Positions 1-64,000 of a stretch of 64,000 nucleotides of DNA are shown here, in pieces (positions within the stretch are counted from its first letter, which is position 1; every line of letters starts with the position of its first letter). The translations under genes were made by a program, and so were the position numbers. The stretch comes from Candidatus Omnitrophota bacterium (GTDB taxonomy: Bacteria; Omnitrophota; Gorgyraeia; 1-14-0-20-64-10). Under the pieces are notes generated by a model. The model was given only the letters and a program-made list of their open reading frames with translations, did not search any database and was not told the DNA's origin. The stretch is taken from positions 148,873-212,872 of the forward strand of contig JAHFFE010000001.1 in assembly GCA_023248155.1 (NCBI GenBank). The letters are read 5' to 3'.

Positions 1-241
1 GGCAGTGATTTGCCGAGCAAAGGGATGTTCAGCGTTAAGCCGATCTGGGCGCCCAGATTGACCTGTTCGGAAACCATCAGGCGGAGTCCGCCGCCGCTGA
101 CGTCGGCCGTTGAGCGGATCAGCGATTTGACAGATAGGCCCGACTCGATCTTTACCGGCCATGAAGCCGTGAGCCGCAGATGACGCCGCGTATTCGAGTA
201 CTGGTATCCTTTTTTGAAAAACCGGTCGAAGATCATAAAAT

Positions 242-1435
242 TTACCAGAGTCCTCCGTGCACCACCTGCTGAAGCGCGGGCAGATTTAGCGAAGTTTCGA
301 TCAAGTCACCGTGCCAGTCGAATTGCGCGAGCCGCCGCACGATGCTGATGATGTCGTCCTGTGTGCCCAGCTCCACCAGCGCGTCGATTTGCTTGTCGCT
401 TAATCGCGCGAACAGTTGGCGCAGGTTCAGGCCCATCTTTAATTCCTGGGCGATCGCTTTCGTCCATTCTTTTTCGTAACGCTGCAGCACTGACGCGCGG
501 AAATCGTTTTTGCGTGCCGCTTCAGCCAATACATCGGCAGCCATGGCGGCACAGAGCATGCCATAGTAAATGCCGCCCTGTGTGGTGGTTTTAACCTGGC
601 CGGCCGCTTCGCCGACGACGAGAACCCGGTCCGTGTAACTGCAGTCAATGGCCTGGATCGGAACGGGACTCAGCAGCATTTTGGGCTGGCTTGTTTTTAT
701 GCGCGGCTGAATGCGCGGATGCTGTAAAAGTTTTTGGAAATAGGCCGGTGTCTCGCGCGTGGAAACCAGGCCGACGCGGGCGCGGTTATCATACAAAGGA
801 ACCACCCAGCCGAACGCTTCCGGCGCGATTTCTTTCCCGAGATAAATTTCCACATCGCGCAGATCAGACATTTCCACTTCGGTCTGCGCGCCGTAAACAA
901 TTTCGCGCGGACCGGAAAGCCCTACCTGGGCCGGCAGATTGGATCCGAACCCGGTTGCGATAATGGCCGCTTTCGCGTAAATGGGAGCGGCGTCATCTTC
1001 TTTTTGGCGGATTTCAACGGAAGCCGAATCGACGCGGATCAGCCGCGCGTGGTAATTGCACCGGATTTCGACACCGGCTTTTTCCGCATTCTGAACAAGC
1101 GCATGGTCGAACTTCAGCCGGCTGACGATGTAGGCCAGCGGCCGTTTCGGGTCGTAGCGGAACGAATGTCCGGATGGCGCGTAAAAGGCGATGGTTTGCA
1201 GATTTCCGACGATCGTTTCTTTTGGAAGCTGCAGTTGATCGAACGCTTCGGCGCCGATGATGCCGGTGCAGTTGATAAACAGTCCGGCCTGCTCATGTTC
1301 TTCGAGCAGCAGCGTCGACAGCCCCGCCTGCGCCGCTTTATAAGCGGCCATGGATCCGGCCGGGCCAGCCCCGATCACCACGACATCATACAATTTAGAA
1401 TCCACACAAACTCCGTTTGTTATCCAGGAGGCCAA
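242..1435 (-). CDS. geranylgeranyl reductase family FAD-dependent oxidoreductase
   Basis: N-terminal FAD-binding Rossmann motif VVVIGAGPAGSMAAYKAA; about 400 aa, typical of the ChlP / digeranylgeranylglycerophospholipid reductase family. Confidence 0.75.
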   Translation of the reverse strand: MASWITNGVCVDSKLYDVVVIGAGPAGSMAAYKAAQAGLSTLLLEEHEQAGLFINCTGIIGAEAFDQLQLPKETIVGNLQTIAFYAPSGHSFRYDPKRPLAYIVSRLKFDHALVQNAEKAGVEIRCNYHARLIRVDSASVEIRQKEDDAAPIYAKAAIIATGFGSNLPAQVGLSGPREIVYGAQTEVEMSDLRDVEIYLGKEIAPEAFGWVVPLYDNRARVGLVSTRETPAYFQKLLQHPRIQPRIKTSQPKMLLSPVPIQAIDCSYTDRVLVVGEAAGQVKTTTQGGIYYGMLCAAMAADVLAEAARKNDFRASVLQRYEKEWTKAIAQELKMGLNLRQLFARLSDKQIDALVELGTQDDIISIVRRLAQFDWHGDLIETSLNLPALQQVVHGGLW

Positions 1436-1764
1436 TGCATCGGACGGCCTCCCAGCAAATGCAGATGCAGGTGATAAACCGACTGTCCTCCGTCGGAATT
1501 ACAGTTAATTACCAGCCGATAGCCGGATTGCGCAATTCCCAGTTCCCGCGCCAACCGGTTGCCTGTGGCCACCAGTTGTCCGGCCAGCAGAGCTGTCGTT
1601 TCATCCAGATCCGATACCCGGTCCAGATGCTGTTTTGGAACAATTAATAAATGAACAGGAGCCTGCGGCTGGAGGTCATGAAAAGCCAAAACCACAGGGT
1701 CTTCGTAAACGATTTTTGCCGGAATTTGCCCGGCTATAATCTTACAAAAGATACAATCCGGCAT
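1420..1764 (-). CDS. HIT family (histidine triad) nucleotide hydrolase
   Basis: C-terminal histidine triad HLHLHLLGG; 114 aa. Confidence 0.85.
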   Translation of the reverse strand: MPDCIFCKIIAGQIPAKIVYEDPVVLAFHDLQPQAPVHLLIVPKQHLDRVSDLDETTALLAGQLVATGNRLARELGIAQSGYRLVINCNSDGGQSVYHLHLHLLGGRPMHWPPG

Positions 1765-1793
1765 TCTAAGTTCAAGCTATTGTTTACTAGCTA

Positions 1794-2883
1794 TTACTTA
1801 CTATTTTCCGCCATTTTTATCCTTCTTGCAAGAGAAGGATGATCATAAAGCAGCCACTCCACCCAGGCGGGTGGTTGCAGCTCAGCCAGGTTTTGCTCGC
1901 CCAGCCGTTTCATGGTGGAAATGAACGCATCCGGATTCTTGGTTTGGGTGAGCGCGAAGCGGTCGGCATCGGTTTCAAACCGGCGGGAAATTCCATGCAG
2001 GAACGGCATCAGCATAAAATCGGCCACGGTTAACCCGAGCGCCAGCCAGGGCAGAATCGCCAAATGATCGAGGCGCGGGATCGACTGTTGGACCATGAGA
2101 CGGTGCAGCAGCAGATTAATCAGAAAGAACGAGGCCGCTGAAGCGGCCGTGCTCAACAGCGTCAGAAGACGGATATGTCCCAGTTTTTGATGGCCGACTT
2201 CGTGTGCCAGAACCGTCTCGATCTCCTCGGGCGGATAGGCGGCCAGCAGTGTGTCGCTGATCAGCACGCGCCGCGATTTTCCCATGCCGCAGAGACAGGC
2301 GTTGGCTTTTTTCGTGGTGCGGCTTAAGTTGATTTCAAAAAAACCGTTTACGCGCGTGCCGCACTGCTTCAGCATTTTTTCCAGCCGTTCACAGAGCGGT
2401 CCCTGCAGCGGCGTTTGTTTGTAAAAAATAGGGATCAACAGCGTCGGAAGAATCCGCGAAAGCACCACGGCCCAGAGCAGCCAGGCCCCTGCCGCCCATA
2501 TCCACCATGAATCCGGTTTCCAGCGAAGCAGTCCAACCAGGCTTTCGAGCATGATCAGTCCGAATGCGGCCGAAAGAAAAAATCCTTTCAGATAATCGGT
2601 CACCCACGATTGTGCCGATTGATTCGACAATCCGAACCGGTGTTCAAGCCGGTAGCCGCGAACCCAGTCCAGCGGAAGAGAGAGTGCGGTCCAGATCAGC
2701 CAGAGCGGCGCGGCGTAAACGGCCACTTGCGCGGCCGGGTGAGAAATGCTTGCTTCAACCCAAAATGCCCAGTGGCGAGCGGCCGGTAAAAAACAGAGAA
2801 GAATCAGAAAAATAAATTGCCCAACTGTTTCTGCGACCCAGAATTTCCGGCGGATAACCGCATACTGTTTGGCATCGGGCTTG
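1794..2883 (-). CDS. M48 family (Ste24/HtpX-like) zinc metallopeptidase, start unresolved
   Basis: HEVGHQKLGH zinc motif (HExxH) plus multiple N-terminal TM helices. The ORF as called runs to 3065, but its first ~60 codons overlap the PilZ gene and look like out-of-frame GC-rich translation; no ATG/GTG/TTG was found just downstream of the PilZ stop. Confidence 0.65.
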
Positions 2884-2886
2884 GAG

Positions 2887-3369
2887 TTATTCACGGGTGC
2901 GCAGCGCTTCCCGTAAATCAGCGGCGAACGGTTCAGATAAGGGTTCGAAATGAAGCCCGGCAAAAAACCGGCGAGGTTCTTTTTCACCGGCCGGCATCTC
3001 CTTGATCCAGACGACTGTGGCGCGGACCGGGGCAGCCGCTTCGACGGAACGATCCGGAAAGGCAATCTCCAGTTCCAACAGCGATCCGACCGGAATTTTT
3101 TCCAGAATCATGACGCCGATTCCGGACCGGCTGATATTGTCGGTAGCCGCCTGGGAAGCGGGCGCTGCCGCTGATTCAGGCATCCGGCGATAGCGGACCG
3201 TCCAATCAACCCGAAAACGGGGCGCGCGGCGCGAATCGGATCTCATCCAAAGCCGGCGCAGCCGTCCCGTCGGAACTTTGCCTTGCTCGACCAGTTTTTC
3301 TTCACGCACGACAACGCTTAAAATTAAAAAGCTCAACACCACAGCGCCCATTCCAAAAATCGGGAACAT
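2887..3369 (-). CDS. PilZ domain protein (c-di-GMP binding)
   Basis: N-terminal TM segment, then an RxxxR motif (RRAPRFR) and D/NxSxxG motif (DNISRSGIG) characteristic of PilZ. Confidence 0.65.
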   Translation of the reverse strand: MFPIFGMGAVVLSFLILSVVVREEKLVEQGKVPTGRLRRLWMRSDSRRAPRFRVDWTVRYRRMPESAAAPASQAATDNISRSGIGVMILEKIPVGSLLELEIAFPDRSVEAAAPVRATVVWIKEMPAGEKEPRRFFAGLHFEPLSEPFAADLREALRTRE

Positions 3370-4218
3370 TTAACAGCTCCTTTTTTTCAACGGCGTATTG
3401 TCTACCCAGGCCATCAGATCGTCGAACACTTTTTGTCTGCCGGTTTCATTAAAAATTTCATGAAAAAAACCGGGATATCCCCGGTAATCGGCCTGTTTGC
3501 AGTGACGTGCGAATTGTTGAGAGGCGTTCGGGCTGCAGATCGGATCCGATTCCCCCTGCAGAATCAGGCACGGGATCGTGATTTGTTCCGCGTAGGCGGC
3601 CGAATGGGCCAGCGCTGCGCGCAGCGCGACGGCCGCGCGCGCCGTAATGACGCTGAAAATCAACGGGTCCGTTTTGTAGTCGTTCACTACTGTCGGATCA
3701 TGGGATAAAAATCCAGGCATAACGACGTTGGGCAGATGCGTGGTCGGAACGATCCCGGATAAAATCTCAGCCACCCGTATTTTCAGCGCCGGTATTTTTT
3801 GCACCAGCTCCAATGCCGGCGCCGACGCAATGACGGCTGCCAATTTATTGCCATGCTGTGCGGCATAGGCCAGTACAATCAGTCCGCCCAGGCTGTGCCC
3901 GATTAAAACAACGGGCAGTCCCGGATTTTTCACGCGCGCATGATCGATCAGCAGATCCAGATCATCCAGATACTCCTGGAACGAACGAAAGTCGCCGCGC
4001 CGCCCTTCCGAATGGCCGTGGCCGCGGTGATCGATCGCCCAGACATCGGCGCCATCGGCCGAGAGGATGCCGGCCAGTTCTTCATACCGCCCGGAATGTT
4101 CGGCCATTCCATGCGCGATCAGCGCAACGAAACGGATTGTTTTTTGTGCCGGCCAATGCCGGAAAAAAAGCCGGAGTCCGTCGGCGGAACAGAGGAAATT
4201 CTCGTCGGCGTGCGTCAT
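3370..4218 (-). CDS. alpha/beta hydrolase, lysophospholipase / monoacylglycerol lipase-like
   Basis: GHSLGG nucleophile elbow, HGMAEHSGRY region, 282 aa. Confidence 0.8.
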   Translation of the reverse strand: MTHADENFLCSADGLRLFFRHWPAQKTIRFVALIAHGMAEHSGRYEELAGILSADGADVWAIDHRGHGHSEGRRGDFRSFQEYLDDLDLLIDHARVKNPGLPVVLIGHSLGGLIVLAYAAQHGNKLAAVIASAPALELVQKIPALKIRVAEILSGIVPTTHLPNVVMPGFLSHDPTVVNDYKTDPLIFSVITARAAVALRAALAHSAAYAEQITIPCLILQGESDPICSPNASQQFARHCKQADYRGYPGFFHEIFNETGRQKVFDDLMAWVDNTPLKKRSC

Positions 4219-5996
4219 GACGGGTAAAGGGAATCGATTTCGCGCGCGTAGCGCTCGGCGACGACGCGCCGTTTGATTTTCAGTGTCGGCGTCAGTTCGC
4301 CCGCGCCGGCGCTGAACGGCTGCGGCAGCAGCGCGAATCGCTTGATCTGTTCAAACTGCGCCAAGGACTGATTGACCGTCTGCAGTTGTTTTTGAAAAAA
4401 ATCATTAATCTTCGGATGAACCACCCATGTTTCGGGGCTGTCCGGCGGCAACCCAAGCTCGCGCGCCAATTTCGCCAGCTGTTCCGGGTTGGGCACCAGC
4501 AGCGCGCTTAGATATTTGCGCTTGTCGCCGATCACCACCGCGTCGTCGATAGCCGCGCTATTTTTGAGTTTCGCTTCCAGGTATTGGGGCGCCACCATTT
4601 TCCCACCGGATGTTTTAATCAGATCTTTCTTGCGGTCGGTAATCGTCAGGAAGCCGTTGGCATCCAGCACGCCGATGTCTCCGGTATGAAACCATCGGTC
4701 AGCATCAATCGCTTCGGCCGTGGCGGCCGGATTCTGATAATACCCTTTCATGATGTGCGGACCGCGCGTGAGAATTTCGCCGTCCTCGGCGATTTTGACT
4801 TCGGCGCCGGGCAGCGGAATGCCGACGCTTCCGAACTTGAACCGGTCCAGCCGGTTGGCCGCAATGACCGGCGACGTTTCGGTCAGGCCGTACCCCTCAA
4901 TGATCAGAACCCCGCAAGCGAAGAAAAATTCGGCGACGGAAGGCGACAACGGCGCTCCACCCGATACAAAAAACCGGATCCGGCCGCCCATCCGTTCCTT
5001 GATCTGGCGGAACACCAGCCGGTCGGCGATCCGTTGTTTGAACCGGAGACCCACAGGCGGCTGCTCGCGGCGCTGAAGAAAATGGCCGTACTCTTCGCCG
5101 GTCCTCAGCGCCCAGTGAAATATCGCTTTTTTCAGCGGCGGCGCCTGCTTCAGCACCGCCAAAACCCGTTCGTGGAATTTTTCGTAAAACCGCGGAACGC
5201 CGGTCACTACAGTCGGCCGGACTTCCACAAGATTTTTCGGGACGGCCTCGGCATTTTCGGCATAGGCGATGCATCCGCCGACGGAAATCACGAAATAATA
5301 ACCGGCGGTCCGTTCAAAAACATGCGAGAGCGGCAGAAACGACAACAGCGTATCGTTCTCGTTAATCGGGATCGCTTCACGGATCATCCGGCAGTTGCTG
5401 ACAAAATTGGAATGCGTCAGCATCACCCCTTTCGGGGTTCCGGTGGTTCCGGAGGTGTAGATAAGGGAGGCCAGGTCGTCGTCGCGCACGGCGTTGCGGC
5501 GCTGTTCCAGCAACGCTTTTGTTTCCGGAGAGGCGGTTTTTCCGGTTCCCAGCAGTTCTCCGATCCACCAGATGCGCGGGCCTGCCGCCGCGTACGGCGA
5601 ATCGAATAAAATCACCTTGAGGTCGAACTCTTTTTGCAGCGGAACCACTTTTGCCATCAACTCTGTCGAAGAGACAAAGATAAATTTGGCGCCGCTGTCG
5701 CGCAGCAAAACGCCGATTTCTTCGGTCGTCAGCGTTGCGTAGACCGGAACCGTAACTCCGCCCAACTGCAGAATCGCCAGGTCGGCGATGGCCCATTCCG
5801 GCCGGTTTTCCGACAGAATTGCGGTACGGTCTCCATGGGCCAGCCCCAGTTCCATCAGTCCAACGGCGACCGCGTCGACTTGAACGGCCAGCTCCTTCCA
5901 CGAAATCGGCTCGTAGTGCCCGCTGCGCTTAACTTGGAAGGCCGCCTGCTCCGGACGCTTTTGCGCCTGTTCGAAGAAAACCGATGGAATCGTCAT
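4215..5996 (-). CDS. long-chain fatty acid--CoA ligase (AMP-dependent synthetase)
   Basis: AMP-binding signature YTSGTTGTPKGV; 593 aa; overlaps the downstream hydrolase gene by 4 nt. Confidence 0.85.
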   Translation of the reverse strand: MTIPSVFFEQAQKRPEQAAFQVKRSGHYEPISWKELAVQVDAVAVGLMELGLAHGDRTAILSENRPEWAIADLAILQLGGVTVPVYATLTTEEIGVLLRDSGAKFIFVSSTELMAKVVPLQKEFDLKVILFDSPYAAAGPRIWWIGELLGTGKTASPETKALLEQRRNAVRDDDLASLIYTSGTTGTPKGVMLTHSNFVSNCRMIREAIPINENDTLLSFLPLSHVFERTAGYYFVISVGGCIAYAENAEAVPKNLVEVRPTVVTGVPRFYEKFHERVLAVLKQAPPLKKAIFHWALRTGEEYGHFLQRREQPPVGLRFKQRIADRLVFRQIKERMGGRIRFFVSGGAPLSPSVAEFFFACGVLIIEGYGLTETSPVIAANRLDRFKFGSVGIPLPGAEVKIAEDGEILTRGPHIMKGYYQNPAATAEAIDADRWFHTGDIGVLDANGFLTITDRKKDLIKTSGGKMVAPQYLEAKLKNSAAIDDAVVIGDKRKYLSALLVPNPEQLAKLARELGLPPDSPETWVVHPKINDFFQKQLQTVNQSLAQFEQIKRFALLPQPFSAGAGELTPTLKIKRRVVAERYAREIDSLYPS

Positions 5997-5999
5997 GAA

Positions 6000-6782
6000 T
6001 TAGCGGTCTTCAAATTTCGGCGGGCGTTTTTCAAGAAACCCGCGCAACCCTTCTTTCATGTCGTAGGTTTCGCAGACTTCGCCGAACAGATCGGCCTCCC
6101 ATTCCAACGCTTTTTCCAGCGGCATCTCGAGCCCTTTGCGGCCCAGTTTCAGAATCCGTTCGATGGCCGGCCGGCTCTTGGCGGCGATTTTCTTGGCCAT
6201 TCCCTGAGCTTCTTTCATCAACTGGTCTTCCGGCAGCGCCTTGCTGACCAACCCGATCGCTTCAGCCGTTTTGCCGTTGATCATGTCGCCGGTGAGGCAG
6301 AGTTCGAGTCCTTTGGAAAGCCCGACGATCCGCGTGAGCCGCTGCGTGCCGCCGAATCCCGGGATGATTCCCAGATTGATTTCCGGCTGGCCGAACCGCG
6401 CCCGCTCGTTGGCCAGGCGGATGGTGGCAGCCATCACCAGTTCGTTGCCACCGCCGAGGCAGTGGCCCTGGATCACGGCGATCGACGGGATCGGCAGGTT
6501 TTCCAGCTTGCTGATCACCATCTGACCCAGCGCGGAGGCCTTGCGGCCTTCGGCGGCGCCGTTGATTTCGGAAATTTCCTTGATGTCGGCGCCGACGATG
6601 AAAAACGATCCGGTCGTCGTGATGATCAGCACTTTCACATTTTTATCAACCGCGATCTGATCAAAAAATGTATTCAGTTCAGTCAGCACCGCGCGAGAGA
6701 GCATATTGGCCGGCGGATTGCTGATCGTCAGCGTGCAGACTTTATCCTGAATGGAAGATGCTAAATATTGAAAATCAGCCAT
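6000..6782 (-). CDS. enoyl-CoA hydratase/isomerase (crotonase family)
   Basis: 260 aa; crotonase fold residues (GGGNELVMAATIRLANERARFGQPEINLGIIPG). Confidence 0.85.
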   Translation of the reverse strand: MADFQYLASSIQDKVCTLTISNPPANMLSRAVLTELNTFFDQIAVDKNVKVLIITTTGSFFIVGADIKEISEINGAAEGRKASALGQMVISKLENLPIPSIAVIQGHCLGGGNELVMAATIRLANERARFGQPEINLGIIPGFGGTQRLTRIVGLSKGLELCLTGDMINGKTAEAIGLVSKALPEDQLMKEAQGMAKKIAAKSRPAIERILKLGRKGLEMPLEKALEWEADLFGEVCETYDMKEGLRGFLEKRPPKFEDR

Positions 6783-6800
6783 GAAACACCCCTTTCTGTG

Positions 6801-8036
6801 TCATGAGTAACTGAAAAAGCCTTGCTTGGTTTTAACGCCCAAATGACCGGCATTGCGCATCGTGCGCAGCCGGTGTGCCGGATGAAAGCGGAAACCCAGT
6901 TCTTTCGTAAACCCGTCGAGTAAATCGACCAACGTATCGATGCCCATTGCGTCGGCGGCATGCAGCAGGCCGCTTTTCGAGGCCGGATATCCCAAGCCCG
7001 CCATCACGCCGATTTCGATTTCACCGGCCGTGGAAATTTTTTCCTGCAGCGTCAGCACTGCTTCGTTGATAATCAGCGCCATCAGCCGTTCGGGTGTGAA
7101 TTGTGTTTTGGGATGGTTCAATTTTTTCTGCAGATCGGCGATTGCCTTGGCCACTTCGGAGTCCGGTTTGCCCGGATCGGACGGTCCGCCCTGCGTGTAA
7201 TCGTAAAACCCTTTGCCGCCTTTGCGGCCCAGCCGCTTCATCTCCTGCAGCGTCAGCCACAGTTCGGCCGGCTTCATCCGGTCGCCGTAACCTTCCCAAA
7301 GCACCTTGCCGGCCTCGGCGCAGATATCGAGCCCGAGCGCGTCGATCAGCGTGAAAGGACCCATCGGCCATCCGGTCGCTTTCATCGCGGCATCGATCTC
7401 TTCGATCGATGCGGCTCCCTCTTGGAGCGCCAACACTGCTTCATTGAGATATGGCATCAACAGCCGGTTGACTAAAAAGCCGGGGCATTCCTGCACGCGG
7501 ATCGGCAATTTCTTCAGGCTTTCGGCCAGAGTGATTACTTCCTCAACCGTTTCGTCGGAGGTTTGCAGGCCCGGGATCACCTCGACCAGCTTCATGATGT
7601 TGGCCGGAAAAAAGAAATGCACGCCGACAACCTTGTCCGGCCGTTGGGTGGCGGCCGCGATCGCCGAGATCGACAGCGCCGACGTATTCGTTGCCAGAAT
7701 CGTATTTTTCGGGCAGGCTTCGTCGAGCGCCTTAAAAATAGAGAGTTTGATATTCATGATTTCAGGCACTGCTTCAATCACCAGATCGACATCCTTGAAA
7801 TCTTCATAGCGCGTGGTCGGCGTGATTTTTTTCATCTGGATTTCCAGTTCTTCGGGCGTCATCCGCTTTTTCGCGACGAGCCGGTCATACACCTTGCGGA
7901 TATTTTCAACGCCGCGCTGAAGCGCTTTATCGTCGATCTCCTTGAGTACCACCGGTATTCCGCTGTATGCGATGATCTGCGCGATACCCGCGCCCATCGT
8001 TCCGCCGCCGACTACGCCTGCCTTGTAAATCGCCAT
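6801..8036 (-). CDS. 3-hydroxyacyl-CoA dehydrogenase, NAD-binding
   Basis: N-terminal GVVGGGTMGAGIAQ Rossmann motif and a C-terminal 3HCDH domain; 411 aa. Confidence 0.85.
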   Translation of the reverse strand: MAIYKAGVVGGGTMGAGIAQIIAYSGIPVVLKEIDDKALQRGVENIRKVYDRLVAKKRMTPEELEIQMKKITPTTRYEDFKDVDLVIEAVPEIMNIKLSIFKALDEACPKNTILATNTSALSISAIAAATQRPDKVVGVHFFFPANIMKLVEVIPGLQTSDETVEEVITLAESLKKLPIRVQECPGFLVNRLLMPYLNEAVLALQEGAASIEEIDAAMKATGWPMGPFTLIDALGLDICAEAGKVLWEGYGDRMKPAELWLTLQEMKRLGRKGGKGFYDYTQGGPSDPGKPDSEVAKAIADLQKKLNHPKTQFTPERLMALIINEAVLTLQEKISTAGEIEIGVMAGLGYPASKSGLLHAADAMGIDTLVDLLDGFTKELGFRFHPAHRLRTMRNAGHLGVKTKQGFFSYS

Positions 8037-8064
8037 CGTTATTTACTCCTTTGCATTAATGGGA

Positions 8065-10104
8065 TTAATCCGCCAGCAATTTCTTGATCGAATCCATCTG
8101 TGCCATGGTTGTTTCTTCGCCGCACCGAATCAATTGGTCGACATTGTAAAATTCCCACCAGTTGATGCGCGGGATCGTCGGGTGCAGCGCTACATCGGCT
8201 TGCGCGCACTGCGCCTCAGCCAGCACATATTCCATGCCCTGGATGGCATGCATCAGAATATCGAACGTGTTGATGTCCAGCCAGCGCATCCAGGCCTGCT
8301 TGAATCGGAAGACCCGGTTTTTCCACCAGCCCTGAAACCGCATTTCGTATGCTTTCTGGGCTTCTTGTACGGCGAACTCCTGGTATTTTGCTTTCATATC
8401 CTGCGGACTGGGCAGCGTGTTCACGGCGATGATTTTCCGCACGCCGGCCTGCCGCAACAAATCCACCGGCACCGGGCTTAAGACGCCGCCGTCGGTCAAA
8501 TACCGTCCGCGCACTTTCAGCGGCATAAAAATTCCGGGAATCGCCACCGACGCGCGCACGGCCGGAACGACCGGCCCCTCTTCAAAAACCACCACTTCGC
8601 GCCGTTTGTAGTCGACGGCAGCGATTTTGACAGGAATTTTCAGATCGCGAAAAGTGCTTTCTCCCAAATGCTGCCGCAGCATCCGCGTAACCTGTACGCC
8701 GGCCAAAATTCCCATGCGTGAGATCGATAAATCCAGCAATTGCAGCAGTGATTTGCGCGTGCGGAACCGGTTGGCGATTTTTTCCAGCGCGACACTGTCG
8801 TATCCGGCGCCCCAGAGCGCGCCGATCAGCGCGCCGATCGAAGAGCCGGCGATAATATCGATGGGAATTCCTTCCTTCTCGAGTGCGCGGATGACGCCGA
8901 TATGCGCAATGCCCATTGCGGCGCCGGAACCAAGCACCACGCCGATCCGCACACCGCCGGTTTCGCGCGCGATCCGCCGGATGATTTTTCCGTAATCGGT
9001 TTGCGTATCGGTCGCGGCACCGACCGGTTTCGGCAGCACCGCCTGAACCTTGGCGCCCAATAGTTCCCCCTGCTCAAGGTCGGAGAGCGCATGAGATCCG
9101 TTCTGCACGATGATGCGCAGCCGTTCTGCCGCCTGCGGAACGGTTTTTTTCAATTCTTCCAGAATGACTCCGGCCCGTTCCAGATCGTGGCGATCTCCGT
9201 GGCAAAGCAGATGGATCTGATCGGCCTGCACCATCGCTTTGAAAACGGCGCGGTCAACGGCCGGCGGCAGATCCACGACGACAAAATGGTACAAATTGGT
9301 CAGGTACGACAACAGATGCGCCAGCAGCGCGGCATTCTCGGAGCTGCCCGGTTCATGCGCGGCATGCATCAGGTCGATGCCCAGCTTCTCGTACTTCACG
9401 ACAGCCGAGGAGGCCTGCATCGGGTCGAATGATTCTTTTCCGGAAAAGACCGGCAGACGGATTCCCAGCCGTCCCTCGGCCCAGTCGCTGGCGGAATCGA
9501 CCAGCACCCAGATCACCTGCTTACCCGTTTCGCGATGAAGCGCGGCGGCCAGACTGGTTGTGTAGAGATGGCGCTGCGCGGTAGCGCAATTGCCGTGGAC
9601 GGAAACCAGCGTTGATTCAAATACTTTTTTGGGCGGAAGATCTTTTTGGCGTACACGCTGTGAAAGCGTGGTCGAAAGCTGAATGCCGACATCAGGGATC
9701 TGTTTTAAAATGGCCTCGAATCCGTCGCGGCTGATCTTGATTAAGATACAGGCGTTGAGCGCTTGCGTGGTGACCGAATGCGGTTCGCGCGTTAAGATCG
9801 ATTTGGTGCCGAAATAATCGCCGCGATGCAGCGTTTCAACCGTTTCTTCCCGGCCGTTGTCGTACCGTACGAAGAGGCGTACACGGCCGCTGACCAACCC
9901 ATAAAAAGTATCGTTCGGGTCTCCCTGCGTATAGAGGATTTCGCCGGTTTCATGTTCGGAGAGGCGCGAAACGGAGGCGACGAAGCCCAGCTGCTCATCG
10001 GTCAGATGAGAGAAGATCGAGATCTGCCTTAAGAACCAGCGTTTGTTGGCTGCGATCGGTTCCGGCGAAACCGGCGGCTGATCGTCTGAAGAAGGCGTCG
10101 TCAT
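8065..10104 (-). CDS. cyclic nucleotide-binding domain / patatin-like phospholipase fusion protein
   Basis: N-terminal cNMP-binding (CAP-like) domain, FGTKSIL region; C-terminal patatin with GxGxxG (GVVLGSGAAMG) and GxSxG (AGSSIG) lipase motifs and a DGG motif (YLTDGGV). Confidence 0.8.
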   Translation of the reverse strand: MTTPSSDDQPPVSPEPIAANKRWFLRQISIFSHLTDEQLGFVASVSRLSEHETGEILYTQGDPNDTFYGLVSGRVRLFVRYDNGREETVETLHRGDYFGTKSILTREPHSVTTQALNACILIKISRDGFEAILKQIPDVGIQLSTTLSQRVRQKDLPPKKVFESTLVSVHGNCATAQRHLYTTSLAAALHRETGKQVIWVLVDSASDWAEGRLGIRLPVFSGKESFDPMQASSAVVKYEKLGIDLMHAAHEPGSSENAALLAHLLSYLTNLYHFVVVDLPPAVDRAVFKAMVQADQIHLLCHGDRHDLERAGVILEELKKTVPQAAERLRIIVQNGSHALSDLEQGELLGAKVQAVLPKPVGAATDTQTDYGKIIRRIARETGGVRIGVVLGSGAAMGIAHIGVIRALEKEGIPIDIIAGSSIGALIGALWGAGYDSVALEKIANRFRTRKSLLQLLDLSISRMGILAGVQVTRMLRQHLGESTFRDLKIPVKIAAVDYKRREVVVFEEGPVVPAVRASVAIPGIFMPLKVRGRYLTDGGVLSPVPVDLLRQAGVRKIIAVNTLPSPQDMKAKYQEFAVQEAQKAYEMRFQGWWKNRVFRFKQAWMRWLDINTFDILMHAIQGMEYVLAEAQCAQADVALHPTIPRINWWEFYNVDQLIRCGEETTMAQMDSIKKLLAD

Positions 10105-10133
10105 GACCTTTGTATGATAACAATCTTGGAGTG

Positions 10134-10393
10134 AAAAGAAAAGCCGACAAAGGACGGCGTGATCAGGCGGTTCGTTCGCTCGCTGCCGGACTGCAGTCGG
10201 CCCGGACTATTTGGGCATTGTGCCCTTCGGCTTGAACCCTGCTTCCCTTTGGGTCTCGGGTGCTGGGGCCTCCTTCCGTGCAGTGTCCACTATTTCGTAG
10301 CCCTGCTTGCTGAAGGGGCGGACAGTGTGTCACGCAAGGGAACTCCAGGCATCGATCCAAAGAGCTTCACGCCAACTTAATCCCTTTGTCGGC
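10134..10393 (-). ncRNA. candidate structured small RNA of about 260 nt, class unresolved (SRP-RNA long form or 6S-like are the leading guesses)
   Basis: No plausible ORF in the 450-nt gap. On the minus strand the 5' end GCCGACAAAGG pairs perfectly with the 3' end CCUUUGUCGGC (11 bp), extended by GGCGUGA/UCACGCC (7 bp). A U-rich tail (CUUUUCUUUUC) follows the 3' arm. A sigma70-like promoter sits 7 nt upstream of the 5' arm. Confidence 0.5.
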
Positions 10394-10400
10394 CACTTCC

Positions 10401-10429
10401 TTTATACTTGATAGCGACTAAAAAAGCAA
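10401..10429 (-). promoter_or_regulatory. sigma70-like promoter for the small RNA
   Basis: Minus strand reads TTGCTT (-35), a 17-nt spacer, then TATAAA (-10), with the RNA 5' end 7 nt downstream; it lies in an AT-rich island within a GC-rich genome. Confidence 0.45.
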
Positions 10430-10535
10430 GGGCAGCTGAAATAATGATTTTGGGATTAAAATGAGGAACTATTTGTTGCAAATTATTTCAAACAACTAGG
10501 GGTTTATAAATACCATAAATATGATATTTATATGA

Positions 10536-10559
10536 TAAAAGTGGTTTAATTAGACCACT
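10536..10559 (-). terminator. weak intrinsic terminator overlapping the era stop codon
   Basis: Minus-strand hairpin AGUGGU-CUAAUUAA-ACCACU followed by UUUUAUCAU. Confidence 0.3.
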
Positions 10560-11475
10560 AAAATCCAATTTCCTTCAAGAATTTAGAGTCCTTTCTCCAA
10601 TTCTTTGCTATTTTAACCCAGAGATCCAGATAGACGGGCCCGTCGAGCAACTTCTCGATCTCACGTCTCGCTTCCTGGCCGATTCTTTTCAGAATAGCAC
10701 CATCTTTTCCGATTAAAATTCCTTTTTGACTGTCCCGTTCCAGATAAATGTTTGCACGGATATAAGTGCTCGACGACTGGTCCGGTTTTTGCCGCGGCGA
10801 AGCAGTGCCCGGGCGCCATTCTTCGACGAGAACCGCCACCGAGTGAGGAATTTCTTCATGCGTGAACAGCAGTGCTTTTTCGCGGATCAGTTCCTGCGCC
10901 AGTACGCGCATCGATGCATCGGTCACCTGATCTGGTGGATAAGCGGCCGGTCCTTCCGGAAGGGAAGCGATCAATAAATCCAAAAGCGGCTGTGTGTTAT
11001 CGCCTTTGAATGCCGAGATCGGAACGATTTTTCTAAACGGGTATGATTTTTGCGCCTCGGCGATCTGCGGCAAGAGGCGGTCTTTCCGGACGCGGTCGAC
11101 TTTATTGATCCCCAGAAATGCCGCCGGCTTTTCTCCGGCCACCGGTTTTGGAAGCAGGCGCAGAAGCTGGCGATCGTCGTCGGTAAAACCGGCCGTTGCG
11201 TCGGTCAGCATCAGAAAAAAATCGGCCTGGCCCAGCGCGTCGCGGGCCGCCTGAATCTGATGTTTCGCCAGCAATGTTTTGGGTCCGTTGTAGATGCCGG
11301 GCGTGTCGAGAAAAAGAACCTGTGCTTCAGGCAGCGTTAATATTCCGAGCAGCTGCTGGCGCGTGGTTTCCGGTTTCGGCGAGACAATCGCGATTTTCTG
11401 GCCCAGATAGCGGTTGAGTAAAGTTGATTTTCCGACATTGGGCCGGCCGAAAATCGCCACAGTTCCGCATCGCAT
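10558..11475 (-). CDS. era: GTPase Era
   Basis: G1 motif GRPNVGKSTLLN, DTPG G3 motif, C-terminal KH domain; 305 aa. Confidence 0.9.
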   Translation of the reverse strand: MRCGTVAIFGRPNVGKSTLLNRYLGQKIAIVSPKPETTRQQLLGILTLPEAQVLFLDTPGIYNGPKTLLAKHQIQAARDALGQADFFLMLTDATAGFTDDDRQLLRLLPKPVAGEKPAAFLGINKVDRVRKDRLLPQIAEAQKSYPFRKIVPISAFKGDNTQPLLDLLIASLPEGPAAYPPDQVTDASMRVLAQELIREKALLFTHEEIPHSVAVLVEEWRPGTASPRQKPDQSSSTYIRANIYLERDSQKGILIGKDGAILKRIGQEARREIEKLLDGPVYLDLWVKIAKNWRKDSKFLKEIGF

Positions 11476-11487
11476 ACTATTACTCTA

Positions 11488-12981
11488 TCACCGCCGGTTG
11501 GATTCGGCGAGCAGTTCATCCACTAATGCGTTGGTTTTCTGGGCCAGAACTCCGTCGTTGTTTTTTAAATCCTGAATGGAAAGAGGGAAGCGGTCGGTCC
11601 AGTTGTGCGGCCCGACGGTGTTGGGCCGGTTGGTCCGGTGGCTGTTGTCCAATCCGAACAGATCCTGATAGGCGATGACGGCCAGCATCGACGGGGAAGC
11701 GCATGTTTTCCGAAGCAGAGCCACGCGCAGCGTATCAACGGACGCCGGCTCTTTCAAGAACCCTTCGTCGCGCAGCGCTTCAGCCAGTTTTTGAAAACGG
11801 ATCGTGTTGAGGTTGCCCAGTTCGCCGGCCAATGTGGCGCAGTCGTGCGTGGTTGTCACGGCAACCGAGTTTTCGGGGAATGAGCCGGTGTTCCAGTATT
11901 CCGCCGAAAAATCGAGCCCGAAAATAATCGGCTTCATGCCGGGAATGCCGGAACGATCACGCAGTTCGTAAACACCGCTGCTGAGCAATCCCAAATCTTC
12001 AGCGACGATCAGCGCTGATTTCTTGGAAAGAACCGGTTCAAATACTTCGTGAATAAAATTATCGCGCGGCCCGTCGCACCAGCGGCCGTCGAGCATCCGG
12101 ATCACCGATTCCACCGGCGCCGATTCAGGAAACGGCAGCGTTTCGCCGGTAATCAGCGGGTTTTCGAGCCAATGTTTTTTCTTCCAGGCTTCGCGGAGAT
12201 CTTTTCCTCTCCATTTTGCCTTGTCCGCCTGCGGCGGGATCCAATAATAATCATACAACGCGCGGAAATGATCGACCCGGATTCCGTCGAACCAATCGAG
12301 CATTCGGTTGACGCGCAATTTCCAAAGCCGATAGCCGCTTTTTTTCTGAGCGGCCCAGTCGTAGGGGTAATGTTCCCAGAACTGGCCGCCCGCTGAATAA
12401 AAATCGGGCGGAACGCCGGTCCGGCCGTTTAAATCGAAGCATTCGCGGTGCGTCCAGACGGCGTCGCTGTCGGTATTTAAATAAAACGACAGATCGCCCA
12501 GAAGAAAAACATTTTTTTTGTTCGCATGCTCGCGGCAGGCGGCCCATTGCTCGTCGAATTTCCATTGAATGAACGAATAAAACATGATCGAGTCGGCCAG
12601 TCGTTCTTCCCATTTGGCTAGCACTTCCGGCTGGCGTTCCCGTAACGCTTTGGGGAATTTTTGCCACCCGCACCGGAAATGATCCCGCAGAGAAAGGAAC
12701 AGCGCGTAATCGCCGAGCCAGTCCTGATTTTTTTCGCAGTAGCGTTCAAATGCCGCGTCGTGGCGGGAAGGTTTTTCTTGTTCCGAGAGAGTCAGGTAGC
12801 GCGGGTTGGCGGCGAACGCGCTCCAGGTATTGTAGGGGCTGGTATCTTCTCCGTCGTTGATCGGCAGCAGCTGGATCCAGCGCAGGCCATGGTCGGCGGC
12901 CCAGTCAATCAGCAGGCGCAGGTCGGTGATGCCATTGGGCAGCGCGTGTAATGGAACCAGAATACCGGCCGATCGTTTCAA
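11488..12981 (-). CDS. malQ: 4-alpha-glucanotransferase (amylomaltase, GH77)
   Basis: N-terminal GILVPLHALPNG...LPINDGEDTSPY typical of GH77 MalQ; 497 aa. Confidence 0.85.
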   Translation of the reverse strand: MKRSAGILVPLHALPNGITDLRLLIDWAADHGLRWIQLLPINDGEDTSPYNTWSAFAANPRYLTLSEQEKPSRHDAAFERYCEKNQDWLGDYALFLSLRDHFRCGWQKFPKALRERQPEVLAKWEERLADSIMFYSFIQWKFDEQWAACREHANKKNVFLLGDLSFYLNTDSDAVWTHRECFDLNGRTGVPPDFYSAGGQFWEHYPYDWAAQKKSGYRLWKLRVNRMLDWFDGIRVDHFRALYDYYWIPPQADKAKWRGKDLREAWKKKHWLENPLITGETLPFPESAPVESVIRMLDGRWCDGPRDNFIHEVFEPVLSKKSALIVAEDLGLLSSGVYELRDRSGIPGMKPIIFGLDFSAEYWNTGSFPENSVAVTTTHDCATLAGELGNLNTIRFQKLAEALRDEGFLKEPASVDTLRVALLRKTCASPSMLAVIAYQDLFGLDNSHRTNRPNTVGPHNWTDRFPLSIQDLKNNDGVLAQKTNALVDELLAESNRR

Positions 12982-13361
12982 ATCCGCCTGCTGTTCTTGG
13001 CTAACCAGTCGGCGACATCCTGAACGGTTTTTTCCCGATCGATGAGGCTTATCAGCAGGTTAAAATTCTGATTCTCAGAGGAAGTCAGCGAATAACCATT
13101 TATTTCGAGAAAAATATCAAAACAGGTCCAGGCCATTCGCTTGTTTCCATCCACGAATGAATGGTTTCTTGCCAAAGACTCCAGAAGGGCCGCCGCTTTT
13201 TCAAAACAAGTTGGATAAAGGTCTTTTCCTCCAAAGGTTGCTTGGGGGCGTGCCAATGCCGAGCGCAACAATCCATCATCTCGAATTCCAGCCGATCCGC
13301 CGGTTTCTTCGAGAATCTTTTTATAGATCCAGAGGACTTGGCGATAGCCAAGATAATTCAT
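12978..13361 (-). CDS. doc: type II toxin Doc (Fic/Doc family)
   Basis: Fic motif HSFVDGNKRMAW; 127 aa; paired with an upstream small RHH gene, overlapping it by 4 nt. Confidence 0.85.
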   Translation of the reverse strand: MNYLGYRQVLWIYKKILEETGGSAGIRDDGLLRSALARPQATFGGKDLYPTCFEKAAALLESLARNHSFVDGNKRMAWTCFDIFLEINGYSLTSSENQNFNLLISLIDREKTVQDVADWLAKNSRRI

Positions 13362-13576
13362 TTAGCAAGACGTTTTAATAACGGAAGATTGCGCTGAATG
13401 GACTGATCGACCACTCGGCGGAATTCCGCGGTAATCACATCATTGGAAAACTGCGCGTCCAGCAAGTGAATCGCTTCTTCCAGCAATTTCGATTGCGGAA
13501 TCCGGCTTTGCTCAGAGAGACGCTTCAGCGTCCTGACTTCTTTGGCGCCCAGCTTGGTTGAGTATTTAATCTGCAC
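13358..13576 (-). CDS. ribbon-helix-helix (CopG/Phd-like) antitoxin
   Basis: 72 aa with an RHH-like N-terminus; GTG start with a GGAGG RBS; immediately upstream of and overlapping doc. Confidence 0.65.
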   Translation of the reverse strand: MQIKYSTKLGAKEVRTLKRLSEQSRIPQSKLLEEAIHLLDAQFSNDVITAEFRRVVDQSIQRNLPLLKRLAK

Positions 13577-13597
13577 GGGTTTTGTCCTCCAAAGTCA

Positions 13598-13626
13598 ATA
13601 ATACCTGACAAAACATGCTTAGTCAA
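13598..13626 (-). promoter_or_regulatory. sigma70 promoter of the RHH-doc operon
   Basis: Minus strand reads TTGACT, 17 nt, TATTAT, then the GGAGG RBS and GTG start; a second TTGACT copy overlaps the -10 region and is a possible autoregulation operator. Confidence 0.5.
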
Positions 13627-13638
13627 GACTTTTACTGA

Positions 13639-16600
13639 TTAGGCCATGGACTCGAGGAAGTTTTGGACGGCGTCGAGCGCCAGCGCCACAGGGGAAGGAA
13701 GATCATCGGGATTAAGCCCCAGCTGGCGCAGGCCCTGTTCGCGATTTTGAATGGAGATCAATCGCAGGGTAGGGTTGTCCAGCAGGTTTGAAGCTTCGAG
13801 GTATCCAATGGCATAGCGCTCTCTGGGTACGCGCATCTGCGCGAGTAAACTGCGCAGAGCATCGGCCTGAGCGCCATCGGATAAAATCGCCACGCGCCAA
13901 CCCCATTGCAGCGCCATCGGAATCAGATCAAATGTTTCCGGATTTTCGAACACAAGCACTGTTGATTCGGGAGCCGCCGAAGTGGGGGAATAGAGAACGC
14001 TTAGCTGTGCCAGCGCCCGGTCCTGCGTGTCGCCGGCGGAAACCGTTTCCTCCTGCCCGGCGGACGGGTTGGTATAGACGACGATTGCCGCGTTAAGGTT
14101 TCGCAGTGAGTCGTGCGGCGCGTTGTTGTGCCGGCCGAGAATGACCGGGACTGTTCCGTCGTCAACGGCCCATTGCTGGACATCCATACTGCCGCCCAGC
14201 AAGATCGCTTCAACGGCCCCCGATTTTATCATCGCCTCAGTGACATCCTCGACGGAGGCCTGTTTTTGTCCGGTTTCCGGTTGGCCGACCAGCGATAGAA
14301 AAATCAATTGATTATCACCGGTTCGTCCCAGCGCCGAAAAGGCGGCATAGGTTGTGTTGGGATCCCACCGGGTTCGGTTCGCATAGGCTCCTTCTGAAAG
14401 ATCCGCGTCGGCATTGGCCGCGCCTCCTTCCGTCGGGTAGTGGCGGATTTTTGAAGCAACCGATTTGCCGTCACGCACCAATACCGGTCCCGCCACCGCT
14501 TCCCGAATCCCGTCGGTTTGCGGGACCCCCTCGGTTAATTTCAAGCGGCGCAGGCCGGTTTTTCCGGAATCGGCCGCCTCCAGCACGAAGACCCACGGTT
14601 CTTCGGCCTGCCGCACACCCGGAATCGCGACTAATTTTCCATCGATAATCAGAAAACCGTTCGGTTCCCAGAAATTGGTCTGCAGAGAGTTGGAAGCGAA
14701 AATCGGTTCCGCGTCCAGCGGCAGAGAAAGGTTATTCCACGAAGAGGGTTTATCGATAATTCCCATCAGAGGATCGCCCGGCTGCTGAGTTTTTGTCAAC
14801 CGGCGCAATCCTTTCCATTCCCACGAGCCGTTGATCACCTGGGGGTTCAGCCGTTGGCGGATCAATGTTTTCGCGGGATGAATGAGGACGGCCCGCCCGG
14901 TCAGCGTGCGGTCCGGCCGCTCGATCGAAACGGTTCGGGTTTCTCCATAGGCCGAATCCCGCAGCGGTTTTGGATCTGCCAGCACAACACCCGCTGTCAT
15001 CTCCGGATTTTGGGCCAGCACGGTTTGGCGGATGGTGACGCGCGGAACATTCGGCAGCGTGCCGAACGGATTTTGGAAATAAGCTCCCTGGGTTCCGTCA
15101 ATTTTAATGAAAGCCGGAGGGCGTTCCGGGTCCGGAGCGACGCCGAAAATATTTTCTATGCCGGTAAGCCATTTCAGGCGCAAGCCAAGATAAATCAATG
15201 GTTTGGCCAGCCCATTTAAATTCCAGGTATTGGCTTCTCCTTGGGATAGAACGACGCCCGCGTCTCGAATCGCGCTGACCGCTTCCGGTGTCAGCCGATT
15301 GAGCGGTGTTCCATGTGAACGCGCGCCGGGAATCAGCCGGAATCGTCCTATAGCCTGGTACTGCCGAAGTTTTTCGTAAATCGGCTGTTTTTCCAGAAGC
15401 CGCCGCGCGTCGTCCAGAGAAGCATCATTCATGACGCCGTTGTCGACCTTGACGATCATGGAAATAGTGAGTGTTGGATTGACGGAGAGCAGCAGTTCGG
15501 CCAGTTTCAAGCTGCCGGCGATCTCCGCGTTGTTATCCGTGATATGGACAAGCGATTGACCGGGTTTCAAAATATCGGCGATGAAAGAGTGGATAAACCG
15601 CTCACCGCCGAGCGCTTCGGAAAAATCAGTTCCCATTCGCGGCAGAACATAGTGCATGACGCCGCCGGCCTGCTCGATTTCACGGGCCAGCGCCGGTTGT
15701 GAATAATCGATCAGGTTCAGCGCGATGGCCAGCCGCAGCCATGGCAGAAGTTTTTTGCCCGGATTTCTCCGCAGCTTGACGGGGTTATCCGTGAAAGTTT
15801 CAGGCTGGTTTTGCAGAAGAGTCCGGATCGCGGCAGCGGCGGCCCGGTTGCCGGATTCATTGGAAAAACTCAGCGGATTGGCCAGCGCCTGCTCCAGTAA
15901 TTGCGCGGGGATATGCGCTCTTGAGAGACTTGGCGAGATCAGCGGCACCAGCAGGCGAGGCAGATCCCGGTAAGACCAGCGGTAAATTTCTGATTCGGAA
16001 AGATTCGGGAAAAGCCGTTGTCCGGCGCTGTCCTCCGCGTAACTGAGGGATCTCATCAAGGACTGAATCTGTTTAAGCCCCAGATCTTCGGCGGTAACGG
16101 GAGCGCTGGGCTGCTGCCGCGTGATTTGTTCGGCGGCTCCGCGCAGAGTTTTCTCCAGCGCCGCGATCCACTCGTTCTCCACATAATCGCGCAGAATCTC
16201 CTCGGATATTTCATTGCGCAAGAAAGGACCGGCGTTGTATTCCGAAACAGAAAGCGGAGGAAGCGCTGTTTTTTCCTGCGGCGGAGCGGCCATCAGCGCC
16301 AGAAAAGCTTTTACCCAGCGGATATCTTTTTCCTGGGCATCCTCGGTTGGCGATTGATCCAAAAACGGAGAAATTCGCGGATCAATCTGTCCGTCTCGAA
16401 CGAACGCCAGACGGAGAATTTCGGCGGCTGTTTTAGCAGGTGCGGCGCCTTCCAACAGCATTGGTTCGAATTGTTTTAGCTTGTCCTGATACAGCTGGGG
16501 AATGTTCACCGGCCTGCCATCCGCGGGTTTTGCTTCTCTTAAAACAGGACGAATCGCGTTCCAAAAACCGACTATATTTTGATCCGGAGAGAATTTTTGT

Positions 16601-19600
16601 ACGGCGGTTCCCAGCAAGCTGTCAAAACCGCGGTTCCCTTCACGGATTTCTCTTTGCTGGTAGGTTGTAAACAGTTCCAGCAGTCTTGCGATGGAAGGAA
16701 GAAGAGAAACCGAATTCGTTTGCGCGAACAGAAAATCAGCTGCTTCCAGCCGTTCCACAACGTTTCCATTTAACTGATCAATCAATTGTTGCGCGCGCTC
16801 GATCGTAAGAACGGGTTTGGCGCCGGATTCAGATCGGGGATCTTTTATTCCGCGAATAAGAATGGGTGGTTGAGGCCAGCCGGCTTCTCCGCGGGCTTTA
16901 TTTTCACGGACAATTAAATCTCTGTAACGATGCTGTTGGAGAGTGTCTTTACTCAGACCAAGCCGATCCGCCAAAGCGTCTAGTTCAGTGGTTTCCCCCG
17001 GATGTTCGTGAAGCATCTGTATAATTTGCTGATGATTTCTCTGCCACCGGGCATTTCGACCCGATTCTTCCAGTCCGGCGGATGTTTTATCGGGGGGCAG
17101 AACTGTGCGGGAAGGTGAGAAATCAACAACCGGGCCCCTATCCTTGGGGAGTTCCTGTTCGATCTGTTTCGCGGCTTCTGAGAAAAGATGCTCGAGTTCA
17201 TCCGCGGCCGATAAATCAAGAGATTCTTGCAAAACGGGGTAAGCTCTTTGCCAAACCAACCGGGCGCTGCGAAAATCCCCGAGAGGATCTTGTTCCGGGA
17301 ACCGCCTTTTCAAATCATCGAGGAACCGGTTAAATGTCTGGTCGGCGGCATCGCGCAGCACCAGATTATGAAACAACAGCAAAACCGTCCAGACCTCATT
17401 CATCGTGAAAGAAGCTCCCCGGTTGGCGCGCCGCTCTATTTCCTGAACGGCCAGCATCGTCGAGTCTCCGTCGTGGGCGCTTTCGGCGAAGAACTCCACC
17501 GCGTCTCGCGGGGGAACAATCTGCACTCTCCAGATTTTCTCGCTCCGCAGAAGCTTCGCATTGTCGGTTTCCCAGAAAATCGCTGTGTAGCCATCGGACG
17601 GTTTTTCTCTCGATAAAATGGCGCGGAACCGATCCGTGATCTCGAGGCGGACTTCCAGCGCGGCGAACGCCTCATGAAGTTTCTGAGTTTTTCTTAAGGA
17701 TCCCGACAAATCTTCCGGCAGAATCTTGTTGAGCGTTTGTGAGGAAATAGATGCCACGCCGTCTTCAACTGTAAATTGGACTTCTTTCCGGCCGTCTTTT
17801 TTGCGGGGGCCCCCGCCTCTCAAGCCTGCCGCGATGGTTTCCAGCAAGACGGGGATAATCGAGTTGACATCAGCGGCAACTGCTTCTTCTGATTCGTCAG
17901 CTTTTTCTGAATTACCGATTTGAACCTTCGTTAATTTCGTTTCAGCCAATTTTTCCGGCAGCGCTTGATTAATGCCAGCCAACAGCTCTTTCCTGTTGGA
18001 AAGGAAAGATTGGCTGGGCGAGCCCCCAAACAGCCGCGCGGCCTCGCGCTGAGTCAGTTGAATGTCTCCTTCTCGATTTTCCGCTACCAGCGCGGCCACC
18101 AGGCGGGCCGCCAGATCATCCGGGGTTTCTTCCAACCCGGAGGTGGCCTGTTTCAGCAGAGTCAGCGCGGCGGCGAACTGGCGTTCCTCATCGGTTCCGA
18201 TCCGGCTGAATATAATTCCATTGGCGATTGCTCCTGCGATGAGCGGGTCCGCATGAAAATGGGAGATGAGTTCCGAAGAAAGAGCCTCTCGAATTAAACC
18301 GATTGCCGGAGCAGGACCCAAGGCAACTGCCAATCGATGCACGACGCTGCCCGCCAGAACGGTTCTTTGTGGAATGACTTCGGGAATAGTTCCCGTCAGA
18401 TAAGGCGCCAGCGCTGCGGCCATGAACCGGCCGATCTCTTGCGCAACTTCTGCATTGTCATAGCCGAGCGCTTTCACGCGTTTTTCCAGTGCCGGTTCGC
18501 TTAAGAGTTGTTCCACTTGTAGTTCGGTGGTGGTCGGTTGAAAACGCATTCCCTTCAACTCTCGGCCTTTATATTCATAATGCTTACCATTATCCGTTGA
18601 GGTAGTAACGCGGCCTACCTCAAGAAATCCAAGGCTGCGTGAGACGGGTCTGCCGTTAGCAGCCAGATCACCGCTGATTCCCGGTCCAAAATAGAAAAAG
18701 GCCGCATTTTGTACGCCATGAATTGTTCCGATGGCGCTGAGTTCTCCCAACAGAGAGGCCCGTCCTCGGTTGTAAACGGAAACAACAGCGCTGGCTTTTC
18801 CACCCAGCCGTGCTGAGAGCTTTTCTTGAAGAACCGCGCTCAACGAGTAATGATCAAACGCCGGCAGGTAAGGGGCCGGCTGCGGATTTCCGGTTTCTCC
18901 GTCGGATGCTTCATCATTGACGGCCGCAACAATCGAAACAACCACCCGGCTTAACCGATCGCCGGACAATCCCGTGTCGTCGACCATTTGGGCAATCTGA
19001 TTAACGAGCGCAGCAACAATCAGTTCCGGATTTTTATTGGGATCCAATGTTCCGCCGGTGGTCGACCATTTTTGCATTGGCGGAGCAGTGCGGCGCTCCA
19101 CCTTGTTGTCGGGCCCAGAGAGTGCGACCGAAAATCCTTCCCGTGTGATATCGACACCGACGGCGTAGCGCTTGTTTCCATAAGCGGCCCGAATTTCAAC
19201 CGCTTCCGGGCTCAATTTTTTAGGCGGCGGAGATGGCGGCACAGGATTTCTGAATACAAAAACGCGGCGCGTACCCTCGCCCGGCGCGTAAGTTTCTTCC
19301 GCTAACGAAAAGAGTCCTTCACGGTATGCCCGCCTTAGCAACGGGGTCCCCATCTTTCCACCCGCTTTTTTTCCGGCCGCGGCAGCGGCGGATTGATCTT
19401 TATCCAATTGCCCGAACAGTTCTCGGACCAAGTCCATTGGGTCATCAGCCGGCTGCGATTCGCCCAGCGATTGTTCAAGCAGTTCTTTGAGTGAGAAAAA
19501 ATCCTTTGCCTGGTCCTCAAGCACCGCCCTTAACTCCGGGCCGTTCCATGTCAGTGTGACGCGGGTGTTGAGTTGCGGCTGATATCCGTAGGCGTGCTGA

Positions 19601-20154
19601 TTTGTATTGTTGATAATTTCGGCAAGGTAGAGCGTAACAGATGCTTTTGCGACGGGAAGGGATTTCTCACCCAGTGCTTCTACCAATAATTTCTGAATTT
19701 GTCCCAGAGTAAGATCTCCGGGAATAATTAATTGCCGCGGAGCGATATCAATCCAGGTGGTCTTTGGCTGGTCGGGCCTGTCGCTGACTTCAACGGAATA
19801 GTCCATGTCGGGCGCGGAACTTCCAAAAAGCTCAACCAGCGCTTTTTCTAGTGGGGCAGGGGAAATAAAGAAAACTGCCGCTTGGGTATCTCCCACTTGT
19901 TTGTACAGACGATAAATGACCGTTCCGTCGGTGGGAACATAGCTCAGAAGCTGATCAAAGGAAGCGTTGGGATTTGTTTGTTCCTCCGCGCCGGCAGCAG
20001 GGGAGAGTTTTTTCTCGAGCGCGGATTGTGCAGGCCCTTCAATGGTTTGCCGCAACATCTGATTCGATGCCGGCAGGAATGCGCTGCCCGATCCTTCGCC
20101 GGAAAAGCAAAGAATCAGTATCGCCGCGATCAAATTTTGAAAAGTTTTATTCAT
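13639..20154 (-). CDS. giant secreted multidomain protein (2171 aa): signal peptide, ROK/actin-like ATPase domain, possible DUF89-like domain, C-terminal NAGPA-like phosphodiester glycosidase domain
   Basis: N-terminal signal peptide MNKTFQNLIAAILILCFSG. Residues ~300-580 resemble a ROK/BadF sugar-kinase ATPase fold (AVGVDITREGF...GPGISGDL...LGFLEVGRV). C-terminal residues ~1800-2000 resemble NAGPA/DUF2233 (RTRWDPNTTYAAFSALGRTGDNQLIFLSLVG...AILLGGSMDV). Confidence 0.7.
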   Translation of the reverse strand: MNKTFQNLIAAILILCFSGEGSGSAFLPASNQMLRQTIEGPAQSALEKKLSPAAGAEEQTNPNASFDQLLSYVPTDGTVIYRLYKQVGDTQAAVFFISPAPLEKALVELFGSSAPDMDYSVEVSDRPDQPKTTWIDIAPRQLIIPGDLTLGQIQKLLVEALGEKSLPVAKASVTLYLAEIINNTNQHAYGYQPQLNTRVTLTWNGPELRAVLEDQAKDFFSLKELLEQSLGESQPADDPMDLVRELFGQLDKDQSAAAAAGKKAGGKMGTPLLRRAYREGLFSLAEETYAPGEGTRRVFVFRNPVPPSPPPKKLSPEAVEIRAAYGNKRYAVGVDITREGFSVALSGPDNKVERRTAPPMQKWSTTGGTLDPNKNPELIVAALVNQIAQMVDDTGLSGDRLSRVVVSIVAAVNDEASDGETGNPQPAPYLPAFDHYSLSAVLQEKLSARLGGKASAVVSVYNRGRASLLGELSAIGTIHGVQNAAFFYFGPGISGDLAANGRPVSRSLGFLEVGRVTTSTDNGKHYEYKGRELKGMRFQPTTTELQVEQLLSEPALEKRVKALGYDNAEVAQEIGRFMAAALAPYLTGTIPEVIPQRTVLAGSVVHRLAVALGPAPAIGLIREALSSELISHFHADPLIAGAIANGIIFSRIGTDEERQFAAALTLLKQATSGLEETPDDLAARLVAALVAENREGDIQLTQREAARLFGGSPSQSFLSNRKELLAGINQALPEKLAETKLTKVQIGNSEKADESEEAVAADVNSIIPVLLETIAAGLRGGGPRKKDGRKEVQFTVEDGVASISSQTLNKILPEDLSGSLRKTQKLHEAFAALEVRLEITDRFRAILSREKPSDGYTAIFWETDNAKLLRSEKIWRVQIVPPRDAVEFFAESAHDGDSTMLAVQEIERRANRGASFTMNEVWTVLLLFHNLVLRDAADQTFNRFLDDLKRRFPEQDPLGDFRSARLVWQRAYPVLQESLDLSAADELEHLFSEAAKQIEQELPKDRGPVVDFSPSRTVLPPDKTSAGLEESGRNARWQRNHQQIIQMLHEHPGETTELDALADRLGLSKDTLQQHRYRDLIVRENKARGEAGWPQPPILIRGIKDPRSESGAKPVLTIERAQQLIDQLNGNVVERLEAADFLFAQTNSVSLLPSIARLLELFTTYQQREIREGNRGFDSLLGTAVQKFSPDQNIVGFWNAIRPVLREAKPADGRPVNIPQLYQDKLKQFEPMLLEGAAPAKTAAEILRLAFVRDGQIDPRISPFLDQSPTEDAQEKDIRWVKAFLALMAAPPQEKTALPPLSVSEYNAGPFLRNEISEEILRDYVENEWIAALEKTLRGAAEQITRQQPSAPVTAEDLGLKQIQSLMRSLSYAEDSAGQRLFPNLSESEIYRWSYRDLPRLLVPLISPSLSRAHIPAQLLEQALANPLSFSNESGNRAAAAAIRTLLQNQPETFTDNPVKLRRNPGKKLLPWLRLAIALNLIDYSQPALAREIEQAGGVMHYVLPRMGTDFSEALGGERFIHSFIADILKPGQSLVHITDNNAEIAGSLKLAELLLSVNPTLTISMIVKVDNGVMNDASLDDARRLLEKQPIYEKLRQYQAIGRFRLIPGARSHGTPLNRLTPEAVSAIRDAGVVLSQGEANTWNLNGLAKPLIYLGLRLKWLTGIENIFGVAPDPERPPAFIKIDGTQGAYFQNPFGTLPNVPRVTIRQTVLAQNPEMTAGVVLADPKPLRDSAYGETRTVSIERPDRTLTGRAVLIHPAKTLIRQRLNPQVINGSWEWKGLRRLTKTQQPGDPLMGIIDKPSSWNNLSLPLDAEPIFASNSLQTNFWEPNGFLIIDGKLVAIPGVRQAEEPWVFVLEAADSGKTGLRRLKLTEGVPQTDGIREAVAGPVLVRDGKSVASKIRHYPTEGGAANADADLSEGAYANRTRWDPNTTYAAFSALGRTGDNQLIFLSLVGQPETGQKQASVEDVTEAMIKSGAVEAILLGGSMDVQQWAVDDGTVPVILGRHNNAPHDSLRNLNAAIVVYTNPSAGQEETVSAGDTQDRALAQLSVLYSPTSAAPESTVLVFENPETFDLIPMALQWGWRVAILSDGAQADALRSLLAQMRVPRERYAIGYLEASNLLDNPTLRLISIQNREQGLRQLGLNPDDLPSPVALALDAVQNFLESMA

Positions 20155-20175
20155 CGGTTTTTCAATGATGGATAT

Positions 20176-20214
20176 AAAAACCCTCCTCTGTTTATGGGTG
20201 AGAGAAGGGTTTTT
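20176..20214 (-). terminator. terminator-like hairpin in the leader of the giant gene
   Basis: AAAAACCCTCCTC - 13-nt loop - GAGAAGGGTTTTT with A/T flanks, about 20 nt upstream of the start codon. Confidence 0.4.
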
Positions 20215-20229
20215 GCGTACATAAAATAG

Positions 20230-20249
20230 TATCGTCGATTTAGACGATA
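20230..20249. promoter_or_regulatory. perfect palindrome TATCGTC-N6-GACGATA in the AT-rich leader, a possible operator
   Basis: Seen directly: tatcgtcgatttagacgata sits within an 80-nt stretch of below 30% GC. Confidence 0.3.
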
Positions 20250-20297
20250 AAAATCAAGTTAAAATAATATAAGATTATAACTATGCTAACATTTAGA

Positions 20298-20693
20298 TTA
20301 ATCGGCCAGCGTGTAAAGCGGTTCGGGATCAAATGCCTGGCAAAAATTGTATAATTCGCGGAAATCATCGATGCAGTCAGTCTCGGTTTTGCGCAGCAGG
20401 GAAGCCTCGACCAGCGAAAAAACAATCGCCCCAAAATCGTCAGTGCGTTCAAGCCCCCAATAGGCGAGTACCTCGGCCGCCAACGGGCCAAATTGATCCA
20501 GCGCATAGAGGCGCAACCCCTGCGCCAGCTCCTGTCCGGTAATGTGGCGCGGCTCCGACAATTGACCGACGGTATATTGCAGGCCGGCCATCACGAAATA
20601 GTAGGCATCGGGTTTGAAGCGGGGGTTTTTTTGGCACAGCTTTTCCACCTGGCGGACCAATGCCTGAGTCGGAGAAAGCACCGCGTGGCTCAT
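20298..20693 (-). CDS. hypothetical protein
   Basis: 131-aa ORF with codon usage like its neighbours; no motif recognised. Confidence 0.45.
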   Translation of the reverse strand: MSHAVLSPTQALVRQVEKLCQKNPRFKPDAYYFVMAGLQYTVGQLSEPRHITGQELAQGLRLYALDQFGPLAAEVLAYWGLERTDDFGAIVFSLVEASLLRKTETDCIDDFRELYNFCQAFDPEPLYTLAD

Positions 20694-20694
20694 C

Positions 20695-21231
20695 TTATTT
20701 CCACCGGATCAAGTTAAGGCCCCACAAAATGCCGATGATCGATTTCGCGTCGATAATCTTGCCTTTCTGCACCATTTGAACCGCTTTTCGGATCGGCGTA
20801 ACGGCGGTAACGATCGACTCGTCGACATCCATCGCGATCCGTTTCGAGAGCGGTCTCAATTTCTCGGCGACGAACAGCGTCATCCGCTCCGTGGAAATGC
20901 CGGGCGCCGGGTAAAAATCGATCAGACGCGTCCATTTTGAGGCGGTATAACCTGTTTCTTCGGCCAGTTCGCGCTTGGCGCAGGCCAGCATCGATTCGCC
21001 TGGTTCGCTGGTTCCGGCCGGGATTTCAAGAATCTCTTTGTTGATGGCATGGCGGAACTGGCTGATTAAAAGCAGTTCGTTTTTATTGATCAGCGGAAGG
21101 ATGACTACCGACGGCGGATGGTGGATCGTCTCGCGTTTGTAGACTAACCCCGACTCTTTTCGAAAAGTATCCAGCATCAGTTTCGCGACGCGGCCGCGAT
21201 ATAAAGTTTTTGTGGCTAATCGCTTAACCAT
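20695..21231 (-). CDS. NUDIX hydrolase (ADP-ribose pyrophosphatase-like)
   Basis: Nudix box GTSEPGESMLACAKRELAEETGY. Confidence 0.85.
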   Translation of the reverse strand: MVKRLATKTLYRGRVAKLMLDTFRKESGLVYKRETIHHPPSVVILPLINKNELLLISQFRHAINKEILEIPAGTSEPGESMLACAKRELAEETGYTASKWTRLIDFYPAPGISTERMTLFVAEKLRPLSKRIAMDVDESIVTAVTPIRKAVQMVQKGKIIDAKSIIGILWGLNLIRWK

Positions 21232-21292
21232 AGCGGCTAGTATAACACGAACCGACCCGGTGGTGTTTTGTGGACAGGGTCGGCGTTGGAAC

Positions 21293-21300
21293 TGTATAAT
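21293..21300 (+). promoter_or_regulatory. extended -10 element (TGTATAAT) upstream of nuoJ
   Basis: tgtataat lies about 55 nt upstream of the nuoJ start. Confidence 0.35.
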
Positions 21301-21355
21301 GATTTTTTAACTTTCATATCGGAAGGAAAAAACAATCATCAATTCTGTCGGACCG

Positions 21356-21859
21356 TTGGAATTCGCGGCAAAAATCGGGTTTTATGGCGTGGCCGCTGCT
21401 ACGCTGGCAGGCGCCTGGTTTACTGTTTCCGCCCGCAACCTGTTCCGCGCAGCACTCGGCCTGGCGCTGGCATTGTTCGGAGTGGCCGGTCTCTTCCTCT
21501 ATATGGAGGCTGAATTCCTGGCCGCCGTTCAGCTGCTGGTTTATGTTGGCGCGATCCTGACGCTGATGATTTTCGGAATCATGCTGACCCACCGGATTGC
21601 CGACCCGAATTTGAAAAAATGGAACCGCCAATCAGGGCGGGCAGGTATCGTGTCGGCCGTGATCGGCGTTGGTCTGTCCGCGATTTTTCTGAAAGCGTCG
21701 TGGAATCAGAGTGGCGCTGATTTTCCGCCGGTGCCGGTTCCGTTTTTGGGCCGCGCAATCCTGACCACGCAACTGCTGGCGTTTGAACTGCTTTCGTTAT
21801 TACTCCTGGGCGCTTTGGTCGGCTCACTTTATATTGCCCGGAAAGAGAAGCGATGTTAA
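21356..21859 (+). CDS. nuoJ: NADH-quinone oxidoreductase subunit J
   Basis: TTG start giving an MEF... N-terminus like E. coli NuoJ; conserved YMEAEFLAAVQLLVYVGAI region. Confidence 0.85.
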   Translation: MEFAAKIGFYGVAAATLAGAWFTVSARNLFRAALGLALALFGVAGLFLYMEAEFLAAVQLLVYVGAILTLMIFGIMLTHRIADPNLKKWNRQSGRAGIVSAVIGVGLSAIFLKASWNQSGADFPPVPVPFLGRAILTTQLLAFELLSLLLLGALVGSLYIARKEKRC

Positions 21860-22164
21860 TTCCTACATCGCATATTCTGGTGGTTTCGGCCGGGTTGTTC
21901 GCACTGGGGCTGTTCGGCGCGCTCACGCGGCGCAACGCCGTCGGGATTTTGATGTCGATCGAGCTGATCCTCAACAGCGCCAATTTAAATTTGATCGCGT
22001 TCAGCCGGAGTTGGGGCACGCAGCAGGCCGATTTGCAGGTGGCCGTTTTGATTGTAATCGGCATTGCGGCCGCCGGCGCGGTAGCCGGTCTGGCGCTGAT
22101 TCTGGCGATCTCACGCCACCGGCAGACGATTCAGGCCGATGAAATTAAGGAGTTAAAAGGATGA
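21853..22164 (+). CDS. nuoK: NADH-quinone oxidoreductase subunit K
   Basis: 103 aa with three TM helices; conserved glutamates (SIELILNSANLNLIAF). Confidence 0.85.
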   Translation: MLIPTSHILVVSAGLFALGLFGALTRRNAVGILMSIELILNSANLNLIAFSRSWGTQQADLQVAVLIVIGIAAAGAVAGLALILAISRHRQTIQADEIKELKG

Positions 22165-24074
22165 ACCTGGCGCTGATTCCGCTGCTGCCGGCGATTTCAT
22201 TCGTGATTCTGATTTTAATCGGCCGCCGGCTGGGCAAAGCGGCGCCGTTGATCAGTTTATCCGCCCTTTTGGGTTCTCTGGTTTTATCGATTCAGCTGTT
22301 TCTTCAAATCACCGCTTCGCATGGTCACCCGGTTCACGCCTCGATGGTCTGGCTGCCCATGGCCGAGCAATCGTTCCGGTTCGGGTTTCTGGCGGATCCG
22401 TTATCGATTACGATGTGTTTAGTGGTCACCGTCATCGGCTGGATGATCATGCTTTATTCCACCGGATATATGACGGACGATCCGCGCTACAGCCGTTTCT
22501 TCGCCTACCTGTCTCTCTTTTTTGCCGCTATGCTGACGCTGGTGCTGGCCGATCATTTTGTTTTGCTGTACATCGGATGGGAAGTGGTGGGGCTCTGCTC
22601 CTATCTGCTGATCAGTTTCTGGTTCGAGAAACCTTCGGCCGCCGCTGCCGGGAAAAAAGCATTTTTAACAACGCGCGTGGGCGACTTGGGATTGTTGGCG
22701 GCTATTTTGCTGATGGCAAAATTCGGCGGCAATTTGAATTTCGGCAACTGGGAAACCAAAGCACAGGCGCTCGGCCATTTAACGCCGCTGGTGGCGGTGC
22801 TGTTATTTTGGGGAGCGGCCGGTAAATCGGCGCAGTTCCCTTTGCATGTCTGGCTGCCCGACGCGATGGAAGGCCCCACGCCGGTTTCGGCGCTGATCCA
22901 TGCCGCCACGATGGTGGCCGCCGGCGTTTATCTGGTGGCGCGCTGTATGCCGCTGTTTTTGGCCGAGCCGTCGGCACTGATGGTGGTGGCTACATTGGCG
23001 GCGATCACCAGTTTTTTCGCGGCGACGATTGCCTGTACGCAGACCGACCTCAAAAAAATATTGGCTTATTCAACGCTCAGCCAGCTCGGATTCATGATGC
23101 TGGGGCTGGCTTCCGGATCGGCCGTGGCCGGCATGTTCCATCTGGTGACGCATGCCTGGTTTAAAGCGCTGCTCTTTTTGGGCGCCGGTTCGGTGATCCA
23201 CGCGATGCATCATCAGGACACGACGAAGATGGGCGGCCTATTGAAGAAAATGCCGATCACCGGCGCCACATTCATTATCGCATCGGTGGCGATGGCCGGC
23301 GTTCCGCCGCTGTCCGGGTTCTGGTCGAAAGAAGAAATCTTGATTTCCGTCGGCGGGCATCTGCCGCCGCTGTTTCTCTGGGTCGGTTTGGCGGTTTCTC
23401 TGATGACGGCGTTCTACATTACAAAAACAGTGATCGTCACTTTTTTTGGGGAATGCCGCGATCATCACGCCCATGCACATGAATCACCCTGGACGATGGC
23501 TGCCCCGCTGCTTTTCTTAAGCGTTGGCGCGGCGTTCGTCGGATTACTGGGGTCGCCGTTTTTTGAACATTCGTTCCAGCATTTTCTGGCTCCCGAGGAA
23601 ACCGGCGGCCATTCCAGCGCTCCGGCCTGGATTCAGACCGTCTCTGTTTTGATTGCCGCTACCGGAATTGGCCTGGCATTCGTCCGTTACCAACTGGGCA
23701 AACAATTATTGCCCGAAAGAATGCGCGTCCGTCTGCGTCCAATCTACCAGCTGATCGACAACAAATATTATATCGATGAGATCTACGAGAAAATTTTCAT
23801 CCGGCCGGTGGCTGCGCTGGGACGGCTGTCCTGGGATTTTGACGCCGGCGTGGTGGATGCGATCGTCAACGGCGTGGGCCGGCTGACGCAGGTATTGTCG
23901 GAATGCAAACGGCAGTTTGATGAGCAGATCGTCGACGGGTTTGTGAACGCCACCGCCATTTGGACGGGCCGGGCGGGGCAAACCGTGCGGCTTTTACAAA
24001 CCGGACTGGTACAAAACTATTTGTGGCTGGCCGCGGCAGGTGCCGTGGCGCTCTTCTTCTTGATTCGGAGGTGA
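22161..24074 (+). CDS. nuoL: NADH-quinone oxidoreductase subunit L
   Basis: 637-aa antiporter-like subunit with conserved WLPDAMEGPTPVSALIHAATMV. Confidence 0.9.
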   Translation: MNLALIPLLPAISFVILILIGRRLGKAAPLISLSALLGSLVLSIQLFLQITASHGHPVHASMVWLPMAEQSFRFGFLADPLSITMCLVVTVIGWMIMLYSTGYMTDDPRYSRFFAYLSLFFAAMLTLVLADHFVLLYIGWEVVGLCSYLLISFWFEKPSAAAAGKKAFLTTRVGDLGLLAAILLMAKFGGNLNFGNWETKAQALGHLTPLVAVLLFWGAAGKSAQFPLHVWLPDAMEGPTPVSALIHAATMVAAGVYLVARCMPLFLAEPSALMVVATLAAITSFFAATIACTQTDLKKILAYSTLSQLGFMMLGLASGSAVAGMFHLVTHAWFKALLFLGAGSVIHAMHHQDTTKMGGLLKKMPITGATFIIASVAMAGVPPLSGFWSKEEILISVGGHLPPLFLWVGLAVSLMTAFYITKTVIVTFFGECRDHHAHAHESPWTMAAPLLFLSVGAAFVGLLGSPFFEHSFQHFLAPEETGGHSSAPAWIQTVSVLIAATGIGLAFVRYQLGKQLLPERMRVRLRPIYQLIDNKYYIDEIYEKIFIRPVAALGRLSWDFDAGVVDAIVNGVGRLTQVLSECKRQFDEQIVDGFVNATAIWTGRAGQTVRLLQTGLVQNYLWLAAAGAVALFFLIRR

Positions 24075-24078
24075 CGAC

Positions 24079-25561
24079 CGTGGGTTCTCTTATTTTGTCG
24101 CAATTAGTATTTTTGCCGCTGGCCGCGGCATTATTGACGCTGGTGATTCCCAAGGAACGGGAAAGTTGGATTCGCGCCGTGGCGCTGCTGGCGACCGGAA
24201 TGGTTCTGGTGCTGGCAACGCTGCTGGTTTTCAGCTACCGTCCGCTGTTGTCGGGGTTCCAGTTTGAAGAAAAAATCAGCTGGATTCCGCAAGTCAACGT
24301 TTGGTACCACCTCGGCGTAGACGGCATCAGTCTGCCGCTGGTTTTTCTGACGGCGCTGATTTCGTTTGTCGGCGTGATCGCTTCGGCTTCGATCCAGGAC
24401 CGGCTGAAAGAATATTTCTTCCTCTATCTGCTGCTGGCGACCGGAATGATGGGCACCTTTCTAGCGCTCGATCTGTTTTTGTTCTACATCTTTTGGGAAA
24501 TCGTGCTGGTGCCGATGTATTTTCTGATCGGCATCTGGGGCGGGCCGCGGCGCGAATATGCGGCGATCAAATTTTTTCTCTACACGCTGGCCGGCTCGGT
24601 CTTTATGCTGCTGGCGATCATCGCCTGCTATTTCTCGTCGCTGCCGCACACGTTTTCGATTCCCGATCTCACCCAGCAGGGGCTGCGATTGAGCCATAAC
24701 ATGCAGTGGGCCGTTTTCATGGGCTTTTTCCTGGCGTTCGCGATTAAAGTGCCGATCTTTCCGTTTCATACCTGGCTGCCCGACGCGCATGTCGAGGCGC
24801 CCACGCCGATCAGCGTGATTTTGGCCGGTGTGCTTTTGAAAATGGGAGGCTACGGTTTTTTCCGGATCAGCCTGCCGCTGATGCCGGGTATTGCCACGCA
24901 ATTTGCCATTGTGTTCGCCGTGCTGGGTGTGATCAATATTATTTACGGCGCGATGGTCGCGCTGGCGCAGACCGATTTCAAGAAACTGGTGGCCTATTCC
25001 TCGGTCAGCCATATGGGATTCGTGCTGCTGGGCTTGGGCGCCATGAACCTGCCCGGGTTTAACGGCGCGGCGCTTGAGATGTTCAACCACGGCATGATCA
25101 CCGGCGGCATGTTTTTGCTGGTCGGCGTTTTGTACGACCGCACGCATACGCGGAATTTGGCCGATTTCGGCGGTCTCGGCGCGAAAATTCCGGTTTATTC
25201 CGGGCTGCTGATCTTTTTCTCGATGGCCAGCCTGGGACTGCCGGCGTTGAGCGGTTTCGTCGGCGAATTCTTGTCGTTGATGGGCGGCTTTTTGTCGTTC
25301 CCTGCGATTACGCTGGTGTCGGTGCTGGGCCTTGTTGTTGGCGCGGCGATTTTCCTGCTGTTGATCCAGAAAGTGCTGCTGGGCGTTTTTCAGACGAAGT
25401 GGGCCCACTTGCGCGACATCAATACGCGTGAACTGCTGGCCATCGTGCCGTTGATGGCGATGGTGCTTTGGGTGGGATTGTTCCCGCGCACGATTTTGTT
25501 TTTGCAGAGCACGACGCTGGGCAACCTGCTGCGCCATCTCGGGAGCATGAAAGGATGGTAA
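24079..25561 (+). CDS. nuoM: NADH-quinone oxidoreductase subunit M
   Basis: Antiporter-like subunit (WLPDAHVEAPTPISVILAGVLLKMGGYG); start trimmed to GTG at 24079 after nuoL. Confidence 0.85.
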
Positions 25562-26997
25562 CAGCAATACTGCCGGAACTTTTACTGACGGCCGGCGCGA
25601 TTGTTTTACTGCTGCTGCCGTTCTTGCGCTCGGCGCGGTCGCTGGTACCGCTTTCGTTTGCGCTGATTGCCGTTGCCGCGGCGATTCCTGTTGGGTTGTT
25701 ACTGCGTGGGCATAGTCTGGGCGGAGCACTTTTCTCCGGCGTTTTTATGTTCGACAAACTCACATTCTTTTTCCAGGAACTGATTCTGCTCTCCGTCGGT
25801 CTGGTCGTTATGACGGTAGCCGGCGACGCCCGCTCCGGCCTGCGCGATCGCCGCGAATTTTACTGCCTGCTGCTGCTGACCACCGTCGGGCTTTTGCTGA
25901 TGCCCGGCGCGCAGAACCTGGTGTTACTTTATCTGGCGCTGGAACTGGTCTCGGTGTTGTCCTATCTGCTGTCCGGTTTTAAAAAACAGGACGGGCTTTC
26001 CGTCGAAGCGGCGCTCAAATATCTGTTATTCGGCCTGCTCTCGACCGGTGTTTTGCTGTACGGCATTTCGCTGATCTACGGCTTGGCCGGAACGATGGAT
26101 ATTCGCGCGATACCGGTGGAAGCTTTACGGCAATCACCGGCTGTAACACTGGCCGCGCTGATTTTGCTGGCCGTTGGATTTGGTTTTAAACTATCGCTGG
26201 TTCCGTTTCATGGTTGGGCGCCCGATCTGTACGAAGGGGCGCCGGCTCCCGTCGTGTCATTCATATCGGTGGCGCCGAAAATCGCCACATTCGCGGTACT
26301 GATCCGCCTCTTTATGGTCTGGCTGTCTCCGATCGCCGATCTCTGGGCGATTCTTTTTTCATTTCTGGCGGTGATCACGATGACGGTGGGGAATCTGGCG
26401 GCGCTTCCGCAAACCAATTTGAAGCGGCTGCTGGCTTATTCGTCCATCGCGCATGCCGGAACGATGTTGATCGGACTGGCGGCCGGAACGGCGTTTGGCG
26501 CCGGCGCTCTGGCTTATTACGCGGTGGCCTATCTATTGATGAACACCGGATTGTTCATGGCAGTGACCGCGATGGAAAGCGCCGAGGGCCGCTCGGACCT
26601 GGCCGTTTATTCCGGCCTGGCGCAGCGTGAACCAACGATGGCCGCGCTGATGGCCGTTTGTCTGCTGTCGCTGGGCGGTATTCCGCCGCTGGCCGGATTT
26701 TTCGGGAAAATGTGGGTTTTCGGCGCCGCGTTGAAGGGGAACCTGGCCTGGCTGGCCGTAGCGGGCGCCGTCAACAGCGTGATCGCCGCGTTTTACTACC
26801 TGAAAGTGGTCAAAACCCTTTATCTGGATCCATTACCGGCCGGCTGCAAGCCGATTCCCTGCGTCGAATCGCTCTGTTTCGGAATGAGTTTTTGCGTGGT
26901 GATGCTGTTTGTTTTGGGCCTCTGGCAGGGGCCTCTGCTTGAAATTCTCCGGCTGGTGATTCCTTCGCAACTGCCGCCCGGCTCCGTCCCCTGGTAA
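25555..26997 (+). CDS. nuoN: NADH-quinone oxidoreductase subunit N
   Basis: Antiporter-like subunit; ATG at 25555 overlaps the nuoM stop codon; N-terminus MVTAILPELLLTAG. Confidence 0.85.
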   Translation: MVTAILPELLLTAGAIVLLLLPFLRSARSLVPLSFALIAVAAAIPVGLLLRGHSLGGALFSGVFMFDKLTFFFQELILLSVGLVVMTVAGDARSGLRDRREFYCLLLLTTVGLLLMPGAQNLVLLYLALELVSVLSYLLSGFKKQDGLSVEAALKYLLFGLLSTGVLLYGISLIYGLAGTMDIRAIPVEALRQSPAVTLAALILLAVGFGFKLSLVPFHGWAPDLYEGAPAPVVSFISVAPKIATFAVLIRLFMVWLSPIADLWAILFSFLAVITMTVGNLAALPQTNLKRLLAYSSIAHAGTMLIGLAAGTAFGAGALAYYAVAYLLMNTGLFMAVTAMESAEGRSDLAVYSGLAQREPTMAALMAVCLLSLGGIPPLAGFFGKMWVFGAALKGNLAWLAVAGAVNSVIAAFYYLKVVKTLYLDPLPAGCKPIPCVESLCFGMSFCVVMLFVLGLWQGPLLEILRLVIPSQLPPGSVPW

Positions 26998-27067
26998 TCC
27001 GGTTTTTGCTTGCTGGGGTTCCCGCTTTTTGTTAAAATAACCTCTCTTCGCAAGGTGAGGTTTCAGC

Positions 27068-27328
27068 GTGAGTTCTTCTTCGAATAAAAAGAACGATCTC
27101 GTCCGGTTGGCTCAACAGGCCGGCTTATTCACCTCAATTCCGATGATTATGATGGGCGGCCCGGCGGCTGGTTTTTTTATCGGCGCGTTTCTGGACCGGC
27201 GATTTTCGATCAGTCCGTGGGGTACCGGAATCGGTGTTTTGCTGGGACTGGCTGCTGGATTTTTTGAGACGATCCAACTGATTCGCGCGGCGCAAAAACT
27301 GGAGAATGATTCCAAAAATGAATCTTAA
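27068..27328 (+). CDS. atpZ: AtpZ/AtpI family small membrane protein (putative F0F1 accessory)
   Basis: 86 aa with two TM helices (MGGPAAGFFIGAFLD...GIGVLLGLAAGFF); positioned first in the atp operon. Confidence 0.7.
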   Translation: MSSSSNKKNDLVRLAQQAGLFTSIPMIMMGGPAAGFFIGAFLDRRFSISPWGTGIGVLLGLAAGFFETIQLIRAAQKLENDSKNES

Positions 27329-27608
27329 CGGGGCATGGTTGATTGGCCTGGCGGCAGGGGCCGCCTGGAGCGCGTTGAACATGGAAGCGTTCAAGCGGCT
27401 GGCCATCGTATTGTCCTCTCCGGAAAAGAACCGCAAAGCCCTGATCGGCATCCTTCTCGCGAAATTCGGCCTGCTTTATCCGGCGGCCGCAGTATTACTC
27501 TGGTCAGGAGTTTGCTCGCGCGCGGCGTTTGCCGTTGGATTGACGGTTATGCTGGCTTGGAATTCCGCCGCGATTTTCCGAAAATCCCGGGAGAAAGTCC
27601 ATGTCTGA
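27306..27608 (+). CDS. atpI: ATP synthase protein I-like
   Basis: 100-aa small membrane protein immediately upstream of atpB. Confidence 0.6.
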   Translation: MIPKMNLNGAWLIGLAAGAAWSALNMEAFKRLAIVLSSPEKNRKALIGILLAKFGLLYPAAAVLLWSGVCSRAAFAVGLTVMLAWNSAAIFRKSREKVHV

Positions 27609-28416
27609 AATAGAGACCGCTGCTGCCGCGCATGAAGGCGGCGGAATTCCGCATATCGCCAACTGGCTTTCCTGGTTTGCCCAAAGCCTGGGTGAGCACA
27701 GCCGGCTCGGCCGCTGGATTGAAACCTACGAAGATCTTTTATTCGCCGGCATCGTCATCGTTATCTTAAGCGCCATTTGTTGGGCGGCCAGCCGGAAAAT
27801 GCGGATGGTTCCGCGCGGCCTGCAGAACTTGATGGAATTAATTATCGAATCGCTCAACGATTTTATCGCCCAGATTTTGGGCCCCGACGCCCGCGAGCAC
27901 ACCCCGTTTGTCGGAGCGCTCTTCCTCTATATCTGGATCATGAATTTGATCGGACTGGTTCCCGGGTTCAAATCGCCGACGGCCAACTTAAACACAACGC
28001 TCGGCCTGGCGATCTGCGTTTTCGTCTACGTGCAGTGGATCGGCCTTCGCAATTTTGGCATCAAAGGTTATTTCTCGCATATGATGGAAAACCCTCCCGA
28101 CGCGCTGATGTTCGTGATTGGTTTGATCTTTATTCTGCCGGTGCACATCGTGGGAGAACTGGTCAAGCCGATCTCGCTGGCGATGCGGTTGGGCTTCAAC
28201 ATCACCGGCGAGGACGCGTTCCTGGCGGTGGCCGTCGGGTTCGGCCCGTTTGGAATTATTTTGCAGCTCATTGCCATGGGATTGTCGCTGATTTGCGCGA
28301 CGGCCCAGGCGCTGGTGTTCAGCACGCTGAGCACCGTTTTTATCAGTCAGATGTGCGCGCACCACGGGGATGACGATGCGCATGCCCCGGAAAACGCGCA
28401 CGCGCTTAAACACTAA
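27601..28416 (+). CDS. atpB: F0F1 ATP synthase subunit a
   Basis: 271 aa; conserved Arg in helix 4 (LAMRLGFNI); His-rich C-terminal tail. Confidence 0.9.
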   Translation: MSEIETAAAAHEGGGIPHIANWLSWFAQSLGEHSRLGRWIETYEDLLFAGIVIVILSAICWAASRKMRMVPRGLQNLMELIIESLNDFIAQILGPDAREHTPFVGALFLYIWIMNLIGLVPGFKSPTANLNTTLGLAICVFVYVQWIGLRNFGIKGYFSHMMENPPDALMFVIGLIFILPVHIVGELVKPISLAMRLGFNITGEDAFLAVAVGFGPFGIILQLIAMGLSLICATAQALVFSTLSTVFISQMCAHHGDDDAHAPENAHALKH

Positions 28417-28434
28417 CAGGAGGAATACGAAACA

Positions 28435-28677
28435 ATGTTCGCGACGATTGAAACTTCAGCTGTGTTGGGATTTGCGCTTCCGTTCGGTTTGACGCTGGCG
28501 GCCATCGCCTGCGCGACGGCGCTGGGACGGGCGGTTTCTTCGGCGATGGATGCCATCGCGCGTCAGCCGGAAGCGGCCCAGAAGATTCAGGGCGCCATGG
28601 TGATCGGATGCGCCTTCATCGAAGCGCTCACCATCTATGCGCTGGTGACCGTGTTCGTTCTGCAGGGCAAGATCTAG
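28435..28677 (+). CDS. atpE: F0F1 ATP synthase subunit c
   Basis: 80-aa hairpin; ARQPE loop; conserved carboxylate E in AFIEALTIYALV. This is an H+-type site because there is no Ser/Thr after the E. Confidence 0.9.
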   Translation: MFATIETSAVLGFALPFGLTLAAIACATALGRAVSSAMDAIARQPEAAQKIQGAMVIGCAFIEALTIYALVTVFVLQGKI

Positions 28678-28686
28678 CCGCTTGAT

Positions 28687-29181
28687 ATGAATGTAGATCC
28701 GATTCAAATTCTGTTTCACGCGATTGGGTTCCTGATCCTGCTGGCGATCCTGCGCAAATTTGCGTGGGGATCGCTGCAGGGGATGCTTGATGCGCGGACT
28801 GAAAAGATCGCCGGCGAGTTCAAGGCGATCGAACAGACCAAGCACGAGCTGGCCAAATTGAAAGACGAGTACCAGGCCAGCATCGCCCGGATCGAGGATG
28901 AAGCCCGCGCTAAGATTCAGGCGGCCGTAGGCGAGGGGCGCCGCGTCGCCGAGGAAATCGAGAAGCAGGCCCGGCTTGGCGCCGAGCAGACGCTCGAGAA
29001 AACCAAGGAAGCGGTGGCTCTGGAAATCGCCAAGGCGCGCGCCGAACTGCGCGATCAGGTGGTCGATCTGGCCATTCAGGCGACGCACAAGGTTCTGCAG
29101 CAGCACCTCGACGAGGAAACCGACCGCCGCATGATCGAAGCGTTTATTCGCGAGATTGAGACGATCGATACCTCGAAATGA
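28687..29181 (+). CDS. atpF: F0F1 ATP synthase subunit b
   Basis: N-terminal TM helix followed by a long charged coiled coil. Confidence 0.85.
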   Translation: MNVDPIQILFHAIGFLILLAILRKFAWGSLQGMLDARTEKIAGEFKAIEQTKHELAKLKDEYQASIARIEDEARAKIQAAVGEGRRVAEEIEKQARLGAEQTLEKTKEAVALEIAKARAELRDQVVDLAIQATHKVLQQHLDEETDRRMIEAFIREIETIDTSK

Positions 29182-29780
29182 CCCAGTTGTCCGCCGATTT
29201 TCAGGTTGCCCGACGGTACGCCGAGGCGTTTGTGAATACGCTCGAGGCGTCCAACCGTCTGGATGCCGGCCTGGAAGAATTGAAATCGGTCAGCGCGATT
29301 TATTCTTCGTCGAAACAGTTTCAGCGGTTTCTCGGTTCGCCGGAAATCGCGACGGAAGACAAATCAAGAGTACTGGGCCGGGTCTACGCTGAGGCGTGTG
29401 GTGGCGTCCATTCCGATGACGCCAGCCGGTGCGCCGATGTCGGAACCGAAACGCGCGCGCTGCTCGATTTGCTGCTGCGCTGGGACCGCATTGACCAGCT
29501 GCCGGCTGTTTACAGCCAGGCCGTGAAAGTGGCCGAACTGCGCCGCAACATTTATCGCGGCACGGTGACGACGGCGCACCCGGTTTCATCGGCCGAGGTC
29601 GAGCGGCTCAATCAAGCCGTCGGCAAGGCGCTCGGAAAGAAAGTTATTTTGGAACGGCAGGTCAATCCGTCGCTGCTGGGCGGCGCCCAGATCGCGATCG
29701 GTACGAATTTGTTGGACGGCTCGGTCAGCAGCCGATTGAAAGAATTGTCCCGGCAGTTGAAAGAAATCAAAGTCGCTTAA
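29178..29780 (+). CDS. atpH: F0F1 ATP synthase subunit delta
   Basis: 200 aa, placed between b and alpha; OSCP-like. Confidence 0.8.
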
Positions 29781-29793
29781 AAGGAATAACGCT

Positions 29794-33593
<3,800 letters not shown>

Positions 33594-33608
33594 CAGACAA
33601 AAAATCCG

Positions 33609-33875
33609 ATGGCAAACAAAGATTTTTCGATCGAGATTTTTACGCCGAAGAAACGGATCTTCAGCGGTTCGGCCGTGTCGGTAATCGCGCCGGGTGCGCT
33701 GGGTTACCTGGGCATTTTGCATAATCATGCGCCGCTGATGACCACGCTGGTGCCGGGCAACCTGATTGTGCGTAACGATTCCGGTGAAACCACCATATTC
33801 AAGTCGCAGGGCGAAGGATTTTTGGAAGTCTTTCATAATAAAGTCACTGTTCTTGCGGAGAAGATCGCCGAGTAA
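33609..33875 (+). CDS. atpC: F0F1 ATP synthase subunit epsilon, short form (beta-sandwich only)
   Basis: 88 aa covering the N-terminal beta-sandwich; the usual C-terminal two-helix domain is absent. Confidence 0.8.
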   Translation: MANKDFSIEIFTPKKRIFSGSAVSVIAPGALGYLGILHNHAPLMTTLVPGNLIVRNDSGETTIFKSQGEGFLEVFHNKVTVLAEKIAE

Positions 33876-33887
33876 AGGAGGGGGCAG

Positions 33888-35258
33888 GTGAAGCAGCTTC
33901 CCTGGTTTTTCGGTTTACTGGCGTTGATCGGTTTGTCGGCCCGCTTGGCGCATTTTAGTTCGTCGCAAATCCTTGCCGTCACGGTTTTTGCCAGTTTCAT
34001 TTTGGGCACCTTGTTTTACTGGCAATTCCGCCTCGCATTCGCGTTGATGGGTGCCGCATCGCTGCTGACGCTCAAGTTAATCGATATTCCGCATCTGATC
34101 GAATTCTGCAACATCGACATCATCCTGTTTCTGATCGCGATGATGACCGTGATCGGATTTCTGGAAGAACGGAAATTTTTCGAAGTGCTGCTGGAAAAAC
34201 TGCTCGACAAAATCAGCCATCGCCCCCGGCTGTTTTTTCCGACGATGATGGCCCTTTCGATGCTGACGGCCGCGCTGGTCGATGAGGTAACCTCGATTTT
34301 GTTTATGACGTCGTTGACGCTGCATCTAACGCGCCGGCTTAAACTGGAGCCGTTTCCCTTTATTGTGATGATTGTGCTGGCCACCAATGTCGGTTCCAGC
34401 GCGACGGTGGTAGGCAATCCGATCGGCGTTCTGATCGCGTTGCGCGCCGGCTTAAGCTTCTCAGATTTTTTACGGTGGGCCACGCCGATTTCTCTGGTTT
34501 GTCTGGTTGCGGCCATCGGCATCTGCTTGCTCTATTTTCGCGATCCGCTTGAGAAAATGGCCGAGGGTGTCGCGCTGGCGCGCGAAAAAGCGCTGGACGA
34601 AGGCCGTTGGAGTAAAAAAGAATTCCGCCTGGCCTGCTGGATTTTCGCCGCGACCGTGGCCGGACTGGTGATTCATCATCAGGCGGAGCATTTACTGCAG
34701 CTGCCCAAGAACACGCTGCTGATCGCGTTCCCATTCTTGATGGCCGGCATCTGCCTGTTGATTCAGGGCGAACGCGCGCGGGAATTAGTGGAAAAACGGG
34801 TCGACTGGTGGACGCTGGTTTTCTTTTTAATGTTGTTTGCGTCGGTCGGCACGCTGCGCTATGTCGGTGTAACCGACCGGATTGCCGAGGGACTTGCTTC
34901 GATGGCCGGCGGGAATGAGGTCCTGTTCCTGGCGCTGATCCTCGTCATTTCTGCCATTCTGACGGCTTTTCTGGACAATATCCTGGTGGTGGCTACGTTT
35001 ATTCCCATTGTTTCCGGCCTGGCCGCGCAGGGCGTCTCAGCCGCGCCGCTCTGGTGGGCGTTGTTGTTCGGCGGCACGCTGGGTGGTAACGCCACGATGA
35101 TCGGTTCTACGGCCAATGTGGTGGCCATCGGCATGTTGGAAAAAGAAAAGCACCCGATCCGCTTCTCGCAATGGCTGGGGCCCGGACTTGCCGTCACCAT
35201 TCCTACGCTGATCATCGCGTTTCTGTTGCTTTGGCTGCAGCTTCCTTTAATGAAGTAA
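33888..35258 (+). CDS. ArsB/NhaD family ion permease
   Basis: 456 aa, about 12 TM helices; ATNVGSSATVVGNPIG motif of the ArsB/NhaD permease family. Confidence 0.7.
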   Translation: MKQLPWFFGLLALIGLSARLAHFSSSQILAVTVFASFILGTLFYWQFRLAFALMGAASLLTLKLIDIPHLIEFCNIDIILFLIAMMTVIGFLEERKFFEVLLEKLLDKISHRPRLFFPTMMALSMLTAALVDEVTSILFMTSLTLHLTRRLKLEPFPFIVMIVLATNVGSSATVVGNPIGVLIALRAGLSFSDFLRWATPISLVCLVAAIGICLLYFRDPLEKMAEGVALAREKALDEGRWSKKEFRLACWIFAATVAGLVIHHQAEHLLQLPKNTLLIAFPFLMAGICLLIQGERARELVEKRVDWWTLVFFLMLFASVGTLRYVGVTDRIAEGLASMAGGNEVLFLALILVISAILTAFLDNILVVATFIPIVSGLAAQGVSAAPLWWALLFGGTLGGNATMIGSTANVVAIGMLEKEKHPIRFSQWLGPGLAVTIPTLIIAFLLLWLQLPLMK

Positions 35259-35279
35259 TGAATCGAGGATACGAGATTA

Positions 35280-35738
35280 ATGGCTGACTTGACCGTTGGA
35301 AAGAAAGCGCCCGATTTTACGGTGGTCGATGACCAGGGAAAAGAAATCTCTTTAAAGGAACTGAAAGGCAAGAAAGTCGTTCTTTATTTTTACCCGAAAG
35401 ATGATACTCCGGGCTGCACAAAAGAAGCCTGCGCGTTCCGGGACGGCATCGCGCAGATCAAAAAGAAGGGCGCCGTGGTATTGGGCGTCAGCGCCGACTC
35501 GATTGATTCGCATGGAAAATTCAAAAAGAAATTCGATCTGAACTTTCCGCTGCTCAGCGATCCGGATAAAAAATTGATTCAGGATTACGGCGTCTGGAAA
35601 GAAAAATCGATGTACGGCAAAAAATACATGGGCATCGAGCGAACCACCGTGATTATCGATGAGCAGGGGAAAGTCGCCCAGCTCTTTCCGAAAGTGAAGG
35701 TCGACGGTCATTTTGATGAAGTGATGGAGGCTCTGTAA
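35280..35738 (+). CDS. bcp: thioredoxin-dependent thiol peroxidase (peroxiredoxin Q/Bcp)
   Basis: [13 protein letters not shown] peroxidatic Cys motif. Confidence 0.9.
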
Positions 35739-35749
35739 AGGCGGGTCCG

Positions 35750-36457
35750 ATGGCAACTGTTCTCGTTTTCCAGCATGCCGCGCCCGAAACGCTGGGCGTT
35801 ATTGCCGATGCGCTCGACGATCGCGGCCTGAAAACAAAGTATGTCCACTCGTTCCTTGAGGAGCCGACGCCCGCTTCCATGGACGAATTTGACGCGCTTA
35901 TTATCATGGGCGGGCCGATGGGTGTTTATGATCAGGGCCGTATGCCGTTTTTAAAGGCCGAAATGAAACTGATCGAGCAGGCGCTTAAAGCAAAAAAGCC
36001 GATCCTGGGCATTTGCCTCGGCAGCCAGATGCTGGCTTCGGTGCTGGGGTCCAACATTGTTCGCCGCAAAGAGCGTGAAATCGGCTGGCACCGCGTACGG
36101 TTGTCCGAACAGGGGATTTTTGATCCGCTGTTGAAATCGATTGAGCCGGAATTCATGGCATTCCACTGGCACCGCGATATCTTCGACCTTCCGCAGGGGG
36201 CCGTTTCATTGGTTTCTTCCGATATGACCGAACATCAAGCCTTCCGTTCCGGCGACAATGCCTATGGATTCTTGTGCCATATGGAAATCACCGAAAATAT
36301 GATTCGCGAAATGATCCGCTCATTCTCCAATGAATTGGACGAAGAGCGGATGGATCCCGCCACATTGATGGAGCAGGGGCTCCAGTATCATCCGCCGCTG
36401 GAACGGATCGGCAAGGAATTGTTCGGCCGCTGGGCCGAGCTGCTGATCAAGAAATAG
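35750..36457 (+). CDS. class I glutamine amidotransferase-like protein
   Basis: GICLGSQMLA nucleophile elbow; 235 aa. Confidence 0.8.
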   Translation: MATVLVFQHAAPETLGVIADALDDRGLKTKYVHSFLEEPTPASMDEFDALIIMGGPMGVYDQGRMPFLKAEMKLIEQALKAKKPILGICLGSQMLASVLGSNIVRRKEREIGWHRVRLSEQGIFDPLLKSIEPEFMAFHWHRDIFDLPQGAVSLVSSDMTEHQAFRSGDNAYGFLCHMEITENMIREMIRSFSNELDEERMDPATLMEQGLQYHPPLERIGKELFGRWAELLIKK

Positions 36458-36526
36458 CGCAAAAATCCTTTTTATGTGGCATAGTTCAGCTGAGTTCACA
36501 TAGATAAATAGGGAGGCGCGCCGCAG

Positions 36527-36922
36527 ATGAACAAAATGATTCGAGGTTTTCTCTTTTCCGCTTTGGCAACTGTCTCTGCCGTTTCGATTGCCACGGCCGC
36601 GATTGATTCGGTTGCAGTAGCCGCGTCGCAGGTGATCACACTGCAAATTCAGGGGCTTGCTCAAGAGGAAGCGATGGATCTTGAGCATGGTCTGGGTGCC
36701 GTGCCGGGTGTTTCTTTGGTGAAAGTCAGTTCTGATCTGGGCGTAGCCGTAGTGGTTTATGATCCGGTTCAGGTAAAACCAGATCTATTAAGCCAAAAAG
36801 TGCAAGAAGCCGGCCACTTGGCGTCATTCGCGAAAGCCAATTACAAATGTCCAAAATGTACGGCTGCTTATGAGAAGGCCGGCGACTGTATTGTTTGCCA
36901 TATTCCGACAGAAAAGGTCTGA
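36527..36922 (+). CDS. secreted hypothetical protein with C-terminal CxxC...CxxC
   Basis: Signal peptide, an HMA-like ferredoxin-fold region, and a C-terminal CPKC...CIVC motif. Confidence 0.5.
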   Translation: MNKMIRGFLFSALATVSAVSIATAAIDSVAVAASQVITLQIQGLAQEEAMDLEHGLGAVPGVSLVKVSSDLGVAVVVYDPVQVKPDLLSQKVQEAGHLASFAKANYKCPKCTAAYEKAGDCIVCHIPTEKV

Positions 36923-36981
36923 TTGTAAATAGTCGCCGTTTTTTCTTGATCTGGAAATAAAAGTATTATAAAGTAATACCT

Positions 36982-37242
36982 ATGGTCAGGAAAAAAGAGG
37001 AAGTGATTACCTTCAAGACGGATGGCGCTCTGCTCTCGGCCCTCAAGCAGATGCCGAATCGATCCGAATTCATCCGCACGGCGCTTTTGGCGGCCATGGA
37101 CAATTTATGTCCGCTCTGTAACGGCCGTGGAGTCCTTTCCCCGTCGAAGAAAGAACATTGGGATGAATTTGCGCGCAATCATCCCCTGCAGGAATGCGGT
37201 GACTGCCACGAAGTGACGCTTGTCTGCGAAGAAAAACATTAA
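36982..37242 (+). CDS. ribbon-helix-helix DNA-binding protein with C-terminal Cys4/His motif (candidate metal-responsive regulator)
   Basis: 86 aa; N-terminal RHH-like FIRTALLAAMDN region; a CPLC ... CGDCH pair suggests a metal site. Confidence 0.5.
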   Translation: MVRKKEEVITFKTDGALLSALKQMPNRSEFIRTALLAAMDNLCPLCNGRGVLSPSKKEHWDEFARNHPLQECGDCHEVTLVCEEKH

Positions 37243-37243
37243 A

Positions 37244-37534
37244 ATGAAGAAACTGCTTGTCTTTGTATTAATATCCGCATGGACGGCGCTCGGAATTGCC
37301 GCCGTATTGCCGCATTCCCATGCTGGAGAAAAAGGACAGGCTCATCAGGCCACCCATCTTTCCTGTGTGATTTGCCAGGCGCAGTCGATTCAGCCGGTTC
37401 AAAGCACAACACCTGTTGTTTCCGCTCCGGCACTGGTTTCTTTTTCTGTTGTTTTCGAGAAAATTGATTCTCCCGCTGTTCCCGTTACCGCATTCTGCTT
37501 TTCCAGCAGGGCCCCTCCCGTAACCCTTTTTTAG
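37244..37534 (+). CDS. small secreted hypothetical protein with His-rich segment
   Basis: Signal peptide MKKLLVFVLISAWTALGIAA, then HSHAGEKGQAHQATHLSCVIC. Confidence 0.45.
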   Translation: MKKLLVFVLISAWTALGIAAVLPHSHAGEKGQAHQATHLSCVICQAQSIQPVQSTTPVVSAPALVSFSVVFEKIDSPAVPVTAFCFSSRAPPVTLF

Positions 37535-37581
37535 CGTTTAAAGGGTTGTTTTCACAAATTATTTCTTAACGGAGGAATTCC

Positions 37582-38832
37582 ATGTCTGAACGATTTCTTT
37601 TAAGAGCAATAAGCTCCCTGCTTATTTTCAGTTTTGCGTTTGGTTTTCCATCAATGGCGATGGCCGAGGAATCGGTCGCCGAACTTAAAGAAGAGCTGGC
37701 CCAAATGCGCCATTCTATGGAGCGGATGCAGGCCCGCCTCGACGAATTAGAAAGAAAAGCAGCTGCGCCACAGCCGGAGATTGTTTCTTCTCCAGTCAGC
37801 CGGCCGGCGCCTGCGGGTCAAATAGGGGCCTCGATGCCGGAGATCGGTGTCGTGGCTGATTTTGTGGCGACTGCTTCCGAGAGTAAATCCGATCTGGAAG
37901 GAAACAACCGCCTGGCTGCGCGCGAGGTTGAAATAGTCGTCGGTGGGTATGTTGATCCGTACTCGCGGATGGATGCCACGCTCGCGTTTTCCGATTTTGA
38001 GGAAGCGGCACTGGAAGAAGCCTACCTTACCCGATGGGGTTTACCGTTTGATTTGACGGCACGCGTCGGGCGGTTCTCACCGCGGGCCGGAAAACAGGCC
38101 GCATTGCACCGCGATTCGCTGGAAACAGTCGATGAACCGTTGGTGATCCGCAACTTTTTCGGCGCCGAAGGGTACCGGCGGTCCGGAGTCGATTTCGCGC
38201 GCGCGCTCGAAGGACCGGCTGGTCTTTTTATTGAGCCGAGCGTTGGCATATTGGAAGGCGGTATCGGAGAAGGCGGCAATCTGTTCGGTGAAACGCGCCG
38301 CCGGCCGACCTTCATCAGCCATCTGAAAACGGCCAAAGATTTGACCGATTCGTCAAATCTGGAGCTTGGCCTAACCCATATGGTTGGTTCCAAAGATGCT
38401 GACGCGGCGTTTGAAGTGAATATGCTGGGCGCTGACGCCACGTACATCAATCGGCTCAACGGCGTCAACCGGCTGAAACTGCAAAGCGAGTTTTTTCTGC
38501 AGCACCGCGATGAGGCATTCAGCATCGACGACACGACCGGCGAAAATACGCAGTTCGACCGCAACCCGTGGGGTGCGTACGCGCTGGCCGAATACAAATT
38601 CGCGCCGCGCTGGGCGATCGGCGCGCGTGCCGATCATGCGCGCATCGTCGACGCTGCGGCACCCCGGCATGCCGATCAGGGATACAGCGGGTTTCTGACA
38701 TTTTTCCAGAGCGAGTGGGCCCGCTGGCGTTTGCAATTCCGCCATGAAGACCGGGCCAGTGAGAAAGCCGAAGATGCGGTTTTTTTGCAGGGTACATTCG
38801 CACTGGGCACGCACAAGCACAAACTTCAGTAG
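37582..38832 (+). CDS. putative outer-membrane porin-like protein
   Basis: Signal peptide, an N-terminal coiled-coil segment, then an alternating beta-strand-like pattern; 416 aa. Confidence 0.45.
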   Translation: MSERFLLRAISSLLIFSFAFGFPSMAMAEESVAELKEELAQMRHSMERMQARLDELERKAAAPQPEIVSSPVSRPAPAGQIGASMPEIGVVADFVATASESKSDLEGNNRLAAREVEIVVGGYVDPYSRMDATLAFSDFEEAALEEAYLTRWGLPFDLTARVGRFSPRAGKQAALHRDSLETVDEPLVIRNFFGAEGYRRSGVDFARALEGPAGLFIEPSVGILEGGIGEGGNLFGETRRRPTFISHLKTAKDLTDSSNLELGLTHMVGSKDADAAFEVNMLGADATYINRLNGVNRLKLQSEFFLQHRDEAFSIDDTTGENTQFDRNPWGAYALAEYKFAPRWAIGARADHARIVDAAAPRHADQGYSGFLTFFQSEWARWRLQFRHEDRASEKAEDAVFLQGTFALGTHKHKLQ

Positions 38833-38851
38833 AAAAAAGGAAATCATTCAA

Positions 38852-39799
38852 ATGAAAACAAAAGAAATAACGAGATTGCTTCCGGCGTCGTTTTTCCTCG
38901 CCGTCGCAATGACCATATTCGTAATAGTCTCTCAGGCGTCAGCGGCTCAACCGTTGCGCGTGGTCACCACGCTTTCCACATTCGCGGACCTTGTCAAACA
39001 GGTGGGGGGCGACGATGTCGAAGTGGCTTATGTCGCGCCGCCGAAATTCAACCCGCATTTTATCGAAGCGCGCCCCAGTGATGTTTTAAAAATAAAGAAA
39101 GCCGATCTGTTTGTCCACGCCGGACTGGATCTTGAGGCGTGGCGTGATCCGCTGCTGGATGCGGCCGGCAATCCAAACGCGTTTCCGGGACAGAGCGGCA
39201 GTCTGGATCTTTCCAAAGGAATCGCCTTGCTGGAGGTGCCGGACAAGCCGTTGAACCGGCTGATGGGCGATATCCATCTGTATGGAAACCCGCATTACTG
39301 GCTCGATCCGGAAAACGGGCGCCTGATGGCTAAAACGATTTGCGACAAGTTGTGCGAGATGGATCCGGCGCATTGTGATCCATACCATGCCCGCCTCGAG
39401 AGTTTTCTGAAAAAGCTGGATCAAAAAGAAACCGAATGGAAACCGTTGCTGGCGGTGCTGCACGGTAAAGAACTGCTGGCCTACCATAACGAGTGGCCTT
39501 ACTTGGCCAGTTATGCCGGTTTTGAAACCCGACAATTTCTAGAACCGAAGCCGGGGATTCCGCCTTCGCCCAAACAGCTGGCTTTTTTACAGAACTACAT
39601 CGCGCAAAAACAGATTAAAGCGATTATCCAGCCGACCTATTACCCGAAAGATAATTCCGGCCGGCTGGCTCAGCGGACCGGGGCCAGGCTGGTGGTCATT
39701 TGCCAGAATGTGGGCGAGCTTCCTCAGGCGTCCGATTATCTCTTGATGATCGATTATGATTTGCGGCAAATCGCCGCGACAATGGAGGCAAAACCATGA
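38852..39799 (+). CDS. metal (Zn/Mn) ABC transporter substrate-binding protein, ZnuA/TroA family
   Basis: TroA-like fold with conserved His ligand regions (FNPHFIEARPSDV...DIHLYGNPHYWLDP); signal peptide; ATG at 38852 with an RBS. Confidence 0.8.
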   Translation: MKTKEITRLLPASFFLAVAMTIFVIVSQASAAQPLRVVTTLSTFADLVKQVGGDDVEVAYVAPPKFNPHFIEARPSDVLKIKKADLFVHAGLDLEAWRDPLLDAAGNPNAFPGQSGSLDLSKGIALLEVPDKPLNRLMGDIHLYGNPHYWLDPENGRLMAKTICDKLCEMDPAHCDPYHARLESFLKKLDQKETEWKPLLAVLHGKELLAYHNEWPYLASYAGFETRQFLEPKPGIPPSPKQLAFLQNYIAQKQIKAIIQPTYYPKDNSGRLAQRTGARLVVICQNVGELPQASDYLLMIDYDLRQIAATMEAKP

Positions 39800-40614
39800 A
39801 TGATTTTTTTCATCTGATGGCAGCGCCATTCGCCGCCTGTTTGGTGCTGACCGGCATTCACGCCTATCTGGGACTGCACGTGATTGAGCGCGGCGTGATC
39901 TTCGTCGATCTGGCGCTGGCGCAGATTGCCGCGCTGGGGGCAACGCTGGGGTTTTTGCTGGGGTTTGGCCTGCACAGCAGTGCCGGCTATCTGTTCGCGC
40001 TCGGGTTTACATTTTTAGGTGCTGTGATCTTTGCGCTGACCCGGTTTCGCGAGGAAAAAATTCCGCACGAAGCGATCATCGGCGTGGTTTACGCGGTTGC
40101 TTCCGCCGCCGTGATTCTGGTGTTAAGCCGCGCGCCCGAAGGCGGAGAAGAATTGAAAGAACTGCTGGTCGGACATCTATTGCTGGTTGGCTGGCCCGAG
40201 GTTTTTAAAGTGGCTGTTATTTACGGCGGCATCGGCCTGCTGCACTGGCTGTTTAGAAAACCGCTGTTGGCCATTTCTAGAAATCCGGAACAGGCATTCG
40301 CCAACGGAATACCGGTGCGCGCATGGGATCTGTTTTTCTATGTCACTTTTGGTGTTGTAGTGACTAGTTCCGTTGCCATGGGAGGCGTGTTGCTGGTCTT
40401 CAGTTTTTTAATCGTGCCGGCAATTTGCGGTGCGTTGCTGGCGCAGTCGGTGGGCCGCCGGCTCTGCGTTGGATGGGGGATCGGCGCGTTAGCCAGCATG
40501 CTGGGCATTGTTGTTTCGTATTATGCTGATTTGCCGACGGGCGCCTCAATCGTTTGTTTGTTTGGGCTGGTTCTTGTAGTTGTGGGACTGCTTCACCGCT
40601 TGCGCTTGATATAA
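39796..40614 (+). CDS. metal ABC transporter permease, ZnuB/TroCD family
   Basis: 272 aa with 8-9 TM helices; start overlaps the substrate-binding-protein gene stop. Confidence 0.8.
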   Translation: MNDFFHLMAAPFAACLVLTGIHAYLGLHVIERGVIFVDLALAQIAALGATLGFLLGFGLHSSAGYLFALGFTFLGAVIFALTRFREEKIPHEAIIGVVYAVASAAVILVLSRAPEGGEELKELLVGHLLLVGWPEVFKVAVIYGGIGLLHWLFRKPLLAISRNPEQAFANGIPVRAWDLFFYVTFGVVVTSSVAMGGVLLVFSFLIVPAICGALLAQSVGRRLCVGWGIGALASMLGIVVSYYADLPTGASIVCLFGLVLVVVGLLHRLRLI

Positions 40615-40621
40615 TAGAAAG

Positions 40622-41056
40622 ATGAATGGGTTTCAAAGAGCGGGGATAGCCGCGCTGGCGGCACTGTTTGTTTTTTCCGGTTTTCCGGTTATGGAGCGGA
40701 GCATTCCGGCGGCCGAGGCTAAGCCGGTTGTTTCAGGTCATGACGGTTGCTGCGGTTCCGGCATGAAAAACTGCTGCTGTTCCGGGACGGAAAACTGCGG
40801 AACTTGCTCCGGGCATGCGGCGAAGAAAACGATCGAAGCATCCTCAGAAACGATCGGTCCTCATTGGGCGGCTTGTCCCGGTCCCTCTTCAAAGAAATTA
40901 GCGCTGATTACCGGCTTGCGCGAAATCGCTCCTCCCGCTTCTGTTTCGTTCAGTGAATTGCCTTGTCAGCATGCTCCCAATAAATCAGAGCGCCATTCTC
41001 CGGACTCGCTCGCTTTCTCTCCCGATACGCCTCCTCCTCGAAAAGATTCCGTCTAA
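40622..41056 (+). CDS. secreted Cys-rich putative metal-binding protein
   Basis: Signal-peptide-like N-terminus; 15 Cys in a 45-aa block (GHDGCCGSGMKNCCCSGTENCGTCSGH). Confidence 0.5.
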   Translation: MNGFQRAGIAALAALFVFSGFPVMERSIPAAEAKPVVSGHDGCCGSGMKNCCCSGTENCGTCSGHAAKKTIEASSETIGPHWAACPGPSSKKLALITGLREIAPPASVSFSELPCQHAPNKSERHSPDSLAFSPDTPPPRKDSV

Positions 41057-41224
41057 AAATAAGATTTTTCCGGCCACGGGTCCTGTCGCTCGGGGACACT
41101 CTCCGCCGTCCGTGCTCGCTTCGCTGCGCGCGTGGCGGCAGAGGCCTCTCCCGCCCGCGTCACCCCTGGCCTAGAATTTGTGATTTCGATTTCTTAACCG
41201 GTTTTATTCTTGGGGGATTTTTCA

Positions 41225-42250
41225 ATGCATCGTAAATGGATTGTTTTTATTATTTTAGCGGCGGCAGGGCTGACGGAGCTTCCTTCACCGGCGCAGGCTT
41301 CATGCGGTTCTGCTTCATGTCCGGCGGACACTTCGTCCTGGGGTGATCGCAAAGCGGGCGATGTCGAGCTGGGTTATCAGTTTGAATATGTCGAGCAGGA
41401 TCAGCATCAGATTGGCCGGCATAGCGCTGCGTTCCGTGAAATCCGCGGGCACCATGACGAAGAATTTACCGTCAGCCGCGTGCATCGGCTCTCGGCTTCC
41501 GCTGAATTGACCGACCGGTTGGGCGTTGATTTCAAACTGCCGTTTGTGAACCGGTCACACGCGCATATCCATCGCCATGGCGGCGCCGATATCCTCGAAA
41601 GCTGGGACTTGTCCGGTCTGGGTGATTTGGCAATGACGGTGCGGTATGATTTCTGGAAACCGGAAAATCGTCGGCTGCCAACGCTAACGGCCATTGCCGG
41701 CGGCGAGTTTCCGACAGGTTCTTATAACGAGAAAAATTCCGATGGAGATGTCGCGGAACTGGGCATACAACCCGGCAGCCATTCAACCGATTTCATTGTC
41801 GGGTTGGCGTCGCGGCAGATGTTCCAGGCAAAACGGCTGACGGGCGGCACTGGCCCGCTCCCGATTTTTTTCAGCGTGATCGGTCAGCTTAACGGTAAAG
41901 GAACCGACGATTACCGTTTGGGCGACACGCTGCAGGTGACGATGGGAACTTCCTATCCGGTGTTTCCGAAAGTGGGCCTGCTGGGGCAGATCAATTTTCT
42001 GCTCAGGGGCCGCGACGATAAGGGGAGCACCCGCGAAGAGATTCAGAAAACCGGCGGCGAGTTTTTATATCTTTCCCCGGGGCTGGAGTTCCGCCCGAAT
42101 GAAAACTGGCGCATTTATGGCCTGGCGCAGATCCCGGTTTATCAGCGCGTCAATCTGATTCAGACGGTATCCGATTACAATCTGCTGTTCGGAGCGACCT
42201 ACCGGTTCCATAATCTGCTCGGTTCAAGAAGATCAAAGAAGCCGTTATAA
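41225..42250 (+). CDS. outer-membrane beta-barrel protein (MetA-pathway/transporter-like)
   Basis: Signal peptide, alternating amphipathic strands, and a terminal-strand-like LLFGATYRF, followed by a 13-aa extension encoded by the direct repeat. Confidence 0.55.
   Translation: MHRKWIVFIILAAAGLTELPSPAQASCGSASCPADTSSWGDRKAGDVELGYQFEYVEQDQHQIGRHSAAFREIRGHHDEEFTVSRVHRLSASAELTDRLGVDFKLPFVNRSHAHIHRHGGADILESWDLSGLGDLAMTVRYDFWKPENRRLPTLTAIAGGEFPTGSYNEKNSDGDVAELGIQPGSHSTDFIVGLASRQMFQAKRLTGGTGPLPIFFSVIGQLNGKGTDDYRLGDTLQVTMGTSYPVFPKVGLLGQINFLLRGRDDKGSTREEIQKTGGEFLYLSPGLEFRPNENWRIYGLAQIPVYQRVNLIQTVSDYNLLFGATYRFHNLLGSRRSKKPL
42206..42240 (+). repeat. direct repeat copy A (TTCCnnAATCTGCTnGGTTCAAGAAGATC...)
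   Basis: Matches 43543-43577 at about 33 of 38 positions, with a 23-nt core carrying one mismatch. Confidence 0.8.
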
Positions 42251-42272
42251 TGCCAAATGTTATAATAAAACC

Positions 42273-43526
42273 GTGAGCGATTACTCAACAAGACCTCTTG
42301 TTGCCATCGGAGCAATCTGTTTTTTGTTTGCTTTGCTTGTTTGGCCGGTGATTTGGACCGGTCGCCAGACAACTCCGGAAGCCTACGATCAAGAAACCTA
42401 TCATCTTCCGGCGATTCGGTTTCTGATTGACCAAGAATCCAATTTCCGTGAATTTCCTTGCCCCAACCTGCCAGGTTACCATCTAGTAATGGCAACTGCC
42501 TCACGCTTCGTGGGCGAGGGACGGTGGCTTCAATGGATCAACAGTTTTTTTGGATTGGCGGTTGTCCTTATTGTTTTTGCCTATGCGACAACGGTCATTG
42601 AACTATGGACAGCATTTGTTTTGGTTCTGCCGTTGCTCTGTTCGAGCTATCTGCTCAAGGGTTCCATATGGCTCATGACCGATAATGCAGCATGGCTGAT
42701 GGTTGTTCTTGCCTTGGGTGATGCTCTAACCGCACGCCGACTTACGCCCTGGCGGTGTATCGGGTGGGGGGCATTAGTAATCGGCGCAGTTTTGGTTCGA
42801 CAAACCCATATCTGGCTGGTCATTCCAATGGCTTATGCTTTTTTGGGGGGAATTTCAGAACAAAAAGGTGCTGTTCGCGCACAATCTGTTACGGCAGGTC
42901 TCATGAGTATCTTGGCGCTTTTCTTGCTGCTTGCAGCTGCCTGGAATCTCTGGGGAGGGCCGGTCCCACCTGCTTTTGTTGCCATACATTGGGTGCATAT
43001 AAACCTCACCTCGATTACGCTTGCTATGGCACTGCTTGGGTTCTTTGGATTGTTCTATCCAAAACCAAAAAACAGCCTGCCATGGTGGGGGGGATTCATT
43101 GGATTGCTGACTGCTTTGTTATGGCCTACGGCGTATGATATTGCGCAGGGACGGTGGGGGGGCACTGTCTGGGAGCTTGCCAGGCGAGTGCCAACCATCG
43201 GCCGCCGGTCGTTATTATTTCCACCGTTGGCGATAATGGGAGGCATTCTGCTGGCCTCCTGGGGATGCGCAATCACCGCTGATCCATTACGGCGACGTCG
43301 AGCTATTTTGCTTTGTGTTGCTTTTATGAGCTGGCTGGTTGTTCAACCGCTCAACTCCCAAACATTTCAGCGCTATGCCGAACCCATGGTTTTGATTCTG
43401 CTCATTTGGTTTTCGGCATTTTGCGTTTTTGAAAAAAAACCATCCAATGATAAATGGCACTGGTTGAGTCCACTTTTGCTGGGTGTGATGCAATTAGCAG
43501 TAACGTTACTGTCCATCTGGAAATGA
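42273..43526 (+). CDS. GT-C fold membrane glycosyltransferase (GT39/ArnT/PMT-like)
   Basis: About 11 TM helices; first-loop AYDQETYHLP resembles the DE motif of the ArnT/PMT family; GTG start 6 nt after a TATAAT; GC visibly lower (about 47%). Confidence 0.55.
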   Translation: MSDYSTRPLVAIGAICFLFALLVWPVIWTGRQTTPEAYDQETYHLPAIRFLIDQESNFREFPCPNLPGYHLVMATASRFVGEGRWLQWINSFFGLAVVLIVFAYATTVIELWTAFVLVLPLLCSSYLLKGSIWLMTDNAAWLMVVLALGDALTARRLTPWRCIGWGALVIGAVLVRQTHIWLVIPMAYAFLGGISEQKGAVRAQSVTAGLMSILALFLLLAAAWNLWGGPVPPAFVAIHWVHINLTSITLAMALLGFFGLFYPKPKNSLPWWGGFIGLLTALLWPTAYDIAQGRWGGTVWELARRVPTIGRRSLLFPPLAIMGGILLASWGCAITADPLRRRRAILLCVAFMSWLVVQPLNSQTFQRYAEPMVLILLIWFSAFCVFEKKPSNDKWHWLSPLLLGVMQLAVTLLSIWK

Positions 43527-43542
43527 GATTGTCTTTTTAGTG

Positions 43543-43577
43543 TTCCGCAATCTGCTGGGTTCAAGAAGATCGAGGGA
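43543..43577 (+). repeat. direct repeat copy B
   Basis: See copy A; in one frame this copy encodes ...VFRNLLGSRRSRE*, mirroring the ...RFHNLLGSRRSKKPL* encoded at copy A. Confidence 0.8.
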
Positions 43578-43598
43578 ATAGAATAAATTAAAACAAAA

Positions 43599-44297
43599 AT
43601 GAATATATTGCCAAACTCGATTTCATTGGAATCAGCGCTGTTATTAGGCACCGGACTTGTGCTGGGCATCCGCCACGCGTTTGACCGCGATCATGTGGCG
43701 GCTGTGACCCATTTTGTTTCGCTAGAGCCGAATCCGCTTAAGAGCGCCTGGTTCGGCCTTCGGTGGGCGCTGGGGCATGCGATCTCGGTGGCGTTGTTAG
43801 GCGTCCTGATTTTATGGTTCAACCTGAAATTTGATCCGTCCTTTGAGCGGACCGCCGAACTGTTCATCGGGATTGCATTGGTAGCGCTGGGCATCTGGCG
43901 GCTGTTTCTTCTCTGGCAGGAGCGCCAACATTCCCATGAACATCTGCATCCCGAAAATAAGAGCAAGCATAGCCACAGCCATTCGCATGAGCCGGGCAGT
44001 CCGCATGTCCATTGGCTGGCACCCACGCTGGTCGGCATCATGCATGGCGCCGCTGGAACGGTGGAAATATTTGTTTTAATTCCGCTGACGTTCATGGCCA
44101 GCCGTTGGCTGGCTGCGTCATACATTCTGCTTTTCAGCGCCGGTTGCGCATTTTCGATGACCCTTTACGGATACCTGGCCGGCCATTTTTACCACTGCAC
44201 CAACCAAGCCGGCCGTAAAATCTACCAGGTTCTTGTGGTGCTGACCTCGCTGTCGGGGTTTGTGCTGGGAGCCGTCTGGATTCTAAAGAACATCTAA
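43599..44297 (+). CDS. NicO/RcnA family nickel/cobalt transporter
   Basis: HAFDRDH (HxxDxDH) signature in TM1-2 and a His-rich loop HSHEHLHPENKSKHSHSHSHEPGSPHVH. Confidence 0.75.
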   Translation: MNILPNSISLESALLLGTGLVLGIRHAFDRDHVAAVTHFVSLEPNPLKSAWFGLRWALGHAISVALLGVLILWFNLKFDPSFERTAELFIGIALVALGIWRLFLLWQERQHSHEHLHPENKSKHSHSHSHEPGSPHVHWLAPTLVGIMHGAAGTVEIFVLIPLTFMASRWLAASYILLFSAGCAFSMTLYGYLAGHFYHCTNQAGRKIYQVLVVLTSLSGFVLGAVWILKNI

Positions 44298-44350
44298 CCG
44301 CACGTTTTAGGGACTGCCTCTCTCGTGTTATAATTCTCTATTGTCTCGTC

Positions 44351-44423
44351 GCCGGCGTGGCTCAATGGTAGAGCAGCTCATTCGTAATGAGCGGGTTGGA
44401 GGTTCGATTCCTCTCGCCGGCTT
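44351..44423 (+). tRNA. tRNA-Thr (anticodon CGU)
   Basis: Cloverleaf folded by hand: 7-bp acceptor GCCGGCG/CGCCGGC, D-arm GCUC/GAGC, anticodon stem GCUCA/UGAGC with loop UUCGUAA, T-arm GGAGG-UUCGAUU-CCUCU; followed by a T-run. Confidence 0.9.
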
Positions 44424-44458
44424 TTTTATTTGAACCCTGTCTGCAGGGAGGTGTTCTT

Positions 44459-44914
44459 TTGAATAAATTATTTGGTTTGAAACCATGGTTTTTGAGCAAA
44501 CAAACCCAAATTGTCATCCTCTGTTGCATAATCGGATTATTTTCAATAGTGGTCGCATTATATTTCTGTATGGACAAAATTAACAAGGTCACCTATCCCG
44601 AATACAAACAGTTGATTGCTCAAGGACAGTTGATAGAAGGCACCGTGATTAATTCTGAGTATCAAGTCATGATGATAGAGTCAAATATTTCCGGAACTCA
44701 AGCGAGTCCTGTTTTTTGGGTAACGATGGAATATTTGGATCCGGAAACAAAAGAAGAAAGAACTCTTCTTGAAAACTGGCATCCAATGTGGAGAAACCAC
44801 CTGCAAAAGGGGGACAAAGTTCACCTTTATTATTTTCCGTCAAACAAACGTGTCAAAATATCATCCAAAAATAATTATCTGTTTGATAGAGAATTTGATT
44901 TGTCGAGAAAGTAG
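44459..44914 (+). CDS. hypothetical membrane-anchored protein on a low-GC insert
   Basis: About 37% GC against about 60% in the surrounding sequence; single N-terminal TM helix; sits immediately 3' of the tRNA-Thr. Confidence 0.45.
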   Translation: MNKLFGLKPWFLSKQTQIVILCCIIGLFSIVVALYFCMDKINKVTYPEYKQLIAQGQLIEGTVINSEYQVMMIESNISGTQASPVFWVTMEYLDPETKEERTLLENWHPMWRNHLQKGDKVHLYYFPSNKRVKISSKNNYLFDREFDLSRK

Positions 44915-44926
44915 ATTAGATATCTT

Positions 44927-45496
44927 TTAAGCGGGGGAGAGCGCTTTTTGGACGAGCGCCAGCTGTTCGGGGGTCAGCGAAAGTTTTAACGCGGCGGCCC
45001 GGCCTTTTTCGCCCATTTTCCGCCAGGTTTTCCGCAGAATTTCCACCATCGTCGCTTCCGGTTCTTTATGCAGCAGGTCGGTGAACTGATGTTCCAAAAA
45101 GACCAGGCAGAGCGCGTCTTCCACGATTTGTGATTCCGGGTCGCGCAGATTTTTCTTTAAGATGATCCGCTCAACGGTAGCGATTGATTCCGGCAGGTAG
45201 CCGGCCTCGCGCATCAGGGCGCCGACTTTTTCAGCGTGCATCCCTTTGAGTTTTTCCCGCCAGGCCAGATAGCTTTTGCGGTCGTCCGGGAAACTGTCGC
45301 GCGGAATTTCCCATCGGGCGATATGCTGGCCGCGCGCGGCGATTAATAGTTCTTCCGAGGGGTTCGGTTCCAGCTTTTTGACCCACTCGGTGACCCACTC
45401 TGAATAGGGGAATTCGTATTTTTTAGGGTCGGTCCGGTTGACCCGGTCGATCGCTTCCAGCACTTTTTCCAAACGATTTTCACTCATCGCTTTCAT
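44927..45496 (-). CDS. conserved hypothetical protein
   Basis: 189-aa ORF with host-like GC content; no catalytic motif recognised. Confidence 0.5.
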   Translation of the reverse strand: MKAMSENRLEKVLEAIDRVNRTDPKKYEFPYSEWVTEWVKKLEPNPSEELLIAARGQHIARWEIPRDSFPDDRKSYLAWREKLKGMHAEKVGALMREAGYLPESIATVERIILKKNLRDPESQIVEDALCLVFLEHQFTDLLHKEPEATMVEILRKTWRKMGEKGRAAALKLSLTPEQLALVQKALSPA

Positions 45497-45558
45497 TATA
45501 GATTAATTTTGTGCTATAATCCATGTAGCTGCATTTGTAGCTACATACAGGAGGCATC

Positions 45559-45834
45559 ATGGTCCAGTTCGTGAATGTTCGTCAATTGAAAAATCAGCTC
45601 TCGGAAGTGATCCGCCGAAGCCGAAAAGGCGATGTGGTTGTGACATCGCGCGGCCGGCCGACCGCCATCCTGCACGCCATCTGTGAAGAAGACCTGGAGG
45701 ATTATCTGATCACGAATTCGCCGCGTTTTAAAAAAAGCCTGGAATATTCCTATCGCGAATATCAGGTTAAAGGAGGGGCCTCTCTCCAGTCGCTGTTAAA
45801 AAAAGAGGCTGCCGGCAAGCGTGTTCGTCGTTGA
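45559..45834 (+). CDS. type II antitoxin, Phd/YefM family
   Basis: 91 aa; N-terminal VNVRQLKNQLSEVIRRSRKGDVVVTSRGRPTAIL typical of Phd/YefM. Confidence 0.8.
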   Translation: MVQFVNVRQLKNQLSEVIRRSRKGDVVVTSRGRPTAILHAICEEDLEDYLITNSPRFKKSLEYSYREYQVKGGASLQSLLKKEAAGKRVRR

Positions 45835-46084
45835 GTTTACCCCCGCCGCTGTTCGTGACTTAAAGCGAATAGATCCAGGAGTCCGCAAAAAGCTTTTGGG
45901 AGAGACTCGGGTGCTGGAGCCGGATCCGTTTCCAAAAGGAACTCCGCAAATTAAATTATTGGCAGGAATCCGTCCGCCCCATTTCAGGCTCCGTTCCGGC
46001 GATTATCGAATTGTCTACAGGATTGAGAGAAAGACGGTTGTCGTAGTTCGTATCGCGCATCGCAGGGAGGTCTACCGGTTTTAA
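45821..46084 (+). CDS. type II toxin, RelE/ParE family
   Basis: 87 aa; overlaps the antitoxin gene by 14 nt; C-terminal YRIVYRIERKTVVVVRIAHRREVY pattern. Confidence 0.8.
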   Translation: MFVVEFTPAAVRDLKRIDPGVRKKLLGETRVLEPDPFPKGTPQIKLLAGIRPPHFRLRSGDYRIVYRIERKTVVVVRIAHRREVYRF

Positions 46085-46115
46085 AACAAGGCAATAGAGG
46101 AGATAAATTTGCAGT

Positions 46116-46823
46116 ATGGCCAAGAAACCGTCTAATGTAGAAGTCTGGTTGGAGCGGGAAACCTCTTTTACGCGCAGAGCGCTTGAAAGCGCCTCCAGAC
46201 ATTTCGACTCCAACGATGAGCTTACAGTGAATACGCTTGAAGCCGTCTACGGACAAGAAAACAGTTTCGGTATCTTGATGGGAAAACGCGGCTCAACCAA
46301 TCGAGCTGGCCATTTTCAGTTCGAGCCGCCTACTGCCAAACGGTACAGTTTAAATAGTTCAAAGGGGAACGATCAGCGCTTTGACATCGATCGCGCCGCT
46401 TCCGCAGCTGCAAGATACTTAAAAGACCTTAATAGCTGGTTCGGCGAGAGGACGAGTTTAGGGGGAGGGGTGTACACTGTCCCTGTCAAAAGCATCTCAG
46501 AACGAAAGAAATTCGTTCTTGGAGCTTTCAATGCCGGCGAAGGGCGCGTTGCCCGCGCTCAACATCTTGCCCAGGAGGATGGGAGGGATCCCCGTTTGTG
46601 GAGTGAGGTGGTGAACTACATTGCAGCGGCCAAAGCTCTACCGAAGAAACAGGAGGAGACTAGGGCATACGTCGAGATGATTCCCCTCTATGAAACGGAG
46701 TTCGCCAAGAAGTCACCAGCCAATAAGACTTTGAAAAAGAAAGGGATCAGAAAGGGGAAGTACCTTTGTACCGACGGGCATTGGGTGACAATTGATGGCA
46801 GGCCGGTATTCATCTGTGATTAA
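46116..46823 (+). CDS. lytic transglycosylase (SLT domain) protein
   Basis: EAVYGQENSFG catalytic-Glu region and a GHFQFEP (GLMQ-like) motif. Confidence 0.65.
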   Translation: MAKKPSNVEVWLERETSFTRRALESASRHFDSNDELTVNTLEAVYGQENSFGILMGKRGSTNRAGHFQFEPPTAKRYSLNSSKGNDQRFDIDRAASAAARYLKDLNSWFGERTSLGGGVYTVPVKSISERKKFVLGAFNAGEGRVARAQHLAQEDGRDPRLWSEVVNYIAAAKALPKKQEETRAYVEMIPLYETEFAKKSPANKTLKKKGIRKGKYLCTDGHWVTIDGRPVFICD

Positions 46824-47268
46824 GGGGCGCCAGCCATTGTTTTATCGAATCCTGACGTTTCTGGTTGTCTGGCTCGTTTTTTGTTCAACTGCTTTTTCGA
46901 TCCGTGTCGGAGGATTGCAGGAAATCTATGAGACACCGATTCCCGCTGAGATTCGCAGAAACTTCAACCGCATTCTTCAGATCCGCACCGCATCCCCTGA
47001 AGCCACTTTGACAGTTCTCAATGGAGAGAAATTCCTCGATATTTACGCGAAGAAATTCCTCGTCGTCGGCATGGAGCCCAACGAATTCGGCGGCGTTTGG
47101 GCGGTCATCGCCATCGAAGGCAATCTAAAGGATGCCTTCCTGCTGTGGCTGTATGATGTTGATCGCGATGAATATGATTTGCGCAACGTTGAGAAGCTCC
47201 CCGACCACTTGGAGGAAGAACTTGTTCGGAAACTTCGAGATCCGGCCTATCGAAAGTATTGGTTGTAG
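46792..47268 (+). CDS. hypothetical protein
   Basis: 158-aa ORF with an N-terminal TM helix; start uncertain. Confidence 0.4.
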   Translation: MMAGRYSSVIKGRQPLFYRILTFLVVWLVFCSTAFSIRVGGLQEIYETPIPAEIRRNFNRILQIRTASPEATLTVLNGEKFLDIYAKKFLVVGMEPNEFGGVWAVIAIEGNLKDAFLLWLYDVDRDEYDLRNVEKLPDHLEEELVRKLRDPAYRKYWL

Positions 47269-47361
47269 GCGCCCTGCTAATGTGGGGCTAACAGAAGAGG
47301 ACGAATGCGGATGAAAGATGGGGTATCAGTCAGGAAACAAGGGCAATCAGAGAGAATAATC

Positions 47362-48147
47362 ATGCGACAGATCACCTTATTTTTAATGGTCCTATTTGTT
47401 GGCGTTGGCTCCGCGGAAGCGGTTCTGAAAACCAAATCGGTGGAATATCATCACGGCGATGTTCTGCTGGAAGGGTACCTGGCTTATGACGATTCTTTTT
47501 CAGGACCGCGTCCCGGTGTTTTGGTGGTGCACGAATGGCGCGGCTTGAACGATTACACCAAGCATCGGGCCGAGCAGTTGGCCGGGTTGGGCTATATCGC
47601 GTTTGCCGCCGATATGTACGGCAGGGGAATTTACGCTAAAGATCACGAAGAAGCCGGGAAATTGTCCGGCATTTACCGCAATGACCGTCATCTAATGCGT
47701 GCTCGCGCGCAAGCCGCGCTTGACTGTATTCAAAGCCAGCCCGGCGTGGATGGCAATAAGCTGGCGGCGATCGGTTACTGTTTTGGCGGATCGACCGTGT
47801 TGGAATTGGCGCGCAGCGGAGCGGATCTGAAAGGAGTGGTCAGTTTTCATGGGCCGCTCGATACGCCGAATCCGAACGATGCAAAAAATATCCGAGGCAA
47901 AGTGCTGGTTCTTACCGGCGCGGCCGATTCATTTATTCCGCCGAAGCAGATTGCAGCTTTTGAGCAGGAAATGAAATCAGCCGGCGTTGATTACCGGGTT
48001 ATTCAGTACCCGGGCGCTGTGCACAGTTTCACCGTGCCGGATGCCGGTAATGATCCGTCCAAAGGGGTGGCCTATAATCCCGAGGCCGACAAAAAATCAT
48101 GGGACGAAATGAAGCAATTCCTGCAGAAAATTTTTAAAGCGGCTTAA
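47362..48147 (+). CDS. dienelactone hydrolase family protein
   Basis: Signal peptide; VVHEWRGLNDY...GYCFGGS nucleophile motif; DLH fold. Confidence 0.8.
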   Translation: MRQITLFLMVLFVGVGSAEAVLKTKSVEYHHGDVLLEGYLAYDDSFSGPRPGVLVVHEWRGLNDYTKHRAEQLAGLGYIAFAADMYGRGIYAKDHEEAGKLSGIYRNDRHLMRARAQAALDCIQSQPGVDGNKLAAIGYCFGGSTVLELARSGADLKGVVSFHGPLDTPNPNDAKNIRGKVLVLTGAADSFIPPKQIAAFEQEMKSAGVDYRVIQYPGAVHSFTVPDAGNDPSKGVAYNPEADKKSWDEMKQFLQKIFKAA

Positions 48148-50422
48148 GACGAATCAGCGTTTGTCCCGGTTCCGCTGTTTCGGGATGGAAGCCGGCCAGA
48201 TGAATCTTAATGACCGGTTCGGATTTGTGCCAGGCTGCGGTCCAGCGCACGCGCGGCCGGTCCTGATCGGGATCAATCTGCACCGAAATAGGGCCGAATT
48301 CCGTCGGGGCCGGGCCGAACGCCAAAGAGCTTTTTTGCGACAGCCATTCCGGAAGAATGCCGGAACCCAAAATCAGCTGGCCGCCTTCTTCTCTGACAAA
48401 ACAGTTGCGCAACAGCAACATCCATTCTGCGGCGGCCCAAATATGCTGGCCGTCGCCCATGCAGCCGCCGCCGCTCCAGGGGTGAATTGCTTCCGGCCAT
48501 TGTCCCGTGGGGCTGGCGAGTTCCGCCACGCACCGCATCAGTTCCGCCGCGCGCGAATCTCCCGCGCGCAAAAATACCTGAGCGACATGCAGCGTTAAAT
48601 AGGGATTAACGCCGGAGTGGCTCATTTCCTGAAAGAATCCACCGCGGTAGAAACAGTTTTCGACCAGGTAGTTGGCGGTTGCCAGCAGACGGGGATCATC
48701 GGAGTTCCACAGTTTTAAAGGATAACCGACCGTGATTGATCCGATCGCGCCGGCATCCATGCGGCGGTAAGGCCCGGCTGGCATGGCCGGATGCCCGAAC
48801 CGGTCGCTGACTATTTTCAGACTCCGCTCAATACAGAGCATGAAATCGTCCGCCTGTTTTTCAAGATCCAACGCCTTGGCTGTATCGCCATACGCACGGA
48901 TCAGTGCGGCCGCGGCGCGCAGGCCGAGCACTCCCCAGAAATCGTCCCAATAATAATAATCGCTGGGCCCGAGATGTTCAGCGCTGTATCCGGGAGGGAA
49001 CAACCCTGCCTGCGGTGAGTCGGGCTTAGCCGGAATCCGTTTGCGCCGGATCCATCCGGCCGCGCGATAAATCATATCTTTCCATTCCGGTTTTGGCGCA
49101 CGGCCGGTGATGCTGCAAAATTGCGCGATGGCCCAAAGCCCTTCTCCGTTGGAATCCCACTCGCCTTCCTGCGAGAGAAAGTAGCCGGTCGGCGTTTGCC
49201 GCTTCGGAAACAGATCAATCACTTTCTCGGCGCGTCCGGCCAGCCCGGCGCACAACAGCCCATGAACGATGAACGCCGCGTCCCGGAACCAGAACCGCTT
49301 GTAGGTGTAGGGACCCGGATAAATATCTCCGGGACTGTGCAAGATTAATGAACGCAACGCGGCATCATAAAGAAACTGCCAATGCGCATTGGGGATTTTC
49401 AGCTGGCAGTTTCCGGCCAGCGCGCGGCTCCAGTCCTCGGCTCCTTCGTTTTCATTTTCCGGCGGCGCATTCGACTTTACCTTGCCCAGCGGAATATCGA
49501 TAAATACTTCGCGCGCTTCATTCGGCCGCACGGCGAACAGCACCGCGGCGCTGGCCATGCCGACTGAGCAACGAACAGAAAGTTCTTTTGCCGGTTCCTG
49601 AAGCTGGTGATAAACATCGCCTTGACGGAAATGAGAAAAATGGACCGAATCCGGTTTCTCGCCGAAAAAAACCAGTTGTCCGCCATTAACGCTCCAGCCG
49701 GCCGACTCGTCATGCAGCGTGATGTCGTTGATAAAACTGATTCCTTCCGGATTATACGGCCGCAGTGAAATGGCCAGCTTCGCGGCAACAGGGGATTCCA
49801 CGGTGAAGGTCATTCGGCAGGTGGGGACATCGGCCACGCGGATTACCTCGGCAACTGTTTTTAAATGCATGCCTTCCGACTCGGTTCGCGTAACCACCGA
49901 CGGAGATTTCTCAAACAGAAACTCCTGCGACGCCGAGATTGCCCGCGAGGGAATCAGCGGCGGCAGTTTGTCGGCAATGACCCAGCCGTCGACTGACCAG
50001 CCGTCCAGCCAGGGAGTGACCATTCCGCGGGCGTCGATGATCGGTAGTTCCGGAAAATCGGGAAGGCCTACGGCGGTCCAGTTGCGCTGCGTCAGATTAA
50101 TATGGGTCAGTGAAAAGGCGCGCGGAATGAAAGAATTATCCTTCGGATTAAACTGGCGTGTGATCCAGTAAGGCCAGACCCAGTCCATGTTGTATTGAAT
50201 CGTCTGGCTGTTGATCAGCCCGCGGGCGTGCAGAATCGCGGTGGCACGCAGAAGTTCGTTGGGCGCCGCTACATCGGAAGGCTGACCAAATTGCGCCAAA
50301 CGGGCCAGCAGCAAAAAAGGATCTGCGAAGCCACGGGAAATGGCCATCCGGCGGATGATGAATTTCAATGGCTGCCAGCGCATATAGAACCAGTATATCG
50401 CAACTTTTTCAGACAGGTTCAT
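48134..50422 (-). CDS. glycoside hydrolase, six-hairpin (GH15/GH63-like) family
   Basis: 762 aa; RFWFRDAAFIVHGLL and GLWAIAQF regions typical of (alpha/alpha)6 glucoamylase/glucosidase-like enzymes. Confidence 0.55.
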   Translation of the reverse strand: MNLSEKVAIYWFYMRWQPLKFIIRRMAISRGFADPFLLLARLAQFGQPSDVAAPNELLRATAILHARGLINSQTIQYNMDWVWPYWITRQFNPKDNSFIPRAFSLTHINLTQRNWTAVGLPDFPELPIIDARGMVTPWLDGWSVDGWVIADKLPPLIPSRAISASQEFLFEKSPSVVTRTESEGMHLKTVAEVIRVADVPTCRMTFTVESPVAAKLAISLRPYNPEGISFINDITLHDESAGWSVNGGQLVFFGEKPDSVHFSHFRQGDVYHQLQEPAKELSVRCSVGMASAAVLFAVRPNEAREVFIDIPLGKVKSNAPPENENEGAEDWSRALAGNCQLKIPNAHWQFLYDAALRSLILHSPGDIYPGPYTYKRFWFRDAAFIVHGLLCAGLAGRAEKVIDLFPKRQTPTGYFLSQEGEWDSNGEGLWAIAQFCSITGRAPKPEWKDMIYRAAGWIRRKRIPAKPDSPQAGLFPPGYSAEHLGPSDYYYWDDFWGVLGLRAAAALIRAYGDTAKALDLEKQADDFMLCIERSLKIVSDRFGHPAMPAGPYRRMDAGAIGSITVGYPLKLWNSDDPRLLATANYLVENCFYRGGFFQEMSHSGVNPYLTLHVAQVFLRAGDSRAAELMRCVAELASPTGQWPEAIHPWSGGGCMGDGQHIWAAAEWMLLLRNCFVREEGGQLILGSGILPEWLSQKSSLAFGPAPTEFGPISVQIDPDQDRPRVRWTAAWHKSEPVIKIHLAGFHPETAEPGQTLIRLKPL

Positions 50423-50438
50423 GTGTTAAAATAACTTT

Positions 50439-51839
50439 ATGGCCGCCGATCATCTGATCGCGAAAATAGATTCTGCTTCTACGATGCTGCTGGCCGTCGC
50501 GAATTTTATGCGCGGCAAGGATATTGACGGCCTTGGGTTTGTGCCGTCGAGCGCATTTCTGGCAATCGCCGCCAACCTCCCGCCCAAACCGTTGCGGCAA
50601 TATGTCTATATCCTTGGCGGACGGAAAGAGGCGGCTTTGCCGGAAGTCGTTGCCAACCTGAAAGCCGAAGAATTATCCCGCTGGGCCGTCAAACATTATT
50701 CACGGCGGCTCACCGCTCCGGCCGTCATGATCGGTTCATCCAACGGCGCGCTGGTCCATCTCTGCACCGCTTTAAAAATACCCTGGCTTCCTCAAACGGT
50801 GCTGGTTCCGATCCGCCGCCCGGCGCGGATGCTTCCCGATGAGTTGAAGGGTGATATGGAATCATTTCGCGATGCGGCCGGCCGCCTGCTTGAGCGCAAC
50901 CCGGAACTGCAGGTCAATCAAATGCACGACCCGGTGCAGGACCGGCTGATGGTCCAGCAGATGGGTTATTTCCGCGTGAAGCGCCTGACACTGGGCAAGA
51001 CCTACGAACAGTTTTTGGAACGGACACTGCCGCCGGGCGGAACGATTTTTGTTTCGGAATGCACGTATAGCTGGCCCATGGCGCCGGTGGGTCCACGTCA
51101 TTTTTTTCAGGTGGGCGGCTACGGTGGAGTGGAAGCGAAGGAATATCTGGCGGGCAGTTCGCGCATTTCGAAATTTCTTCGTAAAGACCGGTCGAAACTG
51201 CGGCACTGGGATGTTCCGGTATCGAATATTGAAAAACCGGAAGCCGAATGGGGTTTTGAACCGTCGCTGTTGGACGATATACGCCGCATCGCCAAAAAAC
51301 GCCATTACAAAATCTGCCGCATCCGTTACCACGACCCGGCTGCCGTCAGTCCGTTTGTGGCCGATCTTTACCGATGGTGGTATGCAGAGAGGGGCATTGC
51401 AGCGTCGAGACTCTTCGCAGAATCTTTTTTGCTGATGGACCCCTGGTGGTGCCTGAAGACCGGCTCCGTTCCTTTCTGGAAAGTATTTAATACCGGCCGT
51501 TCCGCCGATGCGCTTCGCGCTTATATTAAACGGCGGGGACCGTTCGACGAGATCTACATCACATTATTCGCCAATTCGATTAAAGGAATTGACCAGACTC
51601 CGATTAAAGAGTGGAAGACGATTTTTAAACAGGCGCGTAAAAAGGGAGCGTTCGTCGGTGTTGCCGAAAGCGCTTATCCGTATGACCTGGGTGTTTTCCT
51701 GCGGTTCCATCTCGATTTAAAGAAGAGAATGAGCGAACGGCTTCCCATGCCGAAATCTCTGACGCTGAAAGATCTGGAGCGGTTCAGAAAGACCGCGCCG
51801 GGCCGCGATCGCTCCGCGCAGTGGATTCACGAGAATTAG
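50439..51839 (+). CDS. hypothetical protein
   Basis: 466-aa ORF divergent from the glycosidase gene; no motif recognised. Confidence 0.45.
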   Translation: MAADHLIAKIDSASTMLLAVANFMRGKDIDGLGFVPSSAFLAIAANLPPKPLRQYVYILGGRKEAALPEVVANLKAEELSRWAVKHYSRRLTAPAVMIGSSNGALVHLCTALKIPWLPQTVLVPIRRPARMLPDELKGDMESFRDAAGRLLERNPELQVNQMHDPVQDRLMVQQMGYFRVKRLTLGKTYEQFLERTLPPGGTIFVSECTYSWPMAPVGPRHFFQVGGYGGVEAKEYLAGSSRISKFLRKDRSKLRHWDVPVSNIEKPEAEWGFEPSLLDDIRRIAKKRHYKICRIRYHDPAAVSPFVADLYRWWYAERGIAASRLFAESFLLMDPWWCLKTGSVPFWKVFNTGRSADALRAYIKRRGPFDEIYITLFANSIKGIDQTPIKEWKTIFKQARKKGAFVGVAESAYPYDLGVFLRFHLDLKKRMSERLPMPKSLTLKDLERFRKTAPGRDRSAQWIHEN

Positions 51840-52497
51840 GCAGCAAATCACAAAACCAAAAACCGTCCCGCTCGACGATCTCGCCCTTAGAAACACCCAC
51901 CGGTTTTTTGAAAATCGGCCCGTCGTAAACAAAAGTATGAAACTCGCCGTTCTCTCCGCAGGGGTCGCATGTGGCGGGCAGATCATTCAGCAGCGCTTCA
52001 TCAAAATCACGTCCGCAGAACGACGGGTTAATTTGTTTGGGATCAATGCAGACTAAAATGGTTTTAAACCCGTCGCGAATAAATTCGCGCGCCAATGCTG
52101 TCGTATTTTTTCCCCAGACCGGATAAATTGCTTCCATGCCGACTTTGGCCAGATTTTTATCGCGGTAGGCGCGGATATCTTCCAGAAACAGATCACCGAA
52201 CGCCATGCGGCGCACGCCGGCCGCTTTATGTTTTAACATCGCCGCCTCCATCTTTTGTTCATACAGCTCGTTGGAGCAGTGGGGAGGAATTCCGATTTTT
52301 TCCAGCGGCAGGCCGAGCGCTTCCGCTTGTTGTTCCAGCAGTGAGCAGCGGACGCCGTGCATGCTGATCCGGTCGTATTCGTCGGTCACGGTAGTCAGCA
52401 GCGCACGGACTTCCAGCGCCGGATTTTTTAAGACGGCCTGCAGTCCCAGCGAGCTGTCTTTGCCGCCGCTCCATCCAAACAAAATTGGCTCCCGCAT
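51784..52497 (-). CDS. PP-loop ATP pyrophosphatase, Dph6/MJ0570-like (DUF71)
   Basis: N-terminal SGGKDS PP-loop; 3' end overlaps the convergent neighbour. Confidence 0.7.
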   Translation of the reverse strand: MREPILFGWSGGKDSSLGLQAVLKNPALEVRALLTTVTDEYDRISMHGVRCSLLEQQAEALGLPLEKIGIPPHCSNELYEQKMEAAMLKHKAAGVRRMAFGDLFLEDIRAYRDKNLAKVGMEAIYPVWGKNTTALAREFIRDGFKTILVCIDPKQINPSFCGRDFDEALLNDLPATCDPCGENGEFHTFVYDGPIFKKPVGVSKGEIVERDGFWFCDLLPNSRESTARSDRGPARSF

Positions 52498-52540
52498 GAT
52501 TTCTATTTTCTCAGACTCGAAGTTAGTTCACAATAGAGAC

Positions 52541-52927
52541 ATGAAGAGCCTTCAGATTATCTGGGGTACTTTCATTACTGCCACATTCATCTATCTGTTT
52601 ATGGCATTTTTCGTCGTTCATGATGCGGCCAGTCCTTCCGTTTCAGCTCAAACGATGACGCCCATATTCTTGTTTCTTTCTGTTGTTCTGACCGCAGTTA
52701 TTTTCATGATAAAACAGTTGCGCTTGCTAAAAACTTATCAAGCTTATGTGCTCGTCCGGGTTGCATTGGCGGAAGCGATCGTGATTTATGGGTTAGTGGC
52801 ACGATTTTTGGGAATGCCGAAAACGCTCTTTCTGCTGTTTTGGGCCTGGGGGCTGGTTTTGTTGTTATTTGTAGTTCGTCCGTCGGAAGCCGACCAGGAC
52901 GACTACAAAAGGCTTACCGGCGCATAA
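52541..52927 (+). CDS. small membrane protein (3-4 TM)
   Basis: 128 aa from the ATG at 52541, hydrophobic helices. Confidence 0.45.
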   Translation: MKSLQIIWGTFITATFIYLFMAFFVVHDAASPSVSAQTMTPIFLFLSVVLTAVIFMIKQLRLLKTYQAYVLVRVALAEAIVIYGLVARFLGMPKTLFLLFWAWGLVLLLFVVRPSEADQDDYKRLTGA

Positions 52928-52977
52928 CGATTTCCGTAAACAAATCAAATAAATTGTGAACGAGGAGTTTACAAGCA

Positions 52978-53400
52978 ATGGTTGAGATGGAAATTGTTTA
53001 TGAAGGAAAACTCCGCTGCGAAGCGACGCACGGCCCATCGGGCGAGAAACTGAGAACCGACGCGCCCAAAGACAACAACGGGGAAGGCCGCTATTTTTCT
53101 CCGACCGACCTAGTGGCTGCGGCATTGGGCAGCTGCGTTTTAACCACGATGGCAATCGCCGCGCAGCGGCACGGCATTGACTTGGCCGGCACGCGCGCGC
53201 ATGTCACCAAACAGATGCAGGACAAGCCGGTCCGTAAAATCGGTCAGCTGGAGCTGACGGTCACTTTTGCGCATTCTTTTCCAGAACCGCAGCGCGTGCT
53301 TTTGGAGAGTGCGGCGAAGGCATGCCCCGTGCACCAAAGTCTGGACGCCGGCATTGATAACCCCATTCATTTTGTGTATCCGGAAGGAACTTCCGCGTGA
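52978..53400 (+). CDS. OsmC/Ohr family peroxiredoxin-like protein
   Basis: 140 aa; conserved Cys pair (LGSCVLTT ... KACPVHQSL). Confidence 0.8.
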   Translation: MVEMEIVYEGKLRCEATHGPSGEKLRTDAPKDNNGEGRYFSPTDLVAAALGSCVLTTMAIAAQRHGIDLAGTRAHVTKQMQDKPVRKIGQLELTVTFAHSFPEPQRVLLESAAKACPVHQSLDAGIDNPIHFVYPEGTSA

Positions 53401-54116
53401 GCGCCGCACCCACTGCTTCCAGCGCAAAAATTATCGTCGTGGAAGATGAAAAATCAATCGCGCAGGTTATTTCTTATAATCTGGAAAAAGAAGGCTACCA
53501 TGTCCGTTTGTTCAAAGATGGCGCTCAGGCCTGGCAGGAAATTCAAAAAGAAATTCCGGACCTGATCCTGCTCGACTGGATGGTGCCCGGCATGGACGGC
53601 CTCGAGATTTGCCGGCAGGTCCGCGCAAATCCGCGCACGGCGCATATCCCGGTGATTATGCTGACCGCGAAAACGCAGGAAACCGACAAAATCGTCGGGC
53701 TCGAAATGGGCGCCGACGATTATATTCCCAAACCGTTCAGTCCGCGCGAATTGACGGCGCGCGTGAAAGCGGTATTGCGCCGGTCAAAACCGGCTCACGC
53801 CGCGGCTGCTCTCTGGCGCTGCTGGAATATTGAAGCCGACTGGGAGCGTCGGATCGTGAAGATCAAAGGAAAACCGGTTGAGATGACCCGCAAAGAATTT
53901 GATCTGCTGCACGTATTGGCCGACGCGCATGGCCGCGTGCTTTCGCGCGACCGCCTGCTGGAGAAAGTCTGGGGGTATGATCAGGCCGAAGAAATTCAAA
54001 GCCGCACCGTTGATCTGCATGTCAGCCAACTGCGCCAGAAACTCGGTGCCGACGGAAAACGGATTTTAACGGTGACCGGTTCGGGCTACCGCCTTCAGAT
54101 GCCAGACGAGGAATAG
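53397..54116 (+). CDS. phoB: phosphate regulon response regulator (OmpR/PhoB family)
   Basis: Receiver domain (IIVVEDE...LLDWMVPGMDG) plus a winged-helix output domain; directly upstream of a PhoR-like kinase. Confidence 0.85.
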   Translation: MSAAPTASSAKIIVVEDEKSIAQVISYNLEKEGYHVRLFKDGAQAWQEIQKEIPDLILLDWMVPGMDGLEICRQVRANPRTAHIPVIMLTAKTQETDKIVGLEMGADDYIPKPFSPRELTARVKAVLRRSKPAHAAAALWRCWNIEADWERRIVKIKGKPVEMTRKEFDLLHVLADAHGRVLSRDRLLEKVWGYDQAEEIQSRTVDLHVSQLRQKLGADGKRILTVTGSGYRLQMPDEE

Positions 54117-54119
54117 CAG

Positions 54120-55499
54120 GTGCTTTCCTTTATCCGCAAACGGCTGGCCTGGAAACTGACCTTTGGGTACCTGTTGGTTTGCAGCGCCGTTTTAATCGTC
54201 GTAGCGCCGCTGATTGTTCGCTTGTTGGGTATAACGCTGCTGCCGCCGGTGGGAACCGGCCTCGCTGTCATCTTAGTGCTGTTGGCCGGCCTTATTTTCT
54301 CACTGCGCGTTACGCGTCCGCTGCGCCGCATCACCGACGCCGCGCGAAAATTCTCCGGGGGCGATTTCGACGCGCGTGTCCGGCCGCGCGGCGAAGATGA
54401 AGTGGCTGAGCTGGCCAGAGCATTCAACCAGATGGCCGACCAGTTAAATGAAAAAATCCGCCAGGTTGAGACGGGCCGCAACCAGATTCAGGGAATTCTG
54501 GAAGGAATGATCGAAGGGGTGGTCGTGATCGGCCCCTCCGAAGAACTGTTGCTGATCAATTCAGCCGCGCGTGAGATTCTGTCGATTGAGCATCCGGTTA
54601 AGCCCGGTTCGCTGCTTTGCGAGGTGACGCGCGCTCCTGAAATTCAGGATCTGATCCGCGCCGTATCCGAAACAGGCCGGCCTCAGCTGAAAGAATTGAC
54701 TGTTTACGCGCCGGTCGAACGGATTTTGCGCGCGCAGGCGGCGCCGTACGCGGCAGAATCAGGGCCGGGTGTTTTATTGGTGATGCATGAAATTACCGAT
54801 ATCAAACGGCTGGAGCAGCTGCGCAGGGAGTTCGTGGCCAATGTGTCGCATGAACTCAAAACACCGCTGGCGGCCATCCGCGGCTCGGTAGAAACATTGC
54901 TCGACGGCGCGCTGCAGGATCCGGCGCACAACCGCACATTCGTGAAAGCGATTGCCGAAGAATCGGTCCGACTCGACAGGCTCGTCGATGATCTGTTGAC
55001 ACTGGCACAGATTGAATCGCGCCAGGAACTGGTTCGCCACGAACCGATCCTCATCCAGACTTTTCTGGATCAGGAGTTGCAGCGCTACCTTGCCGTTGCG
55101 CAGCGGGCCCAGGTGACGCTGGAGTGGAGCGTGAATCCCACGTCGCTCTCGTTTCTGGCCGACCGGCGGCAGCTGGCGCAGGCGATCGGCAATTTGACGG
55201 ATAACGCGATCAAATACAATCATCCGGAAGGAACCGTGCGAGTGCAGGCTTTTCGGCAGGGAACCGAAATCTGTTTCCGCGTGGATGATTCAGGCATCGG
55301 CATTCCGGAAGTAGATTTACCGCGCATCTTCGAGCGATTTTACCGCGTCGATAAAGACCGTTCCCGCGAGACCGGCGGCACCGGGCTGGGCCTGGCCATC
55401 GTCAAGCATGTGGCCGAATCGCACGGCGGTTCGGTGCAGGTGATCAGCCGCCCCGGCAGCGGCTCCTGTTTTATTCTGCGCTTTCCCTCTGCTTCCTAA
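54120..55499 (+). CDS. phoR: phosphate regulon sensor histidine kinase
   Basis: TM segments, HAMP, PAS, an H-box SHELKTPLAAIRG and a HATPase_c domain (DDSGIGIP...GTGLGLAIV). Confidence 0.85.
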   Translation: MLSFIRKRLAWKLTFGYLLVCSAVLIVVAPLIVRLLGITLLPPVGTGLAVILVLLAGLIFSLRVTRPLRRITDAARKFSGGDFDARVRPRGEDEVAELARAFNQMADQLNEKIRQVETGRNQIQGILEGMIEGVVVIGPSEELLLINSAAREILSIEHPVKPGSLLCEVTRAPEIQDLIRAVSETGRPQLKELTVYAPVERILRAQAAPYAAESGPGVLLVMHEITDIKRLEQLRREFVANVSHELKTPLAAIRGSVETLLDGALQDPAHNRTFVKAIAEESVRLDRLVDDLLTLAQIESRQELVRHEPILIQTFLDQELQRYLAVAQRAQVTLEWSVNPTSLSFLADRRQLAQAIGNLTDNAIKYNHPEGTVRVQAFRQGTEICFRVDDSGIGIPEVDLPRIFERFYRVDKDRSRETGGTGLGLAIVKHVAESHGGSVQVISRPGSGSCFILRFPSAS

Positions 55500-55516
55500 T
55501 TACAAAACCCTTACGA
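55500..55516 (+). promoter_or_regulatory. Pho-box-like direct repeats TTACAA-N5-TTACGA
   Basis: Two hexamers with 11-bp phasing immediately after the phoR stop, upstream of a small ORF and the porin. Confidence 0.4.
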
Positions 55517-55587
55517 GATCCTCATTTTTTCCTGATGCGTTTCCGCTACTCTGAATGCAATCAAACAATCCAAGGAGAAAACAGCCG

Positions 55588-55809
55588 ATGAGAGACGCTG
55601 AAAAGTTAATGCAGGAAATCCGGATGCAGTTGAATACGTTGCAGGCGTTGTCACGCTACCTGGAATCTCAGGAAAACTGGTCGGAAGAAGATATGACTTA
55701 TTGCCGCAGTACCCTGCGGCGTGTGGCCCGGGAGTTGATTCATGTGAGCCGGGGGCCGTTGGGTGCGGCAGAGGTTTACAGGGTTCAAGTTCAGAAACAG
55801 AATCTTTAA
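55588..55809 (+). CDS. small hypothetical protein
   Basis: 73 aa from ATG 55588 with an AAGGAG RBS. Confidence 0.4.
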   Translation: MRDAEKLMQEIRMQLNTLQALSRYLESQENWSEEDMTYCRSTLRRVARELIHVSRGPLGAAEVYRVQVQKQNL

Positions 55810-55828
55810 AAGGAGGAAGGAAAAAACA

Positions 55829-57160
55829 ATGCAGGTTATCAACAAAACAGTCGCAGCAGTCGCCATCGCCGCCGCTTTTTTTGCGTTGGTTCCATCGGCT
55901 TGGGCGTCGGATACGGACGCGTTATTGAACAAGCTGGTTGAGAAAAGAATCCTGACCGTTGAAGAAGCGCAGGAAGTCCGCAACGAAATGGCCGCGGATG
56001 CGAAGCCGCAGGCCGATGTCCGCGAAGTGGAAATCAAGGAAGTGGTCAAGAAGATGTCCGGCGGAAGCTGGCTGGACAAGGTCAAGTGGGGCGGTGATTT
56101 CCGCTTGCGCCATGAAACACAGATGAGACAGCCTGCGGTTAATCGAAACCGCGAACGGTTCCGGCTGCGGTTCGGATTCACGGCCAAGCCCTGGGATCCG
56201 CTGGAAGTCGGCGTTCGTTTAGCCAGCGGCGCTTCGGGCGACCCGCTCTCCACGAACCAGAGCTTTACGGCTACGTTCGACAAGAAGGCGATTTTCATCG
56301 ACAAAGCCTACGCGAAATATACGCCTTTTATGGCCAGCACAACTCCGCTGTCCGGTTTGAGTATGACCGGTGGAAAAATGGAAAATCCATTTGTAACCAC
56401 TCCGGAAGGAATCGTTTGGGACAGCGATGTGACTCCGGAAGGCGTTGCCATTCAATGGAAAGATCCGGATGCGCTTCCGATACTGCAGAAGTGGTTTGCG
56501 GTCAAGCCGTTTGTCAATGTCGGCGCTTTTCAGATTTCGGAACTCTCAGCCGATGAGGGGGATCCGTCCCTGTTTGGCTACCAGGGCGGCGTCGATATGG
56601 ATTTACCGTGGGGAATCGGTTTTCAGCCTTCGGTGACCTATTATGATTTTGTCGGCATCAAAGGGATTGCCACGTCGAACGTGACGGGCGCTCCGGCCGG
56701 CAACTCCACATTGGCGCCGAGCAAGTTTGCGAATGATTATAACCTGGTCAGCACGCAGGGGAAGCTGACATTCCCGAATATTCTCGGACAGCCGGTCGCG
56801 TTGCTGGCCGATTATACCTATAACAATTTCAAAAATGTAAGTGCCGGCGCCACGGAAGATGCCGTGGATGATGGCGGGGCTTACACTTACGGCGCTGAAA
56901 TCGGCAAGGTGACGGAAAAATTCGGCAGCTGGAAAGCGTTTTTCTTCCACAAGCGGGTTGAGCCGGATTCAACCTTCGGCGCTTTGACCGATTCCGATTT
57001 CGGCGGCGGCGGCACCAACCACAAGGGCTACGTCATGGGCCTGCAACTGGGGTTGAACAAATGGGCTACCGCTGGTGTTAAATATTTCCGCACGGATGAG
57101 ATCGAAGGGGCGCAGAACAAGAACGATACCTTCCAGGCGGACTTAGTGCTGAAGTATTAA
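55829..57160 (+). CDS. putative phosphate-selective porin (OprO/P-like)
   Basis: Signal peptide, then a LLNKLVEKRILTVEEAQEV N-terminal motif typical of Pho-regulon porins; 443 aa; immediately upstream of pstS. Confidence 0.6.
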   Translation: MQVINKTVAAVAIAAAFFALVPSAWASDTDALLNKLVEKRILTVEEAQEVRNEMAADAKPQADVREVEIKEVVKKMSGGSWLDKVKWGGDFRLRHETQMRQPAVNRNRERFRLRFGFTAKPWDPLEVGVRLASGASGDPLSTNQSFTATFDKKAIFIDKAYAKYTPFMASTTPLSGLSMTGGKMENPFVTTPEGIVWDSDVTPEGVAIQWKDPDALPILQKWFAVKPFVNVGAFQISELSADEGDPSLFGYQGGVDMDLPWGIGFQPSVTYYDFVGIKGIATSNVTGAPAGNSTLAPSKFANDYNLVSTQGKLTFPNILGQPVALLADYTYNNFKNVSAGATEDAVDDGGAYTYGAEIGKVTEKFGSWKAFFFHKRVEPDSTFGALTDSDFGGGGTNHKGYVMGLQLGLNKWATAGVKYFRTDEIEGAQNKNDTFQADLVLKY

Positions 57161-57164
57161 TCAG

Positions 57165-57192
57165 CTTACAGGAACCTTACAGGCACATTACA
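57165..57192 (+). promoter_or_regulatory. Pho-box-like triple direct repeat TTACAG-N5-TTACAG-N5-TTACAA
   Basis: Hexamers start at 57165, 57176 and 57187 (11-bp phasing), about 45 nt upstream of the pstS start; they resemble the TT(A/T/C)ACA PhoP/PhoB consensus. Confidence 0.5.
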
Positions 57193-57234
57193 AAAGAGAG
57201 ACTCTGAACCGCTAGAGTGAACAGGAGAAAAGCG

Positions 57235-58257
57235 ATGATCAAGAAACAAGCCTCGATAATGCTGATGACCGCGCTGATCGGGCTGGCCACGACGGCCGCC
57301 TGGGCGAAGATTCAGTTGATTAACGGAGCGGGCGCCACATTCCCATACCCGATCTATTCCAAGTGGTTTTCGGAATATGCCAAAGCCGAAGGGTCGGTCA
57401 ACTTCAATTACCAGTCGATCGGCTCGGGCGGCGGCGTAAAACAGCTCTCGGCCGGTACCGTTGATTTCGGCGCGTCCGATGCGCCGATGACCGATCTGGA
57501 GATGCAGCAGGCCAAGGGGAAGGTGCTTCATTTCCCGAGTGTGATGGGCGGCGTGGTTCCTAGCTATAACCTGCCCGGCAATCCGAAGTTGAATTTCAGT
57601 CAGGCGGCGCTGGCCGGGATTTTTCTCGGCAAGATCGACCGGTGGAATCACGCTCTGCTGGCGAAGGATAACCCGGGCGTTACGCTGCCGGATGCTCCGA
57701 TCGCGGTGGTTCACCGGTCCGACGGATCGGGTACTACCTATGTGTTCACCGACTTTCTCTCCAAGGCGAGCGCCGAGTGGAAAAGCCGGGTGGGTACCAA
57801 TAAAGCGGTCAGCTGGCCCGTCGGGTTGGGCGGCAAAGGCAATGAAGGGGTGGCCGGTCTCGTAAAGCAGACGCCTAATTCGATCGGATACCTCGAGCTG
57901 GGCTACGCGCAGCACAATAATCTCGCGTTCGGCATGGTCCAGAATAAAGAAGGAAAGTTTGTCGATTGCAGCGCCGATACTGTTTCGAGCGCGGCCGCTT
58001 CAGCCAAAATTCCGGCTGATTTCCGCGTTTCAATCACGAACGCTCCCGGCGCTGACAGCTATCCGATTTCCACCTTCACCTGGATATTGGTTTATCAGAA
58101 GCAGGAAAATCAAGTAACCGGAGAAGCGTTGGTCTCGTTTTTGAAATGGATGCTCAGTGAAGGACAGAAATTCGCCGAGCCGTTGGGCTACGCTCCGCTT
58201 CCGGCCGAAGTTGTCCGAATGGAGGAGGATGCGCTCAAGCAGATCCAGATCGGGTAA
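57235..58257 (+). CDS. pstS: phosphate ABC transporter substrate-binding protein
   Basis: Signal peptide; GAGATFPYPIYSKW and SDGSGTTYVFT motifs. Confidence 0.9.
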   Translation: MIKKQASIMLMTALIGLATTAAWAKIQLINGAGATFPYPIYSKWFSEYAKAEGSVNFNYQSIGSGGGVKQLSAGTVDFGASDAPMTDLEMQQAKGKVLHFPSVMGGVVPSYNLPGNPKLNFSQAALAGIFLGKIDRWNHALLAKDNPGVTLPDAPIAVVHRSDGSGTTYVFTDFLSKASAEWKSRVGTNKAVSWPVGLGGKGNEGVAGLVKQTPNSIGYLELGYAQHNNLAFGMVQNKEGKFVDCSADTVSSAAASAKIPADFRVSITNAPGADSYPISTFTWILVYQKQENQVTGEALVSFLKWMLSEGQKFAEPLGYAPLPAEVVRMEEDALKQIQIG

Positions 58258-59167
58258 CTGGGGCGATCGCTTATTCGGCGGTGCCAGCCTCGGATTCGCC
58301 CTCCTGATCCTTGTTCTGGTCGCCGTGCTCGTCGGAGAGCTGGCCTGGAATTCCAGGCTGGCTCTCCGCGCTTTTGGCCCGGCATTTCTCTGGTCGCAGA
58401 ACTGGGACCCGGTACAGGAACTGTTCGGCGCGCTTCCATTTATCTACGGCACGCTGGCTACGTCGGTTGTCGCGCTGCTGATTTCAATTCCGCTGGGTCT
58501 TGGAACGGCGATTTTTCTGGTTGAGCTGGCCCCGCCGCGCGTCTCAGAAACTATCAGTTTTCTCGTCGAGCTGCTGGCTGCGATCCCCAGCGTGATCTAC
58601 GGGCTGGTCGGGTTGTTCGTCGTGGTTCCGTGGGTTCGCACCGCTTTTTGTCCGTCGGTATCGGCGGCGCTGGGCTGGATCCCGATCTTTCAGGCCAGTC
58701 CTTATGGCGTGGGAATTTTTACAGCAGGCATTATTCTGGCTGTGATGATCGTTCCGTTTATTACTACGGTTTCGCGCGAGGTTCTGCTGATGGTTCCTCG
58801 TTCTCAGCGGGAAGCGGCGCTGGCGCTGGGCGCCACCCATTGGGAAATGGTCTCGACCGCTATCCTGCCGTATGCGCGGTCCGGAATCGCCGGGTCGATT
58901 TTTCTGGCATTGGCCCGCGCGCTGGGCGAAACGATGGCCGTCACGATGGTGATCGGCAACCGCCCTGAAATCCGCGCCTCGCTCTTTGAGCCGGGCTACA
59001 CGATGGCCGCGGTGCTGGCCAATGAATTTTCAGAGGCGACCTCCGATTTGCATCTGCACGCGCTGATTGAAATCGGGCTGGTTTTGTTCGTCATCACGAT
59101 TATCGTCAACGGACTGGCCCGTTTGCTGTTGCTTAAATTAGGCCGGACCACCGAAGGACGATCTTAA
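58229..59167 (+). CDS. pstC: phosphate ABC transporter permease PstC
   Basis: GDRLF...FGPAFLW N-terminal region like PstC; start taken at ATG 58229, so it overlaps the pstS stop. Confidence 0.8.
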   Translation: MRSSRSRSGNWGDRLFGGASLGFALLILVLVAVLVGELAWNSRLALRAFGPAFLWSQNWDPVQELFGALPFIYGTLATSVVALLISIPLGLGTAIFLVELAPPRVSETISFLVELLAAIPSVIYGLVGLFVVVPWVRTAFCPSVSAALGWIPIFQASPYGVGIFTAGIILAVMIVPFITTVSREVLLMVPRSQREAALALGATHWEMVSTAILPYARSGIAGSIFLALARALGETMAVTMVIGNRPEIRASLFEPGYTMAAVLANEFSEATSDLHLHALIEIGLVLFVITIIVNGLARLLLLKLGRTTEGRS

Positions 59168-59168
59168 A

Positions 59169-60017
59169 ATGAAAAGCGATTCAATGACGCTTCGCCGGTG
59201 GGTCAACCGTGTAGCGTTGACATTGACCGGTCTCTGCGCGCTCGTGACCGTTTCAACGCTCTTTTTTCTGTTGGGCTATATCACGCTCAATGGGATCGGA
59301 GCGATCAACTGGGAATTTCTCACGCAGCTGCCCAAGCCCGTCGGCGAGACCGGCGGAGGGATGGCCAACGCCATTGTCGGAACCGCCAAGCTGCTGGGGC
59401 TTGCCAGCCTGATCGGAGTTCCGATCGGATTTTTTGGCGGCATCTATCTGTCCGAATACGGCCACGGCCGATTGGCGTTCTGGGTGCGGTACGCGTCGGA
59501 TGTGCTTAATGGCGTCCCGTCGATCGTGATCGGTATTTTTGCTTATATTTTGATTGTGCTTCCGATGAAAGGTTTTTCAACGCTGGCCGGCGGATTCGCG
59601 CTGGGAATCATGATGATTCCGATCGCGGTCCGGACCACTGAAGAATTTTTGCGGCTCATTCCCGCTTCCGTTCGTGAAGCGTCTTACGCACTGGGGGTTC
59701 GTCAATGGAAAACAACAGTCTTTGTCGTGATTCCGGCCGCCGCGCGCGGTCTGATGACCGGAATTCTGCTCGACCTGGCACGCGTGGCTGGGGAGACGGC
59801 GCCGCTGTTATTCACGGCGTTGAACAACCGGATCTGGAGCCATGGGTGGACGGAACCAACCTCGTCGCTTCCGGTGATGATTTACACCTACGCGATCTCT
59901 CCCTACGAAGACTGGCACCGCCAGGCCTGGGCGGCGGCGCTGGTGTTGATGTTGCTCGTGTTGGTAGTCAACGGCGGCGCGAGGATTCTTCTGCCGCGCC
60001 GGAGGGAAACGGCATGA
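59169..60017 (+). CDS. pstA: phosphate ABC transporter permease PstA
   Basis: 282 aa; EAS...G ABC-permease signature region. Confidence 0.85.
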
Positions 60018-60838
60018 GCACTCCTTCTGAACCGGTGATGCCGCCGCGGATTACGCCTCCCGCAGAAGAACCCAGGGTTGAAGGCGCCGCATTGGCGGTG
60101 GAGAAACTCAACGCCTGGTTTGGTTCCAATCATGTCGTCAAGGATATTTCAATTTCGTTTCCAAAACATCATGTGACCGCGTTGATCGGGCCGTCCGGCT
60201 GCGGTAAATCGACCTTCATCCGCTGTTTGAACCGGATGCACGAAGTGGTGCCCGGCGCGCGCGTCAGCGGATCGGTTTTGCTCGAGGGAGACAACATCTA
60301 TGCCGAGGGGGTTGACCCAGTCCGGATTCGCCGGCGTATCGGCATGGTATTCCAGAAACCGAACCCGTTTCCGACGATGTCGATCTACGACAATGTCGCG
60401 GCGGGCCTGCGCTTAAATGGCACGAACCGCGTCTCCGTGCTCGATGCCGCCGTCGAGGAAGGTCTGCATCTTGCCGCGCTCTGGGATGAAGTGAAAGACA
60501 AACTGCGCGCACCCGGCACCAGCCTTTCAGGCGGGCAGCAGCAGCGGTTGTGCATCGCCCGCGCGCTGGCCGTCAAACCGGAAATCCTGCTGATGGACGA
60601 GCCTTGTTCAGCGCTCGATCCGATCGCTACCGGAAAGATTGAAGAATTGATTTATCAGCTGCGCGAACGCTACACTGTGGGTATCGTCACGCACAACATG
60701 CAGCAGGCGGCGCGCGTTTCTTCGTTTACCGGATTTCTTTTAATGGGGGAACTGGTGGAGTTTGGGGCGACCGGCAAGATTTTCACGAACCCGAAAGATT
60801 CCCGCACGGAAGCGTACATTACCGGGAGGTTTGGTTAA
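60014..60838 (+). CDS. pstB: phosphate ABC transporter ATP-binding protein
   Basis: Walker [10 protein letters not shown], signature LSGGQQQRL, Walker B LLMDEP. Confidence 0.9.
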
Positions 60839-60839
60839 A

Positions 60840-61502
60840 ATGCAGCGACATTTCGACGAAGAACTCAAGCAGCTGCGCGACCGCCTGCTGGCAATGGGCG
60901 GCGCGTCCGAACAGATCGTCGGCAAAGCGGTCAAAGCGCTCGTGGAGCGGAACCTCGCGTTGGCGCAGGAAGTTTTGCGCGAAGACACGGCCATCAATCA
61001 GATGGAGGTGGAAATTGAGGACCTTTGCCTTAATTTGATGGCGCGTTATCAGCCCGAGGCGAAAGATTTGCGCACGGTCGCGATGATCTTTAAAATCGTC
61101 AACGATCTGGAGCGGGTGGGTGATCAGGCCGTCAATATCGCCGAGCGGACCGTTGATCTTCTCAAAGAACCGCTGTTGAAGCCGCTGATCGATATTCCGC
61201 GCATGGCGGCGCTGGCCCAGCAGATGCTCAAAGACGCGCTCGACGCATTTGTGAACCATAACACGGAAATGGCCCGCGATGTTTGCCGGCGCGACGAGCA
61301 GGTCGATCATCTCAATGATCAGATCTACAAGGAGTTGCTGGTTTTTATGACTCAGGATCCCAAAACAATCATCCGCGCGATGGATCTGATTCTGGTCGGC
61401 CGGCATCTGGAGCGGGTGGCCGATCACGCGACGAACATCGCCGAAGATGTTTATTACCTCGTCAAAGGAACTACGATCAAACATCGCCTGGCTGGCAACT
61501 GA
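60840..61502 (+). CDS. phoU: phosphate signaling complex protein PhoU
   Basis: 220 aa; two PhoU repeats (DLERVGDQAVNIAE / HLERVADHATNIAE). Confidence 0.9.
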   Translation: MQRHFDEELKQLRDRLLAMGGASEQIVGKAVKALVERNLALAQEVLREDTAINQMEVEIEDLCLNLMARYQPEAKDLRTVAMIFKIVNDLERVGDQAVNIAERTVDLLKEPLLKPLIDIPRMAALAQQMLKDALDAFVNHNTEMARDVCRRDEQVDHLNDQIYKELLVFMTQDPKTIIRAMDLILVGRHLERVADHATNIAEDVYYLVKGTTIKHRLAGN

Positions 61503-61512
61503 CAGGGATTGG

Positions 61513-62715
61513 ATGTTTGAATTATTCAAGAAAAAAAATTTTACGCTGCTCTGGTGGGGACAGCTCTGCTCGCAATTCGGCGACCGCCTGATTCAGATGA
61601 TTCTCGTCGGGCTTGTGGCAGCGCACGCGTCCGGTTCCAGCCTCACGCTGGCCAAAGTGCTGGCATTTACCTCGCTGCCGGCCTTGATCGTCAGTCCGAT
61701 CGCCGGCGCCTATGTCGACCGCTGGAACCGAAAACGGACCATGATCATCTGCGATTTAATCCGCTCCGGCCTCATTTTACTGCTTCCGTTCTTGGCTGCC
61801 TGGCCGAATCATCTGTTCCTCTATATGAATGTGTTCGGCTTGTTTGCCGTGGCCAGTTTTTTTGTGCCGGCCCGGCTGGCGATCATTCCCGATTTAGTTG
61901 AGCAGTCACAGTTGGCCACAGCCAATGCGGTCTTTACCACTTCGGGCATGGTCGGCGGCGCGCTCACGCTGTTGATTGGCGCGTTGCTGGTGGAATGGTT
62001 CGGGACCGCGAAATCCTGCTGGGTTAACTCGGCTGCCTATACCGCCTCAGCGCTGCTGATTCTTCCGATCCGTTCATCGTCCGGTTTTCTGGTACCTGCC
62101 GCCGAAGCTCCGCTTAAAATTATGGAGGAAGTTTGGGAAGGGGTGAACCAGCTCTGGCGGCATGACAACACGCGCCGCGTCGTCGGGCTGCTGGCCATTT
62201 TAACAGCGGGCGGCGGTTCCGCCATGGTGGTTGGAACCATTTTGGTGCAGCGTTGTCTGGGAACAATTACCAAAGACCTTGGATTTTTAAGTTTATGGCT
62301 GGGCATCGGCATGTTTCTGGGTACCGTCATTTATGGACGATGGGGTGCCAGGCATACCCGCCGCGTCGTGCTGGGATTTTCGTTTGTGGGGGCCGGTCTT
62401 TCGCTGGCTGCGTTTATGGGAGCCATTGCGTTGTTGCGTTCAGGCGCTGCGGCATCGGTGGCAGCACTCGGTATGGGCATCTGCGTCGGACCGGCCGGTG
62501 TGTTGGCCAACACGCTGGTGCATGAAGCGCATCCCGAGCGTATGCACGGCCGCATTTTCAGCAGCCTGGGTATCGTCGTGAATATTTCGTTTATCAGCTC
62601 GATGCTTAGCGCCGGCTGGATCGCCGAACGGTTCGGCGACCTCTGGATGTTGTCGGGCGTGGCGGCCGTTTTTGCCTTCTGCGGGCTGGCTTTGATATAC
62701 TATAAGGAACGGTAA
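61513..62715 (+). CDS. MFS transporter
   Basis: About 12 TM helices; YVDRWNRKRTM motif-A-like loop. Confidence 0.75.
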   Translation: MFELFKKKNFTLLWWGQLCSQFGDRLIQMILVGLVAAHASGSSLTLAKVLAFTSLPALIVSPIAGAYVDRWNRKRTMIICDLIRSGLILLLPFLAAWPNHLFLYMNVFGLFAVASFFVPARLAIIPDLVEQSQLATANAVFTTSGMVGGALTLLIGALLVEWFGTAKSCWVNSAAYTASALLILPIRSSSGFLVPAAEAPLKIMEEVWEGVNQLWRHDNTRRVVGLLAILTAGGGSAMVVGTILVQRCLGTITKDLGFLSLWLGIGMFLGTVIYGRWGARHTRRVVLGFSFVGAGLSLAAFMGAIALLRSGAAASVAALGMGICVGPAGVLANTLVHEAHPERMHGRIFSSLGIVVNISFISSMLSAGWIAERFGDLWMLSGVAAVFAFCGLALIYYKER

Positions 62716-62729
62716 GAGGAGATTTTCAA

Positions 62730-63059
62730 ATGGGAAACGCTACAGTTGCAATCAAAGATGATGTCGCTTTTGAAACGCTGTTAAAAGGACCGGCTCCCGC
62801 GCTGATCGATTTCTGGGCCGAGTGGTGCGCGCCCTGCCGCGCGCTGGCGCCCGCATTGGATGAACTGGCGCAGAAATACACCGGAAAATTCGTTGTGGCC
62901 AAGGTCAATGTGGACGAGTACCAGGACTTAGCCGCCAAGTTCGGGATTATGAACATCCCGACGATGATCTTTTTCAAGAACGGTCAGGAAGTCGACCGCG
63001 CCGTAGGGTTGCAGCAAAAGGCGCAGCTCGACGCGAAGATCCAGAATTTAATCGGCTAG
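62730..63059 (+). CDS. trxA: thioredoxin
   Basis: WCAPC active site; 109 aa. Confidence 0.9.
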   Translation: MGNATVAIKDDVAFETLLKGPAPALIDFWAEWCAPCRALAPALDELAQKYTGKFVVAKVNVDEYQDLAAKFGIMNIPTMIFFKNGQEVDRAVGLQQKAQLDAKIQNLIG

Positions 63060-63079
63060 TTGAGAACAGTTCTTCGGCA

Positions 63080-64000
<921 letters not shown>

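Follow-up and report, generated by a model that had tools for sequence, protein, structure and literature searches.

On the minus strand of the window, which is the whole 64,000-nt stretch of Omnitrophota DNA that was analysed, a phospholipase gene (hereafter the patatin gene) encodes a product of 679 aa and stands at the head of an operon in which it is followed by genes for 3-hydroxyacyl-CoA dehydrogenase (3HCDH), enoyl-CoA hydratase (ECH), an acyl-CoA synthetase, an α/β-hydrolase and a PilZ-domain protein. The era gene lies upstream on the same strand and ends at 10558. The gap between the two genes contains a G+C-rich stretch of 251 nt, which is read here as a structured RNA, and the elements that flank it (Table 1). 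A terminator-like hairpin with a T-run stands between era and the promoter of this RNA, and the spacer that leads from the hairpin to the TTGCTT hexamer is A+T-rich.

The two promoter hexamers are separated by a spacer of 17 nt and form a sigma-70-like promoter at 10429-10401 of the minus strand, and the 5' end of the RNA at 10393 lies 7 nt past the -10 hexamer. Both hexamers and their spacing are shared by two homologous contigs (L082 and L083), and the promoter was left unlisted by the promoter scan because the scan needs a T at the final -10 position. At the other end of the RNA, the patatin start codon is found 28 nt past the U-rich tail and 38 nt downstream of the helix that closes the RNA. 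The extended -10-like box TGTTATCAT between the tail and the ATG is a possible second promoter, which would yield a near-leaderless patatin mRNA. Several other genes of the window have similar extended -10 boxes at a distance of 6-9 nt from their start codons, on the 5' side.

Table 1. Features of the era-patatin interval and of the RNA encoded in it, with their positions in the window.
Feature	Position	Strand	Basis or remark
Terminator-like hairpin and T-run	10540..10559	(-)	Adjoins the stop codon of era; also kept in L082 and L083
-35 hexamer TTGCTT of the RNA's own promoter	10424..10429	(-)	Direct reading; TTGATT in L082 and L083
-10 hexamer TATAAA	10401..10406	(-)	Direct reading; invariant in L082 and L083
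Structured RNA of 251 nt, probable leader (window type)	10143..10393	(-)	Fold, conservation, compensatory changes
Closing helix, 5' arm GCCGACAAAGGG	10382..10393	(-)	Arm GCCGAYAAAG is common to all related leaders
Second helix, 5' strand UGGCGUGA	10367..10374	(-)	Past an 8-nt bulge; 100% paired (helix 2)
Arm A, long irregular hairpin of 120 nt	10245..10364	(-)	Helices 3-6; CCCAAAGGGAAG is its 3' strand
Arm B, stem with two hairpins	10164..10241	(-)	Helices 7-10
Second helix, 3' strand UCACGCCG	10155..10162	(-)	Consensus and MFE folds
Closing helix, 3' arm UCCUUUGUCGGC	10143..10154	(-)	Helix position 6 covaries across leader types
U-rich tail UUUUCUUUUC, presumed termination site	10133..10142	(-)	Direct reading; directly 3' of the closing helix
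Extended -10-like box TGTTATCAT	10114..10122	(-)	9 nt 5' of the patatin ATG; conserved
Phospholipase gene (cNMP-binding, ParA-like and patatin domains), first gene of the operon	8065..10104	(-)	Pfam cNMP_binding and Patatin

Fold, strand and conservation of the 251-nt RNA

The two ends of the RNA are joined by a perfect 11-nt inverted repeat, GCCGACAAAGG/CCTTTGTCGGC, at 10383-10393 and 10143-10153, and a G·U pair lengthens the resulting closing helix from 11 to 12 bp. By a rough estimate, chance alone would place about 0.03 perfect inverted repeats of 11 nt in a sequence of 511 nt; its conservation in the homologues makes a chance origin irrelevant. The second helix comprises 8 bp, in which (U)GGCGUGA (10374-10367) pairs with UCACGCC(G) (10162-10155). 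Inside these helices lie arms A and B, and the overall architecture is a three-way junction closed by the terminal helix. The two hairpins of arm B are GGGCA-CAA-UGCCC and CCGGGC-N8-GUCCGG.

A first-pass annotation, made from the letters alone, had described much of this framework: the promoter TTGCTT-17 nt-TATAAA with an RNA beginning 7 nt on, an 11-nt terminal helix, a second helix of 7 bp, a U-tail directly after the terminal helix and the lack of a credible ORF in the era-patatin gap. All of these elements are present. The terminal helix is exact, the second helix gains one pair in the consensus, and the reported string CCCAAAGGGAAGCAGGG is found on the minus strand. The view that a structured, non-coding RNA with its own promoter, terminal helix and U-tail is encoded here is supported, and the RNA matches no described family in the Rfam searches given below.

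The minimum free energy (MFE) of the minus-strand fold is -106 kcal/mol, with z = -3.1 relative to shuffled sequences; the opposite strand folds equally well (z = -3.2), so the folding energy cannot assign the strand. In the consensus fold of the window, L082 and L083, which contains 84 pairs in 10 helices, 248 of the 250 cells (99.2%) are standard pairs and 2 are unpaired. Double compensatory changes are found in five pairs, including two in helix 4 of arm A and others in helices 8 and 9 of arm B, and the observed value is reached by 2 of 500 column shuffles of the three sequences. The covariation support that these three related sequences offer appears modest but consistent. At least 20 cells of the fold are G·U pairs, which would be A·C on the opposite strand; these pairs, the promoter, the U-tail and the related leaders described below place the RNA on the minus strand.

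For the comparison, 160 loci around patatin homologues were fetched from genomes and metagenomes, together with selected contigs. Among the loci searched, the same RNA occurs in only two other public contigs, L082 and L083, in which the patatin protein is 91% and 84% identical to that of the window, respectively. The RNA is 93.7% and 83.0% identical in these contigs, as compared with 76.6% and 63.6% at the 4-fold-degenerate sites of the patatin gene, which indicates that the RNA is under purifying selection. In the three-way alignment, both hexamers, the full RNA, the tail and the box before the ATG are kept, and the intergenic DNA 5' of the promoter hexamers is unalignable. No ORF stays in frame across the three sequences, as indels of 1 nt shift the frames, which argues against a protein-coding gene. 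The window type is thus far represented by these three sequences, and all of the organisms are uncultured.

Several searches define how far this RNA extends. With nhmmer, a single sequence and then a three-sequence profile retrieved only the close homologues from 81-84 patatin loci, and the covariance model of the window type (R2) retrieved only the window, L082 and L083 from about 940 kb of related loci; in the same sequences, the RNA was neither present twice nor located anywhere but at this operon. An Era homologue search gave one close relative at 93%, with the next at 70% or below, and patatin scans of genomes and metagenomes gave no further relatives closer than 54%. One patatin homologue (P0004, 77% identical) was left out of the RNA comparison.

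Because its ends are joined by a long helix and its length is about 250 nt, the RNA could be a divergent housekeeping RNA of Omnitrophota (long SRP RNA, 6S RNA, RNase P RNA or tmRNA), and the string GGAAGCAGGG resembles the 3' strand of SRP helix 8. Rfam 15 at the gathering score returned only a tRNA in the whole window. At E≤10, four chance-level matches (BTE, Afu_254, snoU83D and RmaA), none of them credible, were obtained for a 601-nt segment and no match at all for the isolated 276-nt stretch. Neither the Bacteria_small_SRP and Bacteria_large_SRP models (276 nt and 601 nt) nor the 6S, 6S-Flavo, RNase P and tmRNA models match the RNA at E≤10, and ARAGORN finds no tmRNA in 9900-10700. The earlier guess of a long-form SRP RNA or a 6S-like RNA is not supported. 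The fold is a three-way junction and not a rod with a central bubble. The proposed resemblance of an internal motif to SRP domain IV is also lost in the fold, in which GGAAGCAGGG belongs to the junction and to arm A, on its 3' strand, and CCCAAAGGGAAG pairs with CUCUUUGG inside this 120-nt arm as a strand of a long stem, with no GNRA-capped hairpin of the helix-8 type there.

The window RNA thus shares with bacterial SRP and 6S RNA its paired ends, and with long SRP RNA a similar size, but it has no helix-8 hairpin or central bubble. SRP and 6S RNA are universal, whereas the window RNA is restricted to a lineage and linked to an operon; it is missing from the sister loci L085, L168 and L169, which retain the era-patatin arrangement, and other sister loci have a riboswitch in its place. 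A housekeeping function is accordingly considered highly improbable.

Related leaders upstream of the same operon

Sister Omnitrophota loci whose patatin proteins are 48-56% identical to that of the window carry leaders at the same position (L004, L005, L086, L101, L165, L167, L170 and L171). These leaders start with GCCGAUAA(A/G)GGC and end with the 3' arm GCCUUU(A/G)UCGGC in all but L005, in which the 3' arm is degenerate; the tail UUUUCUUUU and then a TGnTATCAT box follow, with an extra terminator hairpin between leader and box in L004 and L005. The arms shared by the sister and window leaders are GCCGAYAAAG…CUUURUCGGC. The tail of the window RNA is identical or near-identical in L002, L004, L082, L083, L086, L101, L165, L167, L170 and L171. 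The gene upstream of the leader varies: it is era in the window, L082, L167, L170 and L171, and another gene in L165.

A riboswitch aptamer is recognised in the sister leaders. The Rfam family c-di-GMP-I-GGC matches L004, L086, L101, L165 and L167 at 64.7-74.3 bits, above its gathering score of 59. For L005 there is a partial match to c-di-GMP-I, and the same GEMM core is present in L170 and L171 as judged by eye. In all five GGC matches, the start of the aptamer coincides with the 5' arm, such that the 5' core GCCGAUAAAGGC and the 5' arm are the same nucleotides, and the conserved AAAGGC nucleotides of the aptamer junction are those that pair in the long-range closing helix. This helix, of 12-13 bp, is present in the MFE fold of five of the six related leaders, and in the GEMM types it displaces the aptamer core. 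The double use of the aptamer 5' core as the 5' arm, together with the MFE folds, suggests that, in the sister leaders, the closing helix and a bound aptamer exclude each other.

The window RNA and the c-di-GMP-I-GGC and c-di-GMP-I (GEMM-I) leaders have in common their position, strand, operon, U-tail and TGnTATCAT box. The first approximately 12 nt (GCCGAYAAAGG) and the last approximately 12 nt are the same, and in both types a terminal helix closes a three-way junction. However, the GEMM-I core GGCAAACC-stem-GAAA-stem-GGGACGCAAAGCC and the P3 strand are missing from the window RNA. The c-di-GMP-I (RF01051) and c-di-GMP-I-GGC (RF03167) models find no match in it at E≤10, and a blastn comparison (word size 7) of its interior with the interiors of the related leaders gives only matches with E>2. 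Because the core is absent and neither an Rfam match nor interior similarity is found, the window RNA is placed, by its sequence, outside the c-di-GMP-I family, and it is not expected to bind c-di-GMP as GEMM-I RNAs do.

The closing helix differs between leader types at its position 6: the pair is U-A in a short form (described below), L002, L004 and L086, U·G in L101, L165 and L167, and C-G in the window-type RNAs. Both this U·G intermediate and the G·U cells of the window-type fold (at least 20) fit an RNA on the minus strand only. This observation also bears on whether the arms are the DNA-level terminal inverted repeats of a miniature transposable element, which would explain the variable interiors: the termini are conserved, and the interiors differ greatly in sequence and in length, with leaders of 73, 124, 136-291 and 251 nt across the types (136 nt in L170). 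The arm differences give U·G on the minus strand but A·C on the other. Moreover, the sequence is present as a single copy in the 64-kb window and elsewhere always at the head of the same operon, its orientation is fixed with a promoter upstream and a U-tract downstream, and the 5' arm lies within an aptamer in the relatives. A transposable element is thus a very improbable source of the arms.

Two further leader forms lack an Rfam match. In L002, a leader of 124 nt has the same arms and tail, and its start resembles a degraded 5' half of GEMM. A short form of 73 nt with the same arms and U-tail is found in 10 more distant patatin loci, where a strong promoter is followed by GAAGCCGAUAAAG, two short hairpins, CUUUAUCGGCUUC and at least six U's. 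It shares with the window RNA the arms GCCGAUAAAG/CUUUAUCGGC, a helix that runs straight into a U-tail, the operon, a sigma-70-like promoter approximately 7 nt upstream and the three-way junction. The interior is different, as it consists of the hairpins GCCU…AGGC and GAUCGCG…CGCGAUC with highly conserved junctions; the short-form model (R1) does not match the window and matches L002 only at 17 bits.

The ORF that follows the short form, identified in nine of the 10 loci, is patatin in five and a fused ECH-3HCDH in four, and in L056, L060 and L063 patatin is matched approximately 1.8 kb further downstream. In the loci read there, the start codon lies approximately 10-25 nt past the tail, and no separate promoter box precedes it. 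The sister loci differ in this respect, as the TGnTATCAT box is present 8-11 nt before the ATG in all of them, including L085, L168 and L169, which have no leader and in which era is followed by the box and then the ATG. Transcription of leaderless patatin mRNA from a second promoter is therefore plausible on the basis of this sequence arrangement.

Proposed conditional termination and competing readings

The window type, the GEMM types, the L002 leader and the short forms all directly precede the patatin/β-oxidation operon on the same strand. Because position, strand, promoter, helix and U-tail are kept despite deep divergence, differing upstream neighbours and a changed first gene, the window RNA is regarded as a probable cis-regulatory leader. 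In the preferred reading, to which we assign a probability of roughly 0.55, it is a cis-acting conditional terminator of a riboswitch-like kind, with a sensor embedded in the terminator stem. The terminator-like hairpin of era itself and the conserved promoter of the RNA were counted in favour of this reading.

Transcription would begin at the RNA's own promoter, at approximately 10393. The first and last 12 nt can form the long-range helix, which is extended by the 8-bp helix and runs directly into the U-tail, and the arrangement has the geometry of an intrinsic terminator with a three-way junction of approximately 200 nt in place of the loop. Termination or read-through into the operon would depend on the availability of the 5' arm for closing this stem once the 3' arm has been made, and the interior domain would set this choice in response to an effector; small molecules, second messengers and proteins are all candidates. 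In the window lineage, the platform would have been retained with an interior that is different and unclassified.

The sequence is in part that of a usual terminator, as the stem of 12 bp and 8 bp stands directly before UUUUCUUUUC, but the "loop" consists of approximately 200 nt of folded RNA. Such a loop fails the usual terminator loop criterion, which accounts for the absence of the site from the terminator scan list. A stem that encloses approximately 200 nt is an unusual terminator, and this counts against the leader reading. A candidate for the alternative state is seen in MFE folds of prefixes of nascent length, in which the GCCGAC of the 5' arm pairs with GUUGGC (nt 18-23) when the prefix is 40 nt or 155-235 nt long; this local pairing, formed before the 3' strands emerge, may act as a kinetic competitor of the terminator helix. 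The repeat CAAAGGGA (nt 6-13 and 145-152) and a second GCCGAC, located in a loop, were also considered as alternative pairings and were dropped, both being poorly kept in L082 and L083.

A sensor placed within the stem of an intrinsic terminator, with no separate terminator hairpin, is described for the HMP-PP riboswitch (thiS motif; PMC6478431). The likeness to the window RNA is confined to the terminator-embedded architecture: the HMP-PP riboswitch is very small and its ligand is known, whereas the domain of the window RNA comprises approximately 200 nt and shares no sequence or structure with it. Leaders and attenuators are already known as a kind of element, and what is new is an undescribed member, a large unclassified interior and a family that exchanges its sensors. 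A literature search on Omnitrophica riboswitches, on c-di-GMP-I-GGC and on c-di-GMP riboswitches together with patatin found these leaders undescribed.

The interior of approximately 200 nt has no similarity to GEMM interiors or to Rfam families, yet it is maintained by selection. It is possible, as a tentative extension of the conditional-terminator reading that we consider clearly less likely than that reading itself, that this interior represents a riboswitch class not yet described, whose aptamer has replaced the c-di-GMP-I-GGC aptamer within a conserved terminator platform. If so, interchangeable sensors (the window type, the 73-nt form and GEMM-I-GGC) would control one phospholipase/β-oxidation/PilZ operon in related bacteria, and a different second messenger or a metabolite derived from lipids might be what the new sensor detects.

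If the leader reading is right, sensor domains have been swapped within one phylum while the expression platform at the start of a single operon stayed fixed, and two unclassified riboswitch candidates, the 251-nt RNA and the 73-nt motif, are provided with a defined physiological context. This context would be the breakdown of membrane lipids tied to cyclic-nucleotide signalling, in view of the cNMP domain of the lipase and the PilZ protein of the operon. Additionally, the orphan c-di-GMP-I-GGC variant would gain a concrete regulon in uncultured Omnitrophota.

The absence of the c-di-GMP-I core between persistent flanking arms may also be explained by decay. The RNA would then terminate or insulate constitutively, as the relic of a riboswitch whose c-di-GMP-type aptamer has degenerated, and would do no more than block transcripts arriving from upstream or serve as a fixed attenuator without sensing. 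The L002 leader, with its start like a degraded GEMM half and no Rfam match, and the complete loss of the leader from some sister loci are consistent with this explanation. However, the interior of approximately 200 nt is under purifying selection, with helices kept by compensatory and wobble changes, and a plain terminator would not need such an interior; an insulator is also difficult to reconcile with a terminator belonging to era and a dedicated conserved promoter of the RNA. We therefore regard a relic or a fixed terminator as unlikely.

In light of the box before the ATG and the leaderless loci, the operon may not depend on read-through from the RNA. Should the box supply most of the patatin mRNA, the RNA would be either a discrete, terminated sRNA or the fixed terminator or relic described above. 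The RNA could thus be a stand-alone, trans-acting sRNA that ends at the helix and U-tail, with patatin transcribed separately from the TGTTATCAT box; it might act by sequestering a protein or by pairing with mRNAs, and it could have arisen from a riboswitch leader. Its own conserved promoter and strong helix with U-tail are as expected for such an RNA, as is the occurrence of the extended -10-like box 9 nt before the patatin ATG and also in the leaderless L085, L168 and L169, and the comparable boxes that precede other start codons of the window by 6-9 nt suggest that leaderless mRNAs are common. On the other hand, the sister RNAs with homologous ends contain a cis-acting class of riboswitch aptamer, the short form leaves no space for a second promoter and follows the operon through a change in gene order, and the approximately 940 kb of related loci contain neither a second copy nor an occurrence away from the operon. 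An independent sRNA is consequently considered unlikely. The description of the RNA as a stand-alone gene in the first-pass annotation is right as to its own promoter, helix and tail; its independence is doubtful, since the RNA is syntenic and end-homologous with riboswitch leaders of the operon in related genomes.

In more distant patatin genes (L019, L029-L031, L034 and L035), the string GCCGATAAT directly precedes the ATG. It was considered as an arm of the RNA and rejected; it resembles a -10 box, and the sequence TGTAAGG stands just before it.

Leader RNAs of patatin loci

A strongly conserved 73-nt RNA that forms a three-way junction is found in 10 Omnitrophota loci, where it heads operons of patatin (phospholipase) or ECH-3HCDH/patatin, ECH-3HCDH being a fused enoyl-CoA hydratase-3-hydroxyacyl-CoA dehydrogenase. 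The RNA has a strong promoter of its own and the layout GAAGCCGAUAAAGUUA…GCCU-loop-AGGC-AAAGCCR-GAUCGCG-loop-CGCGAUC-AAUCUUUAUCGGCUUC, followed by a U-run. Because it has no match in Rfam, this short form is a separate riboswitch candidate, distinct in its own right. The patatin protein of the window (8065-10104, -) consists of a cNMP-binding domain, a ParA/MinD-like AAA_31 region and patatin; those of the short-form loci either lack the cNMP domain (about 500 aa) or are patatin alone (301 aa).

Immediately 5′ of cNMP-binding patatin genes, aptamers of the c-di-GMP-I-GGC variant are present, as is a single partial match to c-di-GMP-I, and the same aptamer core is recognized by eye in L170 and L171. 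The complement of the first 12 nt of the aptamer is located far downstream in these leaders and is followed by a U-tract. The orphan GGC variant is thereby assigned a defined operon. A further leader, of 124 nt (L002), shares the closing-helix arms and the tail with related leaders, and its first 35 nt resemble the 5′ half of GEMM-I in degraded form (GGCAACCGCC…GGACAAAAGUCC); Rfam gives no match to this leader, and the short-form covariance model reaches only 17 bits on it.

Features of the patatin loci (L numbers, loci fetched around patatin homologues, with locus-internal coordinates) and of the window
Feature	Location	Strand	Following gene
c-di-GMP-I-GGC	L004:1372-1527
	L086:1136-1293
	L101:1233-1328
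	L165:1257-1352
	L167:1249-1344
Partial c-di-GMP-I	L005:2077-2122
124-nt leader	L002:2040-2173
73-nt RNA	L056:605-690
	L047:654-738
	L051:2131-2216
	L053:2373-2461
	L054:2400-2486
	L060:648-732
	L063:380-466
	L065:2373-2460
	L155:1152-1237
	L050:1-69
Era-patatin junction, leader absent	L085:1230-1260
	L168:1480-1500
	L169:1170-1200
Extended -10-like box	window 10114-10122	-	patatin
		-	20695-21231
		+	40622-41056
		+	42273-43526
		+	50439-51839
		-	10558-11475

Leader absence and extended -10-like boxes

In three sister genomes (L085, L168 and L169), the leader RNA is absent between era and patatin, and the patatin ATG, preceded by a TGnTAT(C/G)AT box, comes directly after era, which indicates that the leader was gained or lost within the clade. 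Every sister locus keeps the box of the patatin gene, whether or not a leader is present. TGnTAnnnT boxes of this type end 6-9 nt upstream of the start codons of several window genes, a spacing which suggests that leaderless or near-leaderless mRNAs are common in this organism.

Other genes of the window

A PilZ-domain protein (2887-3369, -) is encoded after lipase and β-oxidation genes in a same-strand gene string. PilZ is a receptor fold for c-di-GMP, and the presence of this gene fits the cyclic-dinucleotide riboswitches of the relatives. The sole match at the Rfam gathering score in the 64-kb window is a lone tRNA gene (44351-44422, +). Upstream of the malQ-era genes lies a very long open reading frame, 2171 aa (13639-20154, -), the counterpart of which in the close homologous contig L082 has 2884 aa and is annotated with ARMT1-like and NAGPA matches.

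Follow-up and report, generated by a model that had tools for sequence, protein, structure and literature searches.

The closest known kind of protein to the one described here is represented by the multi-enzyme "metabolic cluster" giants of Omnitrophota (bioRxiv 10.64898/2026.06.07.730766; West-Roberts et al. 2023, 10.1101/2023.11.21.568195), the domains of which include HATPase, methyltransferase, ROK, receiver, NUDIX and HAD (10.64898/2026.06.07.730766), and for which effector-type delivery has already been proposed. The terms polyprotein and linker are absent from both preprints, as are junction, motif and cleavage from the 2026 one (10.64898/2026.06.07.730766). The window analyzed here, a stretch of 64,000 nucleotides, encodes a member of an apparently exported, mix-and-match multi-domain family without an existing name, a chain of at least eight modules. 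Between modules stands a short AGLEE junction, a possible mark of the sites of cutting or reshuffling in giant bacterial proteins. This chain with its junctions is of greater interest than the trio of enzymes proposed in the sequence-only reading, which overlooked the motif that organizes the entire protein.

The gene and its locus

The features are listed below in window coordinates, with the evidence for each in brackets.

13639..20154 (-): whole open reading frame, 2171 aa plus stop (ORF list; ortholog P0001 in conserved synteny)
20074..20154 (-): signal-peptide-like N-terminus, aa 1-27 (sole hydrophobic window of the protein)
19981..19998 (-): junction 1, AAGAEE, aa 53-58, end of the conserved leader (aligns with relatives)
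19219..19830 (-): GHKL/HATPase_c_2-like module, aa 109-312 (Pfam below cut-off, hhalign, Foldseek)
18139..19218 (-): ROK-like actin-fold module with degenerate catalytic motifs, aa 313-672 (Foldseek, AF2, motif alignment)
18127..18144 (-): junction 2, TSGLEE, aa 671-676
17896..18126 (-): small helical HTH-like domain, aa 677-753 (copies in P0011; pLDDT ~80)
17083..17895 (-): module M2, no known family, aa 754-1024 (similarity to P0008)
17065..17082 (-): junction 3, SAGLEE, aa 1025-1030
16444..17064 (-): module M3N, helical, weak winged-HTH signal, aa 1031-1237 (HTH_11, E=0.015)
14998..16443 (-): DUF89/ARMT1-like metal-dependent phosphatase core, aa 1238-1719 (Pfam, AF2, Foldseek, invariant residues)
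14977..14997 (-): degenerate junction, TAGVVLA, aa 1720-1726 (relatives carry AAGLE[E/G/A] here in the alignment)
14065..14976 (-): NAGPA-like (phosphodiester glycosidase family) module without the DGGGS loop, aa 1727-2030 (Pfam, profile alignment)
14047..14064 (-): junction 4, SAGQEE, aa 2031-2036
13642..14046 (-): C-terminal domain, beta-alpha repeat, aa 2037-2171 (phmmer; secondary structure of low confidence)

The frame opens with ATG, contains no internal stop according to the ORF listing, and has a uniform GC content (0.52-0.59). An ortholog that is 75% identical overall, P0001, comes from an independent metagenome (unrelated run SRR22388058); it shares the module order of the window gene, at 72-87% identity, and the synteny around it (nuoJK, NUDIX, small ORF, giant, malQ, era, patatin). 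The ORF listing and this ortholog confirm that the gene is genuine and uninterrupted, as had been read from the letters alone, and the quoted strings are all present (GVDITREG at aa 333, GPGISG at 490, EVGRV at 512, DNNAE at 1540, GEANTW at 1639, LLGGSMD at 1985). An assembly chimera or a pseudogene, in favor of which no evidence was found, is ruled out for practical purposes by the independent ortholog with equal module order and synteny, and is contradicted by the even GC content and by dN/dS values of 0.10-0.28 against P0001 in every module.

A more distant genome contains a shorter syntenic ortholog (P0005/P0029, 858/885 aa) with HATPase_c_2, DUF89 and the C-terminal domain. The proposed association with malQ is weak: this gene does adjoin the giant in the window and in L001, but L085, a syntenic locus that is more distant, lacks it at this point. 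At the loci compared, no conserved neighbor indicates a substrate for the protein.

Modules of the chain

The protein begins with MNKTFQNLIAAILILCFSGEGSGSA, arranged in n, h and c regions like a Sec signal peptide, and there is no hydrophobic stretch elsewhere in the 2171 residues. Every relative begins with a signal peptide and a leader of the form ...PxPAxALRPxxAGLEE, the exceptions being fragments at contig ends or sequences without a true start, and in the alignment junction 1 corresponds to the second of the leader junctions in relatives, P0011 and L093 among them. The signal peptide claimed earlier is thus borne out as a signal-peptide-like start that recurs in relatives, and we infer that the protein is Sec-exported. 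A periplasmic or extracellular site is odd, however, for modules of the GHKL, ROK, HTH, receiver and methyltransferase types, which are normally cytoplasmic.

The first module of the chain, a fourth recognizable one that the sequence-only reading missed, is GHKL-like. Its Pfam score of 22.4 bits lies under the cut-off of 27.4, the homologous module of P0005 reaches 29.3 bits for the HATPase_c_2-like match, and the assignment is supported by hhalign against SpoIIAB, by alignment with relatives and by a Foldseek match in BFVD to a phage HATPase protein (E=1e-3, prob 1.0). The N-box (E179/N183) and G2-like glycines (G266/G269) are kept, and EDQAKDF stands in place of the G1 box DxGxG. The ROK-like module that follows likewise falls below the Pfam cut-off (14.6 bits vs 22.9), and the assignment is nevertheless confirmed by fold-level matches (ROK proteins fill the first 50 Foldseek ranks, with E=4e-13 and a TM of 0.78 at most; AF2 pLDDT 75-95) and by an intermediate homologous sequence, P0013, which scores ROK at E=8.8e-21. 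What had been described as a ROK/actin-like ATPase therefore stands as homology and fold and is not supported as a kinase: DxGGT has become DITREG, GTG is GPG, ExGH is EVGR, and the catalytic Asp of "END" is replaced by Arg (YNR). Motif alignment detects no zinc motif, the top Foldseek matches are ROK repressors, and the module resembles ROK sensor and repressor domains more closely than kinases.

The long segments said to lack a recognizable family do remain without one. The small HTH-like domain is present in two tandem copies in P0011, which has a weak CtsR-HTH match; M2, with no Pfam match, is 37% identical to P0008 (dN/dS 0.19); M3N is highly diverged and outside the window was found in P0001 only; and the C-terminal domain is common to the C-termini of P0006 and P0007 (local phmmer).

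The segment for which DUF89 had been suggested as a possibility is upheld. The Pfam match (aa 1438-1648) scores 37-42 bits against a cut-off of 25, AF2 pLDDT is 75-95, and the top 20 Foldseek matches in the PDB are all DUF89. Using the catalytic map of Duf8901 (PMC9062747), residues N1480, D1483, D1540, N1541, D1577, E1640 and K1661, invariant in six family members, correspond in order to N192/D195/D248/N249/D286/D363/K401; the first five also match in spacing, and E1640 and K1661 were assigned via the GEAN and LRLKW motifs, at a spacing shorter than in Duf8901. Judged by its residues, DUF89 is the only one of the three proposed enzymes that retains a full catalytic set, and the trio of kinase, phosphatase and glycosidase acting together is therefore not supported.

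The claimed NAGPA glycosidase domain holds as homology, with a Pfam match at aa 1826-2027 (38-42 bits vs a cut-off of 25), and departs from the family in reading LLGGS for LDGGGS and VGQ for DGR in the alignment to a profile, which was built from three annotated phosphodiester glycosidases and gave a local alignment score of only 10-13 bits. DGGGS is strictly invariant in the family, and D286A, G288A, G289A and S290A abolish activity (PMC13474241). Since AF2 pLDDT is ~25 in this region, the loss of the loop rests on the profile alignment and the positions implied by the Pfam match.

The junction motif and module exchange

The junction has the consensus [A/S/T][A/S/T]-G-[L/A/Q]-E-E, with GCC GGG YTG GAG GAR at the DNA level. 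With G, E and E fixed by the search pattern, 20 related proteins (29,280 aa) contain G[LA]EE 77 times, where 2.7 occurrences are expected and letter permutations of the same set give 0-9; single proteins contain, for example, 11 copies vs 0.18 expected or 9 vs 0.06. Of the 77, 65 have L at position 2 and the remaining 12 have A, and 71 have one of A, S, T and G at position -1. The codons are non-random: GGAGG is present at 38 of 58 junctions, compared with 16.4±3.5 expected from each gene's own codon usage, and the third base is G in 52 vs 31.6 expected, neither value being reached in any of 5000 simulations. The fraction of same codons reaches 0.54 inside a genome and 0.475 from one genome to another, for an expectation of 0.38. 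Identical 15-mers recur inside some genes (three times each in L086 and L093; five nearly identical copies in P0006), and the four junctions of the window gene differ at many synonymous sites. In a second lineage the junction is AASPV, encoded by a nearly invariant GC-rich 15-mer, GCCGCCTCGCCGGTG, which nine of its 15 copies carry unchanged; the gene has 46% GC, the flanks are unconserved, and the chance is ~0.001 per site.

Module gain, loss and replacement fall exactly at junctions. The two extra modules of P0001 are precisely bracketed by them, one of 235 aa being located at junction 3, and junction 2 falls in the sole gap of low confidence in the AF2 model (model residues 615-618), which separates two domains that fold confidently. 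Relative to P0001, dS is 0.41-0.57 for DUF89, NAGPA, M2 and the small HTH domain and 0.38-0.61 for neighboring genes (one small ORF, 0.95), and rises to 1.9-2.7 for the GHKL-like module and M3N, the latter at 2.7 against a genome background of 0.4-0.6. Purifying selection maintains the ROK-like and NAGPA-like modules (dN/dS 0.20 for the latter).

The reading that we favor, at a probability of about 0.6, is a Sec-exported modular protein of a lineage-specific family with a DUF89 phosphatase as its active core. Each member would consist of a signal peptide and conserved leader followed by independently folding modules linked by junctions. At its conserved heart would lie the metal-dependent phosphatase with its complete catalytic set, preceded by GHKL-like and ROK-like modules and, in the window gene and its close ortholog, fused directly to the NAGPA-like module after decay of the junction between them. 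The degenerate ROK-like and NAGPA-like modules most likely serve in recognition of sugars or sugar phosphates, or perform diverged chemistry, around the one enzyme that is clearly active; that their canonical residues are missing is no proof that all their activity is gone. The task would presumably be to dephosphorylate sugar-phosphate or phosphoglycan substrates outside the cytoplasm, and the gene would evolve by whole-module gain, loss and replacement at junctions.

Compatible with this explanation, and supplying a mechanism for it, is the tentative view, somewhat short of even odds, that the junction is a protease site: cuts after export at each AGLEE would free a leader peptide and separate module proteins, DUF89 and NAGPA remaining fused through the decay of the junction that separated them. 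At the peptide level the motif is strict, with a -3/-1 small-residue pattern like that of peptidase sites; it stands behind the signal peptide of single-module relatives as well, L092 (537 aa) for one, where nothing is joined, it is decayed exactly between two modules that always travel together, and junction 2 lies in a flexible gap. However, scans of family members turned up no protease domain, the loci seen show no conserved protease neighbor, and non-random synonymous codons are unexpected for a purely peptide-level signal. Those codons, the elevated same-codon fraction, the repeated 15-mers including that of the AASPV junction, the indels between the window gene and P0001 exactly at junctions, the dS mosaic and the tandem arrangement of several such genes would instead fit a primarily DNA-level element, a short in-frame direct repeat serving as a crossover point for domain cassettes between paralogous genes, where exchange always stays in frame. 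On balance we consider this unlikely, although a serious candidate: a repeat of 12-15 nt offers little length for homologous recombination, the loci seen have no associated recombinase, the synonymous differences among the window gene's junctions tell against it, and in the GLEE lineage conservation is stronger in the amino acids than in the nucleotides. Little probability attaches to translational punctuation, in which Shine-Dalgarno-like GGAGG would pause ribosomes between modules for folding or export, or drive internal initiation. The enrichment of GGAGG and the NNG codons of all tolerated position-2 residues (L, A, Q, M, V), which preserve G-GAG-G, speak for it, but there is no start-codon excess 3-13 nt downstream (in-frame 3-5% vs 6% background) and no enrichment of M or V in the amino-acid profile, 151 of the 198 GGAGG copies in these genes lie outside junctions (177 expected in total, hence no depletion), and the second lineage's GCCGCCTCGCCGGTG is not SD-like.

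Sequential action of sugar kinase, phosphatase and phosphodiester glycosidase on phosphodiester-linked glycans or glycogen-like material, as first proposed, is improbable. In its favor, each of the three homologies is genuine, two genomes have malQ next to the giant, and glycosidase uncapping ahead of phosphate removal makes chemical sense; yet the ROK catalytic Asp and ATP-binding motifs and the NAGPA DGGGS loop (PMC13474241) are lost, a kinase outside the cytoplasm would have no ATP supply, malQ is missing from its position in L085, and the relatives P0002-P0005 have the DUF89 core without NAGPA or ROK. Rather doubtful, too, is an effector role, with the protein or its released modules delivered to a prey or host cell, a setting in which regulatory modules of cytoplasm type would fit. 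Despite their signal peptides, family members do carry cytoplasm-like modules (receiver, GlpX FBPase, methyltransferases, metallophosphoesterase, WD40, HATPase, ROK), a repertoire that overlaps that of the Omnitrophota multi-enzyme giants (10.64898/2026.06.07.730766). The window, however, encodes the full metabolism of a free-living type (complex I, ATP synthase, beta-oxidation, porins), no secretion system besides Sec was seen near any locus, and the gene has housekeeping neighbors, with conserved synteny.

Comparison with known systems

The phosphatase core shares its fold with the DUF89/ARMT1-like damage-control phosphatases (PF01937; PH1575, AF1104, yeast YMR027W, S. pombe Duf89/Duf8901), as well as the catalytic constellation of Asp nucleophile-Asn, metal-binding Asp, Lys and general-base Asp. 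It differs in being part of a signal-peptide-bearing multi-module protein instead of a stand-alone cytosolic enzyme, in having Glu where the yeast enzymes carry Asp363, in ~200 aa of additional helical N-terminal region, and in its identity of just 10-16% to solved structures. Homology of the NAGPA-like module to NAGPA/DUF2233 (PF09992) is at the HMM level, across profile positions 18-169 of 169, and pairwise comparison gave no similarity to members in the PDB or encoded on plasmids; members are normally extracytoplasmic, as the window protein would be by its signal-peptide-like start, and unlike them it has LLGGS for the invariant DGGGS and VGQ/VGR for the DGR motif. With the ROK family (PF00480), above all its non-kinase sensors and repressors Mlc, Lmo0178 and MecR2, the window module shares the actin-like fold, its best structural matches being ROK repressors and kinases, and, as in ROK sensors, kinase chemistry is not expected of it. 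In contrast to the family it has no zinc-binding Cys motif and no ExGH His, its phosphate-1 and phosphate-2 loops are altered, it scores below the Pfam cut-off, and its context is presumably extracytoplasmic.

Processed multi-effector toxins (MARTX) and viral polyproteins combine independent modules on one chain with short recognizable sites in flexible linkers. The window family is comparable in its independent modules with short sites between them, and differs in its junction motif, in that no protease domain was found in it, and in that its processing is putative. Like the Omnitrophota giants, the family consists of long, apparently exported chains tiled with unrelated enzyme-type or regulatory domains; the ROK-like module is directly homologous to ROK modules in giants of 1.7-5 kaa (P0010, P0013, P0015), and the question of one chain or a cleaved chain is common to both. 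The window protein is far smaller (2.2 kaa vs 10 kaa or more), has no TM helices beyond the signal peptide, lies in a housekeeping neighborhood, and comes from a different lineage than the giants of the two preprints (AtpD at most 75% identical to any match). Set against those giants, the explicit junction motif is a feature of the window family.

The gene, its start and its locus

The ORF encoding the giant protein and a toxin gene beside it lie in the window as follows:

13639-20154, minus strand: giant ORF, ATG start, 2171 aa, uninterrupted
12978-13576, minus strand: Doc/Fic toxin gene, 127 aa, Pfam Fic 1.5e-18, with an overlapping, antitoxin-like upstream ORF of 72 aa

The sequence-only reading had described a single uninterrupted ORF with a signal peptide, and both points are upheld, the signal peptide as a prediction from sequence. 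The GC content is even along the ORF (0.52-0.59), and the N-terminus, MNKTFQNLIAAILILCFSGEGSGSA, follows the charged, hydrophobic and small-residue order of a Sec signal peptide and contains the only hydrophobic stretch of the protein. From this signal-peptide-like start we infer that the giant acts outside the cytoplasm. A lipoprotein signal was dropped on visual inspection, since the only Cys follows a Leu. The sole strong Shine-Dalgarno sequence (AGGAGG; region 20155-20195 of the window) lies 31 nt 5' of the annotated ATG, an unusual spacing; only ATA, ATC and ATT codons are found in frame between the two, and the ATG start is kept in the closest ortholog, P0001.

When 5.8 billion proteins were searched by word index, P0001 (2884 aa, 72-87% identity by module) was the single close relative recovered. 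The same search with the ROK-like segment (aa 300-680) returned no match and missed even P0001, which is ~75% identical there, so that negative results of this homolog search are to be read with care. The P0001 contig derives from an unrelated sequencing run and shares nuoJK, NUDIX, the small ORF, the giant, malQ, era, the cNMP-patatin gene and the beta-oxidation genes; an assembly chimera is therefore ruled out. The neighbourhood is also kept in a more distant genome, with malQ missing, where the equivalent position is occupied by P0005/P0029 (858/885 aa). The presence of a shorter gene at the syntenic position indicates that the locus is conserved and has lengthened as modules were added. 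The Doc/Fic toxin gene and its 72-aa companion are inserted between the giant and malQ and are missing from the P0001 locus, where malQ directly follows the giant. The conserved small ORF and the NUDIX gene upstream look cytoplasmic, and no functional link between them and the giant was found. PADLOC gave no match for the giant, its only matches being the inserted Doc toxin and, weakly, NUDIX, and a defence-system reading was rejected on this outcome.

As to the host, the window contains no rRNA genes. AtpD (atpD, 32184-33593, plus strand) is 68-75% identical to the 80 best GTDB matches listed, one of them from Omnitrophota at 71%, and the matches listed span Nitrospirota, Fibrobacterota, Sumerlaeota, Omnitrophota, Bdellovibrionota and others. 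Judged by the AtpD matches listed, beyond which closer relatives may exist, the genome seems to come from a poorly sampled deep lineage.

Recognisable modules and their active sites

The DUF89/ARMT1-like module (PF01937; core at aa 1238-1719) is the firmest domain assignment in the giant and bears out the suggestion made from sequence alone, the Pfam score being 37.3 bits over the full length and 42.0 bits for a tile, with a cut-off of 25. An AF2 model built from six family sequences has a core pLDDT of 75-95 and is confident over aa ~1236-1686; the top 20 Foldseek matches in the PDB are DUF89 structures throughout (best E 1.4e-8, TM (target) at most 0.68). The catalytic set of the family consists of an Asp nucleophile with an Asn, a second Asp that binds metal, a Lys and one or more general-base Asp. 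All six sequences share N1480, D1483, D1540-N1541, D1577, E1640 and K1661 without exception. In Duf8901 of fission yeast, N192, D195, D248-N249, D286, D363 and K401 have been established as catalytic by mutagenesis and BeF3 adducts (PMC9062747). The two sets agree in order, and the first five positions (N192/D195/D248/N249/D286) agree in spacing as well, while E1640 was matched to D363 via GEAN and K1661 to K401 via the invariant LRLKW motif, at a distance of 21 residues versus 38 in Duf8901. The sole change among these residues is the conservative replacement of Asp363 by Glu (E1640), and the phosphatase is, by its predicted catalytic residues, catalytically intact. No NCBIfam model covers the giant's family beyond a weak DUF89 match. 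The genome of the relative P0003 encodes a second, stand-alone ARMT1-like protein of 383-393 aa (L082 1-1152, L083 2186-3367) directly upstream of the DUF89-containing polyprotein gene, followed by prfB and secA.

For the proposed sugar-kinase-like module (aa 313-672), the fold is upheld and kinase activity is implausible. The ROK family (PF00480) scores 14.6 bits for the giant, below the cut-off of 22.9, and homologous modules of the relatives P0013 (75 bits) and P0012 (24.3 bits) exceed it; exhaustive phmmer ties the giant's segment to such clear ROK modules (P0013, E=8.8e-21). The AF2 model has a pLDDT of 75-95 and retrieves ROK structures throughout its top 50 Foldseek PDB matches (E=4.4e-13, TM (target) at most 0.78), with ROK repressors at the head. 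ROK kinases are characterized by a DxGGT phosphate-1 motif, a catalytic Asp within N-D, a GTG phosphate-2 motif, ExGH and a zinc-binding Cys motif. P0013, P0010b and P0015b retain the canonical motifs in their aligned modules as GGTK, AGPVD, END..A..GE, GTGIN and ELGHN; the corresponding positions in the window protein, P0001 and P0006 read DITREG, AAVND, YNR..S..GE, GPGIS and EVGRV, and in the motif alignment the zinc Cys motif is absent from the giant's module. The ROK-like module is a true homolog that is not plausible as a kinase.

The phosphodiester glycosidase proposed near the C-terminus (aa 1727-2030) is a true homolog of NAGPA by HMM (PF09992), matching profile positions 18-169 of 169 at 37.7-42 bits, where the cut-off is 25. 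The DGGGS loop of this family is described as essential and as strictly invariant in bacterial and human members alike (PMC13474241). When a profile of three annotated phosphodiester glycosidases taken from plasmids was compared with the module, its segment 'vvvDGR...alnLDGGGS' paired with 'SLVGQP...AILLGGSMD' in the window protein, and likewise in P0001, with a low local score of 10-13 bits. This placement is consistent with where the Pfam match ends and with the spacing to R2018, which lies 32-33 residues past L1985/L1986 in a stretch that is not reliably aligned, the essential Arg of the family (human R316) lying ~30 residues past the loop. That the DGGGS loop is apparently absent (LLGGS in its place) is thus concluded from a local alignment of low score. 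The family has a three-subdomain alpha/beta fold; for the giant's segment the AF2 model, from 2 sequences only, has a pLDDT of about 25 and is unusable, and tblastn of the segment against plasmids found no match.

A fourth module, overlooked in the sequence-only reading, resembles GHKL/HATPase_c_2 at aa 109-312. Against a PF13581 cut-off of 27.4 bits, four homologous modules give sub-threshold matches, among them the window protein with 22.4, P0007 with 24.2 and P0028 with 21.2, and the syntenic ortholog P0005 passes with 29.3. Residues E179/N183 of the N-box are invariant and G266/G269 are G2-like, with the G1 motif (DxGxG) represented by the glycine-free EDQAKDF; the fold is supported by a Foldseek BFVD match with a phage HATPase protein of 179 aa (E=1.1e-3, prob 1.0, TM 0.51). 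When the ROK-like, GHKL-like and NAGPA-like segments were compared with PDB sequences, singly or as profiles, nothing meaningful was returned.

The proposal that three enzymes act together in one polypeptide is mostly unsupported, with the ROK-like and NAGPA-like modules lacking canonical residues. The dN/dS ratio between the giant and P0001 is 0.10-0.38 over all ten segments compared and 0.10-0.28 in the recognisable modules. Apart from DUF89, the other three recognisable modules appear to be without canonical active-site residues (in the GHKL-like module, those of G1; for the NAGPA loop, by the weak alignment) and are retained by selection; they are therefore functional, though probably not as the enzymes for which they are named, and two of the three 'enzymes' in the giant are probably pseudo-enzymes maintained by selection. 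This pattern suggests that the ROK-like and NAGPA-like modules serve in ligand recognition around the DUF89 phosphatase, and the substrate of the giant outside the cytoplasm could be phosphorylated sugars or phosphoglycans. The observation made from sequence alone holds, and its domain recognition was good; domain names alone mislead, as the giant shows.

Synonymous divergence between the giant and P0001 (L001 2718-11372) is mosaic. dS is 0.41-0.57 in DUF89, the NAGPA-like module, M2 (aa 754-1024) and a small HTH-like domain (aa 677-753). The ROK-like module and the C-terminal domain give 0.76-0.82, and the GHKL-like module, M3N (aa 1031-1237) and the leader give 1.9-3.2, or 1.9-2.7 if the leader is left aside. 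The background in flanking genes is 0.38-0.61 in seven of the eight compared, with the small ORF at 0.95. Whole modules thus differ in history.

A recurrent junction between modules

The G-x-E-E sites of the window protein (aa 55, 673, 1027 and 2033) and the six of P0001 all fall at module boundaries, and the two extra modules of P0001 are bounded exactly by such sites. Relatives bearing this junction, located via the DUF89 core and the N-terminal half, comprise P0002-P0008, P0011, P0017, P0020, P0025, P0028, nine metagenome loci and two tandem neighbours. In this small family sample, drawn from a handful of metagenomes, G[LA]EE occurs 77 times in 29,280 aa, compared to 2.7 expected and 0-9 in same-letter permutations; single proteins reach 11 copies versus 0.18 expected, and 71 of the 77 junctions have A, S, T or G at position -1. 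The relatives share a start consisting of a signal peptide and the leader ...PxPAxALRPxxAGLEE...L..EL...AGLEE, the exceptions being contig-end fragments or proteins whose true start is missing. Their modules, which reshuffle freely among members, include methyltransferases, receiver, GlpX-type FBPase, metallophosphoesterase, WD40, FTHFS, ROK, HATPase and two kinds of C-terminal domain. The giant evolves through the gain, loss and replacement of modules at a conserved junction. The family is unnamed in all sources, its members being entered as 'hypothetical protein'. In the AF2 model, junction 2 occupies the sole low-confidence gap between two confidently modelled domains, and where DUF89 meets the NAGPA-like module, the AAGLE[E/G/A] of relatives has decayed to TAGVVLA in the window protein; both observations fit a real boundary signal.

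Two tandem arrangements of GLEE genes were observed in other genomes, one (L099 757-5493 and 5529-10442) encoding proteins of 1578 aa with a formate-tetrahydrofolate ligase domain and 1637 aa with a GlpX FBPase domain, the other (L100 3126-5969 and 6001-11535) a 947-aa protein beside P0020 (1844 aa, receiver and ROK modules). P0024, a 2024-aa relative with a serine hydroxymethyltransferase module, carries five copies of GAEE (0.11 expected) rather than GLEE and a leader ending in SGTEE; position 2 of the junction therefore varies by lineage. No further GLEE-leader protein was found among the window ORFs checked. Four window ORFs are without Pfam assignment:

37582-38832: 416 aa, no family at E<=1e-5; signal peptide, GLEE leader missing
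42273-43526: 417 aa, no family at E<=1e-5
48134-50422, minus strand: 762 aa, no family at E<=1e-5
50439-51839: 466 aa, no family at E<=1e-5

The conservation extends to the DNA, where the GLEE lineage has the junction consensus GCC GGG YTG GAG GAR (peptide AGLEE). For 58 junctions from 14 genes with available DNA, codons were redrawn from the usage of each gene in 5000 simulations. GGAGG is present in 38 junctions (16.4+-3.5 expected) and G is the third base of the L/A/Q codon in 52 (31.6 expected), values that no simulation equalled; the first Glu is GAG in 42 versus 30.0 expected, and Gly is GGG in 25 versus 14.8. [LAQ]EE tripeptides outside junctions are without this bias. Within genomes the same-codon fraction of junctions is 0.54, and across genomes it is 0.475, with 0.38 expected. 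A comparable device is seen in a giant of another lineage that shares the ROK module:

L103 330-10583: P0015 gene, 3417 aa, 46% GC, AASPV between modules

Its AASPV is encoded at 9 of 15 sites by the identical GC-rich 15-mer GCCGCCTCGCCGGTG (chance ~0.001 each); within two mismatches there are 15 copies of the 15-mer in the gene, on the coding strand only, with AT-rich, unconserved flanks.

Several explanations of the motif may be weighed against these data. Translation starting internally after a Shine-Dalgarno-like junction was rejected since start codons are not in excess downstream of junctions, and a Shine-Dalgarno-like sequence unique to junctions was rejected as well, 151 of the 198 GGAGG copies in these genes lying elsewhere; neither internal initiation nor a junction-specific Shine-Dalgarno pause therefore explains the motif well. 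In the window gene, whose four junctions differ at synonymous sites, a DNA repeat is a weak candidate for the only cause of the GLEE motif. The data fit a candidate cutting site at which the chain would be processed into separate proteins, a reading favoured by the strict peptide pattern, by the presence of the motif after the signal peptide even in single-module relatives and by its decay in DUF89/NAGPA-like, the one pair never separated. They also fit an in-frame recombination core, for which the codon bias at junctions, the identical 15-mers, the module insertions and deletions exactly at junctions and the mosaic dS would speak. Neither a protease nor a recombinase was found inside or beside any family locus. 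The proteolytic-site and recombination-core readings are not mutually exclusive. Our most far-reaching proposal, tentative and put at roughly three chances in ten, is that these exported giant or sub-giant multi-enzyme proteins are built on a lineage-specific in-frame 'junction code' (AGLEE in one lineage, AASPV, encoded by GCCGCCTCGCCGGTG, in the other) that would act as a crossover point at which domain cassettes are exchanged in frame, as a polyprotein cut site, or as both.

Comparison with Omnitrophota giant proteins

Exported giant multi-enzyme proteins of uncultivated bacteria have been described recently. Of the kinds described, the multi-enzyme giants of Omnitrophota come closest to the window protein, which has in common with them the signal peptide/TM topology and much of the domain repertoire. 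According to their authors, it is not known whether such giants work as a single chain or as cleaved products, and their structural analysis is blocked by the lack of known cleavage points (10.1101/2023.11.21.568195). The words 'polyprotein' and 'linker' do not occur in the text of that paper or of 10.64898/2026.06.07.730766, and 'junction', 'motif' and 'cleavage' are absent from the text of the latter; a literature search on the junction motif or bacterial polyproteins found nothing relevant.

Like Omnitrophota giants, which have a signal peptide and/or TM, the protein has many distinct enzyme-type domains tiling one chain; its 2171 aa, however, fall below their length of at least 10 kaa. Its ROK-like module is directly homologous to ROK modules inside giants of 1.7-5 kaa (P0010, P0013 and P0015). 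The value of the finding lies in the junction-delimited, cassette-like architecture of a predicted exported protein. The junction motif is short and statistically overwhelming, and it falls at module boundaries, at points where modules are gained or lost and in a flexible gap between domains. With it the question of one chain or cleaved products becomes testable, and the junctions supply split coordinates for structure prediction, peptides to be sought in metaproteomes and DNA sites for recombination breakpoints. If the proposal is true, the junction code would be a domain-level cassette system without described counterpart and would give giants of the Omnitrophota type their missing map of cleavage sites and boundaries.

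Follow-up and report, generated by a model that had tools for sequence, protein, structure and literature searches.

The segment at positions 36,527–44,297 of the window (the whole stretch of DNA analysed, 64,000 nucleotides) is a genuine metal-uptake gene cluster. From its sequence, it reads as a divalent-metal acquisition island, most likely of the zinc type, under two-compartment regulation. This reading, in which both small Cys-containing proteins would act as leader peptides and the transporter would use an ATPase encoded in trans, is given a probability of about 0.55. The preliminary description of a metal-handling locus was borne out, and the genes are present as described apart from three corrections. 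All features given below lie on the + strand.

A leader peptide, a porin and a metal-binding protein

The core cassette comprises a leader peptide, a 16-stranded coiled-coil porin, a His3 ZnuA-type protein and a divergent ABC-3 permease. The first of these, a 96-aa ORF (37,244–37,534), had been taken for a secreted His-rich peptide. It contains only four His, its hallmarks are CVIC and RAPP, and by motif and spacing it is now classified as a putative DUF2946/CruR/CutF-like regulatory leader peptide (leader 1). An export signal is followed by C41-x2-C44, a spacer of 44 aa, R89-A-P-P92, four residues and the stop codon, which matches the published CruR definition (CxxC, a spacer of 45 ± 2 aa, RAPP three residues from the C-terminal end, and an export signal; PMC9426467). 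Translation likely starts at the ATG at 37,244, one base past the stop codon of the preceding RHH gene, and not at the TTG at 37,220. A total of 56 leader-1-like ORFs have spacers of 41–45 aa and tails of 1–7 aa; most lie directly 5′ of a porin gene, and a few are second copies after ZnuB. CruR (Bordetella pertussis Bp2923) and CutF (Rhodobacter capsulatus) are likewise small exported ORFs with a CxxC or other Cys motif, a fixed spacer and a C-terminal RAPP or PPP near the stop codon, followed by metal-homeostasis genes on the same strand. Leader 1 differs from them in preceding a porin, a ZnuA-type binding protein and an ABC-3 permease, in being the second and not the first gene of its operon in the window, and in scoring below the Pfam cutoff for DUF2946 (21.4–21.9 versus 23.7 bits; only 5 of 26 relatives match at E ≤ 0.01). 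SecM, ApdA and ApdP are also exported monitoring substrates with an arrest motif of the R-A-(G/P)-P type close to the C-terminus, but they monitor secretion activity, whereas the presumed signal here is the binding of metal to the nascent chain.

The outer-membrane porin (37,582–38,832; 416 aa), present as previously described, consists of a signal peptide, a coiled-coil helix (residues 28–60), a disordered linker and a 16-stranded barrel with an invariant C-terminal GxHKHxLQ. Its AF2 model (pLDDT 78, pTM 0.70) matched VhChiP, OmpM1, DcaP and OprP in Foldseek (E ∼1e-9 to 1e-8). The barrel fold is common to DcaP, OprP and general 16-stranded trimeric porins, and DcaP, which has a coiled coil, shares the N-terminal extension as well. 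In contrast to these porins, to which it is only 9–14% identical, the locus porin (505 homologues) belongs to no Pfam family, carries the invariant C-terminal HKH and is operon-linked to a metal-binding protein. The latter is a cluster A-I, ZnuA-type periplasmic protein (38,852–39,799; PF01297, E 5e-54) probably starting at the internal ATG at 38,852, not at 38,744. Its nearest solved relatives are the Zn-binding AdcAII, Lmb and ZnuA; His69, His148 and His212 are invariant (73/73), and a Glu supplies the fourth ligand in 66 of the 73 sequences, whereas the window protein has Pro at that position. Together with the permease (39,796–40,614; PF00950, E 1.6e-32), it confirms the ZnuA/ZnuB pair noted before. 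The order porin, ZnuA, ZnuB recurs in ∼70 of 80 related loci carrying at least nine phylum labels, and no conserved gene was found 3′ of ZnuB across the cassette loci compared.

The RAPP codons (AGG GCC CCT CCC; 37,508–37,519) contain CCUCC at 37,514–37,518, complementary to the porin Shine–Dalgarno sequence GGAGG (37,571–37,575), and the two pair in the minimum-free-energy fold. The first Pro codon is CCT in 38 of 57 RAPP motifs (33 of 51 after dereplication; background 17–21%, p ∼1e-14), and the RAPP segment ranks first or second among potential Shine–Dalgarno partners at 17 of 56 loci, where ∼3 are expected by chance. The pairing appears in the minimum-free-energy fold at only 20/56 loci, and the fold energies of this region and of its counterpart in the second module are no better than those of shuffles (z −0.7 and −1.2). 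In the proposed mechanism, exported leader 1 would be translated first, and a ribosome arrested at RAPP would cover the CCUCC in the Pro codons, which would free the porin GGAGG and allow the porin, the binding protein and the permease to be made. Metal bound by the nascent leader at the Sec exit would alter the arrest and reset expression; the CruR-type logic expected for an uptake system is that metal relieves the arrest and turns expression off. The accessible parts of the CruR and CutF papers mention neither a leader before a porin, a ZnuA-type protein and an ABC-3 permease nor Pro codons as an anti-Shine–Dalgarno element.

The permease and the second module

The reported lack of a ZnuC ATPase gene is real. 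No ZnuC was found in the 64-kb window, the sole ABC ATPase signature being that of a PstB-type gene at ∼60.1–60.8 kb, and no co-oriented ABC ATPase lies within 3 kb at any of the 80 loci. The missing ATPase is therefore a family trait and not the window-edge misreading considered previously, and because the absence is conserved, "in trans or atypical" was the right question to pose. By sequence, the permease would represent a deep ABC-3 clade that, across the 80 loci, never has an ATPase gene of its own. Like ZnuABC, AdcABC and TroABCD, the locus combines a PF01297 His3 binding protein with a PF00950 permease, the stop and start codons overlapping; in contrast to them, it also encodes a dedicated porin, lacks the ATPase gene, has a permease in which the polar residues of TM1 and TM2 are remodelled, and falls far short of the NCBIfam equivalog cutoffs. 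Residues specific to the clade are H22, H28, E31, D38 and Q43.

The permease gene is followed by that of an exported 144-aa Cys-rich protein (40,622–41,056), the candidate leader peptide 2. A count of 15 Cys in 45 residues had been given, which did not hold: the 144-aa protein has nine Cys, seven of which fall within residues 43–62, and no run of 45 aa holds more than eight. A signal peptide precedes CC..CCC..CGxC (43–62), CPGP (85–88), a spacer of 48 aa, PPPR (137–140), four residues and the stop codon. With three close and six remote homologues among the 5.8e9 and 1.84e9 proteins searched, the protein belongs to a rare new family defined by CCCG..CGxC..CPGP, 48 aa, PPPR and stop. C51, C53, C59, G60, C62, C85, G87, P88 and P137–139 are invariant, and the alignment (23–29% identity) runs from CPGP to PPPR without a gap. 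The close homologues share a nearly invariant segment, CPGPSSKKLALITGLREIVPP, which hints at a protein-level partner. The ORF is conserved (dN/dS 0.2–0.33), contrary to the lack of conservation that the preliminary description had allowed for; in every contig that covers its upstream flank, the gene comes right after that of the ABC-3 permease, and it precedes a MetA-like outer-membrane gene in 6 of 7 readable contigs. The protein shows all four features by which CutF-like proteins are operationally defined in the literature, and CutF itself stalls at a C-terminal PPP. Homology to DUF2946 was not detectable (hhalign probability 18%), the distance from CGxC to PPP is 71–75 aa, not 45, and the 48-aa spacer from CPGP to PPPR sets the family apart from CruR/CutF. 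In Acidobacteriota, the slot after ZnuB is occupied by another DUF2946-like ORF, the second of its locus, and the next gene encodes a TonB-type outer-membrane protein.

The PPPR codons (CCT CCT CCT CGA; 41,030–41,041) contain a UCCUCC that pairs with GGGGGA at 41,212–41,217 in the predicted fold. The intergenic region between this ORF and the next gene (41,057–41,224) varies from ∼60 to 168 nt among homologues, with different hairpins, and is conserved only in its last ∼35 nt (Shine–Dalgarno sequence and start codon). The MetA-like outer-membrane barrel that follows (41,225–42,250; PF13557, E 5.7e-7, score above cutoff) has a mature N-terminus that contains the Cys motif SCGSASCP, and orthologues occur in four loci (L003, L091, L092 and L093). 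The barrel and the NicO/RcnA-type transporter listed after it are both present but not adjacent. A 417-aa polytopic membrane protein (42,273–43,526), without a match in Pfam or NCBIfam, intervenes; it is missing from the syntenic operon of L093, where the NicO orthologue directly follows the outer-membrane protein gene, and is probably an insertion outside the conserved module. The NicO-family transporter (43,599–44,297; PF03824, 32.0 bits, cutoff 27.7), with an RHAFDRDH motif and a His-rich loop, is the last gene of the module. Its expression, and that of the MetA-like channel, would be gated by the Cys-rich protein as a second leader, as proposed for the first module.

Departures from this scheme have to be weighed. 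The permease might run without an ATPase, either as a facilitator that depends on the binding protein or as a carrier coupled to ions, which is conceivable but doubtful. The 0/80 count fits such a carrier, as do the deep divergence from canonical ZnuB (21–24% identity), the near-invariant H22, H28 and E31 in TM1, the replacement of the canonical TM2 His by Gln43 and a coupling helix that opens with a degenerate version of the canonical FD(E/P)(E/D)F and whose acidic residues are poorly conserved. Against it, the coupling helix keeps A167 and G171, a canonical ZnuA-ATPase-ZnuB cluster lies 4 kb away in locus L019, other ABC importers share ATPases, and stand-alone ABC-3 permeases are not known; borrowing a ZnuC-type ATPase encoded elsewhere would be the most conservative option. 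The Cys-rich protein had been proposed to be a metallochaperone, a storage protein or a metallophore. It is possible, if on the unlikely side, that the protein is stable in the periplasm and serves there as a metallochaperone or thionein-like buffer, its PPPR being structural, and that, like AztD or ZinT, it passes metal on to the outer-membrane channel or to the ZnuA-like protein: seven Cys and His65 within residues 43–65, a nearly invariant amphipathic segment (85–105) among close homologues, purifying selection and the adjoining permease gene would all suit it. However, conservation in remote homologues is restricted to the Cys motifs, CPGP and PPPR, at fixed spacing, a pattern typical of arrest peptides and not of folded domains; PPPR lies 3–9 residues before the stop codon in every case, its codons contain CCUCC in 8/8 family loci, the gene precedes that of an outer-membrane protein, and the family is extremely rare (9 matches among 1.84e9 representatives). 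A ribosomally made metallophore precursor is scarcely credible despite the Cys-rich core, given the Sec-type signal peptide, the absence of maturase, protease and exporter genes nearby, and conservation across the whole 144-aa frame. A nascent-chain sensor, the second arrest peptide of the locus, would fit the sequence features better than either.

Cytoplasmic control and the metal

The 86-aa protein with CPLC..CGDCH (36,982–37,242) was confirmed as an RHH protein with Cys/His knuckles and is a candidate metal-responsive repressor. C43, C46, C72, C75, C82, H59 and H67 are conserved among 34 homologues, and the AF2 model (pLDDT 78) has the RHH helices, a helix at 54–64 and a hairpin at 69–80. 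In 8/8 independent contexts, a homologue is the first gene of a ZnuA/ZnuC/ZnuB or ZIP operon. An operator-like palindrome, GTATTAtaaagTAATAC, lies 3 nt 5′ of the start codon (36,963–36,979) and is the single GTATTA-N5-TAATAC match in the window; at seven of the eight independent loci, a GTATTA-N3-5-TAATAC element lies 20–65 nt 5′ of the RHH-Cys gene (background, three matches in 1.36 Mb). The earlier idea of a non-NikR metal sensor is plausible, and is supported because the first-gene position (8/8) and the upstream element (7/8) are shared. NikR likewise has an N-terminal ribbon-helix-helix and a presumed metal-uptake operon as target, but RHH-Cys lacks the ACT-like tetramerisation/nickel domain, bears CxxCxGxG..H..H..CxxCH..C knuckles and occurs in a zinc-type, not a nickel, context.

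Upstream lies the gene of the exported, 131-aa HMA-fold-like protein (36,527–36,922), which ends in YKCPKC..CIVCH as described and has the C-terminal extension CxxC-x10-CxxCH. It scored 21.6 bits against Pfam HMA (E 2.9e-4; under the cutoff of 24.8) and E ∼1e-5 against NCBIfam CopZ/MerP; the canonical GMTCxxC is replaced, with GLAQEEA opposite GMTCQSC in PDB alignments. With relatives in near-identical contigs only, it is a lineage-specific accessory gene.

Binding of another regulator such as Zur to GTATTA/TAATAC, with RHH-Cys merely the regulated first gene and, for instance, a DNA-binding protein of the zinc-ribbon kind whose metal site is purely structural, would suit the AT-rich palindromes that Zur boxes typically form before zinc-uptake operons. 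It is nevertheless rather unlikely: the element tracks the RHH-Cys gene, its half-sites occur inverted, everted or direct, as in RHH operators, GTATTA resembles the Escherichia coli NikR half-site GTATGA, and the divergent homologue at L097 has GTCATAC-N3-GTCATAC in its place. Import of copper instead of zinc is also unlikely. It would agree with the HMA-like gene, with the thiol-rich motifs in the leaders and the outer-membrane protein N-terminus, and with the published record, in which copper is the metal sensed by CruR and CutF and handled by most characterised DUF2946 systems, and most family neighbours are copper genes. The invariant His3(+Glu) site, however, resembles that of Zn proteins, RHH-Cys homologues head ZnuACB and ZIP operons, czrCBA of Caulobacter is preceded by a DUF2946 gene that has a Zur box, and certain CutF-like clusters are not copper-specific. 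A zinc-type metal is favoured.

In the preferred reading, metal-loaded RHH-Cys would repress its own operon via GTATTA-N5-TAATAC in the cytoplasm, with the leaders responding in the periplasm, so that control of the locus appears to be split over two compartments. By their sequences, both small Cys-containing proteins look like ribosome-stalling sensors that would activate the next gene, and not like metal carriers.

Gene content and surroundings of the locus

Ten tightly packed ORFs, all on the + strand, occupy 36.5–44.3 kb of the window; they were screened against Pfam and NCBIfam. The genes named in the preliminary description are all present, and a 417-aa ORF (42273–43526) that it had overlooked has to be added. 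The first gene encodes an exported HMA-like protein (36527–36922), which scores 21.6 bits against Pfam HMA, under the cutoff of 24.8, and which in PDB alignments has GLAQEEA in place of the GMTCxxC metal loop. Its C-terminal CxxC..CxxCH, which we presumed to resemble the HMBD heavy-metal-binding domain, found no Pfam support as such at E ≤ 0.1. A nested palindrome, TATGTG..TCAGCTGA..CACATA, lies in front of this gene (36473–36502). It is followed by the gene for RHH-Cys, an 86-aa ribbon-helix-helix (RHH) protein with a Cys/His knuckle (36982–37242; weak NCBIfam RHH match), and by leader 1 (96 aa, 37244–37534; sub-threshold DUF2946 match), a 416-aa porin (37582–38832; no Pfam or NCBIfam family), a ZnuA-type binding protein (38852–39799; PF01297) and an ABC-3 permease (ZnuB; 39796–40614; PF00950), the last four constituting the cassette, here also called module 1. 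Module 2 begins with a Cys-rich exported ORF of 144 aa (40622–41056; no Pfam or NCBIfam family), continues with a MetA-like outer-membrane barrel protein (OMP; 41225–42250), and ends in a NicO-type transporter (43599–44297), which passes PF03824 (32.0 bits versus a cutoff of 27.7) and reaches none of the NicO, RcnA or NiCoT family cutoffs of NCBIfam. The 417-aa protein, polytopic and without a Pfam or NCBIfam family, is encoded between the OMP and NicO genes and is missing from the otherwise syntenic operon of the related locus L093; its first loop, DQETYH, is reminiscent of GT-C glycosyltransferases.

Upstream (33888–36457), genes for ATP synthase epsilon, an ArsB/CitMHS permease, AhpC/Redoxin and a GATase follow each other; an Omnitrophota MAG shares this arrangement (ATP synthase, ArsB/CitMHS), in keeping with a probable origin of the window in that phylum. 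Among the related loci, L090 (5567–6937) shares epsilon and ArsB/CitMHS, and L093 (25–2577) shares ArsB/CitMHS, AhpC and GATase. On the 3′ side, NicO is adjoined by a tRNA-Thr(CGT) gene (44351–44422), next to which lie a DUF4202 gene on the − strand and, beyond it, a Phd/YefM-RelE/ParE toxin-antitoxin-like pair (45559–46084; the region as a whole, 44927–46084); together they may mark an island boundary. That tRNA was the sole match in a search for known riboswitches and RNA elements. Consensus sigma-70 promoters were not found on the + strand, and terminators were no more numerous than in shuffled sequence. Elsewhere in the window, an ORF of 2171 aa is present on the − strand (13639–20154).

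The cassette and its permease, binding protein and porin

The absence of a ZnuC gene from the window, already noted in the preliminary description, was borne out by a six-frame scan of the 64 kb for Walker A/LSGGQ, which returned one PstB-type gene near 60.1 kb, 20 kb away. As this is the sole such pair, a window-edge artefact was rejected as the explanation for the missing ATPase. When the permease was used as query against one genome per GTDB species, 80 loci were obtained (53–70% identity), by record titles mostly from Acidobacteriota, with others from Elusimicrobiota, Omnitrophota, Planctomycetota, Bdellovibrionota, Gemmatimonadota, NC10, Verrucomicrobiota and Latescibacterota. Searching their six-frame ORFs with the window proteins revealed the order porin, ZnuA, ZnuB in ∼70 of the 80, the remainder being mostly truncated contigs. 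Neither PstB nor two genuine ZnuC proteins, used as queries, detected a co-oriented ABC ATPase within 3 kb in any of the 80 loci, and in 48 of these the sequence extends for at least 2 kb on either side; an unrelated ATPase is encoded on the opposite strand in four. No conserved gene downstream of the permease is common to the 80 loci, and no description of the porin–ZnuA–ZnuB cassette was found in the literature searched.

Binding protein and permease belong to the ZnuABC-type families (PF01297, E 5e-54; PF00950, E 1.6e-32) and score below the NCBIfam equivalog cutoffs (AztC, 96 versus 350; ZnuA, 65 versus 268; AztB, 75 versus 280; ZnuB, 43 versus 284). The permease clade shares just 21–24% identity with canonical, ATPase-adjacent ZnuB and differs from it systematically: TM1 carries a near-invariant GIHAYLGxHVxERG, TM2 has D..Q where canonical ZnuB has (G/D)..H, and the coupling helix has a degenerate start, whereas its Ala and Gly are retained. 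As to ATPase use, the coupling-helix pattern points both ways.

In the binding protein, H69, H148 and H212 are invariant (73/73) and align with His residues of the zinc-binding AdcAII, which we take to be the metal ligands of that protein; the fourth ligand position is occupied by Glu in most members and by Pro in the window clade. For the porin, AF2 (pLDDT 78, pTM 0.70) predicts a 16-stranded barrel that comes after a signal peptide, a long helix (residues 28–60) and a disordered linker, and Foldseek matched the model to VhChiP, OmpM1, DcaP and OprP (probability 1.00, TM 0.5–0.65), so that the window porin is predicted to share the barrel fold of these 16-stranded trimeric porins. Its named homologues are nearly all labeled Candidatus Omnitrophota. 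The family ends in an invariant G-x-H-K-H-x-L-Q without an aromatic residue (409–416), and Asp and Glu account for 11 of its 52 invariant positions; the HKH end and the acidic residues could make for a cation-selective pore with a periplasmic His hand-off.

Candidate leader peptides and their proline codons

Leader 1 had been taken for a secreted His-rich peptide. Its anatomy is instead that of a CruR/CutF-type leader: C41-V-I-C44, a spacer of 44 residues, R89-A-P-P92, four residues and the stop codon, preceded by an N-terminus (MKKLLVFVLISAWTALGIAAV) that is signal- or anchor-like by eye. C41, C44, R89, P91 and P92 are invariant among 26 relatives, and searching the related loci for these motifs yielded 56 leader-1-like ORFs, mostly directly 5′ of the porin gene, with spacers of 41–45 residues (mode 44) and tails of 1–7 residues. 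The published spacing between CxxC and RAPP in DUF2946/CruR is ∼45 residues (±2) (PMC9426467), and leader 1 has both motifs at that distance. CruR is described as governing a TonB-dependent transporter encoded downstream, by means of ribosome arrest together with Rho-dependent termination, and in CutF, stalling at a C-terminal PPP is described as melting a stem-loop that masks the Shine-Dalgarno sequence of the next gene (PMC9426467; 10.1101/2022.11.11.516240; 10.1101/2025.02.05.636593). Against PF11162, leader 1 scores 21.4–21.9 bits (gathering cutoff, 23.7) and just 5 of the 26 relatives match at E ≤ 0.01; because the family scores under the Pfam cutoff, it is referred to as DUF2946-like. 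Nor is leader 1 the first gene of its operon in the window, where it begins 1 nt past the RHH stop codon; in the related loci L090 and L092, its homologues come after a ZIP gene, and in the Acidobacteriota loci it is not preceded by any gene of the cassette. Whereas CruR is followed by a TonB-dependent transporter, downstream of leader 1 stand a porin, a ZnuA-type protein and an ABC-3 permease, neighbors (ABC, ZnuA or porin) that neither the CruR nor the CutF paper mentions.

The Cys-rich ORF, credited in the preliminary description with 15 Cys in 45 residues, contains 9 in total and no more than 8 in any 45-residue stretch. Just three close homologues were found among 5.8e9 clusters, and six more remote ones by profile search of 1.84e9 representatives. 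At 23–29% identity, the family has kept a signal peptide, CC..CCCGxxxxCGxC, C(P/S)GP and a PPP(R/K) 3–9 residues from the stop codon, with an interval of 48 residues and zero gaps between CPGP and PPPR. With homologues found and dN/dS at 0.2–0.33, the ORF is conserved, contrary to the concern that it might not be. The gene lies 3′ of the ABC-3 permease gene wherever that flank is covered and precedes a MetA-like OMP gene in six of the seven contigs with a readable downstream flank; in L093, NicO directly follows the OMP. In L092 alone, a secreted Pro/Gly/Lys-rich ORF of 103 aa (5598–5909) is inserted between ZnuB and the Cys-rich gene. The MetA-like OMPs carry a Cys motif directly behind the point of predicted signal cleavage, either SCGSASCP (window, 41225–42250; L093; L094) or CD(V/A/T)CGC (L092, 6490–7485; L085, from 593, partial to the contig end; L091, past 833, start not fixed), which suggests that the channel has a tail at its N-terminus for binding metal. 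In several Acidobacteriota, the position after ZnuB is filled by a second DUF2946-like ORF, and behind it stands an outer-membrane gene of 815–890 aa of CarboxypepD_reg/Plug (TonB) type (L019, 10842–13766; L035, 11006–14099; L036, 7289–10168; L052, 13644–16581); this ORF is directly 3′ of ZnuB in three of these loci and ∼3 kb downstream in L052.

In RAPP, the first proline is encoded by CCT in 38 of 57 motifs (33/51 after dereplication at ∼50% identity). As background, CCT accounts for 17% of Pro codons when long ORFs from the same loci are counted, and for 21% when other PP pairs are examined at their first position (p about 1e-14). The choice of CCT creates CCUCC, the complement of GGAGG, and in the minimum-free-energy fold of the window, CCUCC (37514–37518) is paired with the Shine-Dalgarno sequence of the porin gene (37571–37575). 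In 17 of 56 loci (∼3 expected), the RAPP-coding segment ranks first or second among Shine-Dalgarno partners, and the pairing is seen in the minimum-free-energy folds of 20 of the 56. Likewise, the PPP of the Cys-rich ORF is encoded with CCTCC in 8/8 loci, and the fold of the window pairs its PPPR codons with the Shine-Dalgarno sequence of the OMP gene. Fold z-scores of the leader–Shine-Dalgarno regions were not significant and the energies unexceptional. The codon-level effect is real, though not universal; alternatively, the CCT bias may serve ribosome arrest itself.

Whether the Cys-rich protein acts as a sensor or as a chaperone has to be weighed on the same features. On its sequence features, we give about even odds to its being a second nascent-chain sensor, which is preferred because of the fixed architecture, the synteny, the CCTCC, the parallel in Acidobacteriota and the agreement with the operational definition of CutF-like proteins (Ozturk et al): 144 aa, PPP at 137–139, a signal-like N-terminus ending in AEA, and the start of the OMP gene 168 nt downstream. 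Homology to the DUF2946/leader 1 family was not detected (hhalign probability 18%, signal peptide only), nor was a Pfam match at E ≤ 0.1. A chaperone is the less likely alternative; it is favored over a sensor by the near invariance of segment 85–105 among close homologues and by the lack of conservation in the downstream intergenic region, in which no shared stem-loop was found, length and hairpins varying among the homologues. In the window, this region contains a C-rich insert (41070–41172; 45% C, 6% A), missing in L085, where the spacer is ∼60 nt; the insert may represent a tract resembling a Rho-utilisation site or, alternatively, a repeat that was inserted. A RiPP or metallophore precursor was rejected, as maturase genes are lacking and a Sec signal is present.

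The RHH-Cys protein and the two-module reading

Among 34 RHH-Cys homologues, C43, C46, H59, H67, C72, C75 and C82 are conserved. In the AF2 model, an N-terminal strand region leads into helices 15–22 and 27–38, with a small knuckle domain behind them; Foldseek against the PDB returned nothing at E ≤ 0.001. Judged by this model and the weak NCBIfam match, the RHH DNA-binding domain would be common to NikR and RHH-Cys, whereas the ACT-like, tetrameric nickel-binding C-terminal domain of NikR is absent from the latter, its 86 aa leaving a Cys/His knuckle in that place. The earlier view that this is not a NikR architecture thus stands. RHH-Cys heads a zinc-type uptake operon in eight of eight independent contexts: ZnuA-ATPase-ZnuB (L088, L089, L096), ZnuA, a 156-aa ORF, ATPase and ZnuB (L097), ATPase-ZnuB (L095), ZIP and then the ATPase-less cassette (L090, L092), and the ATPase-less cassette itself (window). 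A pair of half-sites, GTATTA/TAATAC, 3–5 nt apart, lies 20–65 nt 5′ of the start codon in seven of the eight (GTATTAtaaagTAATAC in the window), against a background of 3 sites in 1.36 Mb of searched sequence. In L097, a direct repeat, GTCATAC-GAA-GTCATAC, is found instead (upstream of 6001), and the RHH-Cys homologue of that locus, P0035, is the most divergent one and lacks C72 and C75; protein and operator-like repeat may have co-varied.

The element could also be acted on by a Zur, in which case RHH-Cys would be no more than a first gene under that regulation. As for the metal of module 1, copper is the alternative to zinc; zinc is most likely, because the binding protein has three His residues and the regulator keeps company with ZnuACB and ZIP.

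The reading that fits the locus best is a metal acquisition system of two modules. What the analyses show is that anatomy and spacing are conserved, together with the synteny, the bias in codon use and the operator-like element; the mechanism is inferred, with the cytoplasmic RHH-Cys protein as the probable regulator of transcription and a leader peptide sampling the periplasm that would set the expression of each module. A wider generalization is doubtful: an ABC-3-fold metal permease family across many phyla that would be binding-protein dependent and ATPase free, ion coupled or facilitated via the clade-specific TM1 His/His/Glu, each with its own porin, and switched by nascent-chain sensors of periplasmic metal, among them the Cys-rich PPPR family, not recognized before; the Pro codons of these sensors would serve at the same time as an anti-Shine-Dalgarno element.

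If these readings are correct, CruR/CutF-type regulation would extend beyond copper efflux and TonB systems of Proteobacteria to zinc-type porin/binding-protein/permease cassettes in Acidobacteriota, Elusimicrobiota, Omnitrophota and other phyla, and a second family of leader peptides, unrelated to DUF2946, would be gained. The pairing of CCUCC with GGAGG would offer a concrete, testable route at the RNA level from arrest to translation of the next gene. In a review of metalloregulator families, the RHH family is NikR; an RHH sensor in a zinc context would therefore be new, and the small RHH protein with its Cys/His knuckle a candidate for a new class of zinc-uptake regulator. The permease clade without an ATPase gene, finally, poses a testable question, namely whether an ABC-type membrane domain and a binding protein can import metal without ATP hydrolysis.

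Follow-up and report, generated by a model that had tools for sequence, protein, structure and literature searches.

A glycosyltransferase gene of foreign composition inserted between direct repeats at the 3' end of an outer-membrane barrel gene

Organization of the locus and its empty site

The window, a stretch of 64 kb, includes a metal-uptake cluster with the order porin-ZnuA-ABC-3-Cys-rich-barrel. Its last structural gene codes an outer-membrane beta-barrel protein identical to P0001, for which 169 homologues were found, and the synteny of the cluster is kept in the relatives L005, L006 and L012. The barrel gene is followed by a gene coding a 417-aa membrane protein, by a NicO-type metal transporter gene and by a tRNA-Thr gene (Table 1). 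The 417-aa protein gene is bracketed by a direct repeat of about 30 nt whose copy A lies in the barrel gene end and copy B ahead of NicO. The host, as yet uncultured, is a bacterium of groundwater type that belongs to the PVC group; homologues of its proteins are labelled Omnitrophota or Planctomycetia.

Table 1. Features of the barrel-NicO locus (positions in the window)
Feature	Position	Strand	Evidence or remark
Outer-membrane beta-barrel gene, 341 aa, Phenol_MetA_deg / OMP_b-brl family	41225..42250	+	Pfam PF13557, PF13505
Repeat copy A core	42205..42234	+	Codes the barrel's own basic C-terminal tail (F H N L L G S R R S), kept in P0002 and P0003
A-tail: codons K K P L and TAA stop of the barrel gene	42235..42250	+	Origin ambiguous: native or brought by the insert
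Two GTTATAAT (-10-like) motifs	42244-42251 and 42259-42266	+	Tandem, before the GTG
Inserted gene, 417-aa all-helical membrane protein with GT-C glycosyltransferase fold	42273..43526	+	Profile search, AF2 model, Foldseek, GC3
15-nt spacer from glycosyltransferase stop to copy B; right edge of the insert	43527..43541	+	L001 empty-site homology begins at 43542
Repeat copy B core	43542..43571	+	Non-coding barrel-end relic, in-frame F R N L L G S R R S
B-tail (R E TAG) and native barrel-NicO spacer	43572..43598	+	Positional counterpart of the 26-bp L001 spacer
NicO / RcnA-like metal transporter gene, His-rich loop	43599..44297	+	Pfam PF03824; ancestral immediate neighbour of the barrel gene
tRNA-Thr (CGT)	44351..44422	+	ARAGORN, Rfam; conserved right-hand neighbour of NicO

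In relative L001, whose barrel and NicO proteins are 88% and 92% identical to those of the window, the NicO gene starts 26 bp beyond the barrel stop codon and is followed by tRNA-Thr. The two genes are also adjacent, with no insert, in L005, L006 and L007 (70% barrel identity) and in L012 (59%), while NicO followed by tRNA-Thr is found in L001, L005 (NicO 59% identical), L006 and L018. A search for recorded proteins exactly matching the NicO of the window gave none. The 417-aa protein gene is thus absent at four phylogenetic depths, represented by L001 (88%), L002 (80%), L005-L007 (70%) and L012 (59%). Because the barrel-NicO adjacency persists in relatives down to 59% identity, this gene is an insertion; the ancestral gene order was barrel-NicO-tRNA-Thr. 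Homology to L001 continues leftward in the flank of copy A and rightward in the flank of copy B, and the two flanks overlap only in the repeat. An earlier sequence-only reading of the locus had proposed a cassette inserted by site-specific recombination at a gene-terminal site, or a duplication-mediated acquisition, and had suggested comparison with relatives lacking the insert; the empty sites of L001, L005, L006, L007 and L012 bear out the insertion.

The same structure with both junctions is present in L019, an independently deposited ENA contig of 43 kb from a near-identical strain (3 SNPs in 12.7 kb), which shows that it is not a misassembly, and the left junction is reproduced in L004, a contig of a separate Logan assembly. 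The locus offers a well-documented natural single-gene gain, in which one can see the two junctions, the target-site relic and, in a relative, the site without insert.

The locus is a mosaic among relatives: the Zn cluster is missing entirely from L018, the barrel of L020 and L021 is a different one (28% identical) and L002 has no NicO gene. Many other gene-level replacements occur at this place in close relatives, none of them with flanking repeats, and no repeat-bounded islet was found elsewhere in the window or at other strain-specific indels.

The direct repeat and the end of the barrel gene

The core copies of the repeat are identical at 27/30 positions and their starts are 1337 bp apart. 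The sequence-only reading had given the right place and spacing; its count was about 33 matches in 38 positions, and its own 35-nt spans match at 29/35. No exact match between A and B exceeds 14 nt. Their three mismatches are all among the leftmost 16 nt, the remaining 14 nt (GGTTCAAGAAGATC) are the same in both copies, and the similarity stops abruptly at both edges of the 30-nt block. When up to three mismatches are allowed the 23-nt core has exactly two copies in the window, where shuffled sequences give an expectation of 0, and the pair is the best non-paralogous direct repeat found there.

The pattern TTCCNNAATCTGCTNGGTTCAARRAGATC has no match in collections of genome, metagenome and viral contigs, in which the source genome is not included, and a widespread element is ruled out by this result. 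A dispersed REP-like repeat, named earlier as an outcome that would refute the proposal, was rejected, since there are only two copies in 64 kb and both are homologous to the barrel end. A terminator or riboswitch function of the repeat was also rejected, because neither of the two copies, nor the L001 junction, folds as RNA more stably than shuffled sequence (fold z-scores are positive); the Rfam scan returned tRNA only.

Both copies are read in frame to a stop codon, through ...YRFHNLLGSRRSKKPL in A and ...VFRNLLGSRRSRE in B, exactly as translated in the sequence-only reading. The stops occupy a homologous place, following SKKPL in A, SRE in B, SKGS in L001 and SKG in L002. Two of the A/B differences (CTC/CTG and TCA/TCG) are synonymous third-position changes. 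The codon pair AGA AGA is common to A and B, its counterparts being AAG AGA in L001 and CGC CGG in L002. Copies A and B and the single L001 copy are approximately equidistant (27/30, 26/30 and 26/30), which indicates that the repeats are not recent; the L001 copy agrees with A at position 6 and with B at positions 7 and 31.

Copy A forms the functional 3' end of the barrel gene. The peptide it codes had been seen as an extension of 13 aa appended to a natural end at YRF, a view that has to be abandoned: the barrels of empty-site relatives end in ...YRFHNLLGSKRSKGS and ...YRFHGLLGSRRSKG, with a basic tail beyond YRF, and short basic tails after YRF are found in many more distant barrel homologues as well. 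The basic tail is native to the clade, so that at most the last 4-5 codons of the barrel gene (KKPL and the stop) could derive from the insert. Copy B, directly upstream of the NicO gene, is a stranded leftover of the end of the barrel gene, as had been surmised; its reading frame is kept and homology to L001 resumes at this copy.

Outside the cores the sequences are poorly conserved. The tails of A and B are not significantly similar (p about 0.19), the A-tail and the L001 tail are borderline (p about 0.05), and the B-tail with its spacer is too diverged from the L001 spacer for significant similarity. A longer duplication, reaching the stop codon or extending through the intergenic spacer, was rejected on the grounds that similarity in these segments is not significant.

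The inserted gene codes a protein with a GT-C glycosyltransferase fold

The inserted gene is of foreign base composition. GC content is 49.2% in the insert compared to 54.7% in the 5 kb to its left and 55.0% in the whole window, a difference in the direction given by the sequence-only reading but smaller than its 47% versus 60%. The clearer signal is GC3, which is 0.483 in the glycosyltransferase gene versus a mean of 0.659 (sd 0.051, z = -3.5) and is the lowest among the 41 ORFs of at least 200 aa. Adjoining membrane protein genes have normal GC3 (0.62 for the ABC-3 permease and 0.65 for NicO), so that the dip is not a general feature of membrane protein genes, an objection that had been anticipated. 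No plasmid or phage match to the glycosyltransferase was found by tblastn.

The N-termini of homologues back a GTG start 22 nt after the barrel stop codon, while the deposited gene call of 400 aa (P0121) begins 17 codons too late. The motif GTTATAAT has five copies in the window versus 0.7 expected, one of them being the -10 element upstream of tRNA-Thr. The second of the two tandem motifs found before the gene has the form of an extended -10 (TGTTATAAT), with its end 6 nt from the GTG, and would lead to a leaderless or near-leaderless transcript. The tandem motifs and the near-leaderless start had both been noted from the DNA. A strict two-hexamer sigma-70 scan detected no complete promoter where the glycosyltransferase gene starts, and scanning between the barrel and glycosyltransferase genes revealed no terminator. 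It is probable that the gene is transcribed by read-through from the metal-uptake operon and also from its putative -10 element. The glycosyltransferase is probably co-expressed with the outer-membrane barrel in this operon, which could alter the cell surface under metal limitation. The gene is intact, all invariant or nearly invariant residues of the family being kept in its product.

The 417-aa protein itself has no match to Pfam or NCBIfam at E <= 0.01, nor any at E <= 1. A profile search gathered 1612 family representatives. Among 82 aligned members, 20 match PF13231 PMT_2 (best E = 3.5e-11) and four match DIE2_ALG10. The AF2 model, which replaced an earlier poor one built from 7 sequences (pLDDT 61), has pLDDT 94.7 and pTM 0.93. 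In a Foldseek search with this model against the PDB, ranks 1 to 14 are all GT-C enzymes, with ArnT (5ezm and 5f15) on top at E about 6e-4, followed by ALG12, ALG3, AftA, Pmt4, ALG9, PglB, OST, EmbA/B, AftD and AftB; PimE is found at ranks 18 and 47. TM-scores are modest (0.3-0.57) and the sequence profile found no match among PDB sequences. The PMT_2 matches within the family, together with the similarity of the model to ArnT, ALG, AftA and PimE, confirm the protein as a GT-C-fold glycosyltransferase, in line with the ArnT/PMT-like character first attributed to it. Its family is unnamed and distantly related to PMT_2.

The protein shares with the GT-C enzymes ArnT/GT83, PMT/GT39, ALG3/9/12, PimE and AftA/AftB/Emb an all-helical multi-pass organization and an aspartate (D39) after TM1; all the top structural matches are GT-C enzymes. 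It differs from them in having no curated family match and no soluble periplasmic domain. D39 is nearly invariant in the 82 sequences (motif EA-DQ--YH-P, first loop after TM1) and lies in the model within a helix spanning residues 35-53, directly beyond TM1 (helix 8-29); these features suggest a catalytic role for it.

The nearest homologue is only 38-39% identical. In L003, L008 and L009 the homologous gene immediately follows one for a UbiA prenyltransferase, and in L010 it lies within a GT4 cluster. Mycobacterial arabinosyltransferases are similarly paired with a UbiA-family decaprenyl-phosphate phosphoribosyltransferase, whereas the 417-aa protein has no UbiA partner in the window. From the context of its homologues, it might be a membrane enzyme of the polyprenyl-phosphate-sugar type, such a sugar donor being its presumed substrate. 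The family is large (about 1600 representatives at 50% identity), and many of its members are missed by current domain libraries.

Possible routes of entry

Domains of integrases, transposases and relaxases are absent from the ORFs scanned between 28.4 and 55.5 kb (within about 13 kb of the insert), which agrees with the initial remark that no integrase or transposase is nearby. We know of no cognate integrase for the repeat site. Integrative elements in the 3' end of protein genes are well described, one flanking repeat restoring the gene end, and cis-mobilizable elements (CIMEs) are their decayed derivatives in which attL and attR are kept and the integrase is lost (PMC5704250). The insert resembles these elements in its cargo placed between direct repeats, one of which keeps the 3' end of the target gene, in the empty site of relatives, in its foreign composition and in the absence of integrase or transfer genes (PMC5704250). 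As for a CIME, there are direct repeats and an unoccupied attB (L001, L005, L006, L007 and L012). The insert differs from such elements by its length of 1.3 kb and its content of a single glycosyltransferase gene, with no integrase and no trace of decayed integration or transfer genes. Its repeats are 90% identical instead of identical, and the site carries no second, accreted element. The putative att core has no other copy in the window or in the three collections, which do not contain the source genome.

The gene may have entered by att-like or Campbell-type recombination, by homology-facilitated illegitimate recombination (HFIR), a candidate that has to be added to those of the sequence-only reading, or by duplicative insertion. 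The likeliest event, tentatively preferred with somewhat less than an even chance of being correct, is that foreign DNA of ~1.3 kb integrated at the barrel 3' end by reciprocal Campbell-type recombination. The inserted piece carries one GT-C-fold glycosyltransferase gene preceded by -10-like motifs and nothing else. The partners of the exchange would be the end of the chromosomal barrel gene and a similar sequence of ~30 nt (27/30) on the incoming DNA. Copy A would represent an attL-like hybrid site through which the barrel frame runs on to a stop codon; copy B would be an attR-like hybrid site left as a non-coding relic ahead of NicO. The recombinase might have acted in trans or, as with a decayed CIME, have disappeared; alternatively, host recombination might have carried out the exchange.

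The confinement of mismatches to the left 16 nt and the sharp ends of similarity speak for an att-like exchange. Against it, the insert is one gene long, with only 22 nt before the GTG and 15 nt after the stop, and is so short that a decayed island would have had to shed all its other content with great precision. By inspection, the core shows no convincing inverted arms like those of a recombinase core site, and as RNA it does not fold more stably than shuffled sequence. The near-equal distances between A, B and L001 fit equally well an in-situ duplication with later divergence, and the other gene replacements that occur at the locus without repeats point to general recombination rather than to a dedicated site-specific system.

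A possible, rather doubtful, alternative is HFIR, in which linear DNA from a related strain already carrying the barrel-glycosyltransferase arrangement would have been taken up. The left crossover would be homologous, inside the barrel gene, and the right join illegitimate, linking donor ...TTTTTAGT to the recipient about 40 nt before its own barrel end. Copy A would then be the donor gene end and copy B the truncated original of the recipient. HFIR is reportedly an established process and neither a mobile-element enzyme nor a circular intermediate is necessary for it. Two orthologous gene ends are expected to stop in frame at a homologous place, as A and B do, and the synonymous nature of CTC/CTG and TCA/TCG fits this origin, as does the abrupt end of similarity left of B. 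The locus is also a recombination mosaic in relatives with NicO at least 90% identical. On the other hand, the process needs an unsampled donor with the glycosyltransferase gene already behind a barrel orthologue, which leaves the first insertion unexplained. HFIR usually deletes recipient DNA, while here a duplicated segment is left. Sliding identity along the barrel gene versus L001, L002 and L005 revealed no donor-derived segment: there is no drop or shift along its 3' part, identity to L001 and L002 being 0.89-0.91 in the last 200 nt and 0.83 overall. The locus resembles known HFIR products of natural transformation (de Vries & Wackernagel 2002) in the presence of foreign DNA beside a homologous anchor gene, the lack of mobile-element functions and an abrupt second junction whose microhomology is a single G; the duplicated segment and the lack of a mosaic signal in the barrel gene set it apart.

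Duplicative insertion is a somewhat less probable candidate still. Entry of the DNA would have been illegitimate or linked to repair, for instance through template switching or through staggered breaks with fill-in, and would have doubled about 30 nt of the target; the copies would have been identical at first and have since diverged, the KKPL and stop of the barrel being read from the insert. The sharp 30-nt block and the lack of significant likeness to its right agree with this origin. The AGA AGA shared by A and B is expected of sister copies made within the lineage, and their 10% divergence is compatible with an event that followed the split from L001, coding DNA of the window and L001 having diverged by 13-17%. 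It would nevertheless demand a target duplication of 30 nt with no terminal inverted repeats, and ordinary transposases make target duplications that are far shorter. Furthermore, the relic core of B is much better kept than the adjacent spacer, which is easier to understand if the tails already differed, and the A-tail is slightly nearer to the L001 tail than expected by chance (p about 0.05).

Returning to site-specific exchange, it is improbable that the ~30-nt repeat is the attachment site of a minimal recombinase-less cassette, composed of a promoter and a single ORF, that is moved in trans. Such a cassette system targeting gene 3' ends would be distinct from integrons, Xer-dependent elements (IMEX) and classical genomic islands, and the finding would gain in interest if the repeat were a reusable attachment site. 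As it stands, the locus is a fairly ordinary gene gain with no attached mobility gene and changes no general concept.

It is very improbable that the glycosyltransferase gene is ancestral at this place and that the relatives lost it by deletion between the direct repeats. Recombination between A and B would leave one hybrid copy like that of L001, which combines A at position 6 with B at 7 and 31. Parsimony disfavours such losses given the absence of the gene at four phylogenetic depths, the gene is a strong GC3 outlier, and an earlier insertion would still be needed to make the repeats. An assembly artefact, a chance repeat or a dispersed REP-like element deserves hardly any credence even for a metagenome-derived contig, given that two other assemblies reproduce the junctions, that an exact match of 14 nt is too short to mislead a k-mer assembler, that no further copy exists in the window (0 expected) or in the three large collections, and that RNA of the repeat region folds no more stably than its shuffles.

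Other classes of mobile elements were considered. An IS or transposon was rejected on account of the absence of transposase and of inverted repeats at the insert ends and of a duplication of at least 30 nt (criterion 2-14 bp). An integron gene cassette was likewise rejected, only 15 nt separating the stop codon from copy B, with a fold like that of shuffled sequence and no integrase. IMEX and pdif modules (~28-bp sites) are similar to the insert in having a small recombinase-less cargo bounded by ~30-nt repeats. A dif/Xer-like core was rejected, however, as the repeat, inspected beside the dif consensus of E. coli, matches the XerD arm poorly and is not palindromic. The site differs from those of IMEX and pdif modules in being a gene end and not a terminus site; cumulative GC skew runs monotonically through the locus.

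Insertion at the barrel-NicO junction

A single foreign gene, coding for a 417-aa membrane protein, is inserted at the terminus of an outer-membrane barrel gene, between two versions of the last ten or more codons of that gene and without a mobility gene. As the sequence-only reading had stated, neither integrase nor transposase domains are found nearby, and relaxase domains are likewise missing from all ORFs scanned between 28.4 and 55.5 kb.

Features at and around the insertion (window coordinates)
Feature	Position	Strand	Sequence
Porin-like protein, 416 aa	upstream of the ZnuA gene	+	
ZnuA-type binding protein	38744-39799	+	
ABC-3 permease	39796-40614	+	
Cys-rich 144-aa protein	40622-41056	+	
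Phenol_MetA_deg-type outer-membrane barrel	41225-42250	+	
Repeat copy A	42205-42234	+	GTTCCATAATCTGCTCGGTTCAAGAAGATC
417-aa membrane protein	42273-43526	+	
Repeat copy B	43542-43571	+	GTTCCGCAATCTGCTGGGTTCAAGAAGATC
NicO/RcnA-like transporter, His-rich loop	43599-44297	+	
tRNA-Thr(CGT)	44351-44422	+	

The relatives without the insert that this reading had proposed to look for do exist. In contig L001, which carries the closest barrel homologue (P0002), 26 bp separate the barrel stop codon from a NicO orthologue (92% identical), and tRNA-Thr comes next. A four-way alignment shows the left flank and copy A to be collinear with L001 leftward, and copy B and the right flank to be collinear rightward, the two overlapping in the repeat only. 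Barrel and NicO genes are also adjacent, with spacers of 18-50 bp, in contigs L005, L006 and L007 (70% barrel identity), which keep the full porin-ZnuA-ABC-3-small protein-barrel-NicO-tRNA-Thr order, and in the Planctomycetia MAG contig L012 (59%). The 417-aa gene is thus an insertion specific to this lineage, at a junction that is conserved and tightly spaced in relatives. An assembly artefact is hardly credible: the barrel-insert-NicO structure recurs in a 43-kb contig of a separate ENA assembly (L019), 99.976% identical to the window over 12.7 kb, its 3 SNPs all lying outside the insert and the repeats; a separate Logan assembly contig (L004) reproduces the left junction; and the longest exact match between the copies, 14 nt, is too short to mislead an assembler.

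The drop in GC content is real but smaller than first described: the window as a whole has 55.0% GC, the 5 kb left of the insert 54.7% and the insert itself 49.2%. The decisive contrast is that of third codon positions. GC3 is 0.483 in the inserted gene (z = -3.5), below every one of the 40 other ORFs of 200 aa or longer, which have 0.659 ± 0.051. Flanking membrane-protein genes have normal values (ABC-3 permease 0.62, NicO 0.65), so the dip is not typical of membrane-protein genes.

The direct repeat and the end of the barrel gene

Copies A and B lie where the sequence-only reading had placed them, 1337 bp apart and identical at 27 of 30 positions. They are the best direct repeat of the window, paralogous gene segments excepted, and its only two occurrences of the 23-nt core at up to 3 mismatches (shuffles expect 0). 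A degenerate 29-nt pattern, wide enough to fit A, B and the copy of L001, matches nothing in 596 Gb of GTDB species genomes, in JGI metagenome contigs or in IMG/VR; the source genome lies outside these collections, so that intragenomic copies were counted within the 64-kb window only. With two copies there and none in the genome, metagenome and viral collections, the dispersed, REP-like repeat that had been put forward as a refutation is very unlikely.

Copy A codes for the barrel C-terminus, ...YRFHNLLGSRRSKKPL and stop, while one reading frame of copy B gives ...VFRNLLGSRRSRE and stop. No B-like sequence precedes NicO in contig L018, which lacks the Zn cluster and has a GATase gene directly before NicO; copy B therefore derives from the barrel gene end, not from a NicO leader. 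The proposal that copy A supplied an extension to the barrel does not hold. Among the closest of 120 barrel homologues, P0002 (88% identical) ends in ...YRFHNLLGSKRSKGS and P0003 (80%) in ...YRFHGLLGSRRSKG, and many more distant proteins carry other short basic tails after YRF (KAWGKR, QAWGKK, DTRRARTR). The HNLLGSRRS extension is thus native to the barrel in this clade rather than made by the insertion, and only the last 4-5 codons (KKPL and stop) are of uncertain origin.

To the right of ...GATC the tails of A and B are not significantly alike (p ~0.19). The A-tail has marginal likeness to the L001 tail (p ~0.05), and the B-tail is orthologous by position to the L001 spacer, yet diverged past significance. 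On these comparisons the duplication can be regarded as secure over 30 nt, and it may reach as far as the stop codons (46 nt in A, 40 nt in B). Pairwise identities among A, B and the one copy of L001 are nearly equal (27/30, 26/30, 26/30), AGA AGA being common to A and B where L001 has AAG AGA. Coding DNA of the window and L001 differs by 13-17%, with no anomaly along the barrel 3' part. These distances show that the insertion is not recent. They are compatible both with copies that were initially identical and with copies from two lineages.

Possible routes of insertion

The route that we tentatively favour is reciprocal recombination, att-like or Campbell-type: the chromosomal gene end would have crossed over with a sequence resembling it on incoming DNA, which was probably circular. 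This would explain the sharp edges of the repeat, the clustering of mismatches in its left 16 nt beside a perfect 14-nt block, and the preserved barrel reading frame. It also matches the known behaviour of elements inserting in gene 3' ends and of their integrase-less derivatives, the cis-mobilizable elements (CIMEs) (PMC5704250).

Homology-facilitated illegitimate recombination with a relative already carrying the barrel and the inserted gene is a more doubtful origin. In its favour, strains with a NicO of 90% identity or more show a mosaic of recombination at this locus: the Zn cluster is missing from L018; L020 and L021 carry another barrel, 28% identical, with a terminator after it; in L002 the barrel lies directly before tRNA-Thr without NicO; and two more strain-specific indels lie right of the tRNA. 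Flanking repeats are found at none of these differences. Duplicative illegitimate insertion followed by divergence of the copies is unlikely. Ancestral presence of the gene at this site with repeated loss in relatives is very improbable, and an artefact or REP element hardly credible.

In its make-up the insert resembles an attL-cargo-attR unit at the 3' end of a gene, but it has neither an integrase nor remnants of one and is classed neither as an integrative mobilizable element nor as a CIME. An IS or transposon (no transposase, no inverted repeats, duplication too long), an integron cassette (no attC) and an Xer/dif module (core not dif-like by inspection) were rejected. The insert is a small islet gained by horizontal transfer, beside which a relic of the target site survives; it is a well documented case, of a kind already known and not surprising.

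The inserted gene product and neighbouring segments

The 417-aa protein has no Pfam or NCBIfam match. A word-indexed search yields only 6 homologues besides itself (28-39% identity), while an exhaustive profile search yields 1612 cluster representatives, including 838 with E <= 1e-30; the protein thus belongs to a large unnamed family. PMT_2 is matched by 20 of 82 aligned members (best E 3.5e-11). The AlphaFold model built on this alignment (pLDDT 94.7, pTM 0.93) retrieves GT-C enzymes at all of ranks 1-14 in Foldseek against the PDB (ArnT 5ezm and 5f15, ALG12, ALG3, AftA, Pmt4, ALG9, PglB, OST, EmbA/B, AftD, AftB), and PimE at ranks 18 and 47. By structure and by transitive homology the protein is thus of the GT-C fold class, although no curated family includes it; this agrees with the ArnT/PMT-like glycosyltransferase proposed earlier, ArnT being among the top matches. 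Every invariant or near-invariant family residue is kept, including D39 in the loop after TM1, and the protein looks functional.

The GTG start proposed earlier also finds support. The GTG at 42273 is backed by homologue N-termini, and an extended -10 motif (TGTTATAAT) precedes it by 6 nt, so that the transcript would be leaderless or nearly so. GTTATAAT has 5 copies in the window against 0.7 expected, one of them upstream of tRNA-Thr. The deposited 400-aa call (P0121) starts 17 codons too late, at TTG 42324; the upstream LF-LLVWP segment is conserved in homologues, whose N-termini match GTG 42273. A UbiA prenyltransferase gene immediately precedes three of the homologues, and a fourth lies within a GT4 cluster, contexts that fit a polyprenyl-phosphate-sugar donor. 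Their contigs have 60-73% GC, so none is a plausible donor of the insert, and searches among plasmids and phages turned up no homologue.

The secreted-looking 144-aa protein, which contains a Cys-rich stretch (GHDGCCGSGMKNCCCSGTENCGTCSGH), matches no Pfam or NCBIfam family. Its position between ABC-3 permease and barrel is kept in L001 and L002 (65% and 56% identity, tblastn), and L005 has an unaligned 142-aa ORF there; it may be a metal-binding or metallochaperone part of the uptake cluster. Between its gene and the barrel gene, a GC-rich segment of ~110 nt (41062-41180) folds into a single long imperfect hairpin with palindromic centre GGCGGCAGAGGCCTCTCCCGCC (-55.9 kcal/mol, z = -2.8, no shuffle equally stable). 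Present once in the window and missing from the orthologous L001 spacer, this segment may represent an inserted MITE- or REP-like element, or else act as a strong terminator or attenuator.

NicO orthologues at least 90% identical have very different left neighbours (L018:3266-3346; L020:595-1700; L002:2820-2917). L018 misses the whole HMA-DUF2946-porin-ZnuA-ABC-3-Cys-barrel cluster; the L020/L021 barrel, which has the signal-peptide start MHRK-IVFI in common and ends in ...SWHF and stop, has a terminator hairpin behind it, the NicO gene of these contigs being broken into two ORFs; in L002 the barrel preceding tRNA-Thr is 80% identical. Recombination has repeatedly broken the locus at the barrel-NicO boundary. 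DNA right after tRNA-Thr(CGT) also varies among close relatives (window 44423-44926; L018:4120-5975; L005 versus L006 past 7771) and looks like an integration hotspot; the window has neither an integrase nor a repeat of the tRNA 3' end there. The window carries a 175-aa ORF of 38% GC and L018 an 82-aa ORF, a transglutaminase-core protein and a 137-aa ORF, while L005 and L006, identical up to the tRNA, are unrelated beyond it, L006 having Imm_superinfect and HTH genes. Another strain-specific islet (45500-47354), without flanking direct repeats, holds a Phd/YefM-ParE toxin-antitoxin pair, an SLT lytic transglycosylase and a 158-aa ORF between DUF4202 and dienelactone hydrolase genes, where L018 has a gap of only ~20 bp. 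Cumulative GC skew reaches its minimum near 9-9.5 kb and then rises steadily, and gene orientation changes from the - to the + strand at ~21.3 kb; the ~9000-21300 region may be a replication-origin-like skew switch.
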